Source: Yuukianura sp. NJ FZ-2021 (Eukaryota). Taken from it: a stretch of DNA of 64,000 nt. The stretch is taken from the NCBI GenBank assembly GCA_046563655.1, contig CM102286.1, positions 9,486,001 to 9,550,000 on the forward strand, read 5' to 3'. A program made the position numbers and the translations under genes. The notes below the pieces were generated by a model that saw only the letters and a program-made list of their open reading frames with translations, had not been told where the DNA came from and ran no database searches. Positions 1 to 64,000 of this stretch are shown here, piece after piece; positions within the stretch are counted from its first letter, which is position 1, and each line of letters starts with the position of its first letter.

Positions 1-659
1 AAAAACGCGTGTAGTAGAGACAACGCAAACTTATTGGTCAACATTCCATACTGTAGAATGAATAAGGCAAGCACGGACTATTAGCCTTCGTAAACAACAT
101 CAAGAAACTTTTATCCTGAACCTTGACAACGCGATGTTTCTCAAAATTAGAAGTAGATAAATGAGACTTGGTTAACTTTATTTGTCTCAAACACGTTATC
201 CCCGACAAGAAAGTCCTGTTGTAGTTTTAGTGCCACCGAGAAGCATTTTTGAATTTGCGAATAGTATCACAGGCACGCCTAAAATTAGGCCAACCAGTGA
301 GGTCAAGGTCCTGATTATTCCAATTGATATCGAATTAATTACAACTGCATAGAATCTAGCATGCTACTGCAATTCCCTGTAGTATTTTGGTTGAAATTTT
401 TCAAGTGCAACAATGATTAATCGTTTGAGCCTACTTCTTGTCGCCTCTCTGCCCACTCTAATTTGACAGCCATATGGACTACCAAGCCAAAAAACGCGTG
501 TAGTAGAGACAACGCAAACTTATTGGTCAACATTCCATACTGTAGAATGAATAAGGCAAGCACGGACTATTAGCCTTCGTAAACAACATCAAGAAACTTT
601 TATCCTGAACCTTGACAACGCGATGTTTCTCAAAATTAGAAGTAGGTAAATGAGGCTTG
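1..659. repeat. Satellite A (~487 bp unit), part left of the LINE insertion
   Basis: Same unit as 4841-32990. The sequence stops at ...aaatgaggcttg, where the LINE tail begins. Confidence 0.97.
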
Positions 660-682
660 AGTTTGAGTTTGAGTTTGAGTTT
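659..682 (-). repeat. LINE 3' terminal microsatellite tail (AAACTC)4
   Basis: (gagttt)x4 on the + strand, overlapping tttatt at 680-685 (AATAAA on the minus strand). Confidence 0.9.
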
Positions 683-868
683 ATTGTACTGCAAGTACCC
701 TGCATGCAGGCCATTACACTTGAGTTTGAGTTAAGTTAAGAAAAGATGTGTAGTTTAGTTACTTGGTAGGTCAATGAAAACAAATTCTGAAAAATATGAG
801 TCAATTTAAAAAGAGTTACATTGGTAAAATTGAGATTAAAAGTTAAAATTAATATTATTAAAATTATT

Positions 869-1096
869 TCAGACAAAAGAATTACTTAGGGTAGAGTCAA
901 GACAGGACATATTTGCTAGGTTTGAACTTTTTGTCGTCGTCAAGATTTGTAAATTCAGAAAATGTTTGTGAAGGGCATTCCGGAAGTGTGCAAATGGTTT
1001 GCCAATTCGAAGATCCTGAAGTTCAGTCGGTAGAGCACAGATTATTTTGGCAATTGTAGGAATAAAGGCCTTTGAATGGAAATGTTTGTCATTCAC
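869..1096 (-). pseudogene. Frameshifted C-terminal part of LINE ORF2
   Basis: This frame extends upstream as KSTRSGSYVSV to the A10 run (T run 1124-1133 on +). 'TRS...LP.EL...F...L' resembles the C-terminus of LINE ORF2 proteins. One extra A joins it to ORF2. Confidence 0.7.
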
Positions 1097-3750
1097 TGAA
1101 ACGTAGGATCCGCTTCGTGTTGATTTTTTTTTTGTTTTAGACAGTTTTCAATTTGTAAGATGGTCTCCTGGAAGTATGGAATTTGATGAGACTTCATTTT
1201 AGCAAATACTTGAACCAATTCGAACAGGTTGTGATGAGTAGGTAGTAACCATTGGAGTTCAAAGTTTAGCTTCTCCATGACACAGTCACGTTTTCTGAGT
1301 TGATAGATGAATCTTATACTTTTCCGAAAAATCTTGTTGATGCACTTAAATTGGGAGGTTTTGCAGTTTGCCCAAATGATCAGCATGTATTGCAGAATTG
1401 GAGAGATGTATGAAGTCACCATTAGCTTCCTGTGTTGTTCGGAGAGAAGATTTTGAATTGGGTAGAGTGACCACAGAATTGAATTGCATTTCTTGATTAT
1501 GGAGATGTGATGTTCACACCATGTTAACGTATTATCAATTGTAAGACCGAGTGATTTGAAAGATGTTACACTTGTCACACTAGTGTTTCCCACTTGTAGT
1601 TGAATTAAGCCAATTTTGTCAATTATTTTCTTCTTCCCAATCAAAAGCACTTTGGTTTTTTCTATGTTCAGTGACATATGATTCTTTTCCATCCAGTTAT
1701 TAATTTTTCCAATTAGTATTTCTGCTCTTTGAATTAAGGAATTCACATGGTCTGGATGATCTGCAAGCACAATGTTGTTGTCGTCTGCAAATAGAATTGC
1801 AGACGCATCAGTTATGATATCCAAAAGGTCATTGATCATAATGGCAAACAGTAGAGGACCAAGTACTGAGCCTTGAGGAACTGACAAAATGGTTTGACGG
1901 GAAGTTGAACTTGACTTGTGAATTTCTACATGCTGTGACCTACTGCTCAGATAGGATTCAAACCATTTAGTTGAAATATTGTACCACCGCATTTTATCAA
2001 TAAGGAAACCTTTGTTGACCGTGTCAAAAGCTTTTTTGAGATCTAAGGAAATCACCAGACAGATTTTGCCATGATTAAGGTGAGAGTATATTATGTCCAT
2101 TAGTGCGAGTTGAGCCAGTGTAGTTGAGTGGTGCTGACGAAACCCAAATTGGGCCTTATTCAGTATAGAGTGGCTGTTCAAAAACTCAGTTAATTGATAG
2201 TGAGCAACTTTTTCTAAGAGTTTACCAAGCACTGGTTGGAGGGAGATTGGTCTAGTGTCGGATGGGTGTTTTGGAACTTTTACTTTTGGCAGTGGAATAA
2301 CTTTTGAATGTTGAAGCAACGATGGAAACACTTTTGTTTCAAAGCTTTTGTTTACAAGATTTAGCAGTTGCGTTTTTATGTTAGGCGCACTTTCACTGTG
2401 GGAAAGAATCCAGTTTGAAATGCCGAATTGATCGCTACTTCTGGATTGTTTGTTTTTCACATTCTTCCAAATCTTGTTAAATTGATGAACTGTCACTGGC
2501 TTGAGATCAAAAGTTTCAAGGGGAGTGACCATAGAAGTTGGTTTTATTGGGTAAAGTGTCGATACTGTTTGAGGTGTGGTGATTGAAGTAAAATATTCAT
2601 TGATTTCATCTGCACTCATAGGAAGATCATTGAATTTCGATTTCGTTTTTGACCAGACTTTTGAAATTGCCTTAAAGGGGCCAAGTTTTTCAATGTCAAG
2701 GTTTAAGGTGTCTTTTCTATCACGTAATACAGCCGACTTCACTTTTTTTTTGATTTGTTGTAATTCGAGTTTGAGTACTTGATCTTTATTTTTTACACTT
2801 CCAAGCTGGTCCCTTAATAAAATCAGATTTTTGGTTTCTTGTGAAAGTGTAAGTGGCACAACTTTCGGAACGAATGAAACAGTTTTGGTTTTTGCTGTGT
2901 CCTCAAAGTTGGTTTTGATTTTCTGCATAAATTCTTGGAACTGGGAGTTTAGATCCATATCACTGGTTTGGAATGATGTGAACACATTCTTGAGGCCAAA
3001 TTCCTCAAAGTCAAAATTTTTGTAGTCTCTATACGTAAACTGCACTCGTGGAATTTTTGGCTTCGTCAAGTTGAGTGTAAGAAGGGTCATCGCATGGTCG
3101 GAGAGATGGGGATCGATGACACTATGATCAACTACTGTTGTTTCGGAGTTAGTGAATATTAGGTCAAGTATTGACTCTCCCCTGGTTGGTTGCTCCACTA
3201 GTTGATGAAATATGGATGTTGTTTTTTTAACAAGATGACGACATTTAGGAGGAATGTACTTCTGGTTCAAGTTAAAGTCTCCAAAGACGAAGCTGTTTTT
3301 CCTGCTGAGACTCAATTCATTAAAGAGTTTGTTTAATGAATCTAAATCACTGTTGATTATTTCAGAAGAGTAATTAGGAATACGGTAAACACTGGAGACG
3401 AGAAAGCATTTGTTGTGGTTGAGTTGAATTGATACGGTAATCACTTCAAAGTTACAGTTAAGAGGCAAATTGATAACTTTCACTTTTGACTTCAGCGTAG
3501 ATCTAATAAGGATGCCTACACCTCCTTTTGCTTGCCATTCTCTGTCAAGGTGGAAGAATTCAAATCCTTCTATTGATCTTGGTGGGTTAGTGATCTTGAG
3601 ATGCGTTTCAGAGATACACAAGACGTCGAGATTGTAAGTGTCAATCAGTATTTTTATTAATTCACATTTTGAATTGAATCCACAAACATTAAGTCCAGCA
3701 ATTTTCAATATTTTACAGGAAGTTGATGGAGCCGCGTCAAGATGATCTAG
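1093..3750 (-). CDS. LINE ORF2: AP-type endonuclease plus reverse transcriptase (no AUG start; frame open from the ORF1 stop)
   Basis: Endonuclease motifs LNVCGF, CISETHL, GDFN, LDLIF, SDH. RT motifs RPISL, QFGFR, LDLKKAFDTV, VPQGSVLGPLLF, FADD, SLGL. Confidence 0.96.
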   Translation of the reverse strand, partial: LDHLDAAPSTSCKILKIAGLNVCGFNSKCELIKILIDTYNLDVLCISETHLKITNPPRSIEGFEFFHLDREWQAKGGVGILIRSTLKSKVKVINLPLNCNFEVITVSIQLNHNKCFLVSSVYRIPNYSSEIINSDLDSLNKLFNELSLSRKNSFVFGDFNLNQKYIPPKCRHLVKKTTSIFHQLVEQPTRGESILDLIFTNSETTVVDHSVIDPHLSDHAMTLLTLNLTKPKIPRVQFTYRDYKNFDFEEFGLKNVFTSFQTSDMDLNSQFQEFMQKIKTNFEDTAKTKTVSFVPKVVPLTLSQETKNLILLRDQLGSVKNKDQVLKLELQQIKKKVKSAVLRDRKDTLNLDIEKLGPFKAISKVWSKTKSKFNDLPMSADEINEYFTSITTPQTVSTLYPIKPTSMVTPLETFDLKPVTVHQFNKIWKNVKNKQSRSSDQFGISNWILSHSESAPNIKTQLLNLVNKSFETKVFPSLLQHSKVIPLPKVKVPKHPSDTRPISLQPVLGKLLEKVAHYQLTEFLNSHSILNKAQFGFRQHHSTTLAQLALMDIIYSHLNHGKICLVISLDLKKAFDTVNKGFLIDKMRWYNISTKWFESYLSSRSQHVEIHKSSSTSRQTILSVPQGSVLGPLLFAIMINDLLDIITDASAILFADDNNIVLADHPDHVNSLIQRAEILIGKINNWMEKNHMSLNIEKTKVLLIGKKKIIDKIGLIQLQVGNTSVTSVTSFKSLGLTIDNTLTWCEHHISIIKKCNSILWSLYPIQNLLSEQHRKLMVTSYISPILQYMLIIWANCKTSQFKCINKIFRKSIRFIYQLRKRDCVMEKLNFELQWLLPTHHNLFELVQVFAKMKSHQIPYFQETILQIENCLKQKKNQHEADPTFQ

Positions 3751-4500
3751 TCATTTCTGGTTTGGATGAGAATTATTAACTCGAGGCTGAGGCAAAATTG
3801 TAGGATTTGACGTGCGTTTGAGTGCTCTGTTGATTCTTGTAGCTTTGGGTACGTCATCTCTAAGTACAAGTCTATCACCAGGTGGTGAGGTCGGCAAGTC
3901 AAATCGTTTTCCCCAAACAGCGTTTCTTTCGTTCCTGGATCTGAAAACGATTTTTACGGGAGGAATTCGAGTGCCATTGAAGTTACCAAGACGAGAGGCG
4001 GCAGAGATGAAGTTGGTGTTATTGAGTCCAGTCAATTCAGAGCAGAGATTTTCAATGTAGTCGTTAAGTAGAGATTCAGTTTCATCGGTCAGCTTGTTCA
4101 GTCCATGCAGGATGAGATTCGATTTGCCAAGTTCAATCTGGATTTGTTCAATTTCCTTGTCGTGTGTGGATAGTTTAACAGTGTCCGCATCTTGTCTTGA
4201 TTCCACAATAGAAACTCGGCTTTGTAGTGATGTGATTTGAGAAGAGAGGTCGGTAATTTGCTGGGACAGTTTGTGGTTGTCCTTTTGTAGATCAATTCGA
4301 AGCTGATTAATGGCTGCCAGTACAGTTTCGTTAGCCATTTTCTGTTTCTTAGGGCCAACGGAAGCAGAAGTGTCGTCAACTGAAATATTGGCTTTACGTT
4401 TTGAACTTCTTGTGTTTGGCTGATTTGTGTTCGGCAACTGAAGAACGTTAACAGTGTCTAGTGGAGTATCAATTGTGGAGTCACTGGTTATGGAACTCAT
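3751..4500 (-). CDS. LINE ORF1 protein (coiled coil plus RRM-like RNA-binding region)
   Basis: 249 aa. Heptad-like segment (LSQQITDLSSQITSLQSRV) followed by NLILHGL...RLG...PPVKIVF...LRDDVP, as in L1/CR1/L2-type ORF1. Lies directly upstream of ORF2. Confidence 0.88.
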   Translation of the reverse strand: MSSITSDSTIDTPLDTVNVLQLPNTNQPNTRSSKRKANISVDDTSASVGPKKQKMANETVLAAINQLRIDLQKDNHKLSQQITDLSSQITSLQSRVSIVESRQDADTVKLSTHDKEIEQIQIELGKSNLILHGLNKLTDETESLLNDYIENLCSELTGLNNTNFISAASRLGNFNGTRIPPVKIVFRSRNERNAVWGKRFDLPTSPPGDRLVLRDDVPKATRINRALKRTSNPTILPQPRVNNSHPNQK

Positions 4501-4840
4501 TGGAAGGATGTACGGTGTCCGTCAGGTACCAAAGCATTACTTCCATGTCCGTTTGCTAAAAAATTGCAGTTTACATTAGCAGTATACGTAGTCAGCTGTT
4601 TGAGGTAACTGGTAATATGATTAGAGTGACTACTTATCTTATATATGAAGATAACCAGGATCACCAGGAACAAGGATTGACTATGCAATCAGTCAAACAA
4701 TTGTTCCCGTCACGATGTCACGATGTAGTCCGGATCCAGTGGCCTGTTAAATTTCCATACTCCTCCTGGATGCTCAATTTTTTTTATTTTTTTGGGAGAC
4801 ATTGGAAAGGTCAAGGACAGTAGCATAAAATGATTGGATA

Positions 4841-7800
4841 GCTTGGTTAACTTTATTTGTCTCAAACACGTTATCCCCGAAAAGAAAGTCCTGTTGTAGT
4901 TTTAGTGCCACCAAGAAGCATTTTTGAATTTGCGAATAGTATCACAGGCACGCTTAAAATTAGGCCAACCAGTGAGGTCAAGGTCCTGATTATTCCAAGT
5001 GATATCGAATTAATTACAACTGCAGAATCTAGCATGCTACTGCAATTCCCTGTAGTATTTTGGTTGAAATCTTTCAAGTGCAACAATGATAAATCGTTTG
5101 AGCCTACGTCTTGTCGCCTCTCTGCCCACTCTAATTTTACAGCCATATGGACTACCAAGCCAAAAAACGCGTGTAGTAGAGACAACGCAAACTTATTGGT
5201 CAACATTCCATACTGTAGAATGAATAAGGCAAGCACGGACTATTAGCCTTCGTAAACAACATCAAGAAACTTTTATCCTGAACCTTGACAACGCGATGTT
5301 TCTCAAAATTAGAAGTAGATAAATGAGACTTGGTTAACTTTATTTGTCTCAAACACGTTATCCCCGACAAGAAAGTCCTGTTGTAGTTTTAGTGCCACCG
5401 AGAAGCATTTTTGAATTTGCGAATAGTATCACAGGCACGCCTAAAATTAGGCCAACCAGTGAGGTCAAGGTCCTGATTATTCCAATTGATATCGAATTAA
5501 TTACAACTGCATAGAATCTAGCATGCTACTGCAATTCCCTGTAGTATTTTGGTTGAAATTTTTCAAGTGCAACAATGATTAATCGTTTGAGCCTACTTCT
5601 TGTCGCCTCTCTGCCCACTCTAATTTGACAGCCATATGGACTACCAAGCCAAAAAACGCGTGTAGTAGAGACAACGCAAACTTATTGGTCAACATTCCAT
5701 ACTGTAGAATGAATAAGGCAAGCACGGACTATTAGCCTTCGTAAACAACATCAAGAAACTTTTATTCTGAACCTTGACAACGCGATGTTTCTCAAAATTA
5801 GAAGTAGGTAAATGAGGCTTGGTTAACTTTATTTGTCTCAAACACGTTATCCCCGAAAAGAAAGTCCTGTTGTAGTTTTAGTGCCACCAAGAAGCATTTT
5901 TGAATTTGCGAATAGTATCACAGGCACGCTTAAAATTAGGCCAACCAGTGAGGTCAAGGTCCTGATTATTCCAAGTGATATCGAATTAATTACAACTGCA
6001 GAATCTAGCATACTACTGCAATTCCCTGTAGTATTTTGGTTGAAATCTTTCAAGTGCAACAATGATAAATCGTTTGAGCCTACGTCTTGTCGCCTCTCTG
6101 CCCACTCTAATTTTACAGCCATATGGACTACCAAGCCAAAAAACGCGTGTAGTAGAGACAACGCAAACTTATTGGTCAACATTCCATACTGTAGAATGAA
6201 TAAGGCAAGCACGGACTATTAGCCTTCGTAAACAACATCAAGAAACTTTTATCCTGAACCTTGACAACGCGATGTTTCTCAAAATTAGAAGTAGATAAAT
6301 GAGGACTTGGTTAACTTTATTTGTCTCAAACACGTTATCCCCGACAAGAAAGTCCTGTTGTAGTTTTAGTGCCACCGAGAAGCATTTTTGAATTTGCGAA
6401 TAGTATCACAGGCACGCCTAAAATTAGGCCAACCAGTGAGGTCAAGGTCCTGATTATTCCAATTGATATCGAATTAATTACAACTGCATAGAATCTAGCA
6501 TGCTACTGCAATTCCCTGTAGTATTTTGGTTGAAATTTTTCAAGTGCAACAATGATTAATCGTTTGAGCCTACTTCTTGTCGCCTCTCTGCCCACTCTAA
6601 TTTGACAGCCATATGGACTACCAAGCCAAAAAACGCGTGTAGTAGAGACAACGCAAACTTATTGGTCAACATTCCATACTGTAGAATGAATAAGGCAAGC
6701 ACGGACTATTAGCCTTCGTAAACAACATCAAGAAACTTTTATCCTGAACCTTGACAACGCGATGTTTCTCAAAATTAGAAGTAGGTAAATGAGGCTTGGT
6801 TAACTTTATTTGTCTCAAACACGTTATCCCCGAAAAGAAAGTCCTGTTGTAGTTTTAGTGCCACCAAGAAGCATTTTTGAATTTGCGAATAGTATCACAG
6901 GCACGCTTAAAATTAGGCCAACCAGTGAGGTCAAGGTCCTGATTATTCCAAGTGATATCGAATTAATTACAACTGCAGAATCTAGCATGCTACTGCAATT
7001 CCCTGTAGTATTTTGGTTGAAATCTTTCAAGTGCAACAATGATAAATCGTTTGAGCCTACGTCTTGTCGCCTCTCTGCCCACTCTAATTTTACAGCCATA
7101 TGGACTACCAAGCCAAAAAACGCGTGTAGTAGAGACAACGCAAACTTGTTGGCCAACATTCCATACTGTAGAATGAATAAGGCAAGCACGGACTATTAGC
7201 CTTCGTAAACAACATCAAGAAACTTTTATCCTGAACCTTGACAACGCGATGTTTCTCAAAATTAGAAGTAGATAAATGAGGCTTGGTTAACTTTATTTGT
7301 CTCAAACACGTTATCCCCGACAAGAAAGTCCTGTTGTAGTTTTAGTGCCACCAAGAAGCATTTTTGAAGTTTGCGAATAGTATCACAGGCACGCTTAAAA
7401 TTAGGCCAACCAGTGAGGTCAAGGTCCTGATTATTCCAAGTGATATCGAATTAATTACAACTGCAGAATCTAGCATGCTACTGCAATTCCCTGTAGTATT
7501 TTGGTTGAAATTTTTCAAGTGCAACAATGATTAGTCGTTTGAGCCTACTTCTTGTCTCCTCTCTGCCCACTCTAATTTTATAGCCTTATGGACTATCAAG
7601 CCAAAAAACGCGTGTAGTAGAGACAACGCAAACTTGTTGGCCAGCATTCCATACTGTAGAATGAATAAGGCAAGCACGGACTATTAGCCTTCGTAAACAA
7701 CATCAAGAAACTTTTATTCTGAACCTTGACAACGCGATGTTTCTCAAAATTAGAAGTAGGTAAATGAGGCTTGGTTAACTTTATTTGTCTCAAACACGTT

Positions 7801-10800
7801 ATCCCCGAAAAGAAAGTCCTGTTGTAGTTTTAGTGCCACCGAGAAGCATTTTTGAATTTGCGAATAGTATCACAGGCACGCCTAAAATTAGGCCAACCAG
7901 TGAGGTCAAGGTCCTGATTATTCCAATTGATATCGAATTAATTACAACTGCATAGAATCTAGCATGCTACTGCAATTCCCTGTAGTATTTTGGTTGAAAT
8001 TTTTCAAGTGCAACAATGATTAATCGTTTGAGCCTACTTCTTGTCGCCTCTCTGCCCACTCTAATTTGACAGCCATATGGACTACCAAGCCAAAAAACGC
8101 GTGTAGTAGAGACAACGCAAACTTATTGGTCAACATTCCATACTGTAGAATGAATAAGGCAAGCACGGACTATTAGCCTTCGTAAACAACATCAAGAAAC
8201 TTTTATCCTGAACCTTGACAACGCGATGTTTCTCAAAATTAGAAGTAGGTAAATGAGGCTTGGTTAACTTTATTTGTCTCAAACACGTTATCCCCGAAAA
8301 GAAAGTCCTGTTGTAGTTTTAGTGCCACCAAGAAGCATTTTTGAATTTGCGAATAGTATCACAGGCACGCTTAAAATTAGGCCAACCAGTGAGGTCAAGG
8401 TCCTGAATATTCCAAGTGATATCGAATTAATTACAACTGCAGAATCTAGCATGCTACTGCAATTCCCTGTAGTATTTTGGTTGAAATCTTTCAAGTGCAA
8501 CAATGATAAATCGTTTGAGCCTACGTCTTGTCGCCTCTCTGCCCACTCTAATTTTACAGCCATATGGACTACCAAGCCAAAAAACGCGTGTAGTAGAGAC
8601 AACGCAAACTTGTTGGCCAACATTCCATACTGTAGAATGAATAAGGCAAGCACGGACTATTAGCCTTCGTAAACAACATCAAGAAACTTTTATCCTGAAC
8701 CTTGACAACGCGATGTTTCTCAAAATTAGAAGTAGATAAATGAGGCTTGGTTAACTTTATTTGTCTCAAACACGTTATCCCCGACAAGAAAGTCCTGTTG
8801 TAGTTTTAGTGCCACCAAGAAGCATTTTTGAGTTTGCGAATAGTATCACAGGCACGCTTAAAATTAGGCCAACCAGTGAGGTCAAGGTTCTGATTATTCC
8901 AAGTGATATCGAATTAATTACAACTGCAGAATCTAGCATGCTACTGCAATTCCCTGTAGTATTTTGGTTGAAATTTTTCAAGTGCAACAATGATTAGTCG
9001 TTTGAGCCTACTTCTTGTCTCCTCTCTGCCCACTCTAATTTTATAGCCATATGGACTATCAAGCCAAAAAAACGCGTGTAGTAGAGACAACGCAAACTTG
9101 TTGGCCAGCATTCCATACTGTAGAATGAATAAGGCAAGCACGGACTATTAGCCTTCGTAAACAACATCAAGAAACTTTTATCCTGAACCTTGACAACGCG
9201 ATGTTTCTCAAAATTAGAAGTACGTAAATGAGGCTTGGTTAACTTTATTTGTCTCAAACACGTTATCCCCGACAAGAAAGTCCTGTTGTAGTTTTAGTGC
9301 CACCAAGAAGCATTTTTGAATTTGCGAATAGTATCACAGGCACGCTTAAAATTAGGCCAACCAGTGAGGTCAAGGTCCTGATTATTCCAATTGATATCGA
9401 ATTAATTACAACTGCATAGAATATAGCATGCTACTGCAATTCCTTGTAGTATTTTGGTTGAAATCTTTCAAGTGCAACAATGATAAATCGTTTGAGCCTA
9501 CGTCTTGTCGCCTCTCTGCCCACTCTAATTTTACAGCCATATGGACTACCAAGCCAAAAAACGCGTGTAGTAGAGACAACGCAAACTTGTTGGCCAACAT
9601 TCCATACTGTAGAATGAATAAGGCAAGCACGGACTATTAGCCTTCGTAAACAACATCAAGAAACTTTTATCCTGAACCTTGACAACGCGATGTTTCTCAA
9701 AATTAGAAGTACGTAAATGAGGCTTGGTTAACTTTATTTGTCTCAAACACGTTATCCCCGACAAGAAAGTCCTGTTGTAGTTTTAGTGCCACCAAGAAGC
9801 ATTTTTGAATTTGCGAATAGTATCACAGGCACGCTTAAAATTAGGCCAACCAGTGAGGTCAAGGTCCTGATTATTCCAATTGATATCGAATTAATTACAA
9901 CTGCATAGAATATAGCATGCTACTGCAATTCCTTGTAGTATTTTGGTTGAAATTTTTCAAGTGCAACAATGATTAGTCGTTTGAGCCTACTTCTTGTCGC
10001 CTCTCTGCCCACTCTAATTTTACAGCCATATGGACTACCAAGCCAAAAAACGCGTGTAGTAGAGACAACGCAAACTTGTTGGCCAACATTCCATACTGTA
10101 GAATGAATAAGGCAAGCACGGACTATTAGCCTTCGTAAACAACATCAAGAAACTTTTATCCTGAAACTTGACAACGCGATGTTTCTCAAAATTAGAAGTA
10201 GATAAATGAGGCTTGGTTAACTTTATTTGTCTCAAACACGTTATCCCCGAAAAGAAAGTCCTGTTGTAGTTTTAGTGCCACCAAGAAGCATTTTTGAATT
10301 TGCGAATAGTATCACAGGCACGCTTAAAATTAGGCCAACCAGTGAGGTCAAGGTCCTGATTATTCCAATTGATATCGAATTAATTACAACTGCAGAATCT
10401 AGCATGCTACTGCAATTCCCTGTAGTATTTTGGTTGAAATTTTTCAAGTGCAACAATGATTAATCGTTTGAGCCTACTTCTTGTCGCCTCTCTGTCCACT
10501 CTAATTTTATAGCCATATGGACTACCAAGCAAAAAACGCGTGTAGTAGAGACAACGCAAACTTATTGGTCAACATTCCATACTGTAGAATGAATAAGGCA
10601 AGCACGGACTATTAGCCTTCGTAAACAACATCAAGAAACTTTTATCCTGAACCTTGACAACGCGATGTTTCTCAAAATTAGAAGTAGATAAATGAGGACT
10701 TGGTTAACTTTATTTGTCTCAAACACGTTATCCCCGACAAGAAAGTCCTGTTGTAGTTTTAGTGCCACCAAGAAGCATTTTTGAATTTGCGAATAGTATC

Positions 10801-13800
10801 ACAGGCACGCCTAAAATTAGGCCAACCAGTGAGGTCAAGGTCCTGATTATTCCAATTGATATCGAATTAATTACAACTGCATAGAATCTAGCATGCTACT
10901 GCAATTCCCTGTAGTACTTTGGTTGAAATTTTTCAAGTGCAACAATGATTAATCGTTTGAGCCTACTTCTTGTCGCCTCTCTGCCCACTCTAATTTTGAC
11001 AGCCATATGGACTACCAAGCAAAAAACGCGTGTAGTAGAGACAACGCAAACTTATTGGTCAACATTCCATACTGTAGAATGAATAAGGCAAGCACGGACT
11101 ATTAGCCTTCGTAAACAACATCAAGAAACTTTTATCCTGAACCTTGACAACGCGATGTTTCTCAAAATTAGAAGTAGGTAAATGAGGCTTGGTTAACTTT
11201 ATTTGTCTCAAACACGTTATCCCCGAAAAGAAAGTCCTGTTGTAGTTTTAGTGCCACCAAGAAGCATTTTTGAATTTGCGAATAGTATCACAGGCACGCT
11301 TAAAATTAGGCCAACCAGTGAGGTCAAGGTCCTGATTATTCCAATTGATATCGAATTAATTACAACTGCAGAATCTAGCATGCTACTGCAATTCCCTGTA
11401 GTATTTTGGTTGAAATTTTTCAAGTGCAACAATGATTAGTCGTTTGAGCCTACTTCTTGTCGCCTCTCTGCCCACTCTAATTTTATAGCCATATGGACTA
11501 TCAAGCCAAGAAACGCGTGTAGTAGAGACAACGCAAACTTGTTGGCCAAGATTCCATACTGTAGAATGAATAAGGCAAGCACGGACTACTAGCCTTCGTA
11601 AACAACATCAAGAAACTTTTATCCTGAACCTTGACAACGCGATGTTTTTCAAAATTAGAAGTAGATAAATGAGGCTTGGTTATTTTTATTTGTCTCAAAC
11701 ACATTATCCCCGACAAGAAAGTCCTGTTGTAGTTTTAGTGCCACCAAGAAGCATTTTTGAATTTGCGAATAGTATCACAGGCACGCTTAAAATTAGGCCA
11801 ACCAGTGAGGTCAAGGTCCTGATTATTCCAATTGATATCGAATTAATTACAACTGCAGAATCTAGCATGCTACTGCAATTCCCTGTAGTGTTTTGGTTGA
11901 AATTTTTCAAGTGCAACAATGATTAATAGTTTGAGCCTACTTCTTGTCGCCTCTCTGCCCACTCTAATTTTACAGCCATATGGACTACCAAGCCAAGAAA
12001 CGCGTGTAGTAGAGACAACGCAAACTTATTGGTCAACATTCCATACTGTAGAATGAATAAGGCAAGCACGGACTATTAGCCTTCGTAAACAACATCAAGA
12101 AACTTTTATCCTGAACCTTGACAACGCGATGTTTCTCAAAATTAGAAGTAGGTAAATGAGGCTTGGTTAACTTTATTTGTCTCAAACACGTTATCCCCGA
12201 CAAGAAAGTCCTGTTGTAGTTTTAGTGCCACCAAGAAGCATTTTTGAATTTGCGAATAGTATCACAGGCACGCTTAAAATTAGGCCAACCAGTGAGGTCA
12301 AGGTCCTGATTATTCCAATTGATATCGAATTAATTACAACTGCAGAATCTAGCATGCTACTGCAATTCCCTGTAGTATTTTGGTTGAAATTTTTCAAGTG
12401 CAACAATGATTAATAGTTTGAGCCTACTTCTTGTCGCCTCTCTGCCCACTCTAATTTTACAGCCATATGGACTACCAAGCCAAGAAACGCGTGTAGTAGA
12501 GACAACGCAAACTTATTGGTCAACATTCCATACTGTAGAATGAATAAGGCAAGCACGGACTATTAGCCTTCGTAAACAACATCAAGAAACTTTTATCCTG
12601 AACCTTGACAACGCGATGTTTCTCAAAATTAGAAGTAGGTAAATGAGGCTTGGTTAACTTTATTTGTCTCAAACACGTTATCCCCGACAAGAAAGTCCTG
12701 TTGTAGTTTTAGTGCCACCAAGAAGCATTTTTGAATTTGCGAATAGTATCACAGGCACGCTTAAAATTAGGCCAACCAGTGAGGTCAAGGTACTGATTAT
12801 TCCAATTGATATCGAATTAATTACAACTGCAGAATCTAGCATGCTACTGCAATTCCCTGTAGTATTTTGGTTGAAATTTTTCAAGTGCAACAATGATTAG
12901 TCGTTTGAGCCTACTTCTTGTCGCCTCTCTGCCCACTCTAATTTTATAGCCATATGGACTATCAAGCCAAGAAACGCGTGTAGTAGAGACAACGCAAACT
13001 TGTTGGCCAAGATTCCATACTGTAGAATGAATAAGGCAAGCACGGACTACTAGCCTTCGTAAACAACATCAAGAAACTTTTATCCTGAACCTTGACAACG
13101 CGATGTTTTTCAAAATTAGAAGTAGATAAATGAGGCTTGGTTATCTTTATTTGTCTCAAACACATTATCCCCGACAAGAAAGTCCTGTTGTAGTTTTAGT
13201 GCCACCAAGAAGCATTTTTGAATTTGCGAATAGTATCACAGGCACGCTTAAAATTAGGCCAACCAGTGAGGTCAAGGTCCTGATTATTCCAATTTATATC
13301 GAATTAATTACAACTGCAGAATCTAGCATGCTACTGCAATTCCCTGTAGTATTTTGGTTGAAATTTTTCAAGTGCAACAATGATTAATAGTTTGAGCCTA
13401 CTTCTTGTCGCCTCTCTGCCCACTCTAATTTTACAGCCATATGGACTACCAAGCCAAGAAACGCGTGTAGTAGAGACAACGCAAACTTATTGGTCAACAT
13501 TCCATACTGTAGAATGAATAAGGCAAGCACGGACTATTAGCCTTCGTAAACAACATCAAGAAACTTTTATCCTGAACATTGACAACGCGATGTTTCTCAA
13601 TATTAGAAGTAGGTAAATGAGGCTTGGTTAACTTTATTTGTCTCAAACACGTTATCCCCGACAAGAAAGTCCTGTTGTAGTTTTAGTGCCACCAAGAAGC
13701 ATTTTTGAATTTGCGAATAGTATCCCAGGCACGCTTAAAATTAGGCCAACCAGTGAGGTCAAGGTCCTGATTATTCCAATTGATATCGAATTAATTACAA

Positions 13801-16800
13801 CTGCAGAATCTAGCATGCTACTGCAATTCCCTGTAGTATTTTGGTTGAAATTTTTCAAGTGCAACAATGATTAATAGTTTGAGCCTACTTCTTGTCGCCT
13901 CTCTGCCCACTCTAATTTTACAGCCATATGGACTACCAAGCCAAGAAACGCGTGTAGTAGAGACAACGCAAACTTATTGGTCAACATTCCATACTGTAGA
14001 ATGAATAAGGCAAGCACGGACTATTAGCCTTCGTAAACAACATCAAGAAACTTTTATCCTGAACCTTGACAACGCGATGTTTCTCAAAATTAGAAGTAGG
14101 TAAATGAGGCTTGGTTAACTTTATTTGTCTCAAACACGTTATCCCCGAAAAGAAAGTCCTGTTGTAGTTTTAGTGCCACCAAGAAGCATTTTTGAATTTG
14201 CGAATAGTATCACAGGCACGCTTAAAATTAGGCCAACCAGTGAGGTCAAGGTACTGATTATTCCAATTGATATCGAATTAATTACAACTGCAGAATCTAG
14301 CATGCTACTGCAATTCCCTGTAGTATTTTGGTTGAAATTTTTCAAGTGCAACAATGATTAGTCGTTTGAGCCTACTTCTTGTCGCCTCTCTGCCCACTCT
14401 AATTTTATAGCCATATGGACTATCAAGCCAAGAAACGCGTGTAGTAGAGACAACGCAAACTTGTTGGCCAAGATTCCATACTGTAGAATGAATAAGGCAA
14501 GCACGGACTACTAGCCTTTGTAAACAACATCAAGAAACTTTTATCCTGAACCTTGACAACGCGATGTTTTTCAAAATTAGAAGTAGATAAATGAGGCTTG
14601 GTTATCTTTATTTGTCTCAAACACATTATCCCCGACAAGAAAGTCCTGTTGTAGTTTTAGTGCCACCAAGAAGCATTTTTGAATTTGCGAATAGTATCAC
14701 AGGCACGCTTAAAATTAGGCCAACCAGTGAGGTCAAGGTCCTGATTATTCCAATTTATATCGAATTAATTACAACTGCAGAATCTAGCATGCTGCTGCAA
14801 TTCCCTGTAGTATTTTGGTTGAAATTTTTCAAGTGCAACAATGATTAATAGTTTGAGCCTACTTCTTGTCGCCTCTCTGCCCACTCTAATTTTACAGCCA
14901 TATGGACTACCAAGCCAAGAAACGCGTGTAGTAGAGACAACGCAAACTTATTGGTCAACATTCCATACTGTAGAATGAATAAGGCAAGCACGGACTATTA
15001 GCCTTCGTAAACAACATCAAGAAACTTTTATCCTGAACCATTGACAACGCGATGTTTCTCAAAATTAGAAGTAGGTAAATGAGGCTTGGTTAACTTTATT
15101 TGTCTCAAACACGTTATCCCCGAAAAGAAAGTCCTGTTGTAGTTTTAGTGCCACCAAGAAGCATTTTTGAATTTGCGAATAGTATCACAGGCACGCTTAA
15201 AATTAGGCCAACCAGTGAGGTCAAGGTACTGATTATTCCAATTGATATCGAATTAATTACAACTGCAGAATCTAGCATGCTACTGCAATTCCCTGTAGTA
15301 TTTTGGTTGAAATTTTTCAAGTGCAACAATGATTAGTCGTTTGAGCCTACTTCTTGTCGCCTCTCTGCCCACTCTAATTTTATAGCCATATGGACTATCA
15401 AGCCAAGAAACGCGTGTAGTAGAGACAACGCAAACTTGTTGGCCAAGATTCCATACTGTAGAATGAATAAGGCAAGCACGGACTACTAGCCTTTGTAAAC
15501 AACATCAAGAAACTTTTATCCTGAACCTTGACAACGCGATGTTTTTCAAAATTAGAAGTAGATAAATGAGGCTTGGTTAATCTTTATTTGTCTCAAACAC
15601 ATTATCCCCGACAAGAAAGTCCTGTTGTAGTTTTAGTGCCACCAAGAAGCATTTTTGAATTTGCGAATAGTATCACAGGCACGCTTAAAATTAGGCCAAC
15701 CAGTGAGGTCAAGGTCCTGATTATTCCAATTTATATCGAATTAATTACAACTGCAGAATCTAGCATGCTGCTGCAATTCCCTGTAGTATTTTGGTTGAAA
15801 TTTTTCAAGTGCAACAATGATTAATAGTTTGAGCCTACTTCTTGTCGCCTCTCTGCCCACTCTAATTTTACAGCCATATGGACTACCAAGCCAAGAAACG
15901 CGTGTAGTAGAGACAACGCAAACTTATTGGTCAACATTCCATACTGTAGAATGAATAAGGCAAGCACGGACTATTAGCCTTCGTAAACAACATCAAGAAA
16001 CTTTTATCCTGAACATTGACAACGCGATGTTTCTCAAAATTAGAAGTAGGTAAATGAGGCTTGGTTAACTTTATTTGTCTCAAACACGTTATCCCCGACA
16101 AGAAAGTCCTGTTGTAGTTTTAGTGCCACCAAGAAGCATTTTTGAATTTGCGAATAGTATCACAGGCACGCTTAAAATTAGGCCAACCAGTGAGGTCAAG
16201 GTCCTGATTATTCCAATTGATATCGAATTAATTACAACTGCAGAATCTAGCATGCTACTGCAATTCCCTGTAGTATTTTGGTTGAAATTTTTCAAGTGCA
16301 ACAATGATTAATCGTTTGAGCCTACTTCTTGTCGCCTCTCTGCCCACTCTAATTTTACAGCCATATGGACTACCAAGCCAAAAAACGCGTGTAGTAGAGA
16401 CAACGCAAACTTATTGGTCAACATTCCATACTGTAGAATGAATAAGGCAAGCACGGACTATTAGCCTTCGTAAACAACATCAAGAAACTTTTATCCTGAA
16501 CCTTGACAACGCGATGTTTCTCAAAATTAGAAGTAGGTAAATGAGGCTTGGTTAACTTTATTTGTCTCAAACACGTTATCCCCGAAAAAAAAGTCCTGTT
16601 GTAGTTTTAGTGCCACCAAGAAGCATTTTTGAATTTGCGAATAGTATCACAGGCACGCTTAAAATTAGGCCAACCAGTGAGGTCAAGGTCCTGATTATTC
16701 CAATTTATATCGAATTAATTACAACTGCAGAATCTAGCATGCTACTGCAATTCCCTGTAGTATTTTGGTTGAAATTTTTCAAGTGCAACAATGATTAATA

Positions 16801-19800
16801 GTTTGAGCCTACTTCTTGTCGCCTCTCTGCCCACTCTAATTTTACAGCCATATGGACTACCAAGCCAAGAAACGCGTGTAGTAGAGACAACGCAAACTTA
16901 TTGGTCAACATTCCATACTGTAGAATGAATAAGGCAAGCACGGACTACTAGCCTTCGTAAACAACATCAAGAAACTTTTATCCTGAACCTTGACAACGCG
17001 ATGTTTTTCAAAATTAGAAGTAGATAAATGAGGCTTGGTTATCTTTATTTGTCTCAAACACATTATCCCCGACAAGAAAGTCCTGTTGTAGTTTTAGTGC
17101 CACCAAGAAGCATTTTTGAATTTGCGAATAGTATCACAGGCACGCTTAAAATTAGGCCAACCAGTGAGGTCAAGGTCCTGATTATTCCAATTGATATCGA
17201 ATTAATTACAACTGCAGAATCTAGCATGCTACTGCAATTCCCTGTAGTATTTTGGTTGAAATTTTTCAAGTGCAACAATGATTAATAGTTTGAGCCTACT
17301 TCTTGTCGCCTCTCTGCCCACTCTAATTTTACAGCCATATGGACTACCAAGCCAAGAAACGCGTGTAGTAGAGACAACGCAAACTTATTGGTCAACATTC
17401 CATACTGTAGAATGAATAAGGCAAGCACGGACTATTAGCCTTCGTAAACAACATCAAGAAACTTTTATCCTGAACATTGACAACGCGATGTTTCTCAAAA
17501 TTAGAAGTAGGTAAATGAGGCTTGGTTAACTTTATTTGTCTCAAACACGTTATCCCCGACAAGAAAGTCCTGTTGTAGTTTTAGTGCCACCAAGAAGCAT
17601 TTTTGAATTTGCGAATAGTATCACAGGCACGCTTAAAATTAGGCCAACCAGTGAGGTCAAGGTCCTGATTATTCCAATTGATATCGAATTAATTACAACT
17701 GCAGAATCTAGCATGCTACTGCAATTCCCTGTAGTATTTTGGTTGAAATTTTTCAAGTGCAACAATGATTAGTCGTTTGAGCCTACTTCTTGTCCCTCTC
17801 TGCCCACTCTAATTTTATAGCCATATGGACTATCAAGCCAAAAAACGCGTGTAGTAGAGACAACGCAAACTTGTTGGCCAACATTCCATACTGTAGAATG
17901 AATAAGGCAAGCACGGACTATTAGCCTTCGTAAACAACATCAAGAAACTTTTATCCTGAACCTTGACAACGCGATGTTTCTCAAAATTAGAAGTAGGTAA
18001 ATGAGGCTTGGTTAACTTTATTTGTCTCAAACACGTTATCCCCGACAAGAAAGTCCTGTTGTAGTTTTAGTGCCACCAAGAAGCATTTTTGAATTGGCGA
18101 ATAGTATCAAAGGCACGCTTAAAATTAGGCCAACCAGTGAGGTCAAGGTCCTGATTATTCCAATTGATATCGAATTAATTACAACTGCATAGAATCTAGC
18201 ATGCTACTGCAATTCCCTGTAGTATTTTGGTTGAAATTTTTCAAGTGCAACAATGATTAATCGTTTGAGCCTACTTCTTGTCGCCTCTCTGCCCACTCTA
18301 ATTTTACAGCCATATGGACTACCAAGCCAAAAAACGCGTGTAGTAGAGACAACGCAAACTTGTTGGCAAACATTCCATACTGTAGAATGAATAAGGCAAG
18401 CACGGACTATTAGCCTTCGTAAACAACATCAAGAAACTTTTATCCTGAACATTGACAACGCGATGTTTCTCAAAATTAGAAGTAGGTAAATGAGGCTTGG
18501 TTAACTTTATTTGTCTCAAACACGTTATCCCCGACAAGAAAGTCCTGTTGTAGTTTTAGTGCCACCAAGAAGCATTTTTGAATTTGCGAATAGTATCACA
18601 GGCACGCTTAAAATTAGGCCAACCAGTGAGGTCAAGGTCCTGATTATTCCAATTGATATCGAATTAATTACAACTGCAGAATCTAGCATGCTACTGCAAT
18701 TCCCTGTAGTATTTTGGTTGAAATTTTTCAAGTGCAACAATGATTAGTCGTTTGAGCCTACTTCTTGTCCCCTCTCTGCCCACTCTAATTTTATAGCCAT
18801 ATGGACTATCAAGCCAAAAAACGCGTGTAGTAGAGACAACGCAAACTTGTTGGCCAACATTCCATACTGTAGAATGAATAAGGCAAGCACGGACTATTAG
18901 CCTTCGTAAACAACATCAAGAAACTTTTATCCTGAACCTTGACAACGCGATGTTTCTCAAAATTAGAAGTAGGTAAATGAGGCTTGGTTAACTTTATTTG
19001 TCTCAAACACGTTATCCCCGACAAGAAAGTCCTGTTGTAGTTTTAGTGCCACCAAGAAGCATTTTTGAATTTGCGAATAGTATCACAGGCTCGCTTGAAA
19101 TTAGGCCAACCAGTGAGGTCAAGGTCCTGATTATTCCAATTGATATCGAATTAATTACAACTGCAGAATCTAGCATGCTACTGCAATTCCCTGTAGTATT
19201 TTGGTTGAAATTTTTCAAGCGCAACAATGATTAGTCGTTTGAGCCTACTTCTTGTCCCCTCTCTGCCCACTCTAATTTTATAGCCATATGGACTATCAAG
19301 CCAAAAAACGCGTGTAGTAGAGACAACGCAAACTTGTTGGCCAACATTCCACACTGTAGAATGAATAAGGCAAGCACGGACTATTAGCCTTCGTAAACAA
19401 CATCACGAGACTTTTATCCTGAACCTTGACAACGCGATGTTTCTCAAAATTAGAAGTAGGTAAATGAGGCTTGGTTAACTTTATTTGTCTCAAACACGTT
19501 ATCCCCGACAAGAAAGTCCTGTTGTAGTTTTAGTGCCACCAAGAAGCATTTTTGAATTGGCGAATAGTATCAAAGGCACGCTTAAAATTAGGCCAACCAG
19601 TGAGGTCAAGGTCCTGATTATTCCAATTGATATCGAATTAATTACAACTGCATAGAATCTAGCATGCTACTGCAATTCCCTGTAGTATTTTGGTTGAAAT
19701 TTTTCAAGTGCAACAATGATTAATCGTTTGAGCCTACTTCTTGTCGCCTCTCTGCCCACTCTAATTTTACAGCCATATGGACTACCAAGCCAAAAAACGC

Positions 19801-22800
19801 GTGTAGTAGAGACAACGCAAACTTGTTGGCCAACATTCCATACTGTAGAATGAATAAGGCAAGCACGGACTATTAGCCTTTGTAAACAACATCAAGAAAC
19901 TTTTATCCTGAACCTTGACAACGCGATGTTTCTCAAAATTAGAAGTAGATAAATGAGGCTTGGTTAACTTTATTTGTCTCAAACACGTTATCCCCGACAT
20001 GAAAGTCCTGTTGTAGTTTTAGTGCCACCAAGAAGTATTTTTGAGTTTGCGAATAGTATCACAGGCACGCTTAAAATTAGGCCAACCAGTGAGGTCAAGG
20101 TCCTGATTATTCCAAGTGATATCGAATTAATTACAACTGCAGAATCTAGCATGCTACTGCAATTCCCTGTAGTATTTTGGTTGAAATCTTTCAAGTGCAA
20201 CAATGATTAATCGTTTGAGCCTACGTCTTGTCGCCTCTCTGCCCACTCTAATTTTACAGCCATATGGAATACCAAGCCAAAAAACGCGTGTAGTAGAGAC
20301 AACGCAAACTTGTTGGCCAACATTCCATACTGTAGAATGAATAAGGCAAGCACGGACTATTAGCCTTCGTAAACAACATCAAGAAACTTTTATCCTGAAC
20401 CTTGACAACGCGATGTTTCTCAAAATTAGAAGTAGGTAAATGAGGCTTGGTTAACTTTATTTGTCTCAAACACGTTATCCCCGACAAGAAAGTCCTGTTG
20501 TAGTTTTAGTGCCACCAAGAAGCATTTTTGAATTTGCGAATAGTATCACAGGCACGCTTAAAATTAGGCCAACCAGTGAGGTCAAGGTCCTGATTATTCC
20601 AATTGATATCGAATTAATTACAACTGCAGAATCTAGCATGCTACTGCAATTCCCTGTAGTATTTTGGTTGAAATTTTTCAAGTGCAACAATGATTAGTCG
20701 TTTGAGCCTACTTCTTGTCGCCTCTTTGCCCACTCTAATTTTATAGCCATATGGACTATCAAGCCAAAGAAACGCGTGTAGTAGAGACAACGCAAACTTG
20801 TTGGCCAAGATTCCATACTGTAGAATGAATAAGGCAAGCACGGACTACTAGCCTTCGTAAACAACATCAAGAAACTTTTATCCTGAACCTTGACAACGCG
20901 ATGTTTTTCAAAATTAGAAGTAGGATAAATGAGGCTTGGTTAACTTTATTTGTCTCAAACACGTTATCCCCGACAAGAAAGTCCTGTTGTAGTTTTAGTG
21001 CCACCAAGAAGCATTTTTGAGTTTGCGAATAGTATCACAGGCACGCTTAAAATTAGGCCAACCAGTGAGGTCAAGGTCCTGATTATTCCAAGTGATATCG
21101 AATTAATTACAACTGCAGAATCTAGCATGCTACTGCAATTCCCTGTAGTATTTTGGTTGAAATCTTTCAAGTGCAACAATGATTAGTCGTTTGAGCCTAC
21201 TTCTTGTCGCCTCTCTGCCCACTCTAATTTTATAGCCATATGGACTATCAAGCCAAGAAACGCGTGTAGTAGAGACAACGCAAACTTGTTGGCCAAGATT
21301 CCATACTGTAGAATGAATAAGGCAAGCACGGACTACTAGCCTTCGTAAACAACATCAAGAAACTTTTATCCTGAACCTTGACAACGCGATGTTTTTCAAA
21401 ATTAGAAGTAGATAAATGAGGCTTGGTTATCTTTATTTGTCTCAAACACATTATCCCCGACTAGAAAGTCCTGTTGTAGTTTTAGTGCCACCAAGAAGCA
21501 TTTTTGAATTTGCGAATAGTATCACAGGCACGCTTAAAATTAGGCCAACCAGTGAGGTCAAGGTCCTGATTATTCCAATTGATATCGAATTAATTACAAC
21601 TGCAGAATCTAGCATGCTACTGCAATTCCCTGTAGTATTTTGGTTGAAATTTTTCAAGTGCAACAATGATTAGTCGTTTGAGCCTACTTCTTGTCGCCTC
21701 TCTGCCCACTCTAATTTTATAGCCATATGGACTATCAAGCCAAGAAACGCGTGTAGTAGAGACAACGCAAACTTGTTGGCCAAGATTCCATACTGTAGAA
21801 TGAATAAGGCAAGCACGGACTACTAGCCTTCGTAAACAACATCAAGAAACTTTTATCCTGAACCTTGACAACGCGATGTTTTTCAAAATTAGAAGTAGAT
21901 AAATGAGGCTTAGTTATCTTTATTTGTCTCAAACACGTTATCCCCGACAAGAAAGTCCTGTTGTAGTTTTAGTGCCACCAAGAAGCATTTTTGAGTTTGC
22001 GAATAGTATCACAGGCACGCTTAAAATTAGGCCAACCAGTGAGGTCAAGGTCCTGATTATTCCAAGTGATATCGAATTAATTACAACTGCAGAATCTAGC
22101 ATGCTACTGCAATTCCCTGTAGTATTTTGGTTGAAATCTTTCAAGTGCAACAATGATTAAGTCGTTTGAGCCTACTTCTTGTCGCCTCTCTGCCCACTCT
22201 AATTTTATAGCCATATGGACTATCAAGCCAAGAAACGCGTGTAGTAGAGACAACGCAAACTTGTTGGCCAAGATTCCATACTGTAGAATGAATAAGGCAA
22301 GCACGGACTACTAGCCTTCGTAAACAACATCAAGAAACATTTATCCTGAACCTTGACAACGCGATGTTTTTCAAAATTAGAAGTAGATAAATGAGGCTTG
22401 GTTATCTTTATTTGTCTCAACCACATTATCCCCGACTAGAAAGTCCTGTTGTAGTTTTAGTGCCACCAAGAAGCATTTTTGAATTTGCGAATAGTATCAC
22501 AGGCACGCTTAAAATTAGGCCAACCAGTGAGGTCAAGGTCCTGATTATTCCAATTGATATCGAATTAATTACAACTGCAGAATCTAGCATGCTACTGCAA
22601 TTCCCTGTAGTATTTTGGTTGAAATTTTTCAAGTGCAACAATGATTAATCGTTTGAGCCTACTTCTTGTCGCCTCTCTGCCCACTCTAATTTTACAGCCA
22701 TATGGACTACCAAGCCAAAAAACGCGTGTAGTAGAGACAACGCAAACTTATTGGTCAACATTCCATACTGTAGAATGAATAAGGCAAGCACGGACTATTA

Positions 22801-25800
22801 GCCTTCGTAAACAACATCAAGAAACTTTTATCCTGAACCTTGACAACGCGATGTTTCTCAAAATTAGAAGTAGGTAAATGAGGCTTGGTTAACTTTATTT
22901 GTCTCAAACACGTTATCCCCGACAAGAAAGTCCTGTTGTAGTTTTAGTGCCACCAAGAAGCATTTTTGAATTTGCGAATAGTATCACAGGCACGCTTAAA
23001 ATTAGGCCAACCAGTGAGGTCAAGGTCCTGATTATTCCAATTGATATCGAATTAATTACAACTGCAGAATCTAGCATGCTACTGCAATTCCCTGTAGTAT
23101 TTTGGTTGAAATTTTTCAAGTGCAACAATGATTAATCGTTTGAGCCTACTTCTTGTCGCCTCTCTGCCCACTCTAATTTTACAGCCATATGGACTACCAA
23201 GCCAAAAAACGCGTGTAGTAGAGACAACGCAAACTTATTGGTCAACATTCCATACTGTAGAATGAATAAGGCAAGCACGGACTATTAGCCTTCGTAAACA
23301 ACATCAAGAAACTTTTATCCTGAACCTTGACAACGCGATGTTTCTCAAAATTAGAAGTAGGTAAATGAGGCTTGGTTAACTTTATTTGTCTCAAACACGT
23401 TATCCCCGACAAGAAAGTCCTGTTGTAGTTTTAGTGCCACCAAGAAGCATTTTTGAATTTGCGAATAGTATCACAGGCACGCTTAAAATTAGGCCAACCA
23501 GTGAGGTCAAGGTCCTGATTATTCCAATTGATATCGAATTAATTACAACTGCAGAATCTAGCATGCTACTGCAATTCCCTGTAGTATTTTGGTTGAAATT
23601 TTTCAAGTGCAACAATGATTAATCGTTTGAGCCTACTTCTTGTCGCCTCTCTGCCCACTCTAATTTTACAGCCATATGGACTACCAAGCCAAAAAACGCG
23701 TGTAGTAGAGACAACGCAAACTTATTGGTCAACAATCCATACTGTAGAATGAATAAGGCAAGCACGGACTATTAGCCTTCGTAAACAACATCAAGAAACT
23801 TTTATCCTGAACCTTGACAACGCGATGTTTCTCAAAATTAGAAGTAGGTAAATGAGGCTTGGTTAACTTTATTTGTCTCAAACACGTTATCCCCGACAAG
23901 AAAGTCCTGTTGTAGTTTTAGTGCCACCAAGAAGCATTTTTGAATTTGCGAATAGTATCAAAGGCACGCTTAAAATTAGGCCAACCAGTGAGGTCAAGGT
24001 CCTGATTATTCCAATTGATATCGAATTAATTACAACTGCAGAATCTAGCATGCTACTGCAATTCCCTGTAGTATTTTGGTTGAAATTTTTCAAGTGCAAC
24101 AATGATTAGTCGTTTGAGCCTACTTCTTGTCCCCTCTCTGCCCACTCTAATTTTATAGCCATATGGACTATCAAGCCAAAAAACGCGTGTAGTAGAGACA
24201 ACGCAAACTTGTTGGCCAGCATTCCATACTGTAGAATGAATAAGGCAAGCACGGACTATTAGCCTTCGTAAACAACATCAAGAAACTTTTATCCTGAACC
24301 TTGACAACGCGATGTTTCTCAAAATTAGAAGTAGGTAAATGAGGCTTGGTTAACTTTATTTGTCTCAAACACGTTATCCCCGACAAGAAAGTCCTGTTGT
24401 AGTTTTAGTGCCACCAAGAAGCATTTTTGAATTTGCGAATAGTATCACAGGCACGCTTAAAATTAGGCCAACCAGTGAGGTCAAGGTCCTGATTATTCCA
24501 ATTGACCAATTGATATCGAATTAATTACAACTGCAGAATCTAGCATGCTACTGCAATTCCCTGTAGTATTTTGGTTGAAATTTTTCAAGTGCAACAATGA
24601 TTAATCGTTTGAGCCTACTTCTTGTCGCCTCTCTGCCCACTCTAATTTTATAGCCATATGGACTATCAAGCCAAAAAACGCGTGTAGTAGAGACAACGCA
24701 AACTTGTTGGCCAACATTCCATACTCTAGAATGAATAAGGCAAGCACGGACTATTAGCCTTCGTAAACAACATCAAGAAACTTTTATCCTGAACCTTGAC
24801 AACGCGATGTTTCTCAAAATTAGAAGTAGATAAATGAGGCTTGGTTAACTTTATTTGTCTCAAACACGTTATCCCCGACAAGAAAGTCCTGTTGTAGTTT
24901 TAGTGCCACCAAGAAGCATTTTTGAATTTGCGAATAGTATCACAGGCACGCTTAAAATTAGGCCAACCAGTGAGGTCAAGGTCCTGATTATTCCAATTGA
25001 CCAATTGATATCGAATTAATTACAACTGCAGAATCTAGCATGCTACTGCAATTCCCTGTAGTATTTTGGTTGAAATTTTTCAAGTGCAACAATGATTAAT
25101 CGTTTGAGCCTACTTCTTGTCGCCTCTCTGCCCACTCTAATTTTATAGCCATATGGACTATCAAGCCAAAAAACGCGTGTAGTAGAGACAACGCAAACTT
25201 GTTGGCCAACATTCCATACTCTAGAATGAATAAGGCAAGCACGGACTATTAGCCTTCGTAAACAACATCAAGAAACTTTTATCCTGAACCTTGACAACGC
25301 GATGTTTCTCAAAATTAGAAGTAGATAAATGAGGCTTGGTTAACTTTATTTGTCTCAAACACGTTATCCCCGACAAGAAAGTCCTGTTGTAGTTTTAGTG
25401 CCACCAAGAAGCATTTTTGAATTTGCGAATAGTATCACAGGCACGCTTAAAATTAGGCCAACCAGTGAGGTCAAGGTCCTGATTATTCCAATTGATATCG
25501 AATTAATTACAACTGCAGAATCTAGCATGCTACTGCAATTCCCTGTAGTATTTTGGTTGAAATTTTTCAAGTGCAACAATGATTAATCGTTTGAGCCTAC
25601 TTCTTGTCGCCTCTCTGCCCACTCTAATTTTACAGCCATATGGACTACCAAGCCAAAAAACGCGTGTAGTAGAGACAACGCAAACTTATTGGTCAACATT
25701 CCATACTGTAGAATGAATAAGGCAAGCACGGACTATTAGCCTTCGTAAACAACATCAAGAAACTTTTATCCTGAACCTTGACAACGCGATGTTTCTCAAA

Positions 25801-28800
25801 ATTAGAAGTAGGTAAATGAGGCTTGGTTAACTTTATTTGTCTCAAACACGTTATCCCCGACAAGAAAGTCCTGTTGTAGTTTTAGTGCCACCAAGAAGCA
25901 TTTTTGAATTTGCGAATAGTATCACAGGCACGCTTAAAATTAGGCCAACCAGTGAGGTCAAGGTCCTGATTATTCCAATTGATATCGAATTAATTACAAC
26001 TGCAGAATCTAGCATGCTACTGCAATTCCCTGTAGTATTTTGGTTGAAATTTTTCAAGTGCAACAATGATTAGTCGTTTGAGCCTACTTCTTGTCCCCTC
26101 TCTGCCCACTCTAATTTTATAGCCATATGGACTATCAAGCCAAAAAACGCGTGTAGTAGAGACAACGCAAACTTGTTGGCCAACATTCCATACTGTAGAA
26201 TGAATAAGGCAAGCACGGACTATTAGCCTTCGTAAACAACATCAAGAAACTTTTATCCTGAACCTTGACAACGCGATGTTTCTCAAAATTAGAAGTAGGT
26301 AAATGAGGCTTGGTTAACTTTATTTGTCTCAAACACGTTATCCCCGACAAGAAAGTCCTGTTGTAGTTTTAGTGCCACCAAGAAGCATTTTTGAATTTGC
26401 GAATAGTATCACAGGCACGCTTAAAATTAGGCCAACCAGTGAGGTCAAGGTCCTGATTATTCCAATTGATATCGAATTAATTACAACTGCAGAATCTAGC
26501 ATGCTACTGCAATTCCCTGTAGTATTTTGGTTGAAATTTTTCAAGTGCAACAATGATTAATCGTTTGAGCCTACTTCTTGTCGCCTCTCTGCCCACTCTA
26601 ATTTTATAGCCATATGGACTATCAAGCCAAAAAACGCGTGTAGTAGAGACAACGCAAACTTGTTGGCCAGCATTCCATACTGTAGAATGAATAAGGCAAG
26701 CACGGACTATTAGCCTTCGTAAACAACATCAAGAAACTTTTATCCTGAACCTTGACAACGCGATGTTTCTCAAAATTAGAAGTAGGTAAATGAGGCTTGG
26801 TTAACTTTATTTGTCTCAAACACGTTATCCCCGACAAGAAAGTCCTGTTGTAGTTTTAGTGCCACCAAGAAGCATTTTTGAATTTGCGAATAGTATCACA
26901 GGCACGCTTAAAATTAGGCCAACCAGTGAGGTCAAGGTCCTGATTATTCCAATTGATATCGAATTAATTACAACTGCAGAATCTAGCATGCTACTGCAAT
27001 TCCCTGTAGTATTTTGGTTGAAATTTTTCAAGTGCAACAATGATTAGTCGTTTGAGCCTACTTCTTGTCCCCTCTCTGCCCACTCTAATTTTATAGCCAT
27101 ATGGACTATCAAGCCAAAAAACGCGTGTAGTAGAGACAACGCAAACTTGTTGGCCAGCATTCCATACTGTAGAATGAATAAGGCAAGCACGGACTATTAG
27201 CCTTCGTAAACAACATCAAGAAACTTTTATCCTGAACCTTGACAACGCGATGTTTCTCAAAATTAGAAGTAGGTAAATGAGGCTTGGTTAACTTTATTTG
27301 TCTCAAACACGTTATCCCCGACAAGAAAGTCCTGTTGTAGTTTTAGTGCCACCAAGAAGCATTTTTGAATTTGCGAATAGTATCACAGGCACGCTTAAAA
27401 TTAGGCCAACCAGTGAGGTCAAGGTCCTGATTATTCCAATTGACCAATTGATATCGAATTAATTACAACTGCAGAATCTAGCATGCTACTGCAATTCCCT
27501 GTAGTATTTTGGTTGAAATTTTTCAAGTGCAACAATGATTAATCGTTTGAGCCTACTTCTTGTCGCCTCTCTGCCCACTCTAATTTTATAGCCATATGGA
27601 CTATCAAGCCAAAAAACGCGTGTAGTAGAGACAACGCAAACTTGTTGGCCAACATTCCATACTCTAGAATGAATAAGGCAAGCACGGACTATTAGCCTTC
27701 GTAAACAACATCAAGAAACTTTTATCCTGAACCTTGACAACGCGATGTTTCTCAAAATTAGAAGTAGATAAATGAGGCTTGGTTAACTTTATTTGTCTCA
27801 AACACGTTATCCCCGACAAGAAAGTCCTGTTGTAGTTTTAGTGCCACCAAGAAGCATTTTTGAATTTGCGAATAGTATCACAGGCACGCTTAAAATTAGG
27901 CCAACCAGTGAGGTCAAGGTCCTGATTATTCCAATTGATATCGAATTAATTACAACTGCAGAATCTAGCATGCTACTGCAATTCCCTGTAGTATTTTGGT
28001 TGAAATCTTTCAAGTGCAACAATGATTAATCGTTTGAGCCTACGTCTTGTCGCCTCTCTGCCCACTCTAATTTTACAGCCATATGGAATACCAAGCCAAA
28101 AAAACGCGTGTAGTAGAGACAACGCAAACTTGTTGGCCAACATTCCATACTGTAGAATGAATAAGGCAAGCACGGACTATTAGCCTTCGTAAACAACATC
28201 AAGAAAGTTTTATCCTGAACCTTGACAACGCGATGTTTCTCAAAATTAGAAGTAGATAAATGAGGCTTGGTTAACTTTATTTGTCTCAAACACGTTATCC
28301 CCGACAAGAAAGTCCTGTTGTAGTTTTAGTGCCACCAAGAACAATTTTTGAATTTGCGAATAGTATCACAGGCACGCTTAAAATTAGGCCAACCAGTGAG
28401 GTCAAGGTCCTGATTATTCCAATTGACCAATTGATATCGAATTAATTACAACTGCAGAATCTAGCATGCTACTGCAATTCCCTGTAGTATTTTGGTTGAA
28501 ATTTTTCAAGTGCAACAATGATTAATCGTTTGAGCCTACTTCTTGTCGCCTCTCTGCCCACTCTAATTTTATAGCCATATGGACTACCAAGCCAAAAAAC
28601 GCGTGTAGTAGAGACAACGCAAACTTGTTGGCCAACATTCCATACTGTAGAATGAATAAGGCAAGCACGGACTATTAGCCTTCGTAAACAACATCAAGAA
28701 ACTTTTATCCTGAACCTTGACAACGCGATGTTTCTCAAAATTAGAAGTAGATAAATGAGGCTTGGTTAACTTTAGTTGTCTCAAACACGTTATCCCCGAC

Positions 28801-31800
28801 AAGAAAGTCCTGTTGTAGTTTTAGTGCCACCAAGAAGCATTTTTGAATTTGCGAATAGTATCACAGGCACGCTTAAAATTAGGCCAACCAGTGAGGTCAA
28901 GGTCCTGATTATTCCAATTGATATCGAATTAATTACAACTGCAGAATCTAGCATGCTACTGCAATTCCCTGTAGTATTTTGGTTGAAATCTTTCAAGTGC
29001 AACAATGATTAATCGTTTGAGCCTACGTCTTGTCGCCTCTCTGCCCACTCTAATTTTACAGCCATATGGAATACCAAGCCAAAAAACGCGTGTAGTAGAG
29101 ACAACGCAAACTTGTTGGCCAACATTCCATACTGTAGAATGAATAAGGCAAGCACGGACTATTAGCCTTCGTAAACAACATCAAGAAAGTTTTATCCTGA
29201 ACCTTGACAACGCGATGTTTCTCAAAATTAGAAGTAGATAAATGAGGCTTGGTTAACTTTATTTGTCTCAAACACGTTATCCCCGACAAGAAAGTCCTGT
29301 TGTAGTTTTAGTGCCACCAAGAACAATTTTTGAATTTGCGAATAGTATCACAGGCACGCTTAAAATTAGGCCAACCAGTGAGGTCAAGGTCCTGATTATT
29401 CCAATTGACCAATTGACATCGAATTAATTACAACTGCAGAATCTAGCATGCTACTGCAATTCCCTGTAGTATTTTGGTTGAAATTTTTCAAGTGCAACAA
29501 TGATTAATCGTTTGAGCCTACTTCTTGTCGCCTCTCTGCCCACTCTAATTTTACAGCCATATGGACTACCAAGCCAAAAAACGCGTGTAGTAGAGACAAC
29601 GCAAACTTGTTGGCCAACATTCCATACTGTAGAATGAATAAGGCAAGCACGGACTATTAGCCTTCGTAAACAACATCAAGAAACTTTTATCCTGAACCTT
29701 GACAACGCGATGTTTCTCAAAATTAGAAGTAGATAAATGAGGCTTGGTTAACTTTATTTGTCTCAAACACGTTATCCCCGACAAGAAAGTCCTGTTGTAG
29801 TTTTAGTGCCACCAAGGAGCATTTTTGAATTTGCGAATAGTATCACAGGCACGCTTAAAATTAGGCCAACCAGTGAGGTCAAGGTCCTGATTATTCCAAT
29901 TGATATCCAATTAATTACAACTGCAGAATCTAGCATGCTACTGCAATTCGCTGTAGTATTTTGGTTGAAATTTTTCAAGTGCAACAATGATTAATCGTTT
30001 GAGCCTACTTTTTGTCGCCTCTCCGCCCACTCTAATTTTACAGCCATATGGACTACCAAGCCAAAAAACGCGTGTAGTAGAGACAACGCAAACTTGTTGG
30101 CCAACATTCCATACTGTAGAATGAATAAGGCAAGCACGGACTATTAGCCTTCGTAAACAACATCAAGAAACTTTTATCCTGAACCTTGACAACGCGATGT
30201 TTCTCAAAATTAGAAGTAGATAAATGAGGCTTGGTTAACTTTATTTGTCTCAAACACGTTATCCCCGACAAGAAAGTCCTGTTGTAGTTTTAGTGCCACC
30301 AAGAAGCATTTTTGAATTTGCGAATAGTATCACAGGCACGCTTAAAATTAGGCCAACCAGTGAGGTCAAGGTCCTGATTATTACAATTGATATCGAATTA
30401 ATTACAACTGCAGAATCTAGCATGCTACTGCAATTCCCTGTAGTATTTTGGTTGAAATTTTTCAAGTGCAACAATGATTAATCGTTTGAGCCTACTTCTT
30501 GTCGCCTCTCTGCCCACTCTAATTTTACAGCCATATGGACTACCAAGCCAAAAAACGCGTGTAGTAGAGACAACGCAAACTTGTTGGCCAACATTCCATA
30601 CTGTAGAATGAATAAGGCAAGCACGGACTATTAGCCTTCGTAAACAACATCAAGAAACTTTTATCCTGAACCTTGACAACGCGATGTTTCTCAAAATTAG
30701 AAGTAGATAAATGAGGCTTGGTTAACTTTATTTGTCTCAAACACGTTATCCCCGACAAGAAAGTCCTGTTGTAGTTTTAGTGCCACCAAGAAGCATTTTT
30801 GAATTTGCGAATAGTATCACAGGCACGCTTAAAATTAGGCCAACCAGTGAGGTCAAGGTCCTGATTATTCCAATTGACCAATTGATATCGAATTAATTAC
30901 AACTGCAGAATCTAGCATGCTACTGCAATTCCCTGTAGTATTTTGGTTGAAATTTTTCAAGTGCAACAATGATTAATCGTTTGAGCCTACTTCTTGTCGC
31001 CTCTCTGCCCACTCTAATTTTATAGCCATATGGACTATCAAGCCAAAAAACGCGTGTAGTAGAGACAACGCAAACTTGTTGGCCAACATTCCATACTGTA
31101 GAATGAATAAGGCAAGCACGGACTATTAGCCTTCGTAAACAACATCAAGAAACTTTTATCCTGAACCTTGACAACGTGATGTTTCTCAAAATTAGAAGTA
31201 GATAAATGAGGCTTGGTTAACTTTATTTGTCTCAAACACGTTATCCCCGACAAGAAAGTCCTGTTGTAGTTTTAGTGCCACCAAGAAGCATTTTTGAATT
31301 TGCGAATAGTATCACAGGCACGCTTAAAATTAGGCCAACCAGTGAGGTCAAGGTCCTGATTATTCCAATTGATATCGAATTAATTACAACTGCAGAATCT
31401 AGCATGCTACTGCAATTCCCTGTAGTATTTTGGTTGAAATCTTTCAAGTGCAACAATGATTAATCGTTTGAGCCTACGTCTTGTCGCCTCTCTGCCCACT
31501 CTAATTTTACAGCCATATGGAATACCAAGCCAAAAAACGCGTGTAGTAGAGACAACGCAAACTTGTTGGCCAACATTCCATACTGTAGAATGAATAAGGC
31601 AAGCACGGACTATTAGCCTTCGTAAACAACATCAAGAAAGTTTTATCCTGAACCTTGACAACGCGATGTTTCTCAAAATTAGAAGTAGATAAATGAGGCT
31701 TGGTTAACTTTATTTGTCTCAAACACGTTATCCCCGACAAGAAAGTCCTGTTGTAGTTTTAGTGCCACCAAGAACCATTTTTGAATTTGCGAATAGTATC

Positions 31801-32990
31801 ACAGGCACGCTTAAAATTAGGCCAACCAGTGAGGTCAAGGTCCTGATTATTCCAATTGACCAATTGATATCGAATTAATTACAACTGCAGAATCTAGCAT
31901 GCTACTGCAATTCCCTGTAGTATTTTGGTTGAAATTTTTCAAGTGCAACAATGATTAATCGTTTGAGCCTACTTCTTGTCGCCTCTCTGCCCACTCTAAT
32001 TTTACAGCCATATGGACTACCAAGCCAAAAAACGCGTGTAGTAGAGACAACGCAAACTTGTTGGCCAACATTCCATACTGTAGAATGAATAAGGCAAACA
32101 CGGACTATTAGCCTTCGTAAACAACATCAAGAAACTTTTATCCTGAACCTTGACAACGCGATGTTTCTCAAAATTAGAAGTAGATAAATGAGGCTTGGTT
32201 AACTTTATTTGTCTCAAACACGTTATCCCCGACAAGAAAGTCCTGTTGTAGTTTTAGTGCCACCAAGAAGCATTTTTGAATTTGCGAATAGTATCACAGG
32301 CACGCTTAAAATTAGGCCAACCAGTGAGGTCAAGGTCCTGATTATTCCAATTGATATCGAATTAATTACAACGGCAGAATCTAGCATGCTACTGCAATTC
32401 CCTGTAGTATTTTGGTTGAAATTTTTCAAGTGCAACAATGATTAATCGTTTGAGCCTACTTCTTGTCGCCTCTCTGCCCACTCTAATTTTATAGCCATAT
32501 GGACTATCAAGCCAAAAAACGCGTGTAGTAGAGACAACGCAAACTTGTTGGCCAACATTCCATACTGTAGAATGAATAAGGCAAGCACGGACTATTAGCC
32601 TTCGTAAACAACATCAAGAAACTTTTATCCTGAACCTTGACAACGCGATGTTTCTCAAAATTAGAAGTAGATAAATGAGGCTTGGTTAACTTTATTTGTC
32701 TCAAACACGTTATCCCCGACAAGAAAGTCCTGTTGTAGTTTTAGTGCCACCAAGAAGCATTTTTGAATTTGCGAATAGTATCACAGGCACGCTTAAAATT
32801 AGGCCAACCAGTGAGGTCAAGGTCCTGATTATTCCAATTGATATCGAATTAATTACAACTGCAGAATCTAGCTTGCTACTGCAATTCCCTGTAGTATTTT
32901 GGTTGAAATTTTTCAAGTGCAACAATGATTAATCGTTTGAGCCTACTTCTTGTCGCCTCTCTGCCCACTCTAATTTTACAGCCATATGGA
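4841..32990. repeat. Satellite A tandem array, ~487 bp monomer, about 58 copies
   Basis: Near-identical units. Track ORFs recur every 487-489 bp (e.g. 22899, 23386, 23873). Some units are 495 bp because of an 8-bp duplication. Confidence 0.99.
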
Positions 32991-32994
32991 GGTC

Positions 32995-35900
32995 AATTAC
33001 CAAGCTTCATCGAAATGCACCACCCCCTGTAGCGTCAGCTGAAGAAACTATTTATTTCAGAGCAAAAACTTGTGTTTGATTTTTAAATTCCAAGCCGGTC
33101 TTGATGCAAAGGTCGTTGGTAATTACAAGAAAAAATAATTAAAACTTAAATTTCTCACTAACCTTTTAAATATTTTATGGACTATCCTTCAAGCTTCATC
33201 CCAATCCACAACCCCCTCACATTTAACAAAAATTATCACATCGTTTTGAGAGCAACTATTTCTGTTGAAAATTTTTGATCCGTCTGGTATTGAAGAATCC
33301 GTTGCTAATTACGATAAAAATTTTTCTAAATTACCAAGCTTCATCGAAATGCACCACCCCCTGTAGCGTAAGCTGAAGAAACTATTTATTTCAGAGCAAA
33401 AACTTGTGTTTGATTTTTAAATTCCAAGCCGGTCTTGATGCAAAGGTCGTTGGTAATTACAAGAAAAAATAATTAAAACTTAAATTTCTCAATAACCTTT
33501 TAAATATTTTATGGACTATCCTTCAAGCTTCATCCCAATCCACAGCCCTCACATTTAACAAAAATTATCACATCGTTTTGAGAGCAACTATTTCTGTTGA
33601 AAATTTTTGATCTATGTCTGGTATTGAAGAATCCGTTGCTAATTACGATAAAAATTTTTCTAAATTACCAAGGTTCATCGAAATGCACCACCCCCTGTAG
33701 CGTCAGCTGAAGAAACTATTTATTTCAGAGCAAAAACTTGTGTTTGATTTTTAAATTCCAAGCCGGTCTTGATGCAAAGGTCGTTGGTAATTACAAGAAA
33801 AAATAATTAAAACTTAAATTTCTCAATAACCTTTTAAATATTTTATGGACTATCCTTCAAGCTTCATCCCAATCCACAGCCCCCTCACATTTAACAAAAA
33901 TTATCACATCGTTTTGAGAGCAACTATTTCTGTTGAAAATTTTTGATCTATGTCTGGTATTGAAGAATCCGTTGCTAATTACGATAAAAATTTTTCTAAA
34001 TTACCAAGGTTCATCGAAATGCACCACCCCCTGTAGCGTCAGCTGAAGAAACTATTTATTTCAGAGCAAAAACTTGTGTTTGATTTTTAAATTCCAAGCC
34101 GGTCTTGATGCAAAGGTCGTTGGTAATTACAAGAAAAATAATTAAAACTTAAATTTCTCACTAACCTTTTAAATATTTTATGGACTATCCTTCAAGCTTC
34201 ATCCCAATCCACAACCCTCACATTTAACAAAAATTATCACATCGTTTTGAGAGCAACTATTTCTGTTGAAAATTTTTGATCCGTCTGGTATTGAAGAATC
34301 CGTTGCTAATTACGATAAAAATTTTTCTAAATTACCAAGCTTCATCGAAATGCACCACCCCCTGTAGCGTCAGCTGAAGAAACTATTTATTTCAGAGCAA
34401 AAACTTGTGTTTGATTTTTAAATTCCAAGCCGGTCTTGATGCAAAGGTCGTTGGTAATTACAAGAAAAAATAATTAAAACTTAAATTTCTCACTAACCTT
34501 TTAAATATTTTATGGACTATCCTTCAAGCTTCATCCCAATCCACAACCCTCACATTTAACAAAAATTATCACATCGTTTTGAGAGCAACTATTTCTGTTG
34601 AAAATTTTTGATCCGTCTGGTATTGAAGAATCCGTTGCTAATTACGATAAAAATTTTTCTAAATTACCAAGCTTCATCGAAATGCACCACCCCCTGTAGC
34701 GTCAGCTGAAGAAACTATTTATTTCAGAGCAAAAACTTGTGTTTGATTTTTAAATTCCAAGCCGGTCTTGATGCAAAGGTCGTTGGTAATTACAAGAAAA
34801 AATAATTAAAACTTAAATTTCTCAATAACCTTTTAAATATTTTATGGACTATCCTTCAAGCTTCATCCCAATCCACAACCCCCTCACATTTAACAAAAAT
34901 TATCACATCGTTTTGAGAGCAACTATTTCTGTTGAAAATTTTTGATCTATGTCTGGTATTGAAGAATCCGTTGCTAATTAAAGCTTCATCCCAATCCACA
35001 ACCCCCTCACATTTAACAAAAATTATCACATCGTTTTGAGAGCAACTATTTCTGTTGAAAATTTTTGATCTATGTCTGGTATTGAAGAATCCGTTGCTAA
35101 TTACGATAAAAATTTTTCTAAGTTACCAAGCTTCATCGAAATGCACCACCCCCTGTAGCGTCAGCTGAAGAAACTTTTTATTTCAGAGCAAAAACTTGTG
35201 TTTGATTTTTAAATTCCAAGCCGGTCTTGATGCAAAGGTCGTTGGTAATTACAAGAAAAAATAATTAAAACTTAAATTTCTCACTAACCTTTTAAATATT
35301 TTATGGACTATCCTTCAAGCTTCATCCCAATCCACAACCCCCTCACATTTAACAAAAATTATCACATCGTTTTGAGAGCAACTATTTCTGTTGAAAATTT
35401 TTGATCCGTCTGGTATTGAAGAATCCGTTGCTAATTACGATAAAAATTTTTCTAAATTACCAAGCTTCATCGAAATGCACCACCCCCTGTAGCGTCAGCT
35501 GAAGAAACTACTTATTTCAGAGCAAAAACTTGTGTTTGATTTTTAAATTCCAAGCCGGTCTTGATGCTAAGGTCGTTGGTAATTACAAGAAACAAGGTAG
35601 GGCGATGCTCAAGGGTTGAGCATAGGTCTTCTGGAGGGAGTTGACAATTGATACGACTGAGATCGGCCGGCCGCGAAACCGTTGAAGAAAAACGTTAAGA
35701 AACCGTTTTCACGAGATTTATCCTACGAAACATCGCTCATACTTTTCAGTGCAGATGTGGGGCATTCTGTGCACAATTGCACCAAAATGTTAAAAACCGT
35801 TTGCATTAAAATGTGAAAATTAAGCTCTGCACAGTTTTTTCTCCCTTCAAATTATTTGCTGCAAAATTGTTCTGAAATATGCACAGGTATTGACGTAACA

Positions 35901-37745
35901 ACGTCCTTTACCCAGCGTCAAAATAACTGCCCAATTCGACATTTGTGCATCTTACTTAAGTGTGCACAAAATTAAACGTTGAGTGGCAGGCGCCGAATAT
36001 AGCTTTTTTAAAATCAAAATCGGTTCAAATACATGCACCATGTGTTAAATCAAGTGCATAAGTAATAGAGTCGAATATAGCTTGTTAAAATCAAAATTAT
36101 AAAAATTGTTGAGAAAGGAAATTTGAACCCTGCAAGGCACTGTTTACGTATTACGAATTTAAGCCGGAATTTCTACCCTCTAATTTGGCTTAATTTAACA
36201 ACGTAATTAAACTAACTGCCAGAAAATGACCAGATCAAAACTTCGTTGTTAATAAATATTTTGAGTATAATGCAGACCTAACACAAAAATTTTGAGGACT
36301 TAAGAAACAGCAACGCGATGCAGAGGCAAACTTTGTGCGTTGTTAATGTAAGACTTTGAGTGCAATGTAGAGGTAATGAAAACACTTGAGCCACACATAA
36401 CCCCCCGACTGCGATGGGGCTTATGTTTCAGTGCAAAAGATCCTAAAAAAGCGAACGGACGGACGGACGGACAAAGTCGTATCAATAGTCTTCTTCAGCA
36501 CGTCGTAGACGTGCGTCTCCAGAAGACTAAAAATAATTAAAACTTAAATTTCTCAATAACCTTTTAAATATTTTATGGACTATCCTTCAAGCTTCATCCA
36601 AATCCACAACCCCCTCACATTTAACAAAAATTATCACATCGTTTTGAGAGCAACTATTTCTGTTGAAAATTTTTGATCTATGTCTGGTATTGAAGAATCC
36701 GTTGCTAATTACGATAAAAAATTTTCTAAGTTACCAAGCTTCATTGAAATGCACCACCCCCTGTAGCGTCAGCTGAAGAAACTTTTTATTTCAGAGCAAA
36801 AACTTGTGTTTGATTTTTAAATTCCAAGCCGGTCTTGATGCAAAGGTCGTTGGTAATTACAAGAAAAAATAATTAAAACTTAAATTTCTGACTAACCTTT
36901 TAAATATTTTATGGACTATCCTTCAAGCTTCATCCCAATCCACAACCCCACACAGTGAACAAAAATTATCACATCGTTTTGAGAGCAACTATTTCTGTTG
37001 AAAATTTTTGATCCGTCTGGTATTGAAGAATCCGTTGCTAATTACGATAAAAATTTTTCTAAATTACCAAGCTTCATCGAAATGCACCACCCCCTGTAGC
37101 GTCAGCTGAAGAAACTATTTATTTCAGAGCAAAAACTTGTGTTTGATTTTTAAATTCCAAGCCGGTCTTGATGCAAAGGTCGTTGGTAATTACAAGAAAA
37201 ATAATTAAAACTTAAATTTCTCAATAACCTTTTAAATATTTTATGGACTATCCTTCAAGCTTCATCCCAATCCACAACCCCCTCACATTTAACAAAAATT
37301 ATCACATCGTTTTGAGAGCAACTATTTCTGTTGAAAATTTTTGATCTATGTCTGGTATTGAAGAATCCGTTGCTAATTAAAGCTTCATCCCAATCCACAA
37401 CCCCCTCACATTTAACAAAAATTATCACATCGTTTTGAGAGCAACTATTTCTGTTGAAAATTTTTGATCTATGTCTGGTATTGAAGAATCCGTTGCTAAT
37501 TACGATAAAAATTTTTCTAAGTTACCAAGCTTCATCGAAATGCACCACCCCCTGTAGCGTCAGCTGAAGAAACTTTTTATTTCAGAGCAAAAACTTGTGT
37601 TTGATTTTTAAATTCCAAGCCGGTCTTGATGCAAAGGTCGTTGGTAATTACAAGAAAAAATAATTAAAACTTAAATTTCTCACTAACCTTTTAAATATTT
37701 TATGGACTATCCTTCAAGCTTCATCCCAATCCACAACCCCCTCAC
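32995..37745. repeat. Satellite B tandem array, ~334-336 bp unit (two related subunits of ~189 and ~145 bp), about 10-11 units, interrupted by a HINE-like insertion
   Basis: caagcttcatcgaaatgc at 33001 and 33335, caagcttcatcccaatcc at 33190. AT-rich, no ORFs in the track. Confidence 0.97.
35593..36528 (-). mobile_element. Non-autonomous Helentron (HINE / DINE-1-like) element
   Basis: Inserted in an A run of satellite B (T run on minus) without a distinct TSD. Subterminal inverted repeat gtcttctggag (35626-35636) / ctccagaagac (36517-36527). Hairpin atgctcaa-ggg-ttgagcat (35605-35623) near the minus-strand 3' end. (GTCC)n microsatellite on minus at 36455-36472. The minus-strand 5' end folds on an internal IR (36486-36494 with 36521-36529). 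Confidence 0.8.
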
Positions 37746-38187
37746 CTATCAGTCTTGACTCATACGCGGTTGGCGCTATTGTTCTCACAATTGAAAGGGG
37801 GGTGGCTACAAGCTCCTCCTTCTCCTCTTCCGTCACTTCTTTCTTCCCCAGCCAGTTGGGTAGCTGGCTGCTGTACTAACGACTTGTATAGAAGATTTAC
37901 TGCTCTCCGCGCTTGGCGTAGATGAAACCGAACGTCTAGAAATATTCCGTGAAGGAACGGGTTGAGGGACGGTGAGCCGTCTCCTCGGCAACGGTGTAAC
38001 AATTGACCGGGCTGTAGCGCATTGAGGTCCCAGACCCTACAGCTGCCCATTGAGCCAGCAATCGAAGTCGCTTTGAGGGTGGAGTCGCGACCACTCGAGA
38101 GAGGCGATGACGTAGGACAGAGGGTTTTTCTTCGACACCTGTCGCATACCCCGAGGAGCGAAACACAACGAGGCTACAAGCGAAGCA

Positions 38188-39822
38188 ATGAAACAAATTA
38201 CCGAACCTTGGCGGTTCAACCCTGTTACAGGATACCTGGACGGTATGACTCCACGGATGCTCCTTGTATTTTGCGTCGGGACGACGCTTGTTGCAGAGGT
38301 CGCCGGAACGATGATGTGCCCATGGGCACTGGCGACGCGAACTCGACGAAGTCCGGTGAACCCTCACCGGTGGACCAAGAGGAAACTTACCTGGACCCTT
38401 GGACCTACTCCATACGACATGGACCGAGAAGAAGCACTGGCTGACGCCAGTCTGGCGTTTGTGAAATGGCAACGCTATTCCAACTTCACCTTTACTTACG
38501 TGGAGGGGAATGCTGACATCCCCATCACTTTCGAACATGAAATCCATGATGACGCCAGTGACGGACGTGGAGGCACATTAGCCCACGCCCACTATCCAGG
38601 ATCAGTTATGGGCGGACAAATCCACCTAGACGCCAACGAGACTTGGTCTCTCGGAGAAGATGACGAACACGTCAACTTGTTTTCGGTACTCCTACACGAA
38701 ATCGGCCACGCCTTGGCCTTGCCACACACTCGTGCCATAGGATCTGTGATGACAGCATGGTACCAGTTCTGGCCGCACGTTACGGAAATAGGAGTCCCCG
38801 ACGAAGAAGCTCTGAAGGTCCTATACCCACCAGGGTTTTTCGACGAAGGTCCAGATGGAGAAAACATCCGAGGCCTGAGCACCCTGTGGTACGATCATGT
38901 TGGTTACCTCAATGGGGACCACCTCCTGTTTCATGGGAGGAGCCACGTTAGAGTTACGGGAGCTGGGACACTCCTCCCTACTCCAGTAAAGAACGAAGAT
39001 TTTTTCGAGGACTTCCCGCCGGATGGCCGAATCAACTTCACAGTCGGCGTCGCAAGTTACCTCTACGTTATGGTCGATGACCGAATCGGAGTATACTCAT
39101 CCGACGGCCACCTAATTACACCAGGACTCAAGCACCGAAGCATCTTTGGCATCACATACCCAGTTTTGGGGTACTTCCCGTCAGAACACACCCTCTGGAT
39201 CAGGCTTACCACTGGATGGAGGCCGTTATACCTTGAGAGGGGCATGATCCAAACATTGTGGGACGAGCCCGACATCTACATGCCTTACCCTCACCTACAA
39301 GAGCTACGTCTTGTCGGCATCCGGGACACAGAACGAGGCGTTTACACTTACGAGAAAGGCCGGGTCCAGCTGATAACCCGGGAAAACAAGCTACTAATGG
39401 ACAAGTCCCTATACGCATATCTTCAACTGGGGGTAGACTGCCAAACTGCCCACCTTATGTCCGACATATTCAACCCCGACACCTTCATGCGCGGTTTCAT
39501 AGTTGGGTTACTAGCCGGCATGGGGGCAATAGCTATTTCATTTTTCTGCAAATGCCGAGGGAGGAAGTTGTCCAACCCTCGACCCCGCATCATCCCAAGA
39601 CCTAGGGGACCAAATACAACTAATCATCTGATCCTTTCAGAAGAAGAAGAAGAAGACGAAGTAAGTCATGTCGGATCCAGCTCATCGACACACCCGACAG
39701 GACGGGACTCCACCAGTGTACGGACCTGCGGACCTAGCCGCAGTACTGAAGGAAGCAAAAGAACGGGATCGGCAACGGCCGAAGACGCCCACGGCAGGAG
39801 CCGGTGCGACGACAAGCCCTAG
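38188..39822 (+). CDS. Membrane-type matrix metalloproteinase-like protein (peptidase M10A/matrixin domain, degenerate hemopexin-like region, TM helix)
   Basis: Signal-like MLLVFCVGTTLVAEVAG (probable start M20 or M24, 38245/38257). RTRR furin site, W..RKLTW, ADIPITF, DGRGGTLAHAHYP, GGQIHLDANETW, NLFSVLLHEIGHALALPH (zinc motif 38695-38727), Met-turn SVMTAWY. Hydrophobic GFIVGLLAGMGAIAISFF followed by CKCRGRK. Confidence 0.93.
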   Translation: MKQITEPWRFNPVTGYLDGMTPRMLLVFCVGTTLVAEVAGTMMCPWALATRTRRSPVNPHRWTKRKLTWTLGPTPYDMDREEALADASLAFVKWQRYSNFTFTYVEGNADIPITFEHEIHDDASDGRGGTLAHAHYPGSVMGGQIHLDANETWSLGEDDEHVNLFSVLLHEIGHALALPHTRAIGSVMTAWYQFWPHVTEIGVPDEEALKVLYPPGFFDEGPDGENIRGLSTLWYDHVGYLNGDHLLFHGRSHVRVTGAGTLLPTPVKNEDFFEDFPPDGRINFTVGVASYLYVMVDDRIGVYSSDGHLITPGLKHRSIFGITYPVLGYFPSEHTLWIRLTTGWRPLYLERGMIQTLWDEPDIYMPYPHLQELRLVGIRDTERGVYTYEKGRVQLITRENKLLMDKSLYAYLQLGVDCQTAHLMSDIFNPDTFMRGFIVGLLAGMGAIAISFFCKCRGRKLSNPRPRIIPRPRGPNTTNHLILSEEEEEDEVSHVGSSSSTHPTGRDSTSVRTCGPSRSTEGSKRTGSATAEDAHGRSRCDDKP

Positions 39823-41173
39823 CGACCCTGTCGTAAGCCCAACAACGGGCCAAACGGGCGGGACAACAGGAACCGCCGGAGGGACCGGGAGCGCGTTCAC
39901 TTTCCCGGTGCCCGCAACGATTACCCCACCGACGCCGCCAGCAGGAGCTGGTGGACCGAGCTCAGTAGTTCCAGTTGTGAACCTAACCGGTGGCGGGCAG
40001 CCACCAGCATCCGGAATGCCAGGAGGAACGAACACCCCACCTACTCCGGGACCTCAGCAGCCTGTTGTGCTGACAACTCCCGCACCGAGCGTTGTGGTAT
40101 CCGTTTGGACACCACCGGGCGATTCAACATTTGAAGGAAAACGAGGCTACCCAGCCAGGAATTTCTGGGAGACATTCAAGGCAATAGCTGTTAACCAACG
40201 TTGGGACGAGGCTGCGAAAGTGCGCCATCTGCCGCTTTACCTCAAGGGCTATGCGAAGACATGGTTCTTGAACTTTCGCACCGACTGGGAGCGTGACCCA
40301 GCCAATCGAGACGCCGACGGCGACATTGTCGCTCTTCCATGGAAGACTCTGAAAGAGGGATTCCACACTAGCTTTAAGTCACGGCTCACTGAAGAAGAAC
40401 TGGAATATCGCTTGGCTCAACGGAAGAGAAATCCGAAAGAGAGCGTGGAAGACTACTGCGGCAAGGTGCTGCGACTATGTGACCAGTTGGACAAAAGCCA
40501 AGGGACCACCATGAAGGACGAAAAGCGGGTCAACTTCCTGCTCAAGGGGTTGCCTGCAGATGTCAGTCACGAGATATTCCTGCGGTAACCGAAGACGCCG
40601 CAAGATGTGACGCAGTTTCTTATCGAAAAGGAGAACTACGACTTCATGATGAAGCGGAAACGGGCTGGAACCGATCTACCCCGATTGACTGCGCGCTTCA
40701 ACAATATGAATTTGGAAGCACCAACGGAACCACAAGCTGGAGAACGACGCACAGTAAAACGACGCCCAGTATGGGGCAAAGCAGGCCACGGCTATAATCG
40801 TGACCAACCACAACAATCCCAGGGAGGAAGCCGGTACAACTCCGGACAGCGTGGCAACGGTCGCCCATGGCGACCACGGCAAGGCCAAAAGCCGTATGCA
40901 GGATGCTACGAGTGTGGTCGCGATGACCACCGCATAGCCAACTGTCCAAAGCGGTGGAAACAACGGGACACAAACTGGAACCGAAACCGGGTCCACTGCG
41001 AACATTGTGACGGGACACACCTTGGATACCGATGTCCTGCGGTAGGCGATGAGTATCACGCCATGAGACCCGCTTCTCCTTGCGACAAGGACAATTCAAC
41101 TCGTGCTATCGCACCAGCACCGACTACAAGCCGAGCCGTAACGGCTCAGGGAAACGCAGCGCGGCGACAGTAG
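39668..41173 (+). pseudogene. gag: Gag polyprotein, interrupted by one in-frame TAA (40586-40588)
   Basis: FEGKRGYPARNFWETF...WDEAAKVRHLPLYLKGYAKTWF and QRKRNPKESVEDY...FLLKGLP are typical retrotransposon Gag motifs. ORF 40607-41173 is in the same frame and has CYECGRDDHRIANC (CX2CX4HX4C) and CEHCDGTHLGYRC. Confidence 0.9.
41149..41155 (+). promoter_or_regulatory. -1 ribosomal frameshift slippery heptamer G GGA AAC (gag-pol junction)
   Basis: X XXY YYZ in the gag frame (caG GGA AAC), five sense codons before the gag stop. The -1 frame reads GKRSAATVER into the protease ORF. Confidence 0.85.
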
Positions 41174-41445
41174 AGAGGTCTGAAGCCCACTCACTCATTA
41201 AACCCTCTAATCCAACACGACCAGTTTTAGCCATGATGACACGCAATACAGCCTTCCCAGGAGACCCTAGTAGTACGGATCCCGTTGGAAACCTCATAAT
41301 TAGTATATTCATCCTGCAAGGCACAGCACTTAAGAGACGTTCGTGTCTACTCGACACGGGATGCCCCGTCAGTATAATTCGGCAGAACAATGTCACTCCG
41401 GACGAGCTCCAGCCTATCGACGCCTCATCAGCTCTTGACCTTCCA
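41149..41445 (+). CDS. pol: pol N-terminus: retropepsin-type aspartic protease (partial, truncated by gap)
   Basis: SCLLDTGCPVSII catalytic motif (DTG at 41353-41361), in the -1 frame relative to gag. Confidence 0.85.
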
Positions 41446-41545
41446 NNNNNNNNNNNNNNNNNNNNNNNNNNNNNNNNNNNNNNNNNNNNNNNNNNNNNNN
41501 NNNNNNNNNNNNNNNNNNNNNNNNNNNNNNNNNNNNNNNNNNNNN
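41446..41545. other. Assembly gap (100 N)
   Basis: Exactly 100 N, a usual placeholder for a gap of unknown size. Confidence 0.99.
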
Positions 41546-44500
41546 GACGTGTCTCCATACGATCAAGTAAAATGCTTGGAGTTCACGTCACACTTACTAA
41601 AGGGATGTTAAAGCAGTGTGACAAGTAAGAAAGGTGATTTCACCAAGAACGCCGCCACTGAAAGTGGCTGTATATTCCAATTGACATTGAAGTTGATGTT
41701 CTTCGTACACGGGTTTGTGGGCGTCGAATGACATTCTATGCTGGATTCCATTTTCTAAGGTTAAGACGTGTCTCCATACGCTCAAGTAAAATGCTCGAAG
41801 TTCACGTCACACTTACTAAAGGGATGTTAAAGCAGTGTGACAAGTAAAAAAAGATGATTTCACCAAGAACGCCGGCACTGAAAGTGGTTATATATTCGAA
41901 TTGACCTTGAAGTTGATATTCTTCGTACACGGATTCGTGGGCGTCGAAAGACATTCTATGCTGGATTCCATTTTCTAAGGTTAAGACGTGTCTCCATACG
42001 CTCAAGTAAAATACTCGAAGCTCACGTCACACTTACTAAAGGGATGTTAAAGCAGTGTGACAAGTAAGAAAGGTGATTTCACCAAGAACGCCGGCACTGA
42101 AAGTGGTTATATATTCGAATTGACCTTGAAGTTGATATTCTTCGTACACGGATTCGTGGGCGTCGAAAGACATTCTATGCTGGATTCCATTTTCTAAGGT
42201 TAAGACGTGTCTCCATACGCTCAAGTAAAATGCTTGGAGTTCACGTCACACTTACTAAAGGGATGTTAAAGCAGTGTGACAAGTAAAAAAAGTTGATTTC
42301 ACCAAGAACGCCGCTACTGAAAGTGGCTGTATATTCGAATTGACCTTGAAGTTGATATTCTTCGTACACGGGTTTGTGGGCGTCGAATGACATTCTATGC
42401 TGGATTCCATTTTCTAAGGTTAAGACGTGTCTCCATACGCTCAAGTAAAATACTCGAAGCTCACGTCACACTTACTAAAGGGATGTTAAAGCAGTGTGAC
42501 AAGTAAGAAAGGTGATTTCACCAAGAACGCCGGCACTGAAAGTGGTTATATATTCGAATTGACCTTGAAGTTGATATTCTTCGTACACGGATTCGTGGGC
42601 GTCGAAAGACATTCTATGCTGGATTCCATTTTCTAAGGTTAAGACGTGTCTCCATACGCTCAAGTAAAATAGTAAAATGCTTGAAGTTCACGTCACACTT
42701 ACTAAAGGGATGTTAAAGCAGTGTGACAAGAAAAAAAGATGAGGTCACCAAGAAACCCAGCATTGAAAGTGGCTGTATATTCGAATTGACCTTGAAGTTG
42801 ATATTCTTCGTACACGGATTTGTGGGCGTCGAAAGACATTCTATGCTGGATTCCATTTTCTAAGGTTAAGACGTGTCTCCATACGCTCAAGTAAAATGCT
42901 TGGAGTTCACGTCACACTTACTAAAGGGATGTTAAAGCAGTGTGACAAGTAAAAAAAGTTGATTTCACCAAGAACGCCGCTACTGAAAGTGGCTGTATAT
43001 TCGAATTGACCTTGAAGTTGATATTCTTCGTACACGGGTTTGTGGGCGTCGAAAGACATTCTATGCTGGATTCCATTTTCTAAGGTTAAGACGTGTCTCC
43101 ATACGCTCAAGTAAAATGCTTGGAGTTCACGTCACACTTACTAAAGGGATGTTAAAGCAGTGTGACAAGTAAGAAAGGTGATTTCACCAAGAACGCCGGC
43201 ACTGAAAGTGGTTATATATTCGAATTGACCTTGAAGTTGATATTCTTCGTACACGGATTTGTGGGCGTCGAAAGACATTCTATGCTGGATTCCATTTTCT
43301 AAGGTTAAGACGTGTCTCCATACGCTCAAGTAAAATGCTTGGAGTTCACGTCACACTTACTAAAGGGATGTTAAAGCAGTGTGACAAGTAAGAAAGGTGA
43401 TTTCACCAAGAACGCCGGCACTGAAAGTGGTTATATATTCGAATTGACCTTGAAGTTGATATTCTTCGTACACGGATTCGTGGGCGTCGAAAGACATTCT
43501 ATGCTGGATTCCATTTTCTAAGGTTAAGACGTGTCTCCATACGCTCAAGTAAAATGCTTGAAGTTCACGTCACACTTACTAAAGGGATGTTAAAGCAGTG
43601 TGACAAGTACAAAAAGATGATTTCACCAAGAACGCCGGCACTGAAAGTGGTTATATATTCGAATTGACCTTGAAGTTGATATTCTTCGTACACGGATTCG
43701 TGGGCGTCGAAAGACATTCTATGCTGGATTCCATTTTCTAAGGTTAAGACGTGTCTCCATACGCTCAAGTAAAATAGTAAAATGCTTGAAGTTCACGTCA
43801 CACTTACTAAAGGGATGTTAAAGCAGTGTGACAAGTAAAAAAAGATGATTTCACCAAGAACGCCGGCACTGAAAGTGGTTATATATTCGAATTGACCTTG
43901 AAGTTGATATTCTTCGTACACGGATTCGTGGGCGTCGAAAGACATTCTATGCTGGATTCCATTTTCTAAGGTTAAGACGTGTCTCCATACGCTCAAGTAA
44001 AATGCTTGAAGTTCACGTCACACTTACTAAAGGGATGTTAAAGCAGTGTGACAAGTAAAAACGATGATTTCACCAAGAACGCCGGCACTGAAAGTGGTTA
44101 TATATTCGAATTGACCTTGAAGTTGATATTCTTCGTACACGGATTCGTGGGCGTCGAAAGACATTCTATGCTGGATTCCATTTTCTAAGGTTAAGACGTG
44201 TCTCCATACGCTCAAGTAAAATGCTTGAAGTTCACGTCACACTTACTAAAGGGATGTTAAAGCAGTGTGACAAGTACAAAAAGATGATTTCACCAAGAAC
44301 GCCGGCACTGAAAGTGGTTATATATTCGAATTGACCTTGAAGTTGATATTCTTCGTACACGGATTCGTGGGCGTCGAAAGACATTCTATGCTGGATTCCA
44401 TTTTCTAAGGTTAAGACGTGTCTCCATACGCTCAAGTAAAATAGTAAAATGCTTGAAGTTCACGTCACACTTACTAAAGGGATGTTAAAGCAGTGTGACA

Positions 44501-47500
44501 AGTAAAAAAAGATGATTTCACCAAGAACGCCGGCACTGAAAGTGGTTATATATTCGAATTGACCTTGAAGTTGATATTCTTCGTACACGGATTTGTGGGC
44601 GTCGAAAGACATTCTATGCTGGATTCCATTTTCTAAGGTTAAGACGTGTCTCCATACGCTCAAGTAAAATGCTTGGAGTTCACGTCACACTTACTAAAGG
44701 GATGTTAAAGCAGTATGACAAGAAAAAAAGATGATTTCACCAAGAACGCCGGCACTGAAAGTGGTTATATATTCGAATTGACCTTGAAGTTGATATTCTT
44801 CGTACACGGATTGTTGGGCGTCGAAAGACATTCTATGCTGGATTCCATTTTCTAAGGTTAAGACGTGTCTCCATACGCTCAAGTAAAATGCTTGAAGTTC
44901 ACGTCAAACTTACTAAAGGGATGTTAAAGCAGTGTGACAAGTAAGAAAGTTGATTTCACCAAGAACGCCGGCACTGAAAGTGGTTATATATTCGAATTGA
45001 CCTTGAAGTTGATATTCTTCGTACACGGATTCGTGGGCGTCGAAAGACATTCTATGCTGGATTCCATTTTCTAAGGTTAAGACGTGTCTCCATACGCTCA
45101 AGTAAAATGCTTGAAGTTCACGTCACACTTACTAAAGGGATGTTAAAGCAGTGTGACAAGTAAAAAAAGATGATTTCACCAAGAACGCCGGCACTGAAAG
45201 TGGTTATATATTCGAATTGACCTTGAAGTTGATATTCTTCGTACACGGATTCGTGGGCGTCGAAAGACATTCTATGCTGGATTCCATTTTCTAAGGTTAA
45301 GACGTGTCTCCATACGCTCAAGTAAAATAGTAAAATGCTTGAAGTTCACGTCACACTTACTAAAGGGATGTTAAAGCAGTGTGACAAGTAAAAAAAGATG
45401 ATTTCACCAAGAACGCCGGCACTGAAAGTGGTTATATATTCGAATTGACCTTGAAGTTGATATTCTTCGTACACGGATTCGTGGGCGTCGAAAGACATTC
45501 TATGCTGGATTCCATTTTCTAAGGTTAAGACGTGTCTCCATACGCTCAAGTAAAATAGTAAAATGCTTGAAGTTCACGTCACACTTACTAAAGGGATGTT
45601 AAAGCAGTGTGACAAGTAAAAAAAGATGATTTCACCAAGAACGCCGGCACTGAAAGTGGTTATATATTCGAATTGACCTTGAAGTTGATATTCTTCGTAC
45701 ACGGATTCGTGGGCGTCGAAAGACATTCTATGCTGGATTCCATTTTCTAAGGTTAAGACGTGTCTCCATACGCTCAAGTAAAATAGTAAAATGCTTGAAG
45801 TTCACGTCACACTTACTAAAGGGATGTTAAAGCAGTGTGACAAGTAAAAAAGATGATTTCACCAAGAACGCCGGCACTGAAAGTGGTTATATATTCGAAT
45901 TGACCTTGAAGTTGATATTCTTCGTACACGGATTCGTGGGCGTCGAAAGACATTCTATGCTGGATTCCATTTTCTAAGGTTAAGACGTGTCTCCATACGC
46001 TCAAGTAAAATGCTTGGAGTTCACGTCACACTTACTAAAGGGATGTTAAAGCAGTGTGACAAGTAAGAAAGGTGATTTCACCAAGAACGCCGGCACTGAA
46101 AGTGGTTATATATTCGAATTGACCTTGAAGTTGATATTCTTCGTACACGGATTCGTGGGCGTCGAAAGACATTCTATGCTGGATTCCATTTTCTAAGGTT
46201 AAGACGTGTCTCCATACGCTCAAGTAAAATGCTTGAAGTTCACGTCACACTTACTAAAGGGATGTTAAAGCAGTGTGACAAGTACAAAAAGATGATTTCA
46301 CCAAGAACGCCGGCACTGAAAGTGGTTATATATTCGAATTGACCTTGAAGTTGATATTCTTCGTACACGGATTCGTGGGCGTCGAAAGACATTCTATGCT
46401 GGATTCCATTTTCTAAGGTTAAGACGTGTCTCCATACGCTCAAGTAAAATGCTTGGAGTTCACGTCACACTTACTAAAGGGATGTTAAAGCAGTGTGACA
46501 AGTAAGAAAGGTGATTTCACCAAGAACGCCGGCACTGAAAGTGGTTATATATTCGAATTGACCTTGAAGTTGATATTCTTCGTACACGGATTCGTGGGCG
46601 TCGAAAGACATTCTATGCTGGATTCCATTTTCTAAGGTTAAGACGTGTCTCCATACGCTCAAGTAAAATAGTAAAATGCTTGAAGTTCACGTCACACTTA
46701 CTAAAGGGATGTTAAAGCAGTGTGACAAGTAAAAAATGATGATTTCACCAAGAACGCCGGCACTGAAAGTGGTTATATATTCGAATTGACCTTGAAGTTG
46801 ATATTCTTCGTACACGGATTTGTGGGCGTCGAAAGACATTCTATGCTGGATTCCATTTTCTAAGGTTAAGACGTGTCTCCATACGCTCAAGTAAAATGCT
46901 TGGAGTTCACGTCACACTTACTAAAGGGATGTTAAAGCAGTGTGACAAGTAAGAAAGGTGATTTCACCAAGAACGCCGGCACTGAAAGTGGTTATATATT
47001 CGAATTGACCTTGAAGTTGATATTCTTCGTACACGGATTCGTGGGCGTCGAAAGACATTCTATGCTGGATTCCATTTTCTAAGGTTAAGACGTGTCTCCA
47101 TACGCTCAAGTAAAATAGTAAAATGCTTGAAGTTCACGTCACACTTACTAAAGGGATGTTAAAGCAGTGTGACAAGTAAAAAAAGATGATTTCACCAAGA
47201 ACGCCGGCACTGAAAGTGGTTATATATTCGAATTGACCTTGAAGTTGATATTCTTCGTACACGGATTCGTGGGCGTCGAAAGACATTCTATGCTGGATTC
47301 CATTTTCTAAGGTTAAGACGTGTCTCCACACGCTCAAGTAAAATAGTAAAATGCTTGAAGTTCACGTCACACTTACTAAAGGGATGTTAAAGCAGTGTGA
47401 CAAGTAAAAACGATGATTTCACCAAGAACGCCGGCACTGAAAGTGGTTATATATTCGAATTGACCTTGAAGTTGATATTCTTCGTACACGGATTTGTGGG

Positions 47501-50500
47501 CGTCGAAAGACATTCTATGCTGGATTCCATTTTCTAAGGTTAAGACGTGTCTCCATACGCTCAAGTAAAATGCTTGGAGTTCACGTCACACTTACTAAAG
47601 GGATGTTAAAGCAGTGTGACAAGTAAAAAAAGATGATTTCACCAAGAACGCCGGCACTGAAAGTGGTTATATATTCGAATTGACCTTGAAGTTGATATTC
47701 TTCGTACACGGATTCGTGGGCGTCGAAAGACATTCTATGCTGGATTCCATTTTCTAAGGTTAAGACGTGTCTCCATACGCTCAAGTAAAATAGTAAAATG
47801 CTTGAAGTTCACGTCACACTTACTAAAGGGATGTTAAAGCAGTGTGACAAGTAAAAAAAGATGATTTCACCAAGAACGCCGGCACTGAAAGTGGTTATAT
47901 ATTCGAATTGACCTTGAAGTTGATATTCTTCGTACACGGATTCGTGGGCGTCGAAAGACATTCTATGCTGGATTCCATTTTCTAAGGTTAAGACGTGTCT
48001 CCATACGCTCAAGTAAAATAGTAAAATGCTTGAAGTTCACGTCACACTTACTAAAGGGATGTTAAAGCAGTGTGACAAGTAAAAAAAGATGATTTCACCA
48101 AGAACGCCGGCACTGAAAGTGGTTATATATTCGAATTGACCTTGAAGTTGATATTCTTCGTACACGGATTCGTGGGCGTCGAAAGACATTCTATGCTGGA
48201 TTCCATTTTCTAAGGTTAAGACGTGTCTCCATACGCTCAAGTAAAATAGTAAAATGCTTGAAGTTCACGTCACACTTACTAAAGGGATGTTAAAGCAGTG
48301 TGACAAGTAAAAAAAGATGATTTCACCAAGAACGCCGGCACTGAAAGTGGTTATATATTCGAATTGACCTTGAAGTTGATATTCTTCGTACACGGATTCG
48401 TGGGCGTCGAAAGACATTCTATGCTGGATTCCATTTTCTAAGGTTAAGACGTGTCTCCATACGCTCAAGTAAAATGCTTGAAGTTCACGTCACACTTACT
48501 AAAGGGATGTTAAAGCAGTGTGACAAGTAAAAAAAGATGATTTCACCAAGAACGCCGGCACTGAAAGTGGTTATATATTCGAATTGACCTTGAAGTTGAT
48601 ATTCTTCGTACACGGATTCGTGGGCGTCGAAAGACATTCTATGCTGGATTCCATTTTCTAAGGTTAAGACGTGTCTCCATACGCTCAAGTAAAATAGTAA
48701 AATGCTTGAAGTTCACGTCACACTTACTAAAGGGATGTTAAAGCAGTGTGACAAGTAAAAAAAGATGATTTCACCAAGAACGCCGGCACTGAAAGTGGTT
48801 ATATATTCGAATTGACCTTGAAGTTGATATTCTTCGTACACGGATTCGTGGGCGTCGAAAGACATTCTATGCTGGATTCCATTTTCTAAGGTTAAGACGT
48901 GTCTCCATACGCTCAAGTAAAATACTCGAAGCTCACGTCACACTTACTAAAGGGATGTTAAAGCAGTGTGACAAGTAAGAAAGGTGATTTCACCAAGAAC
49001 GCCGGCACTGAAAGTGGTTATATATTCGAATTGACCTTGAAGTTGATATTCTTCGTACACGGATTCGTGGGCGTCGAAAGACATTCTATGCTGGATTCCA
49101 TTTTCTAAGGTTAAGACGTGTCTCCATACGCTCAAGTAAAATGCTTGAAGTTCACGTCACACTTACTAAAGGGATGTTAAAGCAGTGTGACAAGTAAAAA
49201 AAGATGATTTCACCAAGAACGCCGGCACTGAAAGTGGTTATATATTCGAATTGACCTTGAAGTTGATATTCTTCGTACACGGATTCGTGGGCGTCGAAAG
49301 ACATTCTATGCTGGATTCCATTTTCTAAGGTTAAGACGTGTCTCCATACGCTCAAGTAAAATAGTAAAATGCTTGAAGTTCACGTCACACTTACTAAAGG
49401 GATGTTAAAGCAGTGTGACAAGTAAAAAAGATGATTTCACCAAGAACGCCGGCACTGAAAGTGGTTATATATTCGAATTGACCTTGAAGTTGATATTCTT
49501 CGTACACGGATTCGTGGGCGTCGAAAGACATTCTATGCTGGATTCCATTTTCTAAGGTTAAGACGTGTCTCCATACGCTCAAGTAAAATGCTTGGAGTTC
49601 ACGTCACACTTACTAAAGGGATGTTAAAGCAGTGTGACAAGTAAGAAAGGTGATTTCACCAAGAACGCCGGCACTGAAAGTGGTTATATATTCGAATTGA
49701 CCTTGAAGTTGATATTCTTCGTACACGGATTCGTGGGCGTCGAAAGACATTCTATGCTGGATTCCATTTTCTAAGGTTAAGACGTGTCTCCATACGCTCA
49801 AGTAAAATGCTTGAAGTTCACGTCACACTTACTAAAGGGATGTTAAAGCAGTGTGACAAGTAAAAAAAGATGATTTCACCAAGAACGCCGGCACTGAAAG
49901 TGGTTATATATTCGAATTGACCTTGAAGTTGATATTCTTCGTACACGGATTCGTGGGCGTCGAAAGACATTCTATGCTGGATTCCATTTTCTAAGGTTAA
50001 GACGTGTCTCCATACGCTCAAGTAAAATGCTTGGAGTTCACGTCACACTTACTAAAGGGATGTTAAAGCAGTGTGACAAGTAAGAAAGGTGATTTCACCA
50101 AGAACGCCGGCACTGAAAGTGGTTATATATTCGAATTGACCTTGAAGTTGATATTCTTCGTACACGGATTCGTGGGCGTCGAAAGACATTCTATGCTGCA
50201 TTCCATTTTCTAAGGTTAAGACGTGTCTCCATACCCTCAAGTAAAATGCTTGAAGTTCACGTTACACTTACTAAAGGGATGTTAAAGCAGTGTGACAAGT
50301 ACAAAAAGATGATTTCACCAAGAACGCCGGCACTGAAAGTGGTTATATATTCGAATTGACCTTGAAGTTGATATTCTTCGTACACGGATTCGTGGGCGTC
50401 GAAAGACATTCTATGCTGGATTCCATTTTCTAAGGTTAAGACGTGTCTCCATACGCTCAAGTAAAATGCTTGGAGTTCACGTCACACTTACTAAAGGGAT

Positions 50501-53500
50501 GTTAAAGCAGTGTGACAAGTAAGAAAGGTGATTTCACCAAGAACGCCGGCACTGAAAGTGGTTATATATTCGAATTGACCTTGAAGTTGATATTCTTCGT
50601 ACACGGATTCGTGGGCGTCGAAAGACATTCTATGCTGGATTCCATTTTCTAAGGTTAAGACGTGTCTCCATACGCTCAAGTAAAATAGTAAAATGCTTGA
50701 AGTTCACGTCACACTTACTAAAGGGATGTTAAAGCAGTGTGACAAGTAAAAAAGGATGATTTCACCAAGAACGCCGGCACTGAAAGTGGTTATATATTCG
50801 AATTGACCTTGAAGTTGATATTCTTCGTACACGGATTTGTGGGCGTCGAAAGACATTCTATGCTGGATTCCATTTTCTAAGGTTAAGACGTGTCTCCATA
50901 CGCTCAAGTAAAATGCTTGGAGTTCACGTCACACTTACTAAAGGGATGTTAAAGCAGTGTGACAAGTAAGAAAGGTGATTTCACCAAGAACGCCGGCACT
51001 GAAAGTGGTTATATATTCGAATTGACCTTGAAGTTGATATTCTTCGTACACGGATTCGTGGGCGTCGAAAGACATTCTATGCTGGATTCCATTTTCTAAG
51101 GTTAAGACGTGTCTCCATACGCTCAAGTAAAATGCTTGAAGTTCACGTCACACTTACTAAAGGGATGTTAAAGCAGTGTGACAAGTAAAAAAAGATGATT
51201 TCACCAAGAACGCCGGCACTGAAAGTGGTTATATATTCGAATTGACCTTGAAGTTGATATTCTTCGTACACGGATTCGTGGGCGTCGAAAGACATTCTAT
51301 GCTGGATTCCATTTTCTAAGGTTAAGACGTGTCTCCATACGCTCAAGTAAAATAGTAAAATGCTTGAAGTTCACGTCACACTTACTAAAGGGATGTTAAA
51401 GCAGTGTGACAAGTAAAAAAAGATGATTTCACCAAGAACGCCGGCACTGAAAGTGGTTATATATTCGAATTGACCTTGAAGTTGATATTCTTCGTACACG
51501 GATTCGTGGGCGTCGAAAGACATTCTATGCTGGATTCCATTTTCTAAGGTTAAGACGTGTCTCCATACGCTCAAGTAAAATAGTAAAATGCTTGAAGTTC
51601 ACGTCACACTTACTAAAGGGATGTTAAAGCAGTGTGACAAGTAAAAAAGATGATTTCACGAAGAACGCCGGCACTGAAAGTGGTTATATATTCGAATTGA
51701 CCTTGAAGTTGATATTCTTCGTACACGGATTCGTGGGCGTCGAAAGACATTCTATGCTGGATTCCATTTTCTAAGGTTAAGACGTGTCTCCATACGCTCA
51801 AGTAAAATGCTTGAAGTTCACGTCACACTTACTAAAGGGATGTTAAAGCAGTGTGACAAGTAAAAAAAGATGATTTCACCAAGAACGCCGGCACTGAAAG
51901 TGGTTATATATTCGAATTGACCTTGAAGTTGATATTCTTCGTACACGGATTCGTGGGCGTCGAAAGACATTCTATGCTGGATTCCATTTTCTAAGGTTAA
52001 GACGTGTCTCCATACGCTCAAGTAAAATGCTTGAAGTTCACGTCACACTTACTAAAGGGATGTTAAAGCAGTGTGACAAGTAAAAAAAGATGATTTCACC
52101 AAGAACGCCGGCACTGAAAGTGGTTATATATTCGAATTGACCTTGAAGTTGATATTCTTCGTACACGGATTCGTGGGCGTCGAAAGACATTCTATGCTGG
52201 ATTCCATTTTCTAAGGTTAAGACGTGTCTCCATACGCTCAAGTAAAATAGTAAAATGCTTGAAGTTCACGTCACACTTACTAAAGGGATGTTAAAGCAGT
52301 GTGACAAGTAAAAAAAGATGATTTCACCAAGAACGCCGGCACTGAAAGTGGTTATATATTCGAATTGACCTTGAAGTTGATATTCTTCGTACACGGATTC
52401 GTGGGCGTCGAAAGACATTCTATGCTGGATTCCATTTTCTAAGGTTAAGACGTGTCTCCATACGCTCAAGTAAAATAGTAAAATGCTTGAAGTTCACGTC
52501 ACACTTACTAAAGGGATGTTAAAGCAGTGTGACAAGTAAAAAAAGATGATTTCACCAAGAACGCCGGCACTGAAAGTGGTTATATATTCGAATTGACCTT
52601 GAAGTTGATATTCTTCGTACACGGATTCGTGGGCGTCGAAAGACATTCTATGCTGGATTCCATTTTCTAAGGTTAAGACGTGTCTCCATACGCTCAAGTA
52701 AAATGCTTGAAGTTCACGTCACACTTACTAAAGGGATGTTAAAGCAGTGTGACAAGTAAAAAAAGATGATTTCACCAAGAACGCCGGCACTGAAAGTGGT
52801 TATATATTCGAATTGACCTTGAAGTTGATATTCTTCGTACACGGATTCGTGGGCGTCGAAAGACATTCTATGCTGGATTCCATTTTCTAAGGTTAAGACG
52901 TGTCTCCATACGCTCAAGTAAAATAGTAAAATGCTTGAAGTTCACGTCACACTTACTAAAGGGATGTTAAAGCAGTGTGACAAGTAAAAAAAGATGATTT
53001 CACCAAGAACGCCGGCACTGAAAGTGGTTATATATTCGAATTGACCTTGAAGTTGATATTCTTCGTACACGGATTCGTGGGCGTCGAAAGACATTCTATG
53101 CTGGATTCCATTTTCTAAGGTTAAGACGTGTCTCCATACGCTCAAGTAAAATAGTAAAATGCTTGAAGTTCACGTCACACTTACTAAAGGGATGTTAAAG
53201 CAGTGTGACAAGTAAAAAAAGATGATTTCACCAAGAACGCCGGCACTGAAAGTGGTTATATATTCGAATTGACCTTGAAGTTGATATTCTTCGTACACGG
53301 ATTCGTGGGCGTCGAAAGACATTCTATGCTGGATTCCATTTTCTAAGGTTAAGACGTGTCTCCATACGCTCAAGTAAAATAGTAAAATGCTTGAAGTTCA
53401 CGTCACACTTACTAAAGGGATGTTAAAGCAGTGTGACAAGTAAAAAAAGATGATTTCACCAAGAACGCCGGCACTGAAAGTGGTTATATATTCGAATTGA

Positions 53501-56500
53501 CCTTGAAGTTGATATTCTTCGTACACGGATTTGTGGGCGTCGAAAGACATTCTATGCTGGATTCCATTTTCTAAGGTTAAGACGTGTCTCCATACGCTCA
53601 AGTAAAATGCTTGGAGTTCACGTCACACTTACTAAAGGGATGTTAAAGCAGTGTGACAAGTAAAAAAAGATGATTTCACCAAGAACGCCGGCACTGAAAG
53701 TGGTTATATATTCGAATTGACCTTGAAGTTGATATTCTTCGTACACGGATTCGTGGGCGTCGAAAGACATTCTATGCTGGATTCCATTTTCTAAGGTTAA
53801 GACGTGTCTCCATACGCTCAAGTAAAATAGTAAAATGCTTGAAGTTCACGTCACACTTACTAAAGGGATGTTAAAGCAGTGTGACAAGTAAAAAAAGATG
53901 ATTTCACCAAGAACGCCGGCACTGAAAGTGGTTATATATTCGAATTGACCTTGAAGTTGATATTCTTCGTACACGGATTCGTGGGCGTCGAAAGACATTC
54001 TATGCTGGATTCCATTTTCTAAGGTTAAGACGTGTCTCCATACGCTCAAGTAAAATAGTAAAATGCTTGAAGTTCACGTCACACTTACTAAAGGGATGTT
54101 AAAGCAGTGTGACAAGTAAAAAAATGATTTCACCAAGAACGCCGGCACTGAAAGTGGTTATATATTCGAATTGACCTTGAAGTTGATATTCTTCGTACAC
54201 GGATTCGTGGGCGTCGAAAGACATTCTATGCTGGATTCCATTTTCTAAGGTTAAGACGTGTCTCCATACGCTCAAGTAAAATGCTTGAAGTTCACGTCAC
54301 ACTTACTAAAGGGATGTTAAAGCAGTGTGACAAGTAAAAAAAGATGATTTCACCAAGAACGCCGGCACTGAAAGTGGTTATATATTCGAATTGACCTTGA
54401 AGTTGATATTCTTCGTACACGGATTCGTGGGCGTCGAAAGACATTCTATGCTGGATTCCATTTTCTAAGGTTAAGACGTGTCTCCATACGCTCAAGTAAA
54501 ATAGTAAAATGCTTGAAGTTCACGTCACACTTACTAAAGGGATGTTAAAGCAGTGTGACAAGTAAAAAAAGATGATTTCACCAAGAACGCCGGCACTGAA
54601 AGTGGTTATATATTCGAATTGACCTTGAAGTTGATATTCTTCGTACACGGATTCGTGGGCGTCGAAAGACATTCTATGCTGGATTCCATTTTCTAAGGTT
54701 AAGACGTGTCTCCATACGCTCAAGTAAAATAGTAAAATGCTTGAAGTTCACGTCACACTTACTAAAGGGATGTTAAAGCAGTGTGACAAGAAAAAAAGAT
54801 GAGGTCACCAAGAACGCCGGCACTGAAAGTGGTTATATATTCGAATTGACCTTGAAGTTGATATTCTTCGTACACGGATTCGTGGGCGTCGAAAGACATT
54901 CTATGCTGGATTCCATTTTCTAAGGTTAAGACGTGTCTCCATACGCTCAAGTAAAATGCTTGGAGTTCACGTCACACTTACTAAAGGGATGTTAAAGCAG
55001 TGTGACAAGTAAGAAAGGTGATTTCACCAAGAACGCCGGCACTGAAAGTGGTTATATATTCGAATTGACCTTGAAGTTGATATTCTTCGTACACGGATTC
55101 GTGGGCGTCGAAAGACATTCTATGCTGGATTCCATTTTCTAAGGTTAAGACGTGTCTCCATACGCTCAAGTAAAATGCTTGAAGTTCACGTCACACTTAC
55201 TAAAGGGATGTTAAAGCAGTGTGACAAGTACAAAAAGATGATTTCACCAAGAACGCCGGCACTGAAAGTGGTTATATATTCGAATTGACCTTGAAGTTGA
55301 TATTCTTCGTACACGGATTCGTGGGCGTCGAAAGACATTCTATGCTGGATTCCATTTTCTAAGGTTAAGACGTGTCTCCATACGCTCAAGTAAAATGCTT
55401 GAAGTTCACGTCACACTTACTAAAGGGATGTTAAAGCAGTGTGACAAGTAAGAAAGTTGATTTCACCAAGAACGCCGGCACTGAAAGTGGTTATATATTC
55501 GAATTGACCTTGAAGTTGATATTCTTCGTACACGGATTCGTGGGCGTCGAAAGACATTCTATGCTGGATTCCATTTTCTAAGGTTAAGACGTGTCTCCAT
55601 ACGCTCAAGTAAAATAGTAAAATGCTTGAAGTTCACGTCACACTTACTAAAGGGATGTTAAAGCAGTGTGACAAGTAAAAAAGATGATTTCACCAAGAAC
55701 GCCGGCACTGAAAGTGGTTATATATTCGAATTGACCTTGAAGTTGATATTCTTCGTACACGGATTTGTGGGCGTCGAAAGACATTCTATGCTGGATTCCA
55801 TTTTCTAAGGTTAAGACGTGTCTCCATACGCTCAAGTAAAATGCTTGGAGTTCACGTCACACTTACTAAAGGGATGTTAAAGCAGTGTGACAAGTAAAAA
55901 AAGATGATTTCACCAAGAACGCCGGCACTGAAAGTGGTTATATATTCGAATTGACCTTGAAGTTGATATTCTTCGTACACGGATTCGTGGGCGTCGAAAG
56001 ACATTCTATGCTGGATTCCATTTTCTAAGGTTAAGACGTGTCTCCATACGCTCAAGTAAAATGCTTGGAGTTCACGTCACACTTACTAAAGGGATGTTAA
56101 AGCAGTGTGACAAGTAAGAAAGGTGATTTCACCAAGAACGCCGGCACTGAAAGTGGTTATATATTCGAATTGACCTTGAAGTTGATATTCTTCGTACACG
56201 GATTCGTGGGCGTCGAAAGACATTCTATGCTGGATTCCATTTTCTAAGGTTAAGACGTGTCTCCATACGCTCAAGTAAAATAGTAAAATGCTTGAAGTTC
56301 ACGTCACACTTACTAAAGGGATGTTAAAGCAGTGTGACAAGTAAAAAAGATGATTTCACCAAGAACGCCGGCACTGAAAGTGGTTATATATTCGAATTGA
56401 CCTTGAAGTTGATATTCTTCGTACACGGATTCGTGGGCGTCGAAAGACATTCTATGCTGGATTCCATTTTCTAAGGTTAAGACGTGTCTCCATACGCTCA

Positions 56501-59500
56501 AGTAAAATAGTAAAATGCTTGAAGTTCACGTCACACTTACTAAAGGGATGTTAAAGCAGTGTGACAAGTAAAAAAAGATGATTTCACCAAGAACGCCGGC
56601 ACTGAAAGTGGTTATATATTCGAATTGACCTTGAAGTTGATATTCTTCGTACACGGATTCGTGGGCGTCGAAAGACATTCTATGCTGGATTCCATTTTCT
56701 AAGGTTAAGACGTGTCTCCATACGCTCAAGTAAAATAGTAAAATGCTTGAAGTTCACGTCACACTTACTAAAGGGATGTTAAAGCAGTGTGACAAGTAAA
56801 AAAAGTTGATTTCACCAAGAACGCCGCCACTGAAAGTGGCTGTATATTCGAATTGACCTTGAAGTTGATATTCTTCGTACACGGGTTTGTGGGCGTCGAA
56901 AGACATTCTATGCTGGATTCCATTTTCTAAGGTTAAGACGTGTCTCCATACGCTCAAGTAAAATGCTTGGAGTTCACGTCACACTTACTAAAGGGATGTT
57001 AAAGCAGTGTGACAAGTACAAAAAGATGATTTCACCAAGAACGCCGGCACTGAAAGTGGTTATATATTCGAATTGACCTTGAAGTTGATATTCTTCGTAC
57101 ACGGATTCGTGGGCGTCGAAAGACATTCTATGCTGGATTCCATTTTCTAAGGTTAAGACGTGTCTCCATACGCTCAAGTAAAATAGTAAAATGCTTGAAG
57201 TTCACGTCACACTTACTAAAGGGATGTTAAAGCAGTGTGACAAGTAAAAAAAGATGATTTCACCAAGAACGCCGGCACTGAAAGTGGTTATATATTCGAA
57301 TTGACCTTGAAGTTGATATTCTTCGTACACGGATTCGTGGGCGTCGAAAGACATTCTATGCTGGATTCCATTTTCTAAGGTTAAGACGTGTCTCCATACG
57401 CTCAAGTAAAATGCTTGGAGTTCACGTCACACTTACTAAAGGGATGTTAAAGCAGTGTGACAAGTAAGAAAGGTGATTTCACCAAGAAACCCAGCATTGA
57501 AAGTGGCTGTATATTCGAATTGACCTTGAAGTTGATATTCTTCGTACACGGATTTGTGGGCGTCGAAAGACATTCTATGCTGGATTCCATTTTCTAAGGT
57601 TAAGACGTGTCTCCATACGCTCAAGTAAAATGCTTGGAGTTCACGTCACACTTACTAAAGGGATGTTAAAGCAGTGTGACAAGTAAAAAAAGTTGATTTC
57701 ACCAAGAAACCCAGCATTGAAAGTGGCTGTATATTCGAATTGACTTTGATGTTGATATTCTTCGTACACGGATTTGTGGGCGTCGAAAGACATTCTATGC
57801 TGGATTCCATTTTCTAAGGTTAAGACGTGTCTCCATACGCTCAAGTAAAATGCTTGGAGTTCACGTCACACTTACTAAAGGGATGTTAAAGCAGTGTGAC
57901 AAGTAAAAAAAGATGATTTCACCAAGAACGCCGGCACTGAAAGTGGTTATATATTCGAATTGACCTTGAAGTTGATATTCTTCGTACACGGATTCGTGGG
58001 CGTCGAAAGACATTCTATGCTGGATTCCATTTTCTAAGGTTAAGACGTGTCTCCATACGCTCAAGTAAAATAGTAAAATGCTTGAAGTTCACGTCACACT
58101 TACTAAAGGGATGTTAAAGCAGTGTGACAAGTAAAAAAAGTTGATTTCACCAAGAACGCCGCCACTGAAAGTGGCTGTATATTCCAATTGACATTGAAGT
58201 TGATGTTCTTCGTACACGGGTTTGTGGGCGTCGAAAGACATTCTATGCTGGATTCCATTTTCTAAGGTTAAGACGTGTCTCCATACGCTCAAGTAAAATG
58301 CTTGGAGTTCACGTCACACTTACTAAAGGGATGTTAAAGCAGTGTGACAAGTAAGAAAGGTGATTTCACCAAGAACGCCGGCACTGAAAGTGGTTATATA
58401 TTCGAATTGACCTTGAAGTTGATATTCTTCGTACACGGATTCGTGGGCGTCGAAAGACATTCTATGCTGGATTCCATTTTCTAAGGTTAAGACGTGTCTC
58501 CATACGCTCAAGTAAAATGCTTGAAGTTCACGTCACACTTACTAAAGGGATGTTAAAGCAGTGTGACAAGTAAAAAAAGTTGATTTCACCAAGAACGCCG
58601 CCACTGAAAGTGGCTGTATATTCGAATTGACCTTGAAGTTGATGTTCTTCGTACACGGGTTTGTGGGCGTCGAATGACATTCTATGCTGGATTCCATTTT
58701 CTAAGGTTAAGACGTGTCTCCATACGCTCAAGTAAAATACTTGAAGCTCACGTCACACTTACTAAAGGGATGTTAAAGCAGTGTGACAGGAAAAAAAGAT
58801 GAGGTCACCAAGAAACCCAGCATTGAAAGTGGCTGTATATTCGAATTGACATTGAAGTTGATGTTCTTCGTACACGGGTTTGTGGGCGTCGAATGACATT
58901 CTATGCTGGATTCCATTTTCTAAGGTTAAGACGTGTCTCCATACGCTCAAGTAAAATGCTTGAAGTTCACGTCACACTTACTAAAGGGATGTTAAAGCAG
59001 TGTGACAAGTAAAAAAAGATGATTTCGCCAAGAAACCCAGCATTGAAAGTGGCTGTATATTCCAATTGACATTGAAGTTGATGTTCTTCGTACACGGGTT
59101 TGTGGGCGTCGAAAGACATTCTATGCTGGATTCCATTTTCTAAGGTTAAGACGTGTCTCCATACGCTCAAGTAAAATGCTTGAAGTTCACGTCACACTTA
59201 CTAAAGGGATGTTAAAGCAGTGTGACAAGTAAAAAAAGATGATTTCACCAAGAACGCCGGCACTGAAAGTGGTTATATATTCGAATTGACCTTGAAGTTG
59301 ATATTCTTCGTACACGGATTCGTGGGCGTCGAAAGACATTCTATGCTGGATTCCATTTTCTAAGGTTAAGACGTGTCTCCATACGCTCAAGTAAAATAGT
59401 AAAATGCTTGAAGTTCACGTCACACTTACTAAAGGGATGTTAAAGCAGTGTGACAAGTAAAAAAAGATGATTTCACCAAGAACGCCGGCACTGAAAGTGG

Positions 59501-62500
59501 TTATATATTCGAATTGACCTTGAAGTTGATATTCTTCGTACACGGATTCGTGGGCGTCGAAAGACATTCTATGCTGGATTCCATTTTCTAAGGTTAAGAC
59601 GTGTCTCCATACGCTCAAGTAAAATAGTAAAATGCTTGAAGTTCACGTCACACTTACTAAAGGGATGTTAAAGCAGTGTGACAAGTAAAAAAAGATGATT
59701 TCACCAAGAACGCCGGCACTGAAAGTGGTTATATATTCGAATTGACCTTGAAGTTGATATTCTTCGTACACGGATTCGTGGGCGTCGAAAGACATTCTAT
59801 GCTGGATTCCATTTTCTAAGGTTAAGACGTGTCTCCATACGCTCAAGTAAAATAGTAAAATGCTTGAAGTTCACGTCACACTTACTAAAGGGATGTTAAA
59901 GCAGTGTGACAAGTAAAAAAAGTTGATTTCACCAAGAACGCCGCCACTGAAAGTGGCTGTATATTCGAATTGACCTTGAAGTTGATATTCTTCGTACACG
60001 GGTTTGTGGGCGTCGAAAGACATTCTATGCTGGATTCCATTTTCTAAGGTTAAGACGTGTCTCCATACGCTCAAGTAAAATGCTTGAAGTTCACGTCACA
60101 CTTACTAAAGGGATGTTAAAGCAGTGTGACAAGTACAAAAAGATGATTTCACCAAGAACGCCGGCACTGAAAGTGGTTATATATTCGAATTGACCTTGAA
60201 GTTGATATTCTTCGTACACGGATTCGTGGGCGTCGAAAGACATTCTATGCTGGATTCCATTTTCTAAGGTTAAGACGTGTCTCCATACGCTCAAGTAAAA
60301 TAGTAAAATGCTTGAAGTTCACGTCACACTTACTAAAGGGATGTTAAAGCAGTGTGACAAGTAAAAAAAGATGATTTCACCAAGAACGCCGGCACTGAAA
60401 GTGGTTATATATTCGAATTGACCTTGAAGTTGATATTCTTCGTACACGGATTTGTGGGCGTCGAAAGACATTCTATGCTGGATTCCATTTTCTAAGGTTA
60501 AGACGTGTCTCCATACGCTCAAGTAAAATGCTTGGAGTTCACGTCACACTTACTAAAGGGATGTTAAAGCAGTGTGACAAGAAAAAAGATGAGGTCACCA
60601 AGAAACCCAGCATTGAAAGTGGCTGTATATTCGAATTGACTTTGATGTTGATATTCTTCGTACACGGATTTGTGGGCGTCGAAAGACATTCTATGCTGGA
60701 TTCCATTTTCTAAGGTTAAGACGTGTCTCCATACGATCAAGTAAAATGCTTGGAGTTCACGTCACACTTACTAAAGGGATGTTAAAGCAGTGTGACAAGT
60801 AAAAAAAGTTGATTTCACCAAGAACGCCGCCACTGAAAGTGGCTGTATATTCCAATTGACATTGAAGTTGATGTTCTTCGTACACGGGTTTGTGGGCGTC
60901 GAAAGACATTCTATGCTGGATTCCATTTTCTAAGGTTAAGACGTGTCTCCATACGCTCAAGTAAAATGCTTGGAGTTCACGTCACACTTACTAAAGGGAT
61001 GTTAAAGCAGTGTGACAAGTAAGAAAGGTGATTTCACCAAGAACGCCGGCACTGAAAGTGGTTATATATTCGAATTGACCTTGAAGTTGATATTCTTCGT
61101 ACACGGATTCGTGGGCGTCGAAAGACATTCTATGCTGGATTCCATTTTCTAAGGTTAAGACGTGTCTCCATACGCTCAAGTAAAATACTCGAAGCTCACG
61201 TCACACTTACTAAAGGGATGTTAAAGCAGTGTGACAAGTAAGAAAGGTGATTTCACCAAGAACGCCGCCACTGAAAGTGGCTGTATATTCCAATTGACAT
61301 TGAAGTTGATGTTCTTCGTACACGGGTTTGTGGGCGTCGAATGACATTCTATGCTGGATTCCATTTTCTAAGGTTAAGACGTGTCTCCATACGCTCAAGT
61401 AAAATGCTTGGAGTTCACGTCACACTTACTAAAGGGATGTTAAAGCAGTGTGACAAGTAAAAAAGTTGATTTCACCAAGAAACCCAGAATTGAAAGTGGC
61501 TGTATATTCCAATTGACATTGAAGTTGATGTTCTTCGTACACGGGTTTGTGGGCGTCGAAAGACATTCTATGCTGGATTCCATTTTCTAAGGTTAAGACG
61601 TGTCTCCATACGCTCAAGTAAAATGCTTGGAGTTCACGTCACACTTACTAAAGGGATGTTAAAGCAGTGTGACAAGTAAGAAAGATGATTTCACCAAGAA
61701 ACCCAGAATTGAAAGTGGCTGTATATTCCAATTGACATTGAAGTTGATGTTCTTCGTACACGGGTTTGTGGGCGTCGAAAGACATTCTATGCTGGATTCC
61801 ATTTTCTAAGGTTAAGACGTGTCTCCATACGCTCAAGTAAAATGCTTGGAGTTCACGTCACACTTACTAAAGGGATGTTAAAGCAGTGTGACAAGTAAAA
61901 AAAGATGATTTCACCAAGAACGCCGGCACTGAAAGTGGTTATATATTCGAATTGACCTTGAAGTTGATATTCTTCGTACACGGATTCGTGGGCGTCGAAA
62001 GACATTCTATGCTGGATTCCATTTTCTAAGGTAAAGACGTGTCTCCATACGCTCAAGTAAAATACTTGAAGCTCACGTCACACTTACTAAAGGGATGTTA
62101 AAGCAGTGTGACAGGAAAAAAAGATGAGGTCACCAAGAAACCCAGCATTGAAAGTGGCTGTATATTCGAATTGACATTGAAGTTGATGTTCTTCGTACAC
62201 GGGTTTGTGGGCGTCGAAAGACATTCTATGCTGGATTCCATTTTCTAAGGTTAAGACGTGTCTCCATACGCTCAAGTAAAATGCTTGGAGTTCACGTCAC
62301 ACTTACTAAAGGGATGTTAAAGCAGTGTGACAAGTAAGAAAGGTGATTTCACCAAGAAACCCAGAATTGAAAGTGGCTGTATATTCCAATTGACATTGAA
62401 GTTGATGTTCTTCGTACACGGGTTTGTGGGCGTCGAAAGACATTCTATGCTGGATTCCATTTTCTAAGGTTAAGACGTGTCTCCATACGCTCAAGTAAAA

Positions 62501-64000
62501 TGCTTGAAGTTCACGTCACACTTACTAAAGGGATGTTAAAGCAGTGTGACAAGTAAAAAAAGATGATTTCACCAAGAACGCCGGCACTGAAAGTGGTTAT
62601 ATATTCGAATTGACCTTGAAGTTGATATTCTTCGTACACGGATTCGTGGGCGTCGAAAGACATTCTATGCTGGATTCCATTTTCTAAGGTTAAGACGTGT
62701 CTCCATACGCTCAAGTAAAATAGTAAAATGCTTGAAGTTCACGTCACACTTACTAAAGGGATGTTAAAGCAGTGTGACAAGTAAAAAAAGTTGATTTCAC
62801 CAAGAACGCCGCCACTGAAAGTGGCTGTATATTCGAATTGACCTTGAAGTTGATATTCTTCGTACACGGGTTTGTGGGCGTCGAAAGACATTCTATGCTG
62901 GATTCCATTTTCTAAGGTTAAGACGTGTCTCCATACGCTCAAGTAAAATAGTAAAATGCTTGAAGTTCACGTCACACTTACTAAAGGGATGTTAAAGCAG
63001 TGTGACAAGTAAAAAAGATGAGGTCACCAAGAACGCCGGCACTGAAAGTGGTTATATATTCGAATTGACCTTGAAGTTGATATTCTTCGTACACGGATTT
63101 GTGGGCGTCGAAAGACATTCTATGCTGGATTCCATTTTCTAAGGTTAAGACGTGTCTCCATACGCTCAAGTAAAATGCTTGAAGTTCACGTCACACTTAC
63201 TAAAGGGATGTTAAAGCAGTGTGACAAGTAAAAAAAGATGATTTCACCAAGAACGCCGGCACTGAAAGTGGTTATATATTCGAATTGACCTTGAAGTTGA
63301 TATTCTTCGTACACGGATTTGTGGGCGTCGAAAGACATTCTATGCTGGATTCCATTTTCTAAGGTTAAGACGTGTCTCCATACGCTCAAGTAAAATGCTT
63401 GGAGTTCACGTCACACTTACTAAAGGGATGTTAAAGCAGTGTGACAAGTAAAAAAAGATGATTTCACCAAGAACGCCGGCACTGAAAGTGGTTATATATT
63501 CGAATTGACCTTGAAGTTGATATTCTTCGTACACGGATTCGTGGGCGTCGAAAGACATTCTATGCTGGATTCCATTTTCTAAGGTTAAGACGTGTCTCCA
63601 TACGCTCAAGTAAAATAGTAAAATGCTTGAAGTTCACGTCACACTTACTAAAGGGATGTTAAAGCAGTGTGACAAGTAAAAAAAGATGATTTCACCAAGA
63701 ACGCCGGCACTGAAAGTGGTTATATATTCGAATTGACCTTGAAGTTGATATTCTTCGTACACGGATTCGTGGGCGTCGAAAGACATTCTATGCTGGATTC
63801 CATTTTCTAAGGTTAAGACGTGTCTCCATACGCTCAAGTAAAATAGTAAAATGCTTGAAGTTCACGTCACACTTACTAAAGGGATGTTAAAGCAGTGTGA
63901 CAAGTAAAAAAAGATGATTTCACGAAGAACGCCGGCACTGAAAGTGGTTATATATTCGAATTGACCTTGAAGTTGATATTCTTCGTACACGGATTCGTGG
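41546..64000. repeat. Satellite C tandem array, 219/220/227/228 bp monomers, about 100 copies, runs off the window
   Basis: Near-identical units. Length classes come from an optional 8-bp duplication (agtaaaat x2) and a 1-bp variable A tract. Confidence 0.99.

Follow-up and report, generated by a model that had tools for sequence, protein, structure and literature searches.

A predicted membrane-anchored matrix metalloproteinase encoded ahead of gag in a multi-copy retrovirus-like element

Envelope genes and a small number of enzymes are known to have been acquired by retroelements. In a 64,000-nucleotide stretch of the genome of Yuukianura sp. NJ FZ-2021 (contig CM102286.1; the whole stretch is referred to as the window), an uninterrupted reading frame for a matrix metalloproteinase (MMP) stands immediately ahead of a gag gene, and the question is raised whether the protease belongs to the retroelement or merely lies next to it. 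Based on the collective evidence set out below, the window is understood to contain the 5' part of a retrovirus-like (LTR-retroelement-type) element inserted in satellite DNA, with the MMP as the element's own gene, captured once from a membrane-anchored clade of cellular matrixins and kept under purifying selection. We give this reading a probability of roughly 0.8.

The retroelement fragment (37746-41445) is GC-rich (~54%) and embedded in AT-rich satellite DNA. Its flanks are satellite and gap, in agreement with an earlier note on this DNA: a 334-bp satellite ends at the left edge of the element (37745/37746), where the GC content jumps to 0.54, and on the right the 100-N assembly gap is followed directly by a 228-bp satellite. 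Between them the order is leader, intact matrixin frame, gag with capsid and zinc-knuckle region, and protease start in the -1 frame (Table 1). The leader of 442 nt corresponds to the ~440 bp by which the note had placed the frame inside the element boundary; every reading frame in it is closed, it contains two ATGs upstream of the MMP start (37922 and 38107), and an LTR could not be defined within it. The name "Gypsy-like" is used as a label of convenience and is not established, since LTR, primer-binding site, RNase H and integrase were seen neither in the window fragment, whose 3' part lies inside the gap, nor in the end-cut relative L001 described below. The window holds no tRNA gene, and an Rfam scan of 37000-41445 returned a single sub-threshold chance match. 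A 33-nt inverted repeat bracketing the MMP frame (38078-38110 / 39682-39714) was considered for long-range RNA pairing and is treated as chance, given that its duplex energy of -37.1 is unexceptional among pairs in the window that go down to -44.6.

Table 1. Features of the element fragment, in positions of the window
Feature	Position	Strand	Basis or remark
Leader (5' untranslated region, possibly with LTR remnant)	37746..38187	+	ahead of the MMP ATG
MMP frame, 544 codons, uninterrupted, membrane-anchored matrixin (predicted)	38188..39822	+	ORF list, Pfam
Signal-peptide-like hydrophobic stretch, residues 24-44	38257..38319	+	Kyte-Doolittle score 1.82, hydropathy only
Furin-type site RTRR, residues 51-54	38338..38349	+	motif scan; aligned to RKRR of L001
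Matrixin catalytic domain, residues 61-213	38368..38826	+	Pfam, motifs
Putative divergent hemopexin-like domain, residues ~216-431	38833..39480	+	via L001; profile-profile comparison
Membrane-spanning helix, residues 432-456	39481..39555	+	hydropathy score 2.16; aligned to L001 membrane stretch
Cytoplasmic tail, residues 457-544 (88 residues), and stop codon	39556..39822	+	ORF, hydropathy
gag: low-complexity N-terminal part, then capsid domain	39668..40588	+	Retrotrans_gag E 6.1e-10
In-frame stop codon within gag	40589..40591	+	relative P0004 is one ORF across the same position
gag nucleocapsid part, two zinc knuckles, first ~40901-40951	40592..41173	+	same frame as gag; aligns with P0004
pol start, -1 frame, truncated by gap	41122..41445	+	protease active site D-T-G at 41353-41361
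GGGAAAC heptamer in gag frame, candidate -1 frameshift site	41149..41155	+	18 nt ahead of the gag stop
Assembly gap, 100 N, conceals the remainder of the element	41446..41545	.	sequence

The note's statement that no compositional break separates the MMP from gag holds: GC is 0.534 (GC3 0.569) in the former and 0.578 (GC3 0.560) in the latter, continuous from one to the other, compared to 0.33-0.41 in the flanks. A LINE at 1093-4521 and the flanking satellites sit in sequence of 33-41% GC, and by this difference from its surroundings the element may be a recent horizontal arrival. Likewise as claimed, the MMP frame overlaps the first 155 nt of gag in another frame (39668-39822). Downstream of the overlap, the window copy is defective, given the in-frame stop in its gag. 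The capsid part also matched Ty3_capsid weakly (0.0053 in the window gag, 6.7e-5 in P0004), and a PDB search with the gag profile gave no meaningful match. The zinc knuckles follow the patterns CX2CX4HX4C and CX2CX3HX4C as recognized by eye, the zf-CCHC match (E 0.016) being under the Pfam cut-off. Passage into pol may involve -1 frameshifting at the GGGAAAC heptamer, in place of which the homologous spot of L001 reads GGAAAAC. Around the DTG, the pol of the window is 47% identical to that of L001 over 36 residues.

The MMP frame is intact on the gag strand and encodes a full matrixin domain, as the note had reported, with the match to PF00413 (E 2.4e-36; 125.4 bits, the cut-off being 24) extending over positions 1-158 of the 159 in the profile. 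The zinc motif HEIGHALALPH (38695-38727) is followed by the Met-turn, and H170, E171, H174, H180 and M188 are all present. Position 177 is an alanine; in an alignment of 70 sequences, at least 90% carry glycine there. Pfam and a motif scan found neither the PG-binding propeptide domain (PF01471) nor the PRCGxPD cysteine switch in the protein; ~60 residues precede the catalytic domain, and among them a lone Cys44 lies 10 residues ahead of the furin-type site. The earlier note had mentioned none of these three observations: the alanine in the zinc motif, the missing propeptide domain, and the in-frame stop in gag. Pfam Hemopexin has no match in the window protein. The assignment of a hemopexin-like domain comes by way of L001, whose C-terminal half is the only match of the corresponding window part (E 7e-6) and itself matches cellular hemopexin domains; profile-profile comparison supports it with a probability of 94.4% (E 8.6e-8) over 85 columns. 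Judged by hydropathy alone, the protein is predicted to be a type I membrane protein. The tail is not conserved, the L001 protein stopping 11 residues past its membrane stretch, and a GTAAGT, a possible splice donor, occurs within the tail-coding part (39661-39666). In L001, an AATAAA at position 1298 hints at early polyadenylation behind the MMP.

L001, an independent metagenome contig and the one external relative found with this layout, has the order MMP, gag and then PR-RT in the -1 frame. Its gag is 59-60% identical to that of the window (P0004/L001), both starting with MSD, and its pol carries a DTG followed, with no integrase lying between the two, by an N-terminal piece of RT, the only RT known here, that matches foamy-virus PR-RT (E 1.9e-8) and HIV-2 RT; in Pfam this pol has no match at E<=0.01. 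The L001 MMP is open at its 5' end and combines a matrixin domain (E 2.9e-47; 160.9 bits) with a match to Hemopexin (E 1.7e-5) and a membrane stretch. From the furin site through to the membrane anchor, the window and L001 MMPs align collinearly (E 2e-43 over 439 residues). Their overall identity of 28-31% rises to 43% within the catalytic domain and drops to 20% for the C-terminal half, as compared to 59% for gag. A 69-nt spacer separates MMP and gag in L001; the 155-nt overlap in the window is thus not conserved. The sole related member recovered therefore does carry the MMP frame, in answer to the concern that other family members might lack it.

Phylogenetic analysis places the window and L001 MMPs as sisters (SH-aLRT 85 with 165 rows; UFBoot 98 / SH-aLRT 86 with 68 rows), and both fall in a five-row clade (97/86) with P0011, P0029 and P0109. 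In these three, a signal peptide and a PRCG propeptide stand ahead of the catalytic domain, with a divergent hemopexin and, at the C-terminus, a hydrophobic anchor behind it. As far as sequence comparison can tell, the nearest relatives of the element MMPs are accordingly membrane-anchored MMPs with a normal propeptide, which the element version has lost. HMMER against 1.84 billion representatives returned 4260 matches, and in none of the 150 matches listed did the best-scoring stretch extend past query residue 314. Word-based search passed 3 of 8000 candidates with the MMP alone and 3 of 8000 with the two-MMP alignment, all of them octocoral or unnamed MMPs matching by the catalytic domain only. 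No relative emerged from IMG/VR when it was scanned with the MMP, the MMP alignment, the gag alignment and the L001 pol, nor from prokaryote genomes scanned with gag. Two bacterial loci that matched the MMP alignment did so in the catalytic domain only, at 33-38% identity, and were set aside as unrelated to the element.

The element is present in multiple copies. Three DNA runs of the same organism, made from one sample that is possibly the one behind the assembly of the window, gave 196, 161 and 12 aligned contigs at 85-100% identity. In all three the multi-copy depth is similar for MMP and gag (in run X1, ~500-800 and ~400-1000, respectively), and a 1941-nt contig of another, diverged copy (38376-40332; 143 differing letters and 18 gaps, ~92% identical) spans the MMP-gag junction. 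The linkage is thus not confined to this locus, as the earlier note had feared it might be. A further contig of X1 (1388 nt) extends ~1.1 kb past 41445. Neutral evolution among copies, the third outcome that the note had considered damaging, is not what the variants indicate: among those listed (40 of 444 variant sites), 20 of the 22 in the MMP frame are at codon position 3 (binomial P 3e-8) and 19 of 22 are synonymous, including changes in codons 217-303 beyond the catalytic domain. All three listed gag variants are synonymous, and the nine in the leader show no codon periodicity. In some copies the MMP frame is shifted by small indels (2 nt absent at 38704; 1 nt each at 38991 and 39000). Just past the gag ATG, two contigs of run X2 depart from the window; the upstream frame may thus differ or be absent in part of the family. 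The consensus of this loose end, at 39674, found no match within the window. A contig match starting at 37748 was rejected as marking the true 5' end of the element, because the reference becomes satellite there and any copy would stop matching. It is from the similar depth and the bridging contig, the dominance of synonymous variants, the same gene order in L001 and the sisterhood of the two MMPs that the MMP is understood as a real gene of the element. The note's view of a captured, streamlined MMP maintained as an accessory gene is likewise supported, by the copies, L001 and the synonymous bias.

How might the element use such a protein? The MMP would be translated as the 5'-proximal frame on the element transcript, enter the secretory pathway and undergo cleavage by furin, and would then be displayed on the surface of the expressing cells, perhaps also on budding particles. 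By cleaving surface proteins or the extracellular matrix at these sites, it could help capsids or particles to get to adjacent cells or to those of the germline. Counted from the start of the element, 33 ATGs precede that of gag, and expression of gag-pol must therefore depend on splicing, internal entry or a transcript of its own. We infer the matrix-breaching role in spread by analogy to membrane-type MMPs, granulovirus MMPs and sORF2. The wider proposal is more tentative: it is possible, though we would not wager on it, that a lineage of reverse-transcribing elements, which may include infectious viruses, uses a membrane-anchored MMP ahead of gag as a spread factor through matrix or basement membrane to new cells or the germline, replacing or joining an envelope fusogen.

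Two other functional readings accept the MMP as element-borne. The enzyme could be an active sheddase directed at host surface or immune molecules, or at the element's own proteins, instead of the extracellular matrix. Shedding of surface proteins is a known activity of membrane-anchored MMPs, and the sequence names no substrate; the putative hemopexin-like domain, in cellular MMPs the module that binds substrates and partners, has however been retained, and we consider this reading unlikely. Slightly less credit is given to a non-protease, in which the matrixin scaffold would have been re-used as an envelope-like surface protein that binds receptors, targets particles or remodels membranes, its catalytic activity being reduced or gone. 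Consistent with it, the window family has alanine for the nearly invariant glycine of HExxHxxGxxH and has lost one hemopexin cysteine (the disulfide pair C198/C383 of L001 corresponds to S231/C418, one Cys remaining). The MMP also diverges far faster than gag between the two elements, as is typical for surface proteins, and with its signal, furin site, ectodomain and anchor it is organized in a way that recalls a class I envelope protein. Against it, both elements retain the three zinc histidines, the catalytic glutamate, the Met-turn and the structural-metal ligands that align with MMP-1, and L001 has the canonical motif HEIGHALGLHH. Chance juxtaposition or misassembly, whereby a host MMP retrogene, a contaminant or a neutral passenger of one copy came to lie beside a retroelement fragment, might be suspected from a window copy that sits between satellites and a scaffold gap, with gag defective and neither RT nor LTR in the window, but is highly improbable in view of the identical gene order in an independent assembly, the contig of a diverged copy that bridges the junction, the equal depth over MMP and gag, the predominance of synonymous change, the unbroken composition, and an offset of 69 nt in L001 and -155 nt in the window between the end of the MMP and the start of gag, without an intervening LTR.

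The element-borne MMP as we understand it shares with membrane-type MMPs (MMP-14 class), and with P0011, P0029 and P0109 as its nearest branch in the tree, the furin-type site, zinc site, Met-turn, a putative hemopexin-like domain and the C-terminal anchor. Unlike these, it has just the lone Cys44 in place of a PG-binding propeptide domain and PRCGxPD switch, a strongly divergent hemopexin-like part and, in the window family, alanine at the conserved glycine, and it is a single uninterrupted frame within a multi-copy retroelement. Capture of a matrixin by a virus has a parallel in the granuloviruses (betabaculoviruses), whose MMP is described as present in every sequenced member, highly variable and thought to help viral spread in the host (PMC4192325); the carrier there is a large insect DNA virus and here a reverse-transcribing element, and the two are likened by description, not sequence. 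Regarding position, the closest analogy is sORF2 of the Drosophila MDG1 group (412, Stalker2), an accessory membrane protein of LTR elements devoid of env, encoded ahead of gag and oriented like it, that is reported to mediate soma-to-oocyte capsid transfer (bioRxiv 10.1101/2025.03.14.642691). However, sORF2 is a ~70-residue, FAST-fusogen-like protein that has no enzyme domain, compared to a 544-residue protease here, and homology is not claimed. Stable accessory frames captured from cells or viruses are similarly found in LTR retrotransposons of bdelloid rotifers, in the form of enzymes (GDSL esterase, DEDDy exonuclease) and env genes; these lie downstream of pol (ORF3), in contrast to the MMP, and none is described as a metalloproteinase (PMC5408684). 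Additional frames between 5' LTR and gag are described for plant Ty3/gypsy elements (PMC7264820), but the comparison, again by description, is to plant lineages and to proteins of unknown or different function.

Lastly, our study has implications for the gene repertoire of retroelements. In the literature searched we found neither an MMP-bearing retroelement nor an LTR-type element with a matrix-degrading protease among its conserved genes. Judged from its gene content, the present element seems to belong among retroelements with captured accessory genes, with a type of cargo that we have not found reported. For annotation, the warning is that an apparent MMP gene lacking introns in a repeat-rich region may be the cargo of a transposon. 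The element protein would also provide a natural example of an MMP pared down and working without its propeptide domain. If active, the enzyme would strikingly parallel the MMPs that large insect DNA viruses have captured, and it would offer a concrete and testable answer to how a retroelement without an envelope protein, or alongside one, crosses tissue barriers to the germline.

The feature at 37746-41445 is real and unusual and is understood as a matrix metalloproteinase (MMP) gene that a lineage of retrovirus-like elements maintains as cargo; gene order, conservation and domain make-up of the element are direct observations. The earlier note had proposed a maintained accessory gene, and this is borne out by a gene order common to L001, an independent metagenome contig, by a multi-copy family and by mostly synonymous variation. 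The element, read on the + strand with the standard code, has a GC content of 0.54-0.55 compared to 0.33-0.41 in its flanks, and the window copy is defective in gag. Frameshifting presumably occurs at the GGGAAAC heptamer, whose homologous site in L001 reads GGAAAAC.

Features of the window, of the element-encoded MMP (simple scan) and of the related contig L001
Feature	Position	Strand	Remarks
LINE	window 1093-4521	-	AT-rich non-LTR retrotransposon; 885-aa stop-to-stop ORF
487-bp satellite	window 4841-32990		57.6 copies, 97% matches
334-bp satellite	window 32995-37745		array ends at element's left edge; sub-periods 123 and 459 bp
Leader	window 37746-38187	+	442 nt; every frame closed
MMP ORF	window 38188-39822	+	544 codons, uninterrupted
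gag	window 39668-40588	+	up to in-frame stop
In-frame stop in gag	window 40589-40591	+	one stop only
gag continuation	window, to 41173	+	same frame; two zinc knuckles
GGGAAAC heptamer	18 nt upstream of gag stop	+	gag frame; candidate frameshift site
pol start	window, open from 41122 at latest, into gap	+	-1 frame; aspartic-protease triplet D-T-G at 41353-41361
Assembly gap	window 41446-41545		100 N
228-bp satellite	window 41546-64000		100.8 copies; directly after gap
Signal-like hydrophobic stretch	MMP residues 24-44
Furin-type site RTRR	MMP residues 51-54		single
Zinc motif HEIGHALALPH	MMP
Predicted membrane-spanning stretch	MMP residues 432-456
Tail	MMP, after membrane stretch		88 residues
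L001 MMP ORF	L001 2-1297		5'-open; Matrixin E 2.9e-47, Hemopexin E 1.7e-5, strong membrane stretch
L001 MMP-gag spacer	L001		69 nt
L001 gag	L001 1367-3199		single ORF through zinc knuckle
L001 pol	L001 3220-4434		-1 frame ORF; DTG and start of RT

Most of the window consists of three distinct satellite families, with the element located at the end of the 334-bp array and its transition to the 228-bp array running via the scaffold gap. The 885-aa ORF of the LINE matches endonuclease (Exo_endo_phos, E 5.7e-9) and reverse transcriptase (RVT_1, E 3e-32) and is preceded by a 256-aa ORF1-like frame; its composition is like that of the host-like flanks, unlike the MMP element (54% GC). An inverted repeat of 33 nt (76% complementary; 38078-38110 with 39682-39714) on either side of the MMP ORF was rejected as a meaningful pairing, being probably due to chance since its duplex energy is ordinary among segment pairs.

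As to the concern that other members might lack the ORF, L001, the one external relative recovered, carries it. A single protein, P0004 (60% identity), emerged from the 343 candidates of a gag capsid search, and its contig, L001 (4435 nt), presents MMP, gag and -1 frame DTG/RT in the same order as the window. In both elements the gag protein starts with MSD, and the protease pieces share 47% identity across 36 residues. The two MMPs are collinear from furin site to anchor (E 2e-43), with 43% identity in the catalytic domains and ∼20% in the C-terminal halves. At 28% identity over 439 residues, compared to 59% for gag, the MMP has thus diverged far more than gag. The MMP-gag overlap of the window is absent in L001, where the MMP ends 11 residues past the membrane stretch.

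Contigs from three public DNA runs of one sample, perhaps the assembly's own source, were aligned to 37500-41445 (196, 161 and 12 contigs). The identity spread in run X1 (55 contigs at 99% or above, 61 at 95-99%, 55 at 90-95%, 25 below 90%) indicates a family whose copies differ in age, some old and some young. A linkage of MMP and gag confined to this locus, raised in the earlier note as a sign of chance insertion or misassembly, is contradicted by another copy (record 21, a contig of 1941 nt spanning 38376-40332 with 143 differing letters and 18 gaps) that contains the junction, and by similar summed depths in X1 for MMP (∼500-800) and gag (∼400-1000; satellite, 24,000-38,000). Record 7 reaches ∼1.1 kb past 41445, hence the element continues where the window has its gap. 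Variants were classified at the best-supported 40 of 444 sites. Among these 40, the MMP ORF had 20 of 22 at codon position 3 (P for at least 20 of 22, 3e-8) and 19 of 22 synonymous, the synonymous sites extending to codon 303, well inside the C-terminal domain; the exceptions were P22L and F28L, both within the leader peptide, and K66N. The nine variants in the element's leader lacked periodicity, and all three in gag were synonymous. Neutral evolution of the ORF is therefore not seen at these sites. Frameshifting indels within the MMP in a few contigs count against the maintained-gene reading. In run X2, two contigs follow the window sequence from 39674 on, just past the gag ATG, and upstream of that point carry ∼21-22 unrelated letters without a match in the window; this divergence suggests that some members may differ upstream of gag, where their ORF could be different or absent.

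The MMP ORF shows Pfam Matrixin (E 2.4e-36; residues 61-213, profile positions 1-158 of 159) and gag shows Retrotrans_gag (E 6.1e-10), in agreement with the earlier description of a 544-codon MMP gene upstream of gag. The closest solved structure is porcine MMP-1 (1fbl, E 2.1e-25), the alignment extending into the first hemopexin blade up to residue 257. Unusual for a matrixin, the ORF has no PG-binding propeptide domain and its C-terminal half no hemopexin match in Pfam, and the glycine of HExxHxxGxxH, present in at least 90% of 70 aligned MMPs, is Ala; the L001 motif is canonical (HEIGHALGLHH). For residues 216-460, the L001 counterpart is the sole match (E 7e-6; set of ∼160 sequences), and this counterpart itself matches cellular hemopexin domains at ∼1e-8 to 1e-5. 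When the element domains were combined into a two-sequence profile and compared with 60 cellular MMP tails, the hhalign probability was 94.4% (E 8.6e-8, 85 columns), with Ser231 at the place of the first hemopexin cysteine; the window sequence by itself reached just 9%. With moderate confidence, these comparisons suggest a hemopexin-like domain.

HMMER retrieved 4260 matches to the MMP among 1.84 billion representatives, and in the 150 listed no best-scoring stretch extends past query residue 314; the top scores reflect the two or three catalytic domains of four of the five top scorers. Catalytic-domain trees omitted matches with fewer than 110 profile positions and the non-MMP proteins P0004 and P0005. 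Window and L001 MMPs were sisters in the 165-row tree (SH-aLRT 85) and again in a careful search of 68 rows (19 selected plus every third remaining row, 97 omitted; UFBoot 98/SH-aLRT 86), within a five-row clade (97/86) completed by their nearest relatives P0011, P0029 and P0109. These are uninterrupted ORFs on run-assembly contigs of 2.0-5.1 kb, comprising signal peptide, (P/A)RCG propeptide (PG_binding_1 matches in P0011 and P0109), catalytic domain, divergent hemopexin region and C-terminal hydrophobic anchor. The simplest reading is that a membrane-anchored cellular MMP was captured once and subsequently lost its propeptide domain. Scanning prokaryote genomes with the alignment of the two MMPs gave catalytic-domain-type matches on two Terriglobia MAG contigs only (L002 9784-10416, L003 10001-10381; matrixin-type, 33-38% identical), which were dismissed as bacterial M10 peptidases with no relation to it.

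The designation "Gypsy-like" is unproven: neither in the window segment, which ends at the gap, nor in L001, cut at both ends, was an LTR, a primer-binding site, an RNase H or an integrase seen. For the short RT piece in L001, the best match is a foamy-virus PR-RT (E 1.9e-8); a PDB search with the gag profile gave no informative hit. Full-text searches, covering few subscription journals, yielded no LTR element or retrovirus with a matrixin; accessory ORFs of other kinds are the subject of PMC5408684 and PMC7264820.

Past the leader, the first long ORF is that of the MMP, which scanning ribosomes would translate. With 33 ATGs from element start to gag ATG, gag must be reached by another route. 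The element's sole GTAAGT lies at 39661-39666, 1 nt upstream of the gag ATG, and L001 has AATAAA at 1298-1303, immediately past the MMP stop; these might serve as a splice donor and an early polyadenylation signal, respectively, with MMP and gag-pol on separate messages. Regarding function, a non-catalytic, env-like role of the MMP is a less likely alternative, to which the Gly-to-Ala change in the window's zinc motif and the fast divergence lend some weight. In the main reading, that of an active enzyme, analogy suggests that the MMP would undergo furin processing and sit at the cell surface, cleaving matrix or surface proteins. Membrane-type MMPs are one analogue of such an enzyme. Granulovirus MMPs are another for the proposed role: all betabaculoviruses sequenced carry one, it varies strongly between them, and a part in viral spread is supposed (PMC4192325). 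So is sORF2 of Drosophila MDG1-group elements, likewise upstream of gag, a membrane protein reported to mediate soma-to-oocyte transfer (bioRxiv 10.1101/2025.03.14.642691).
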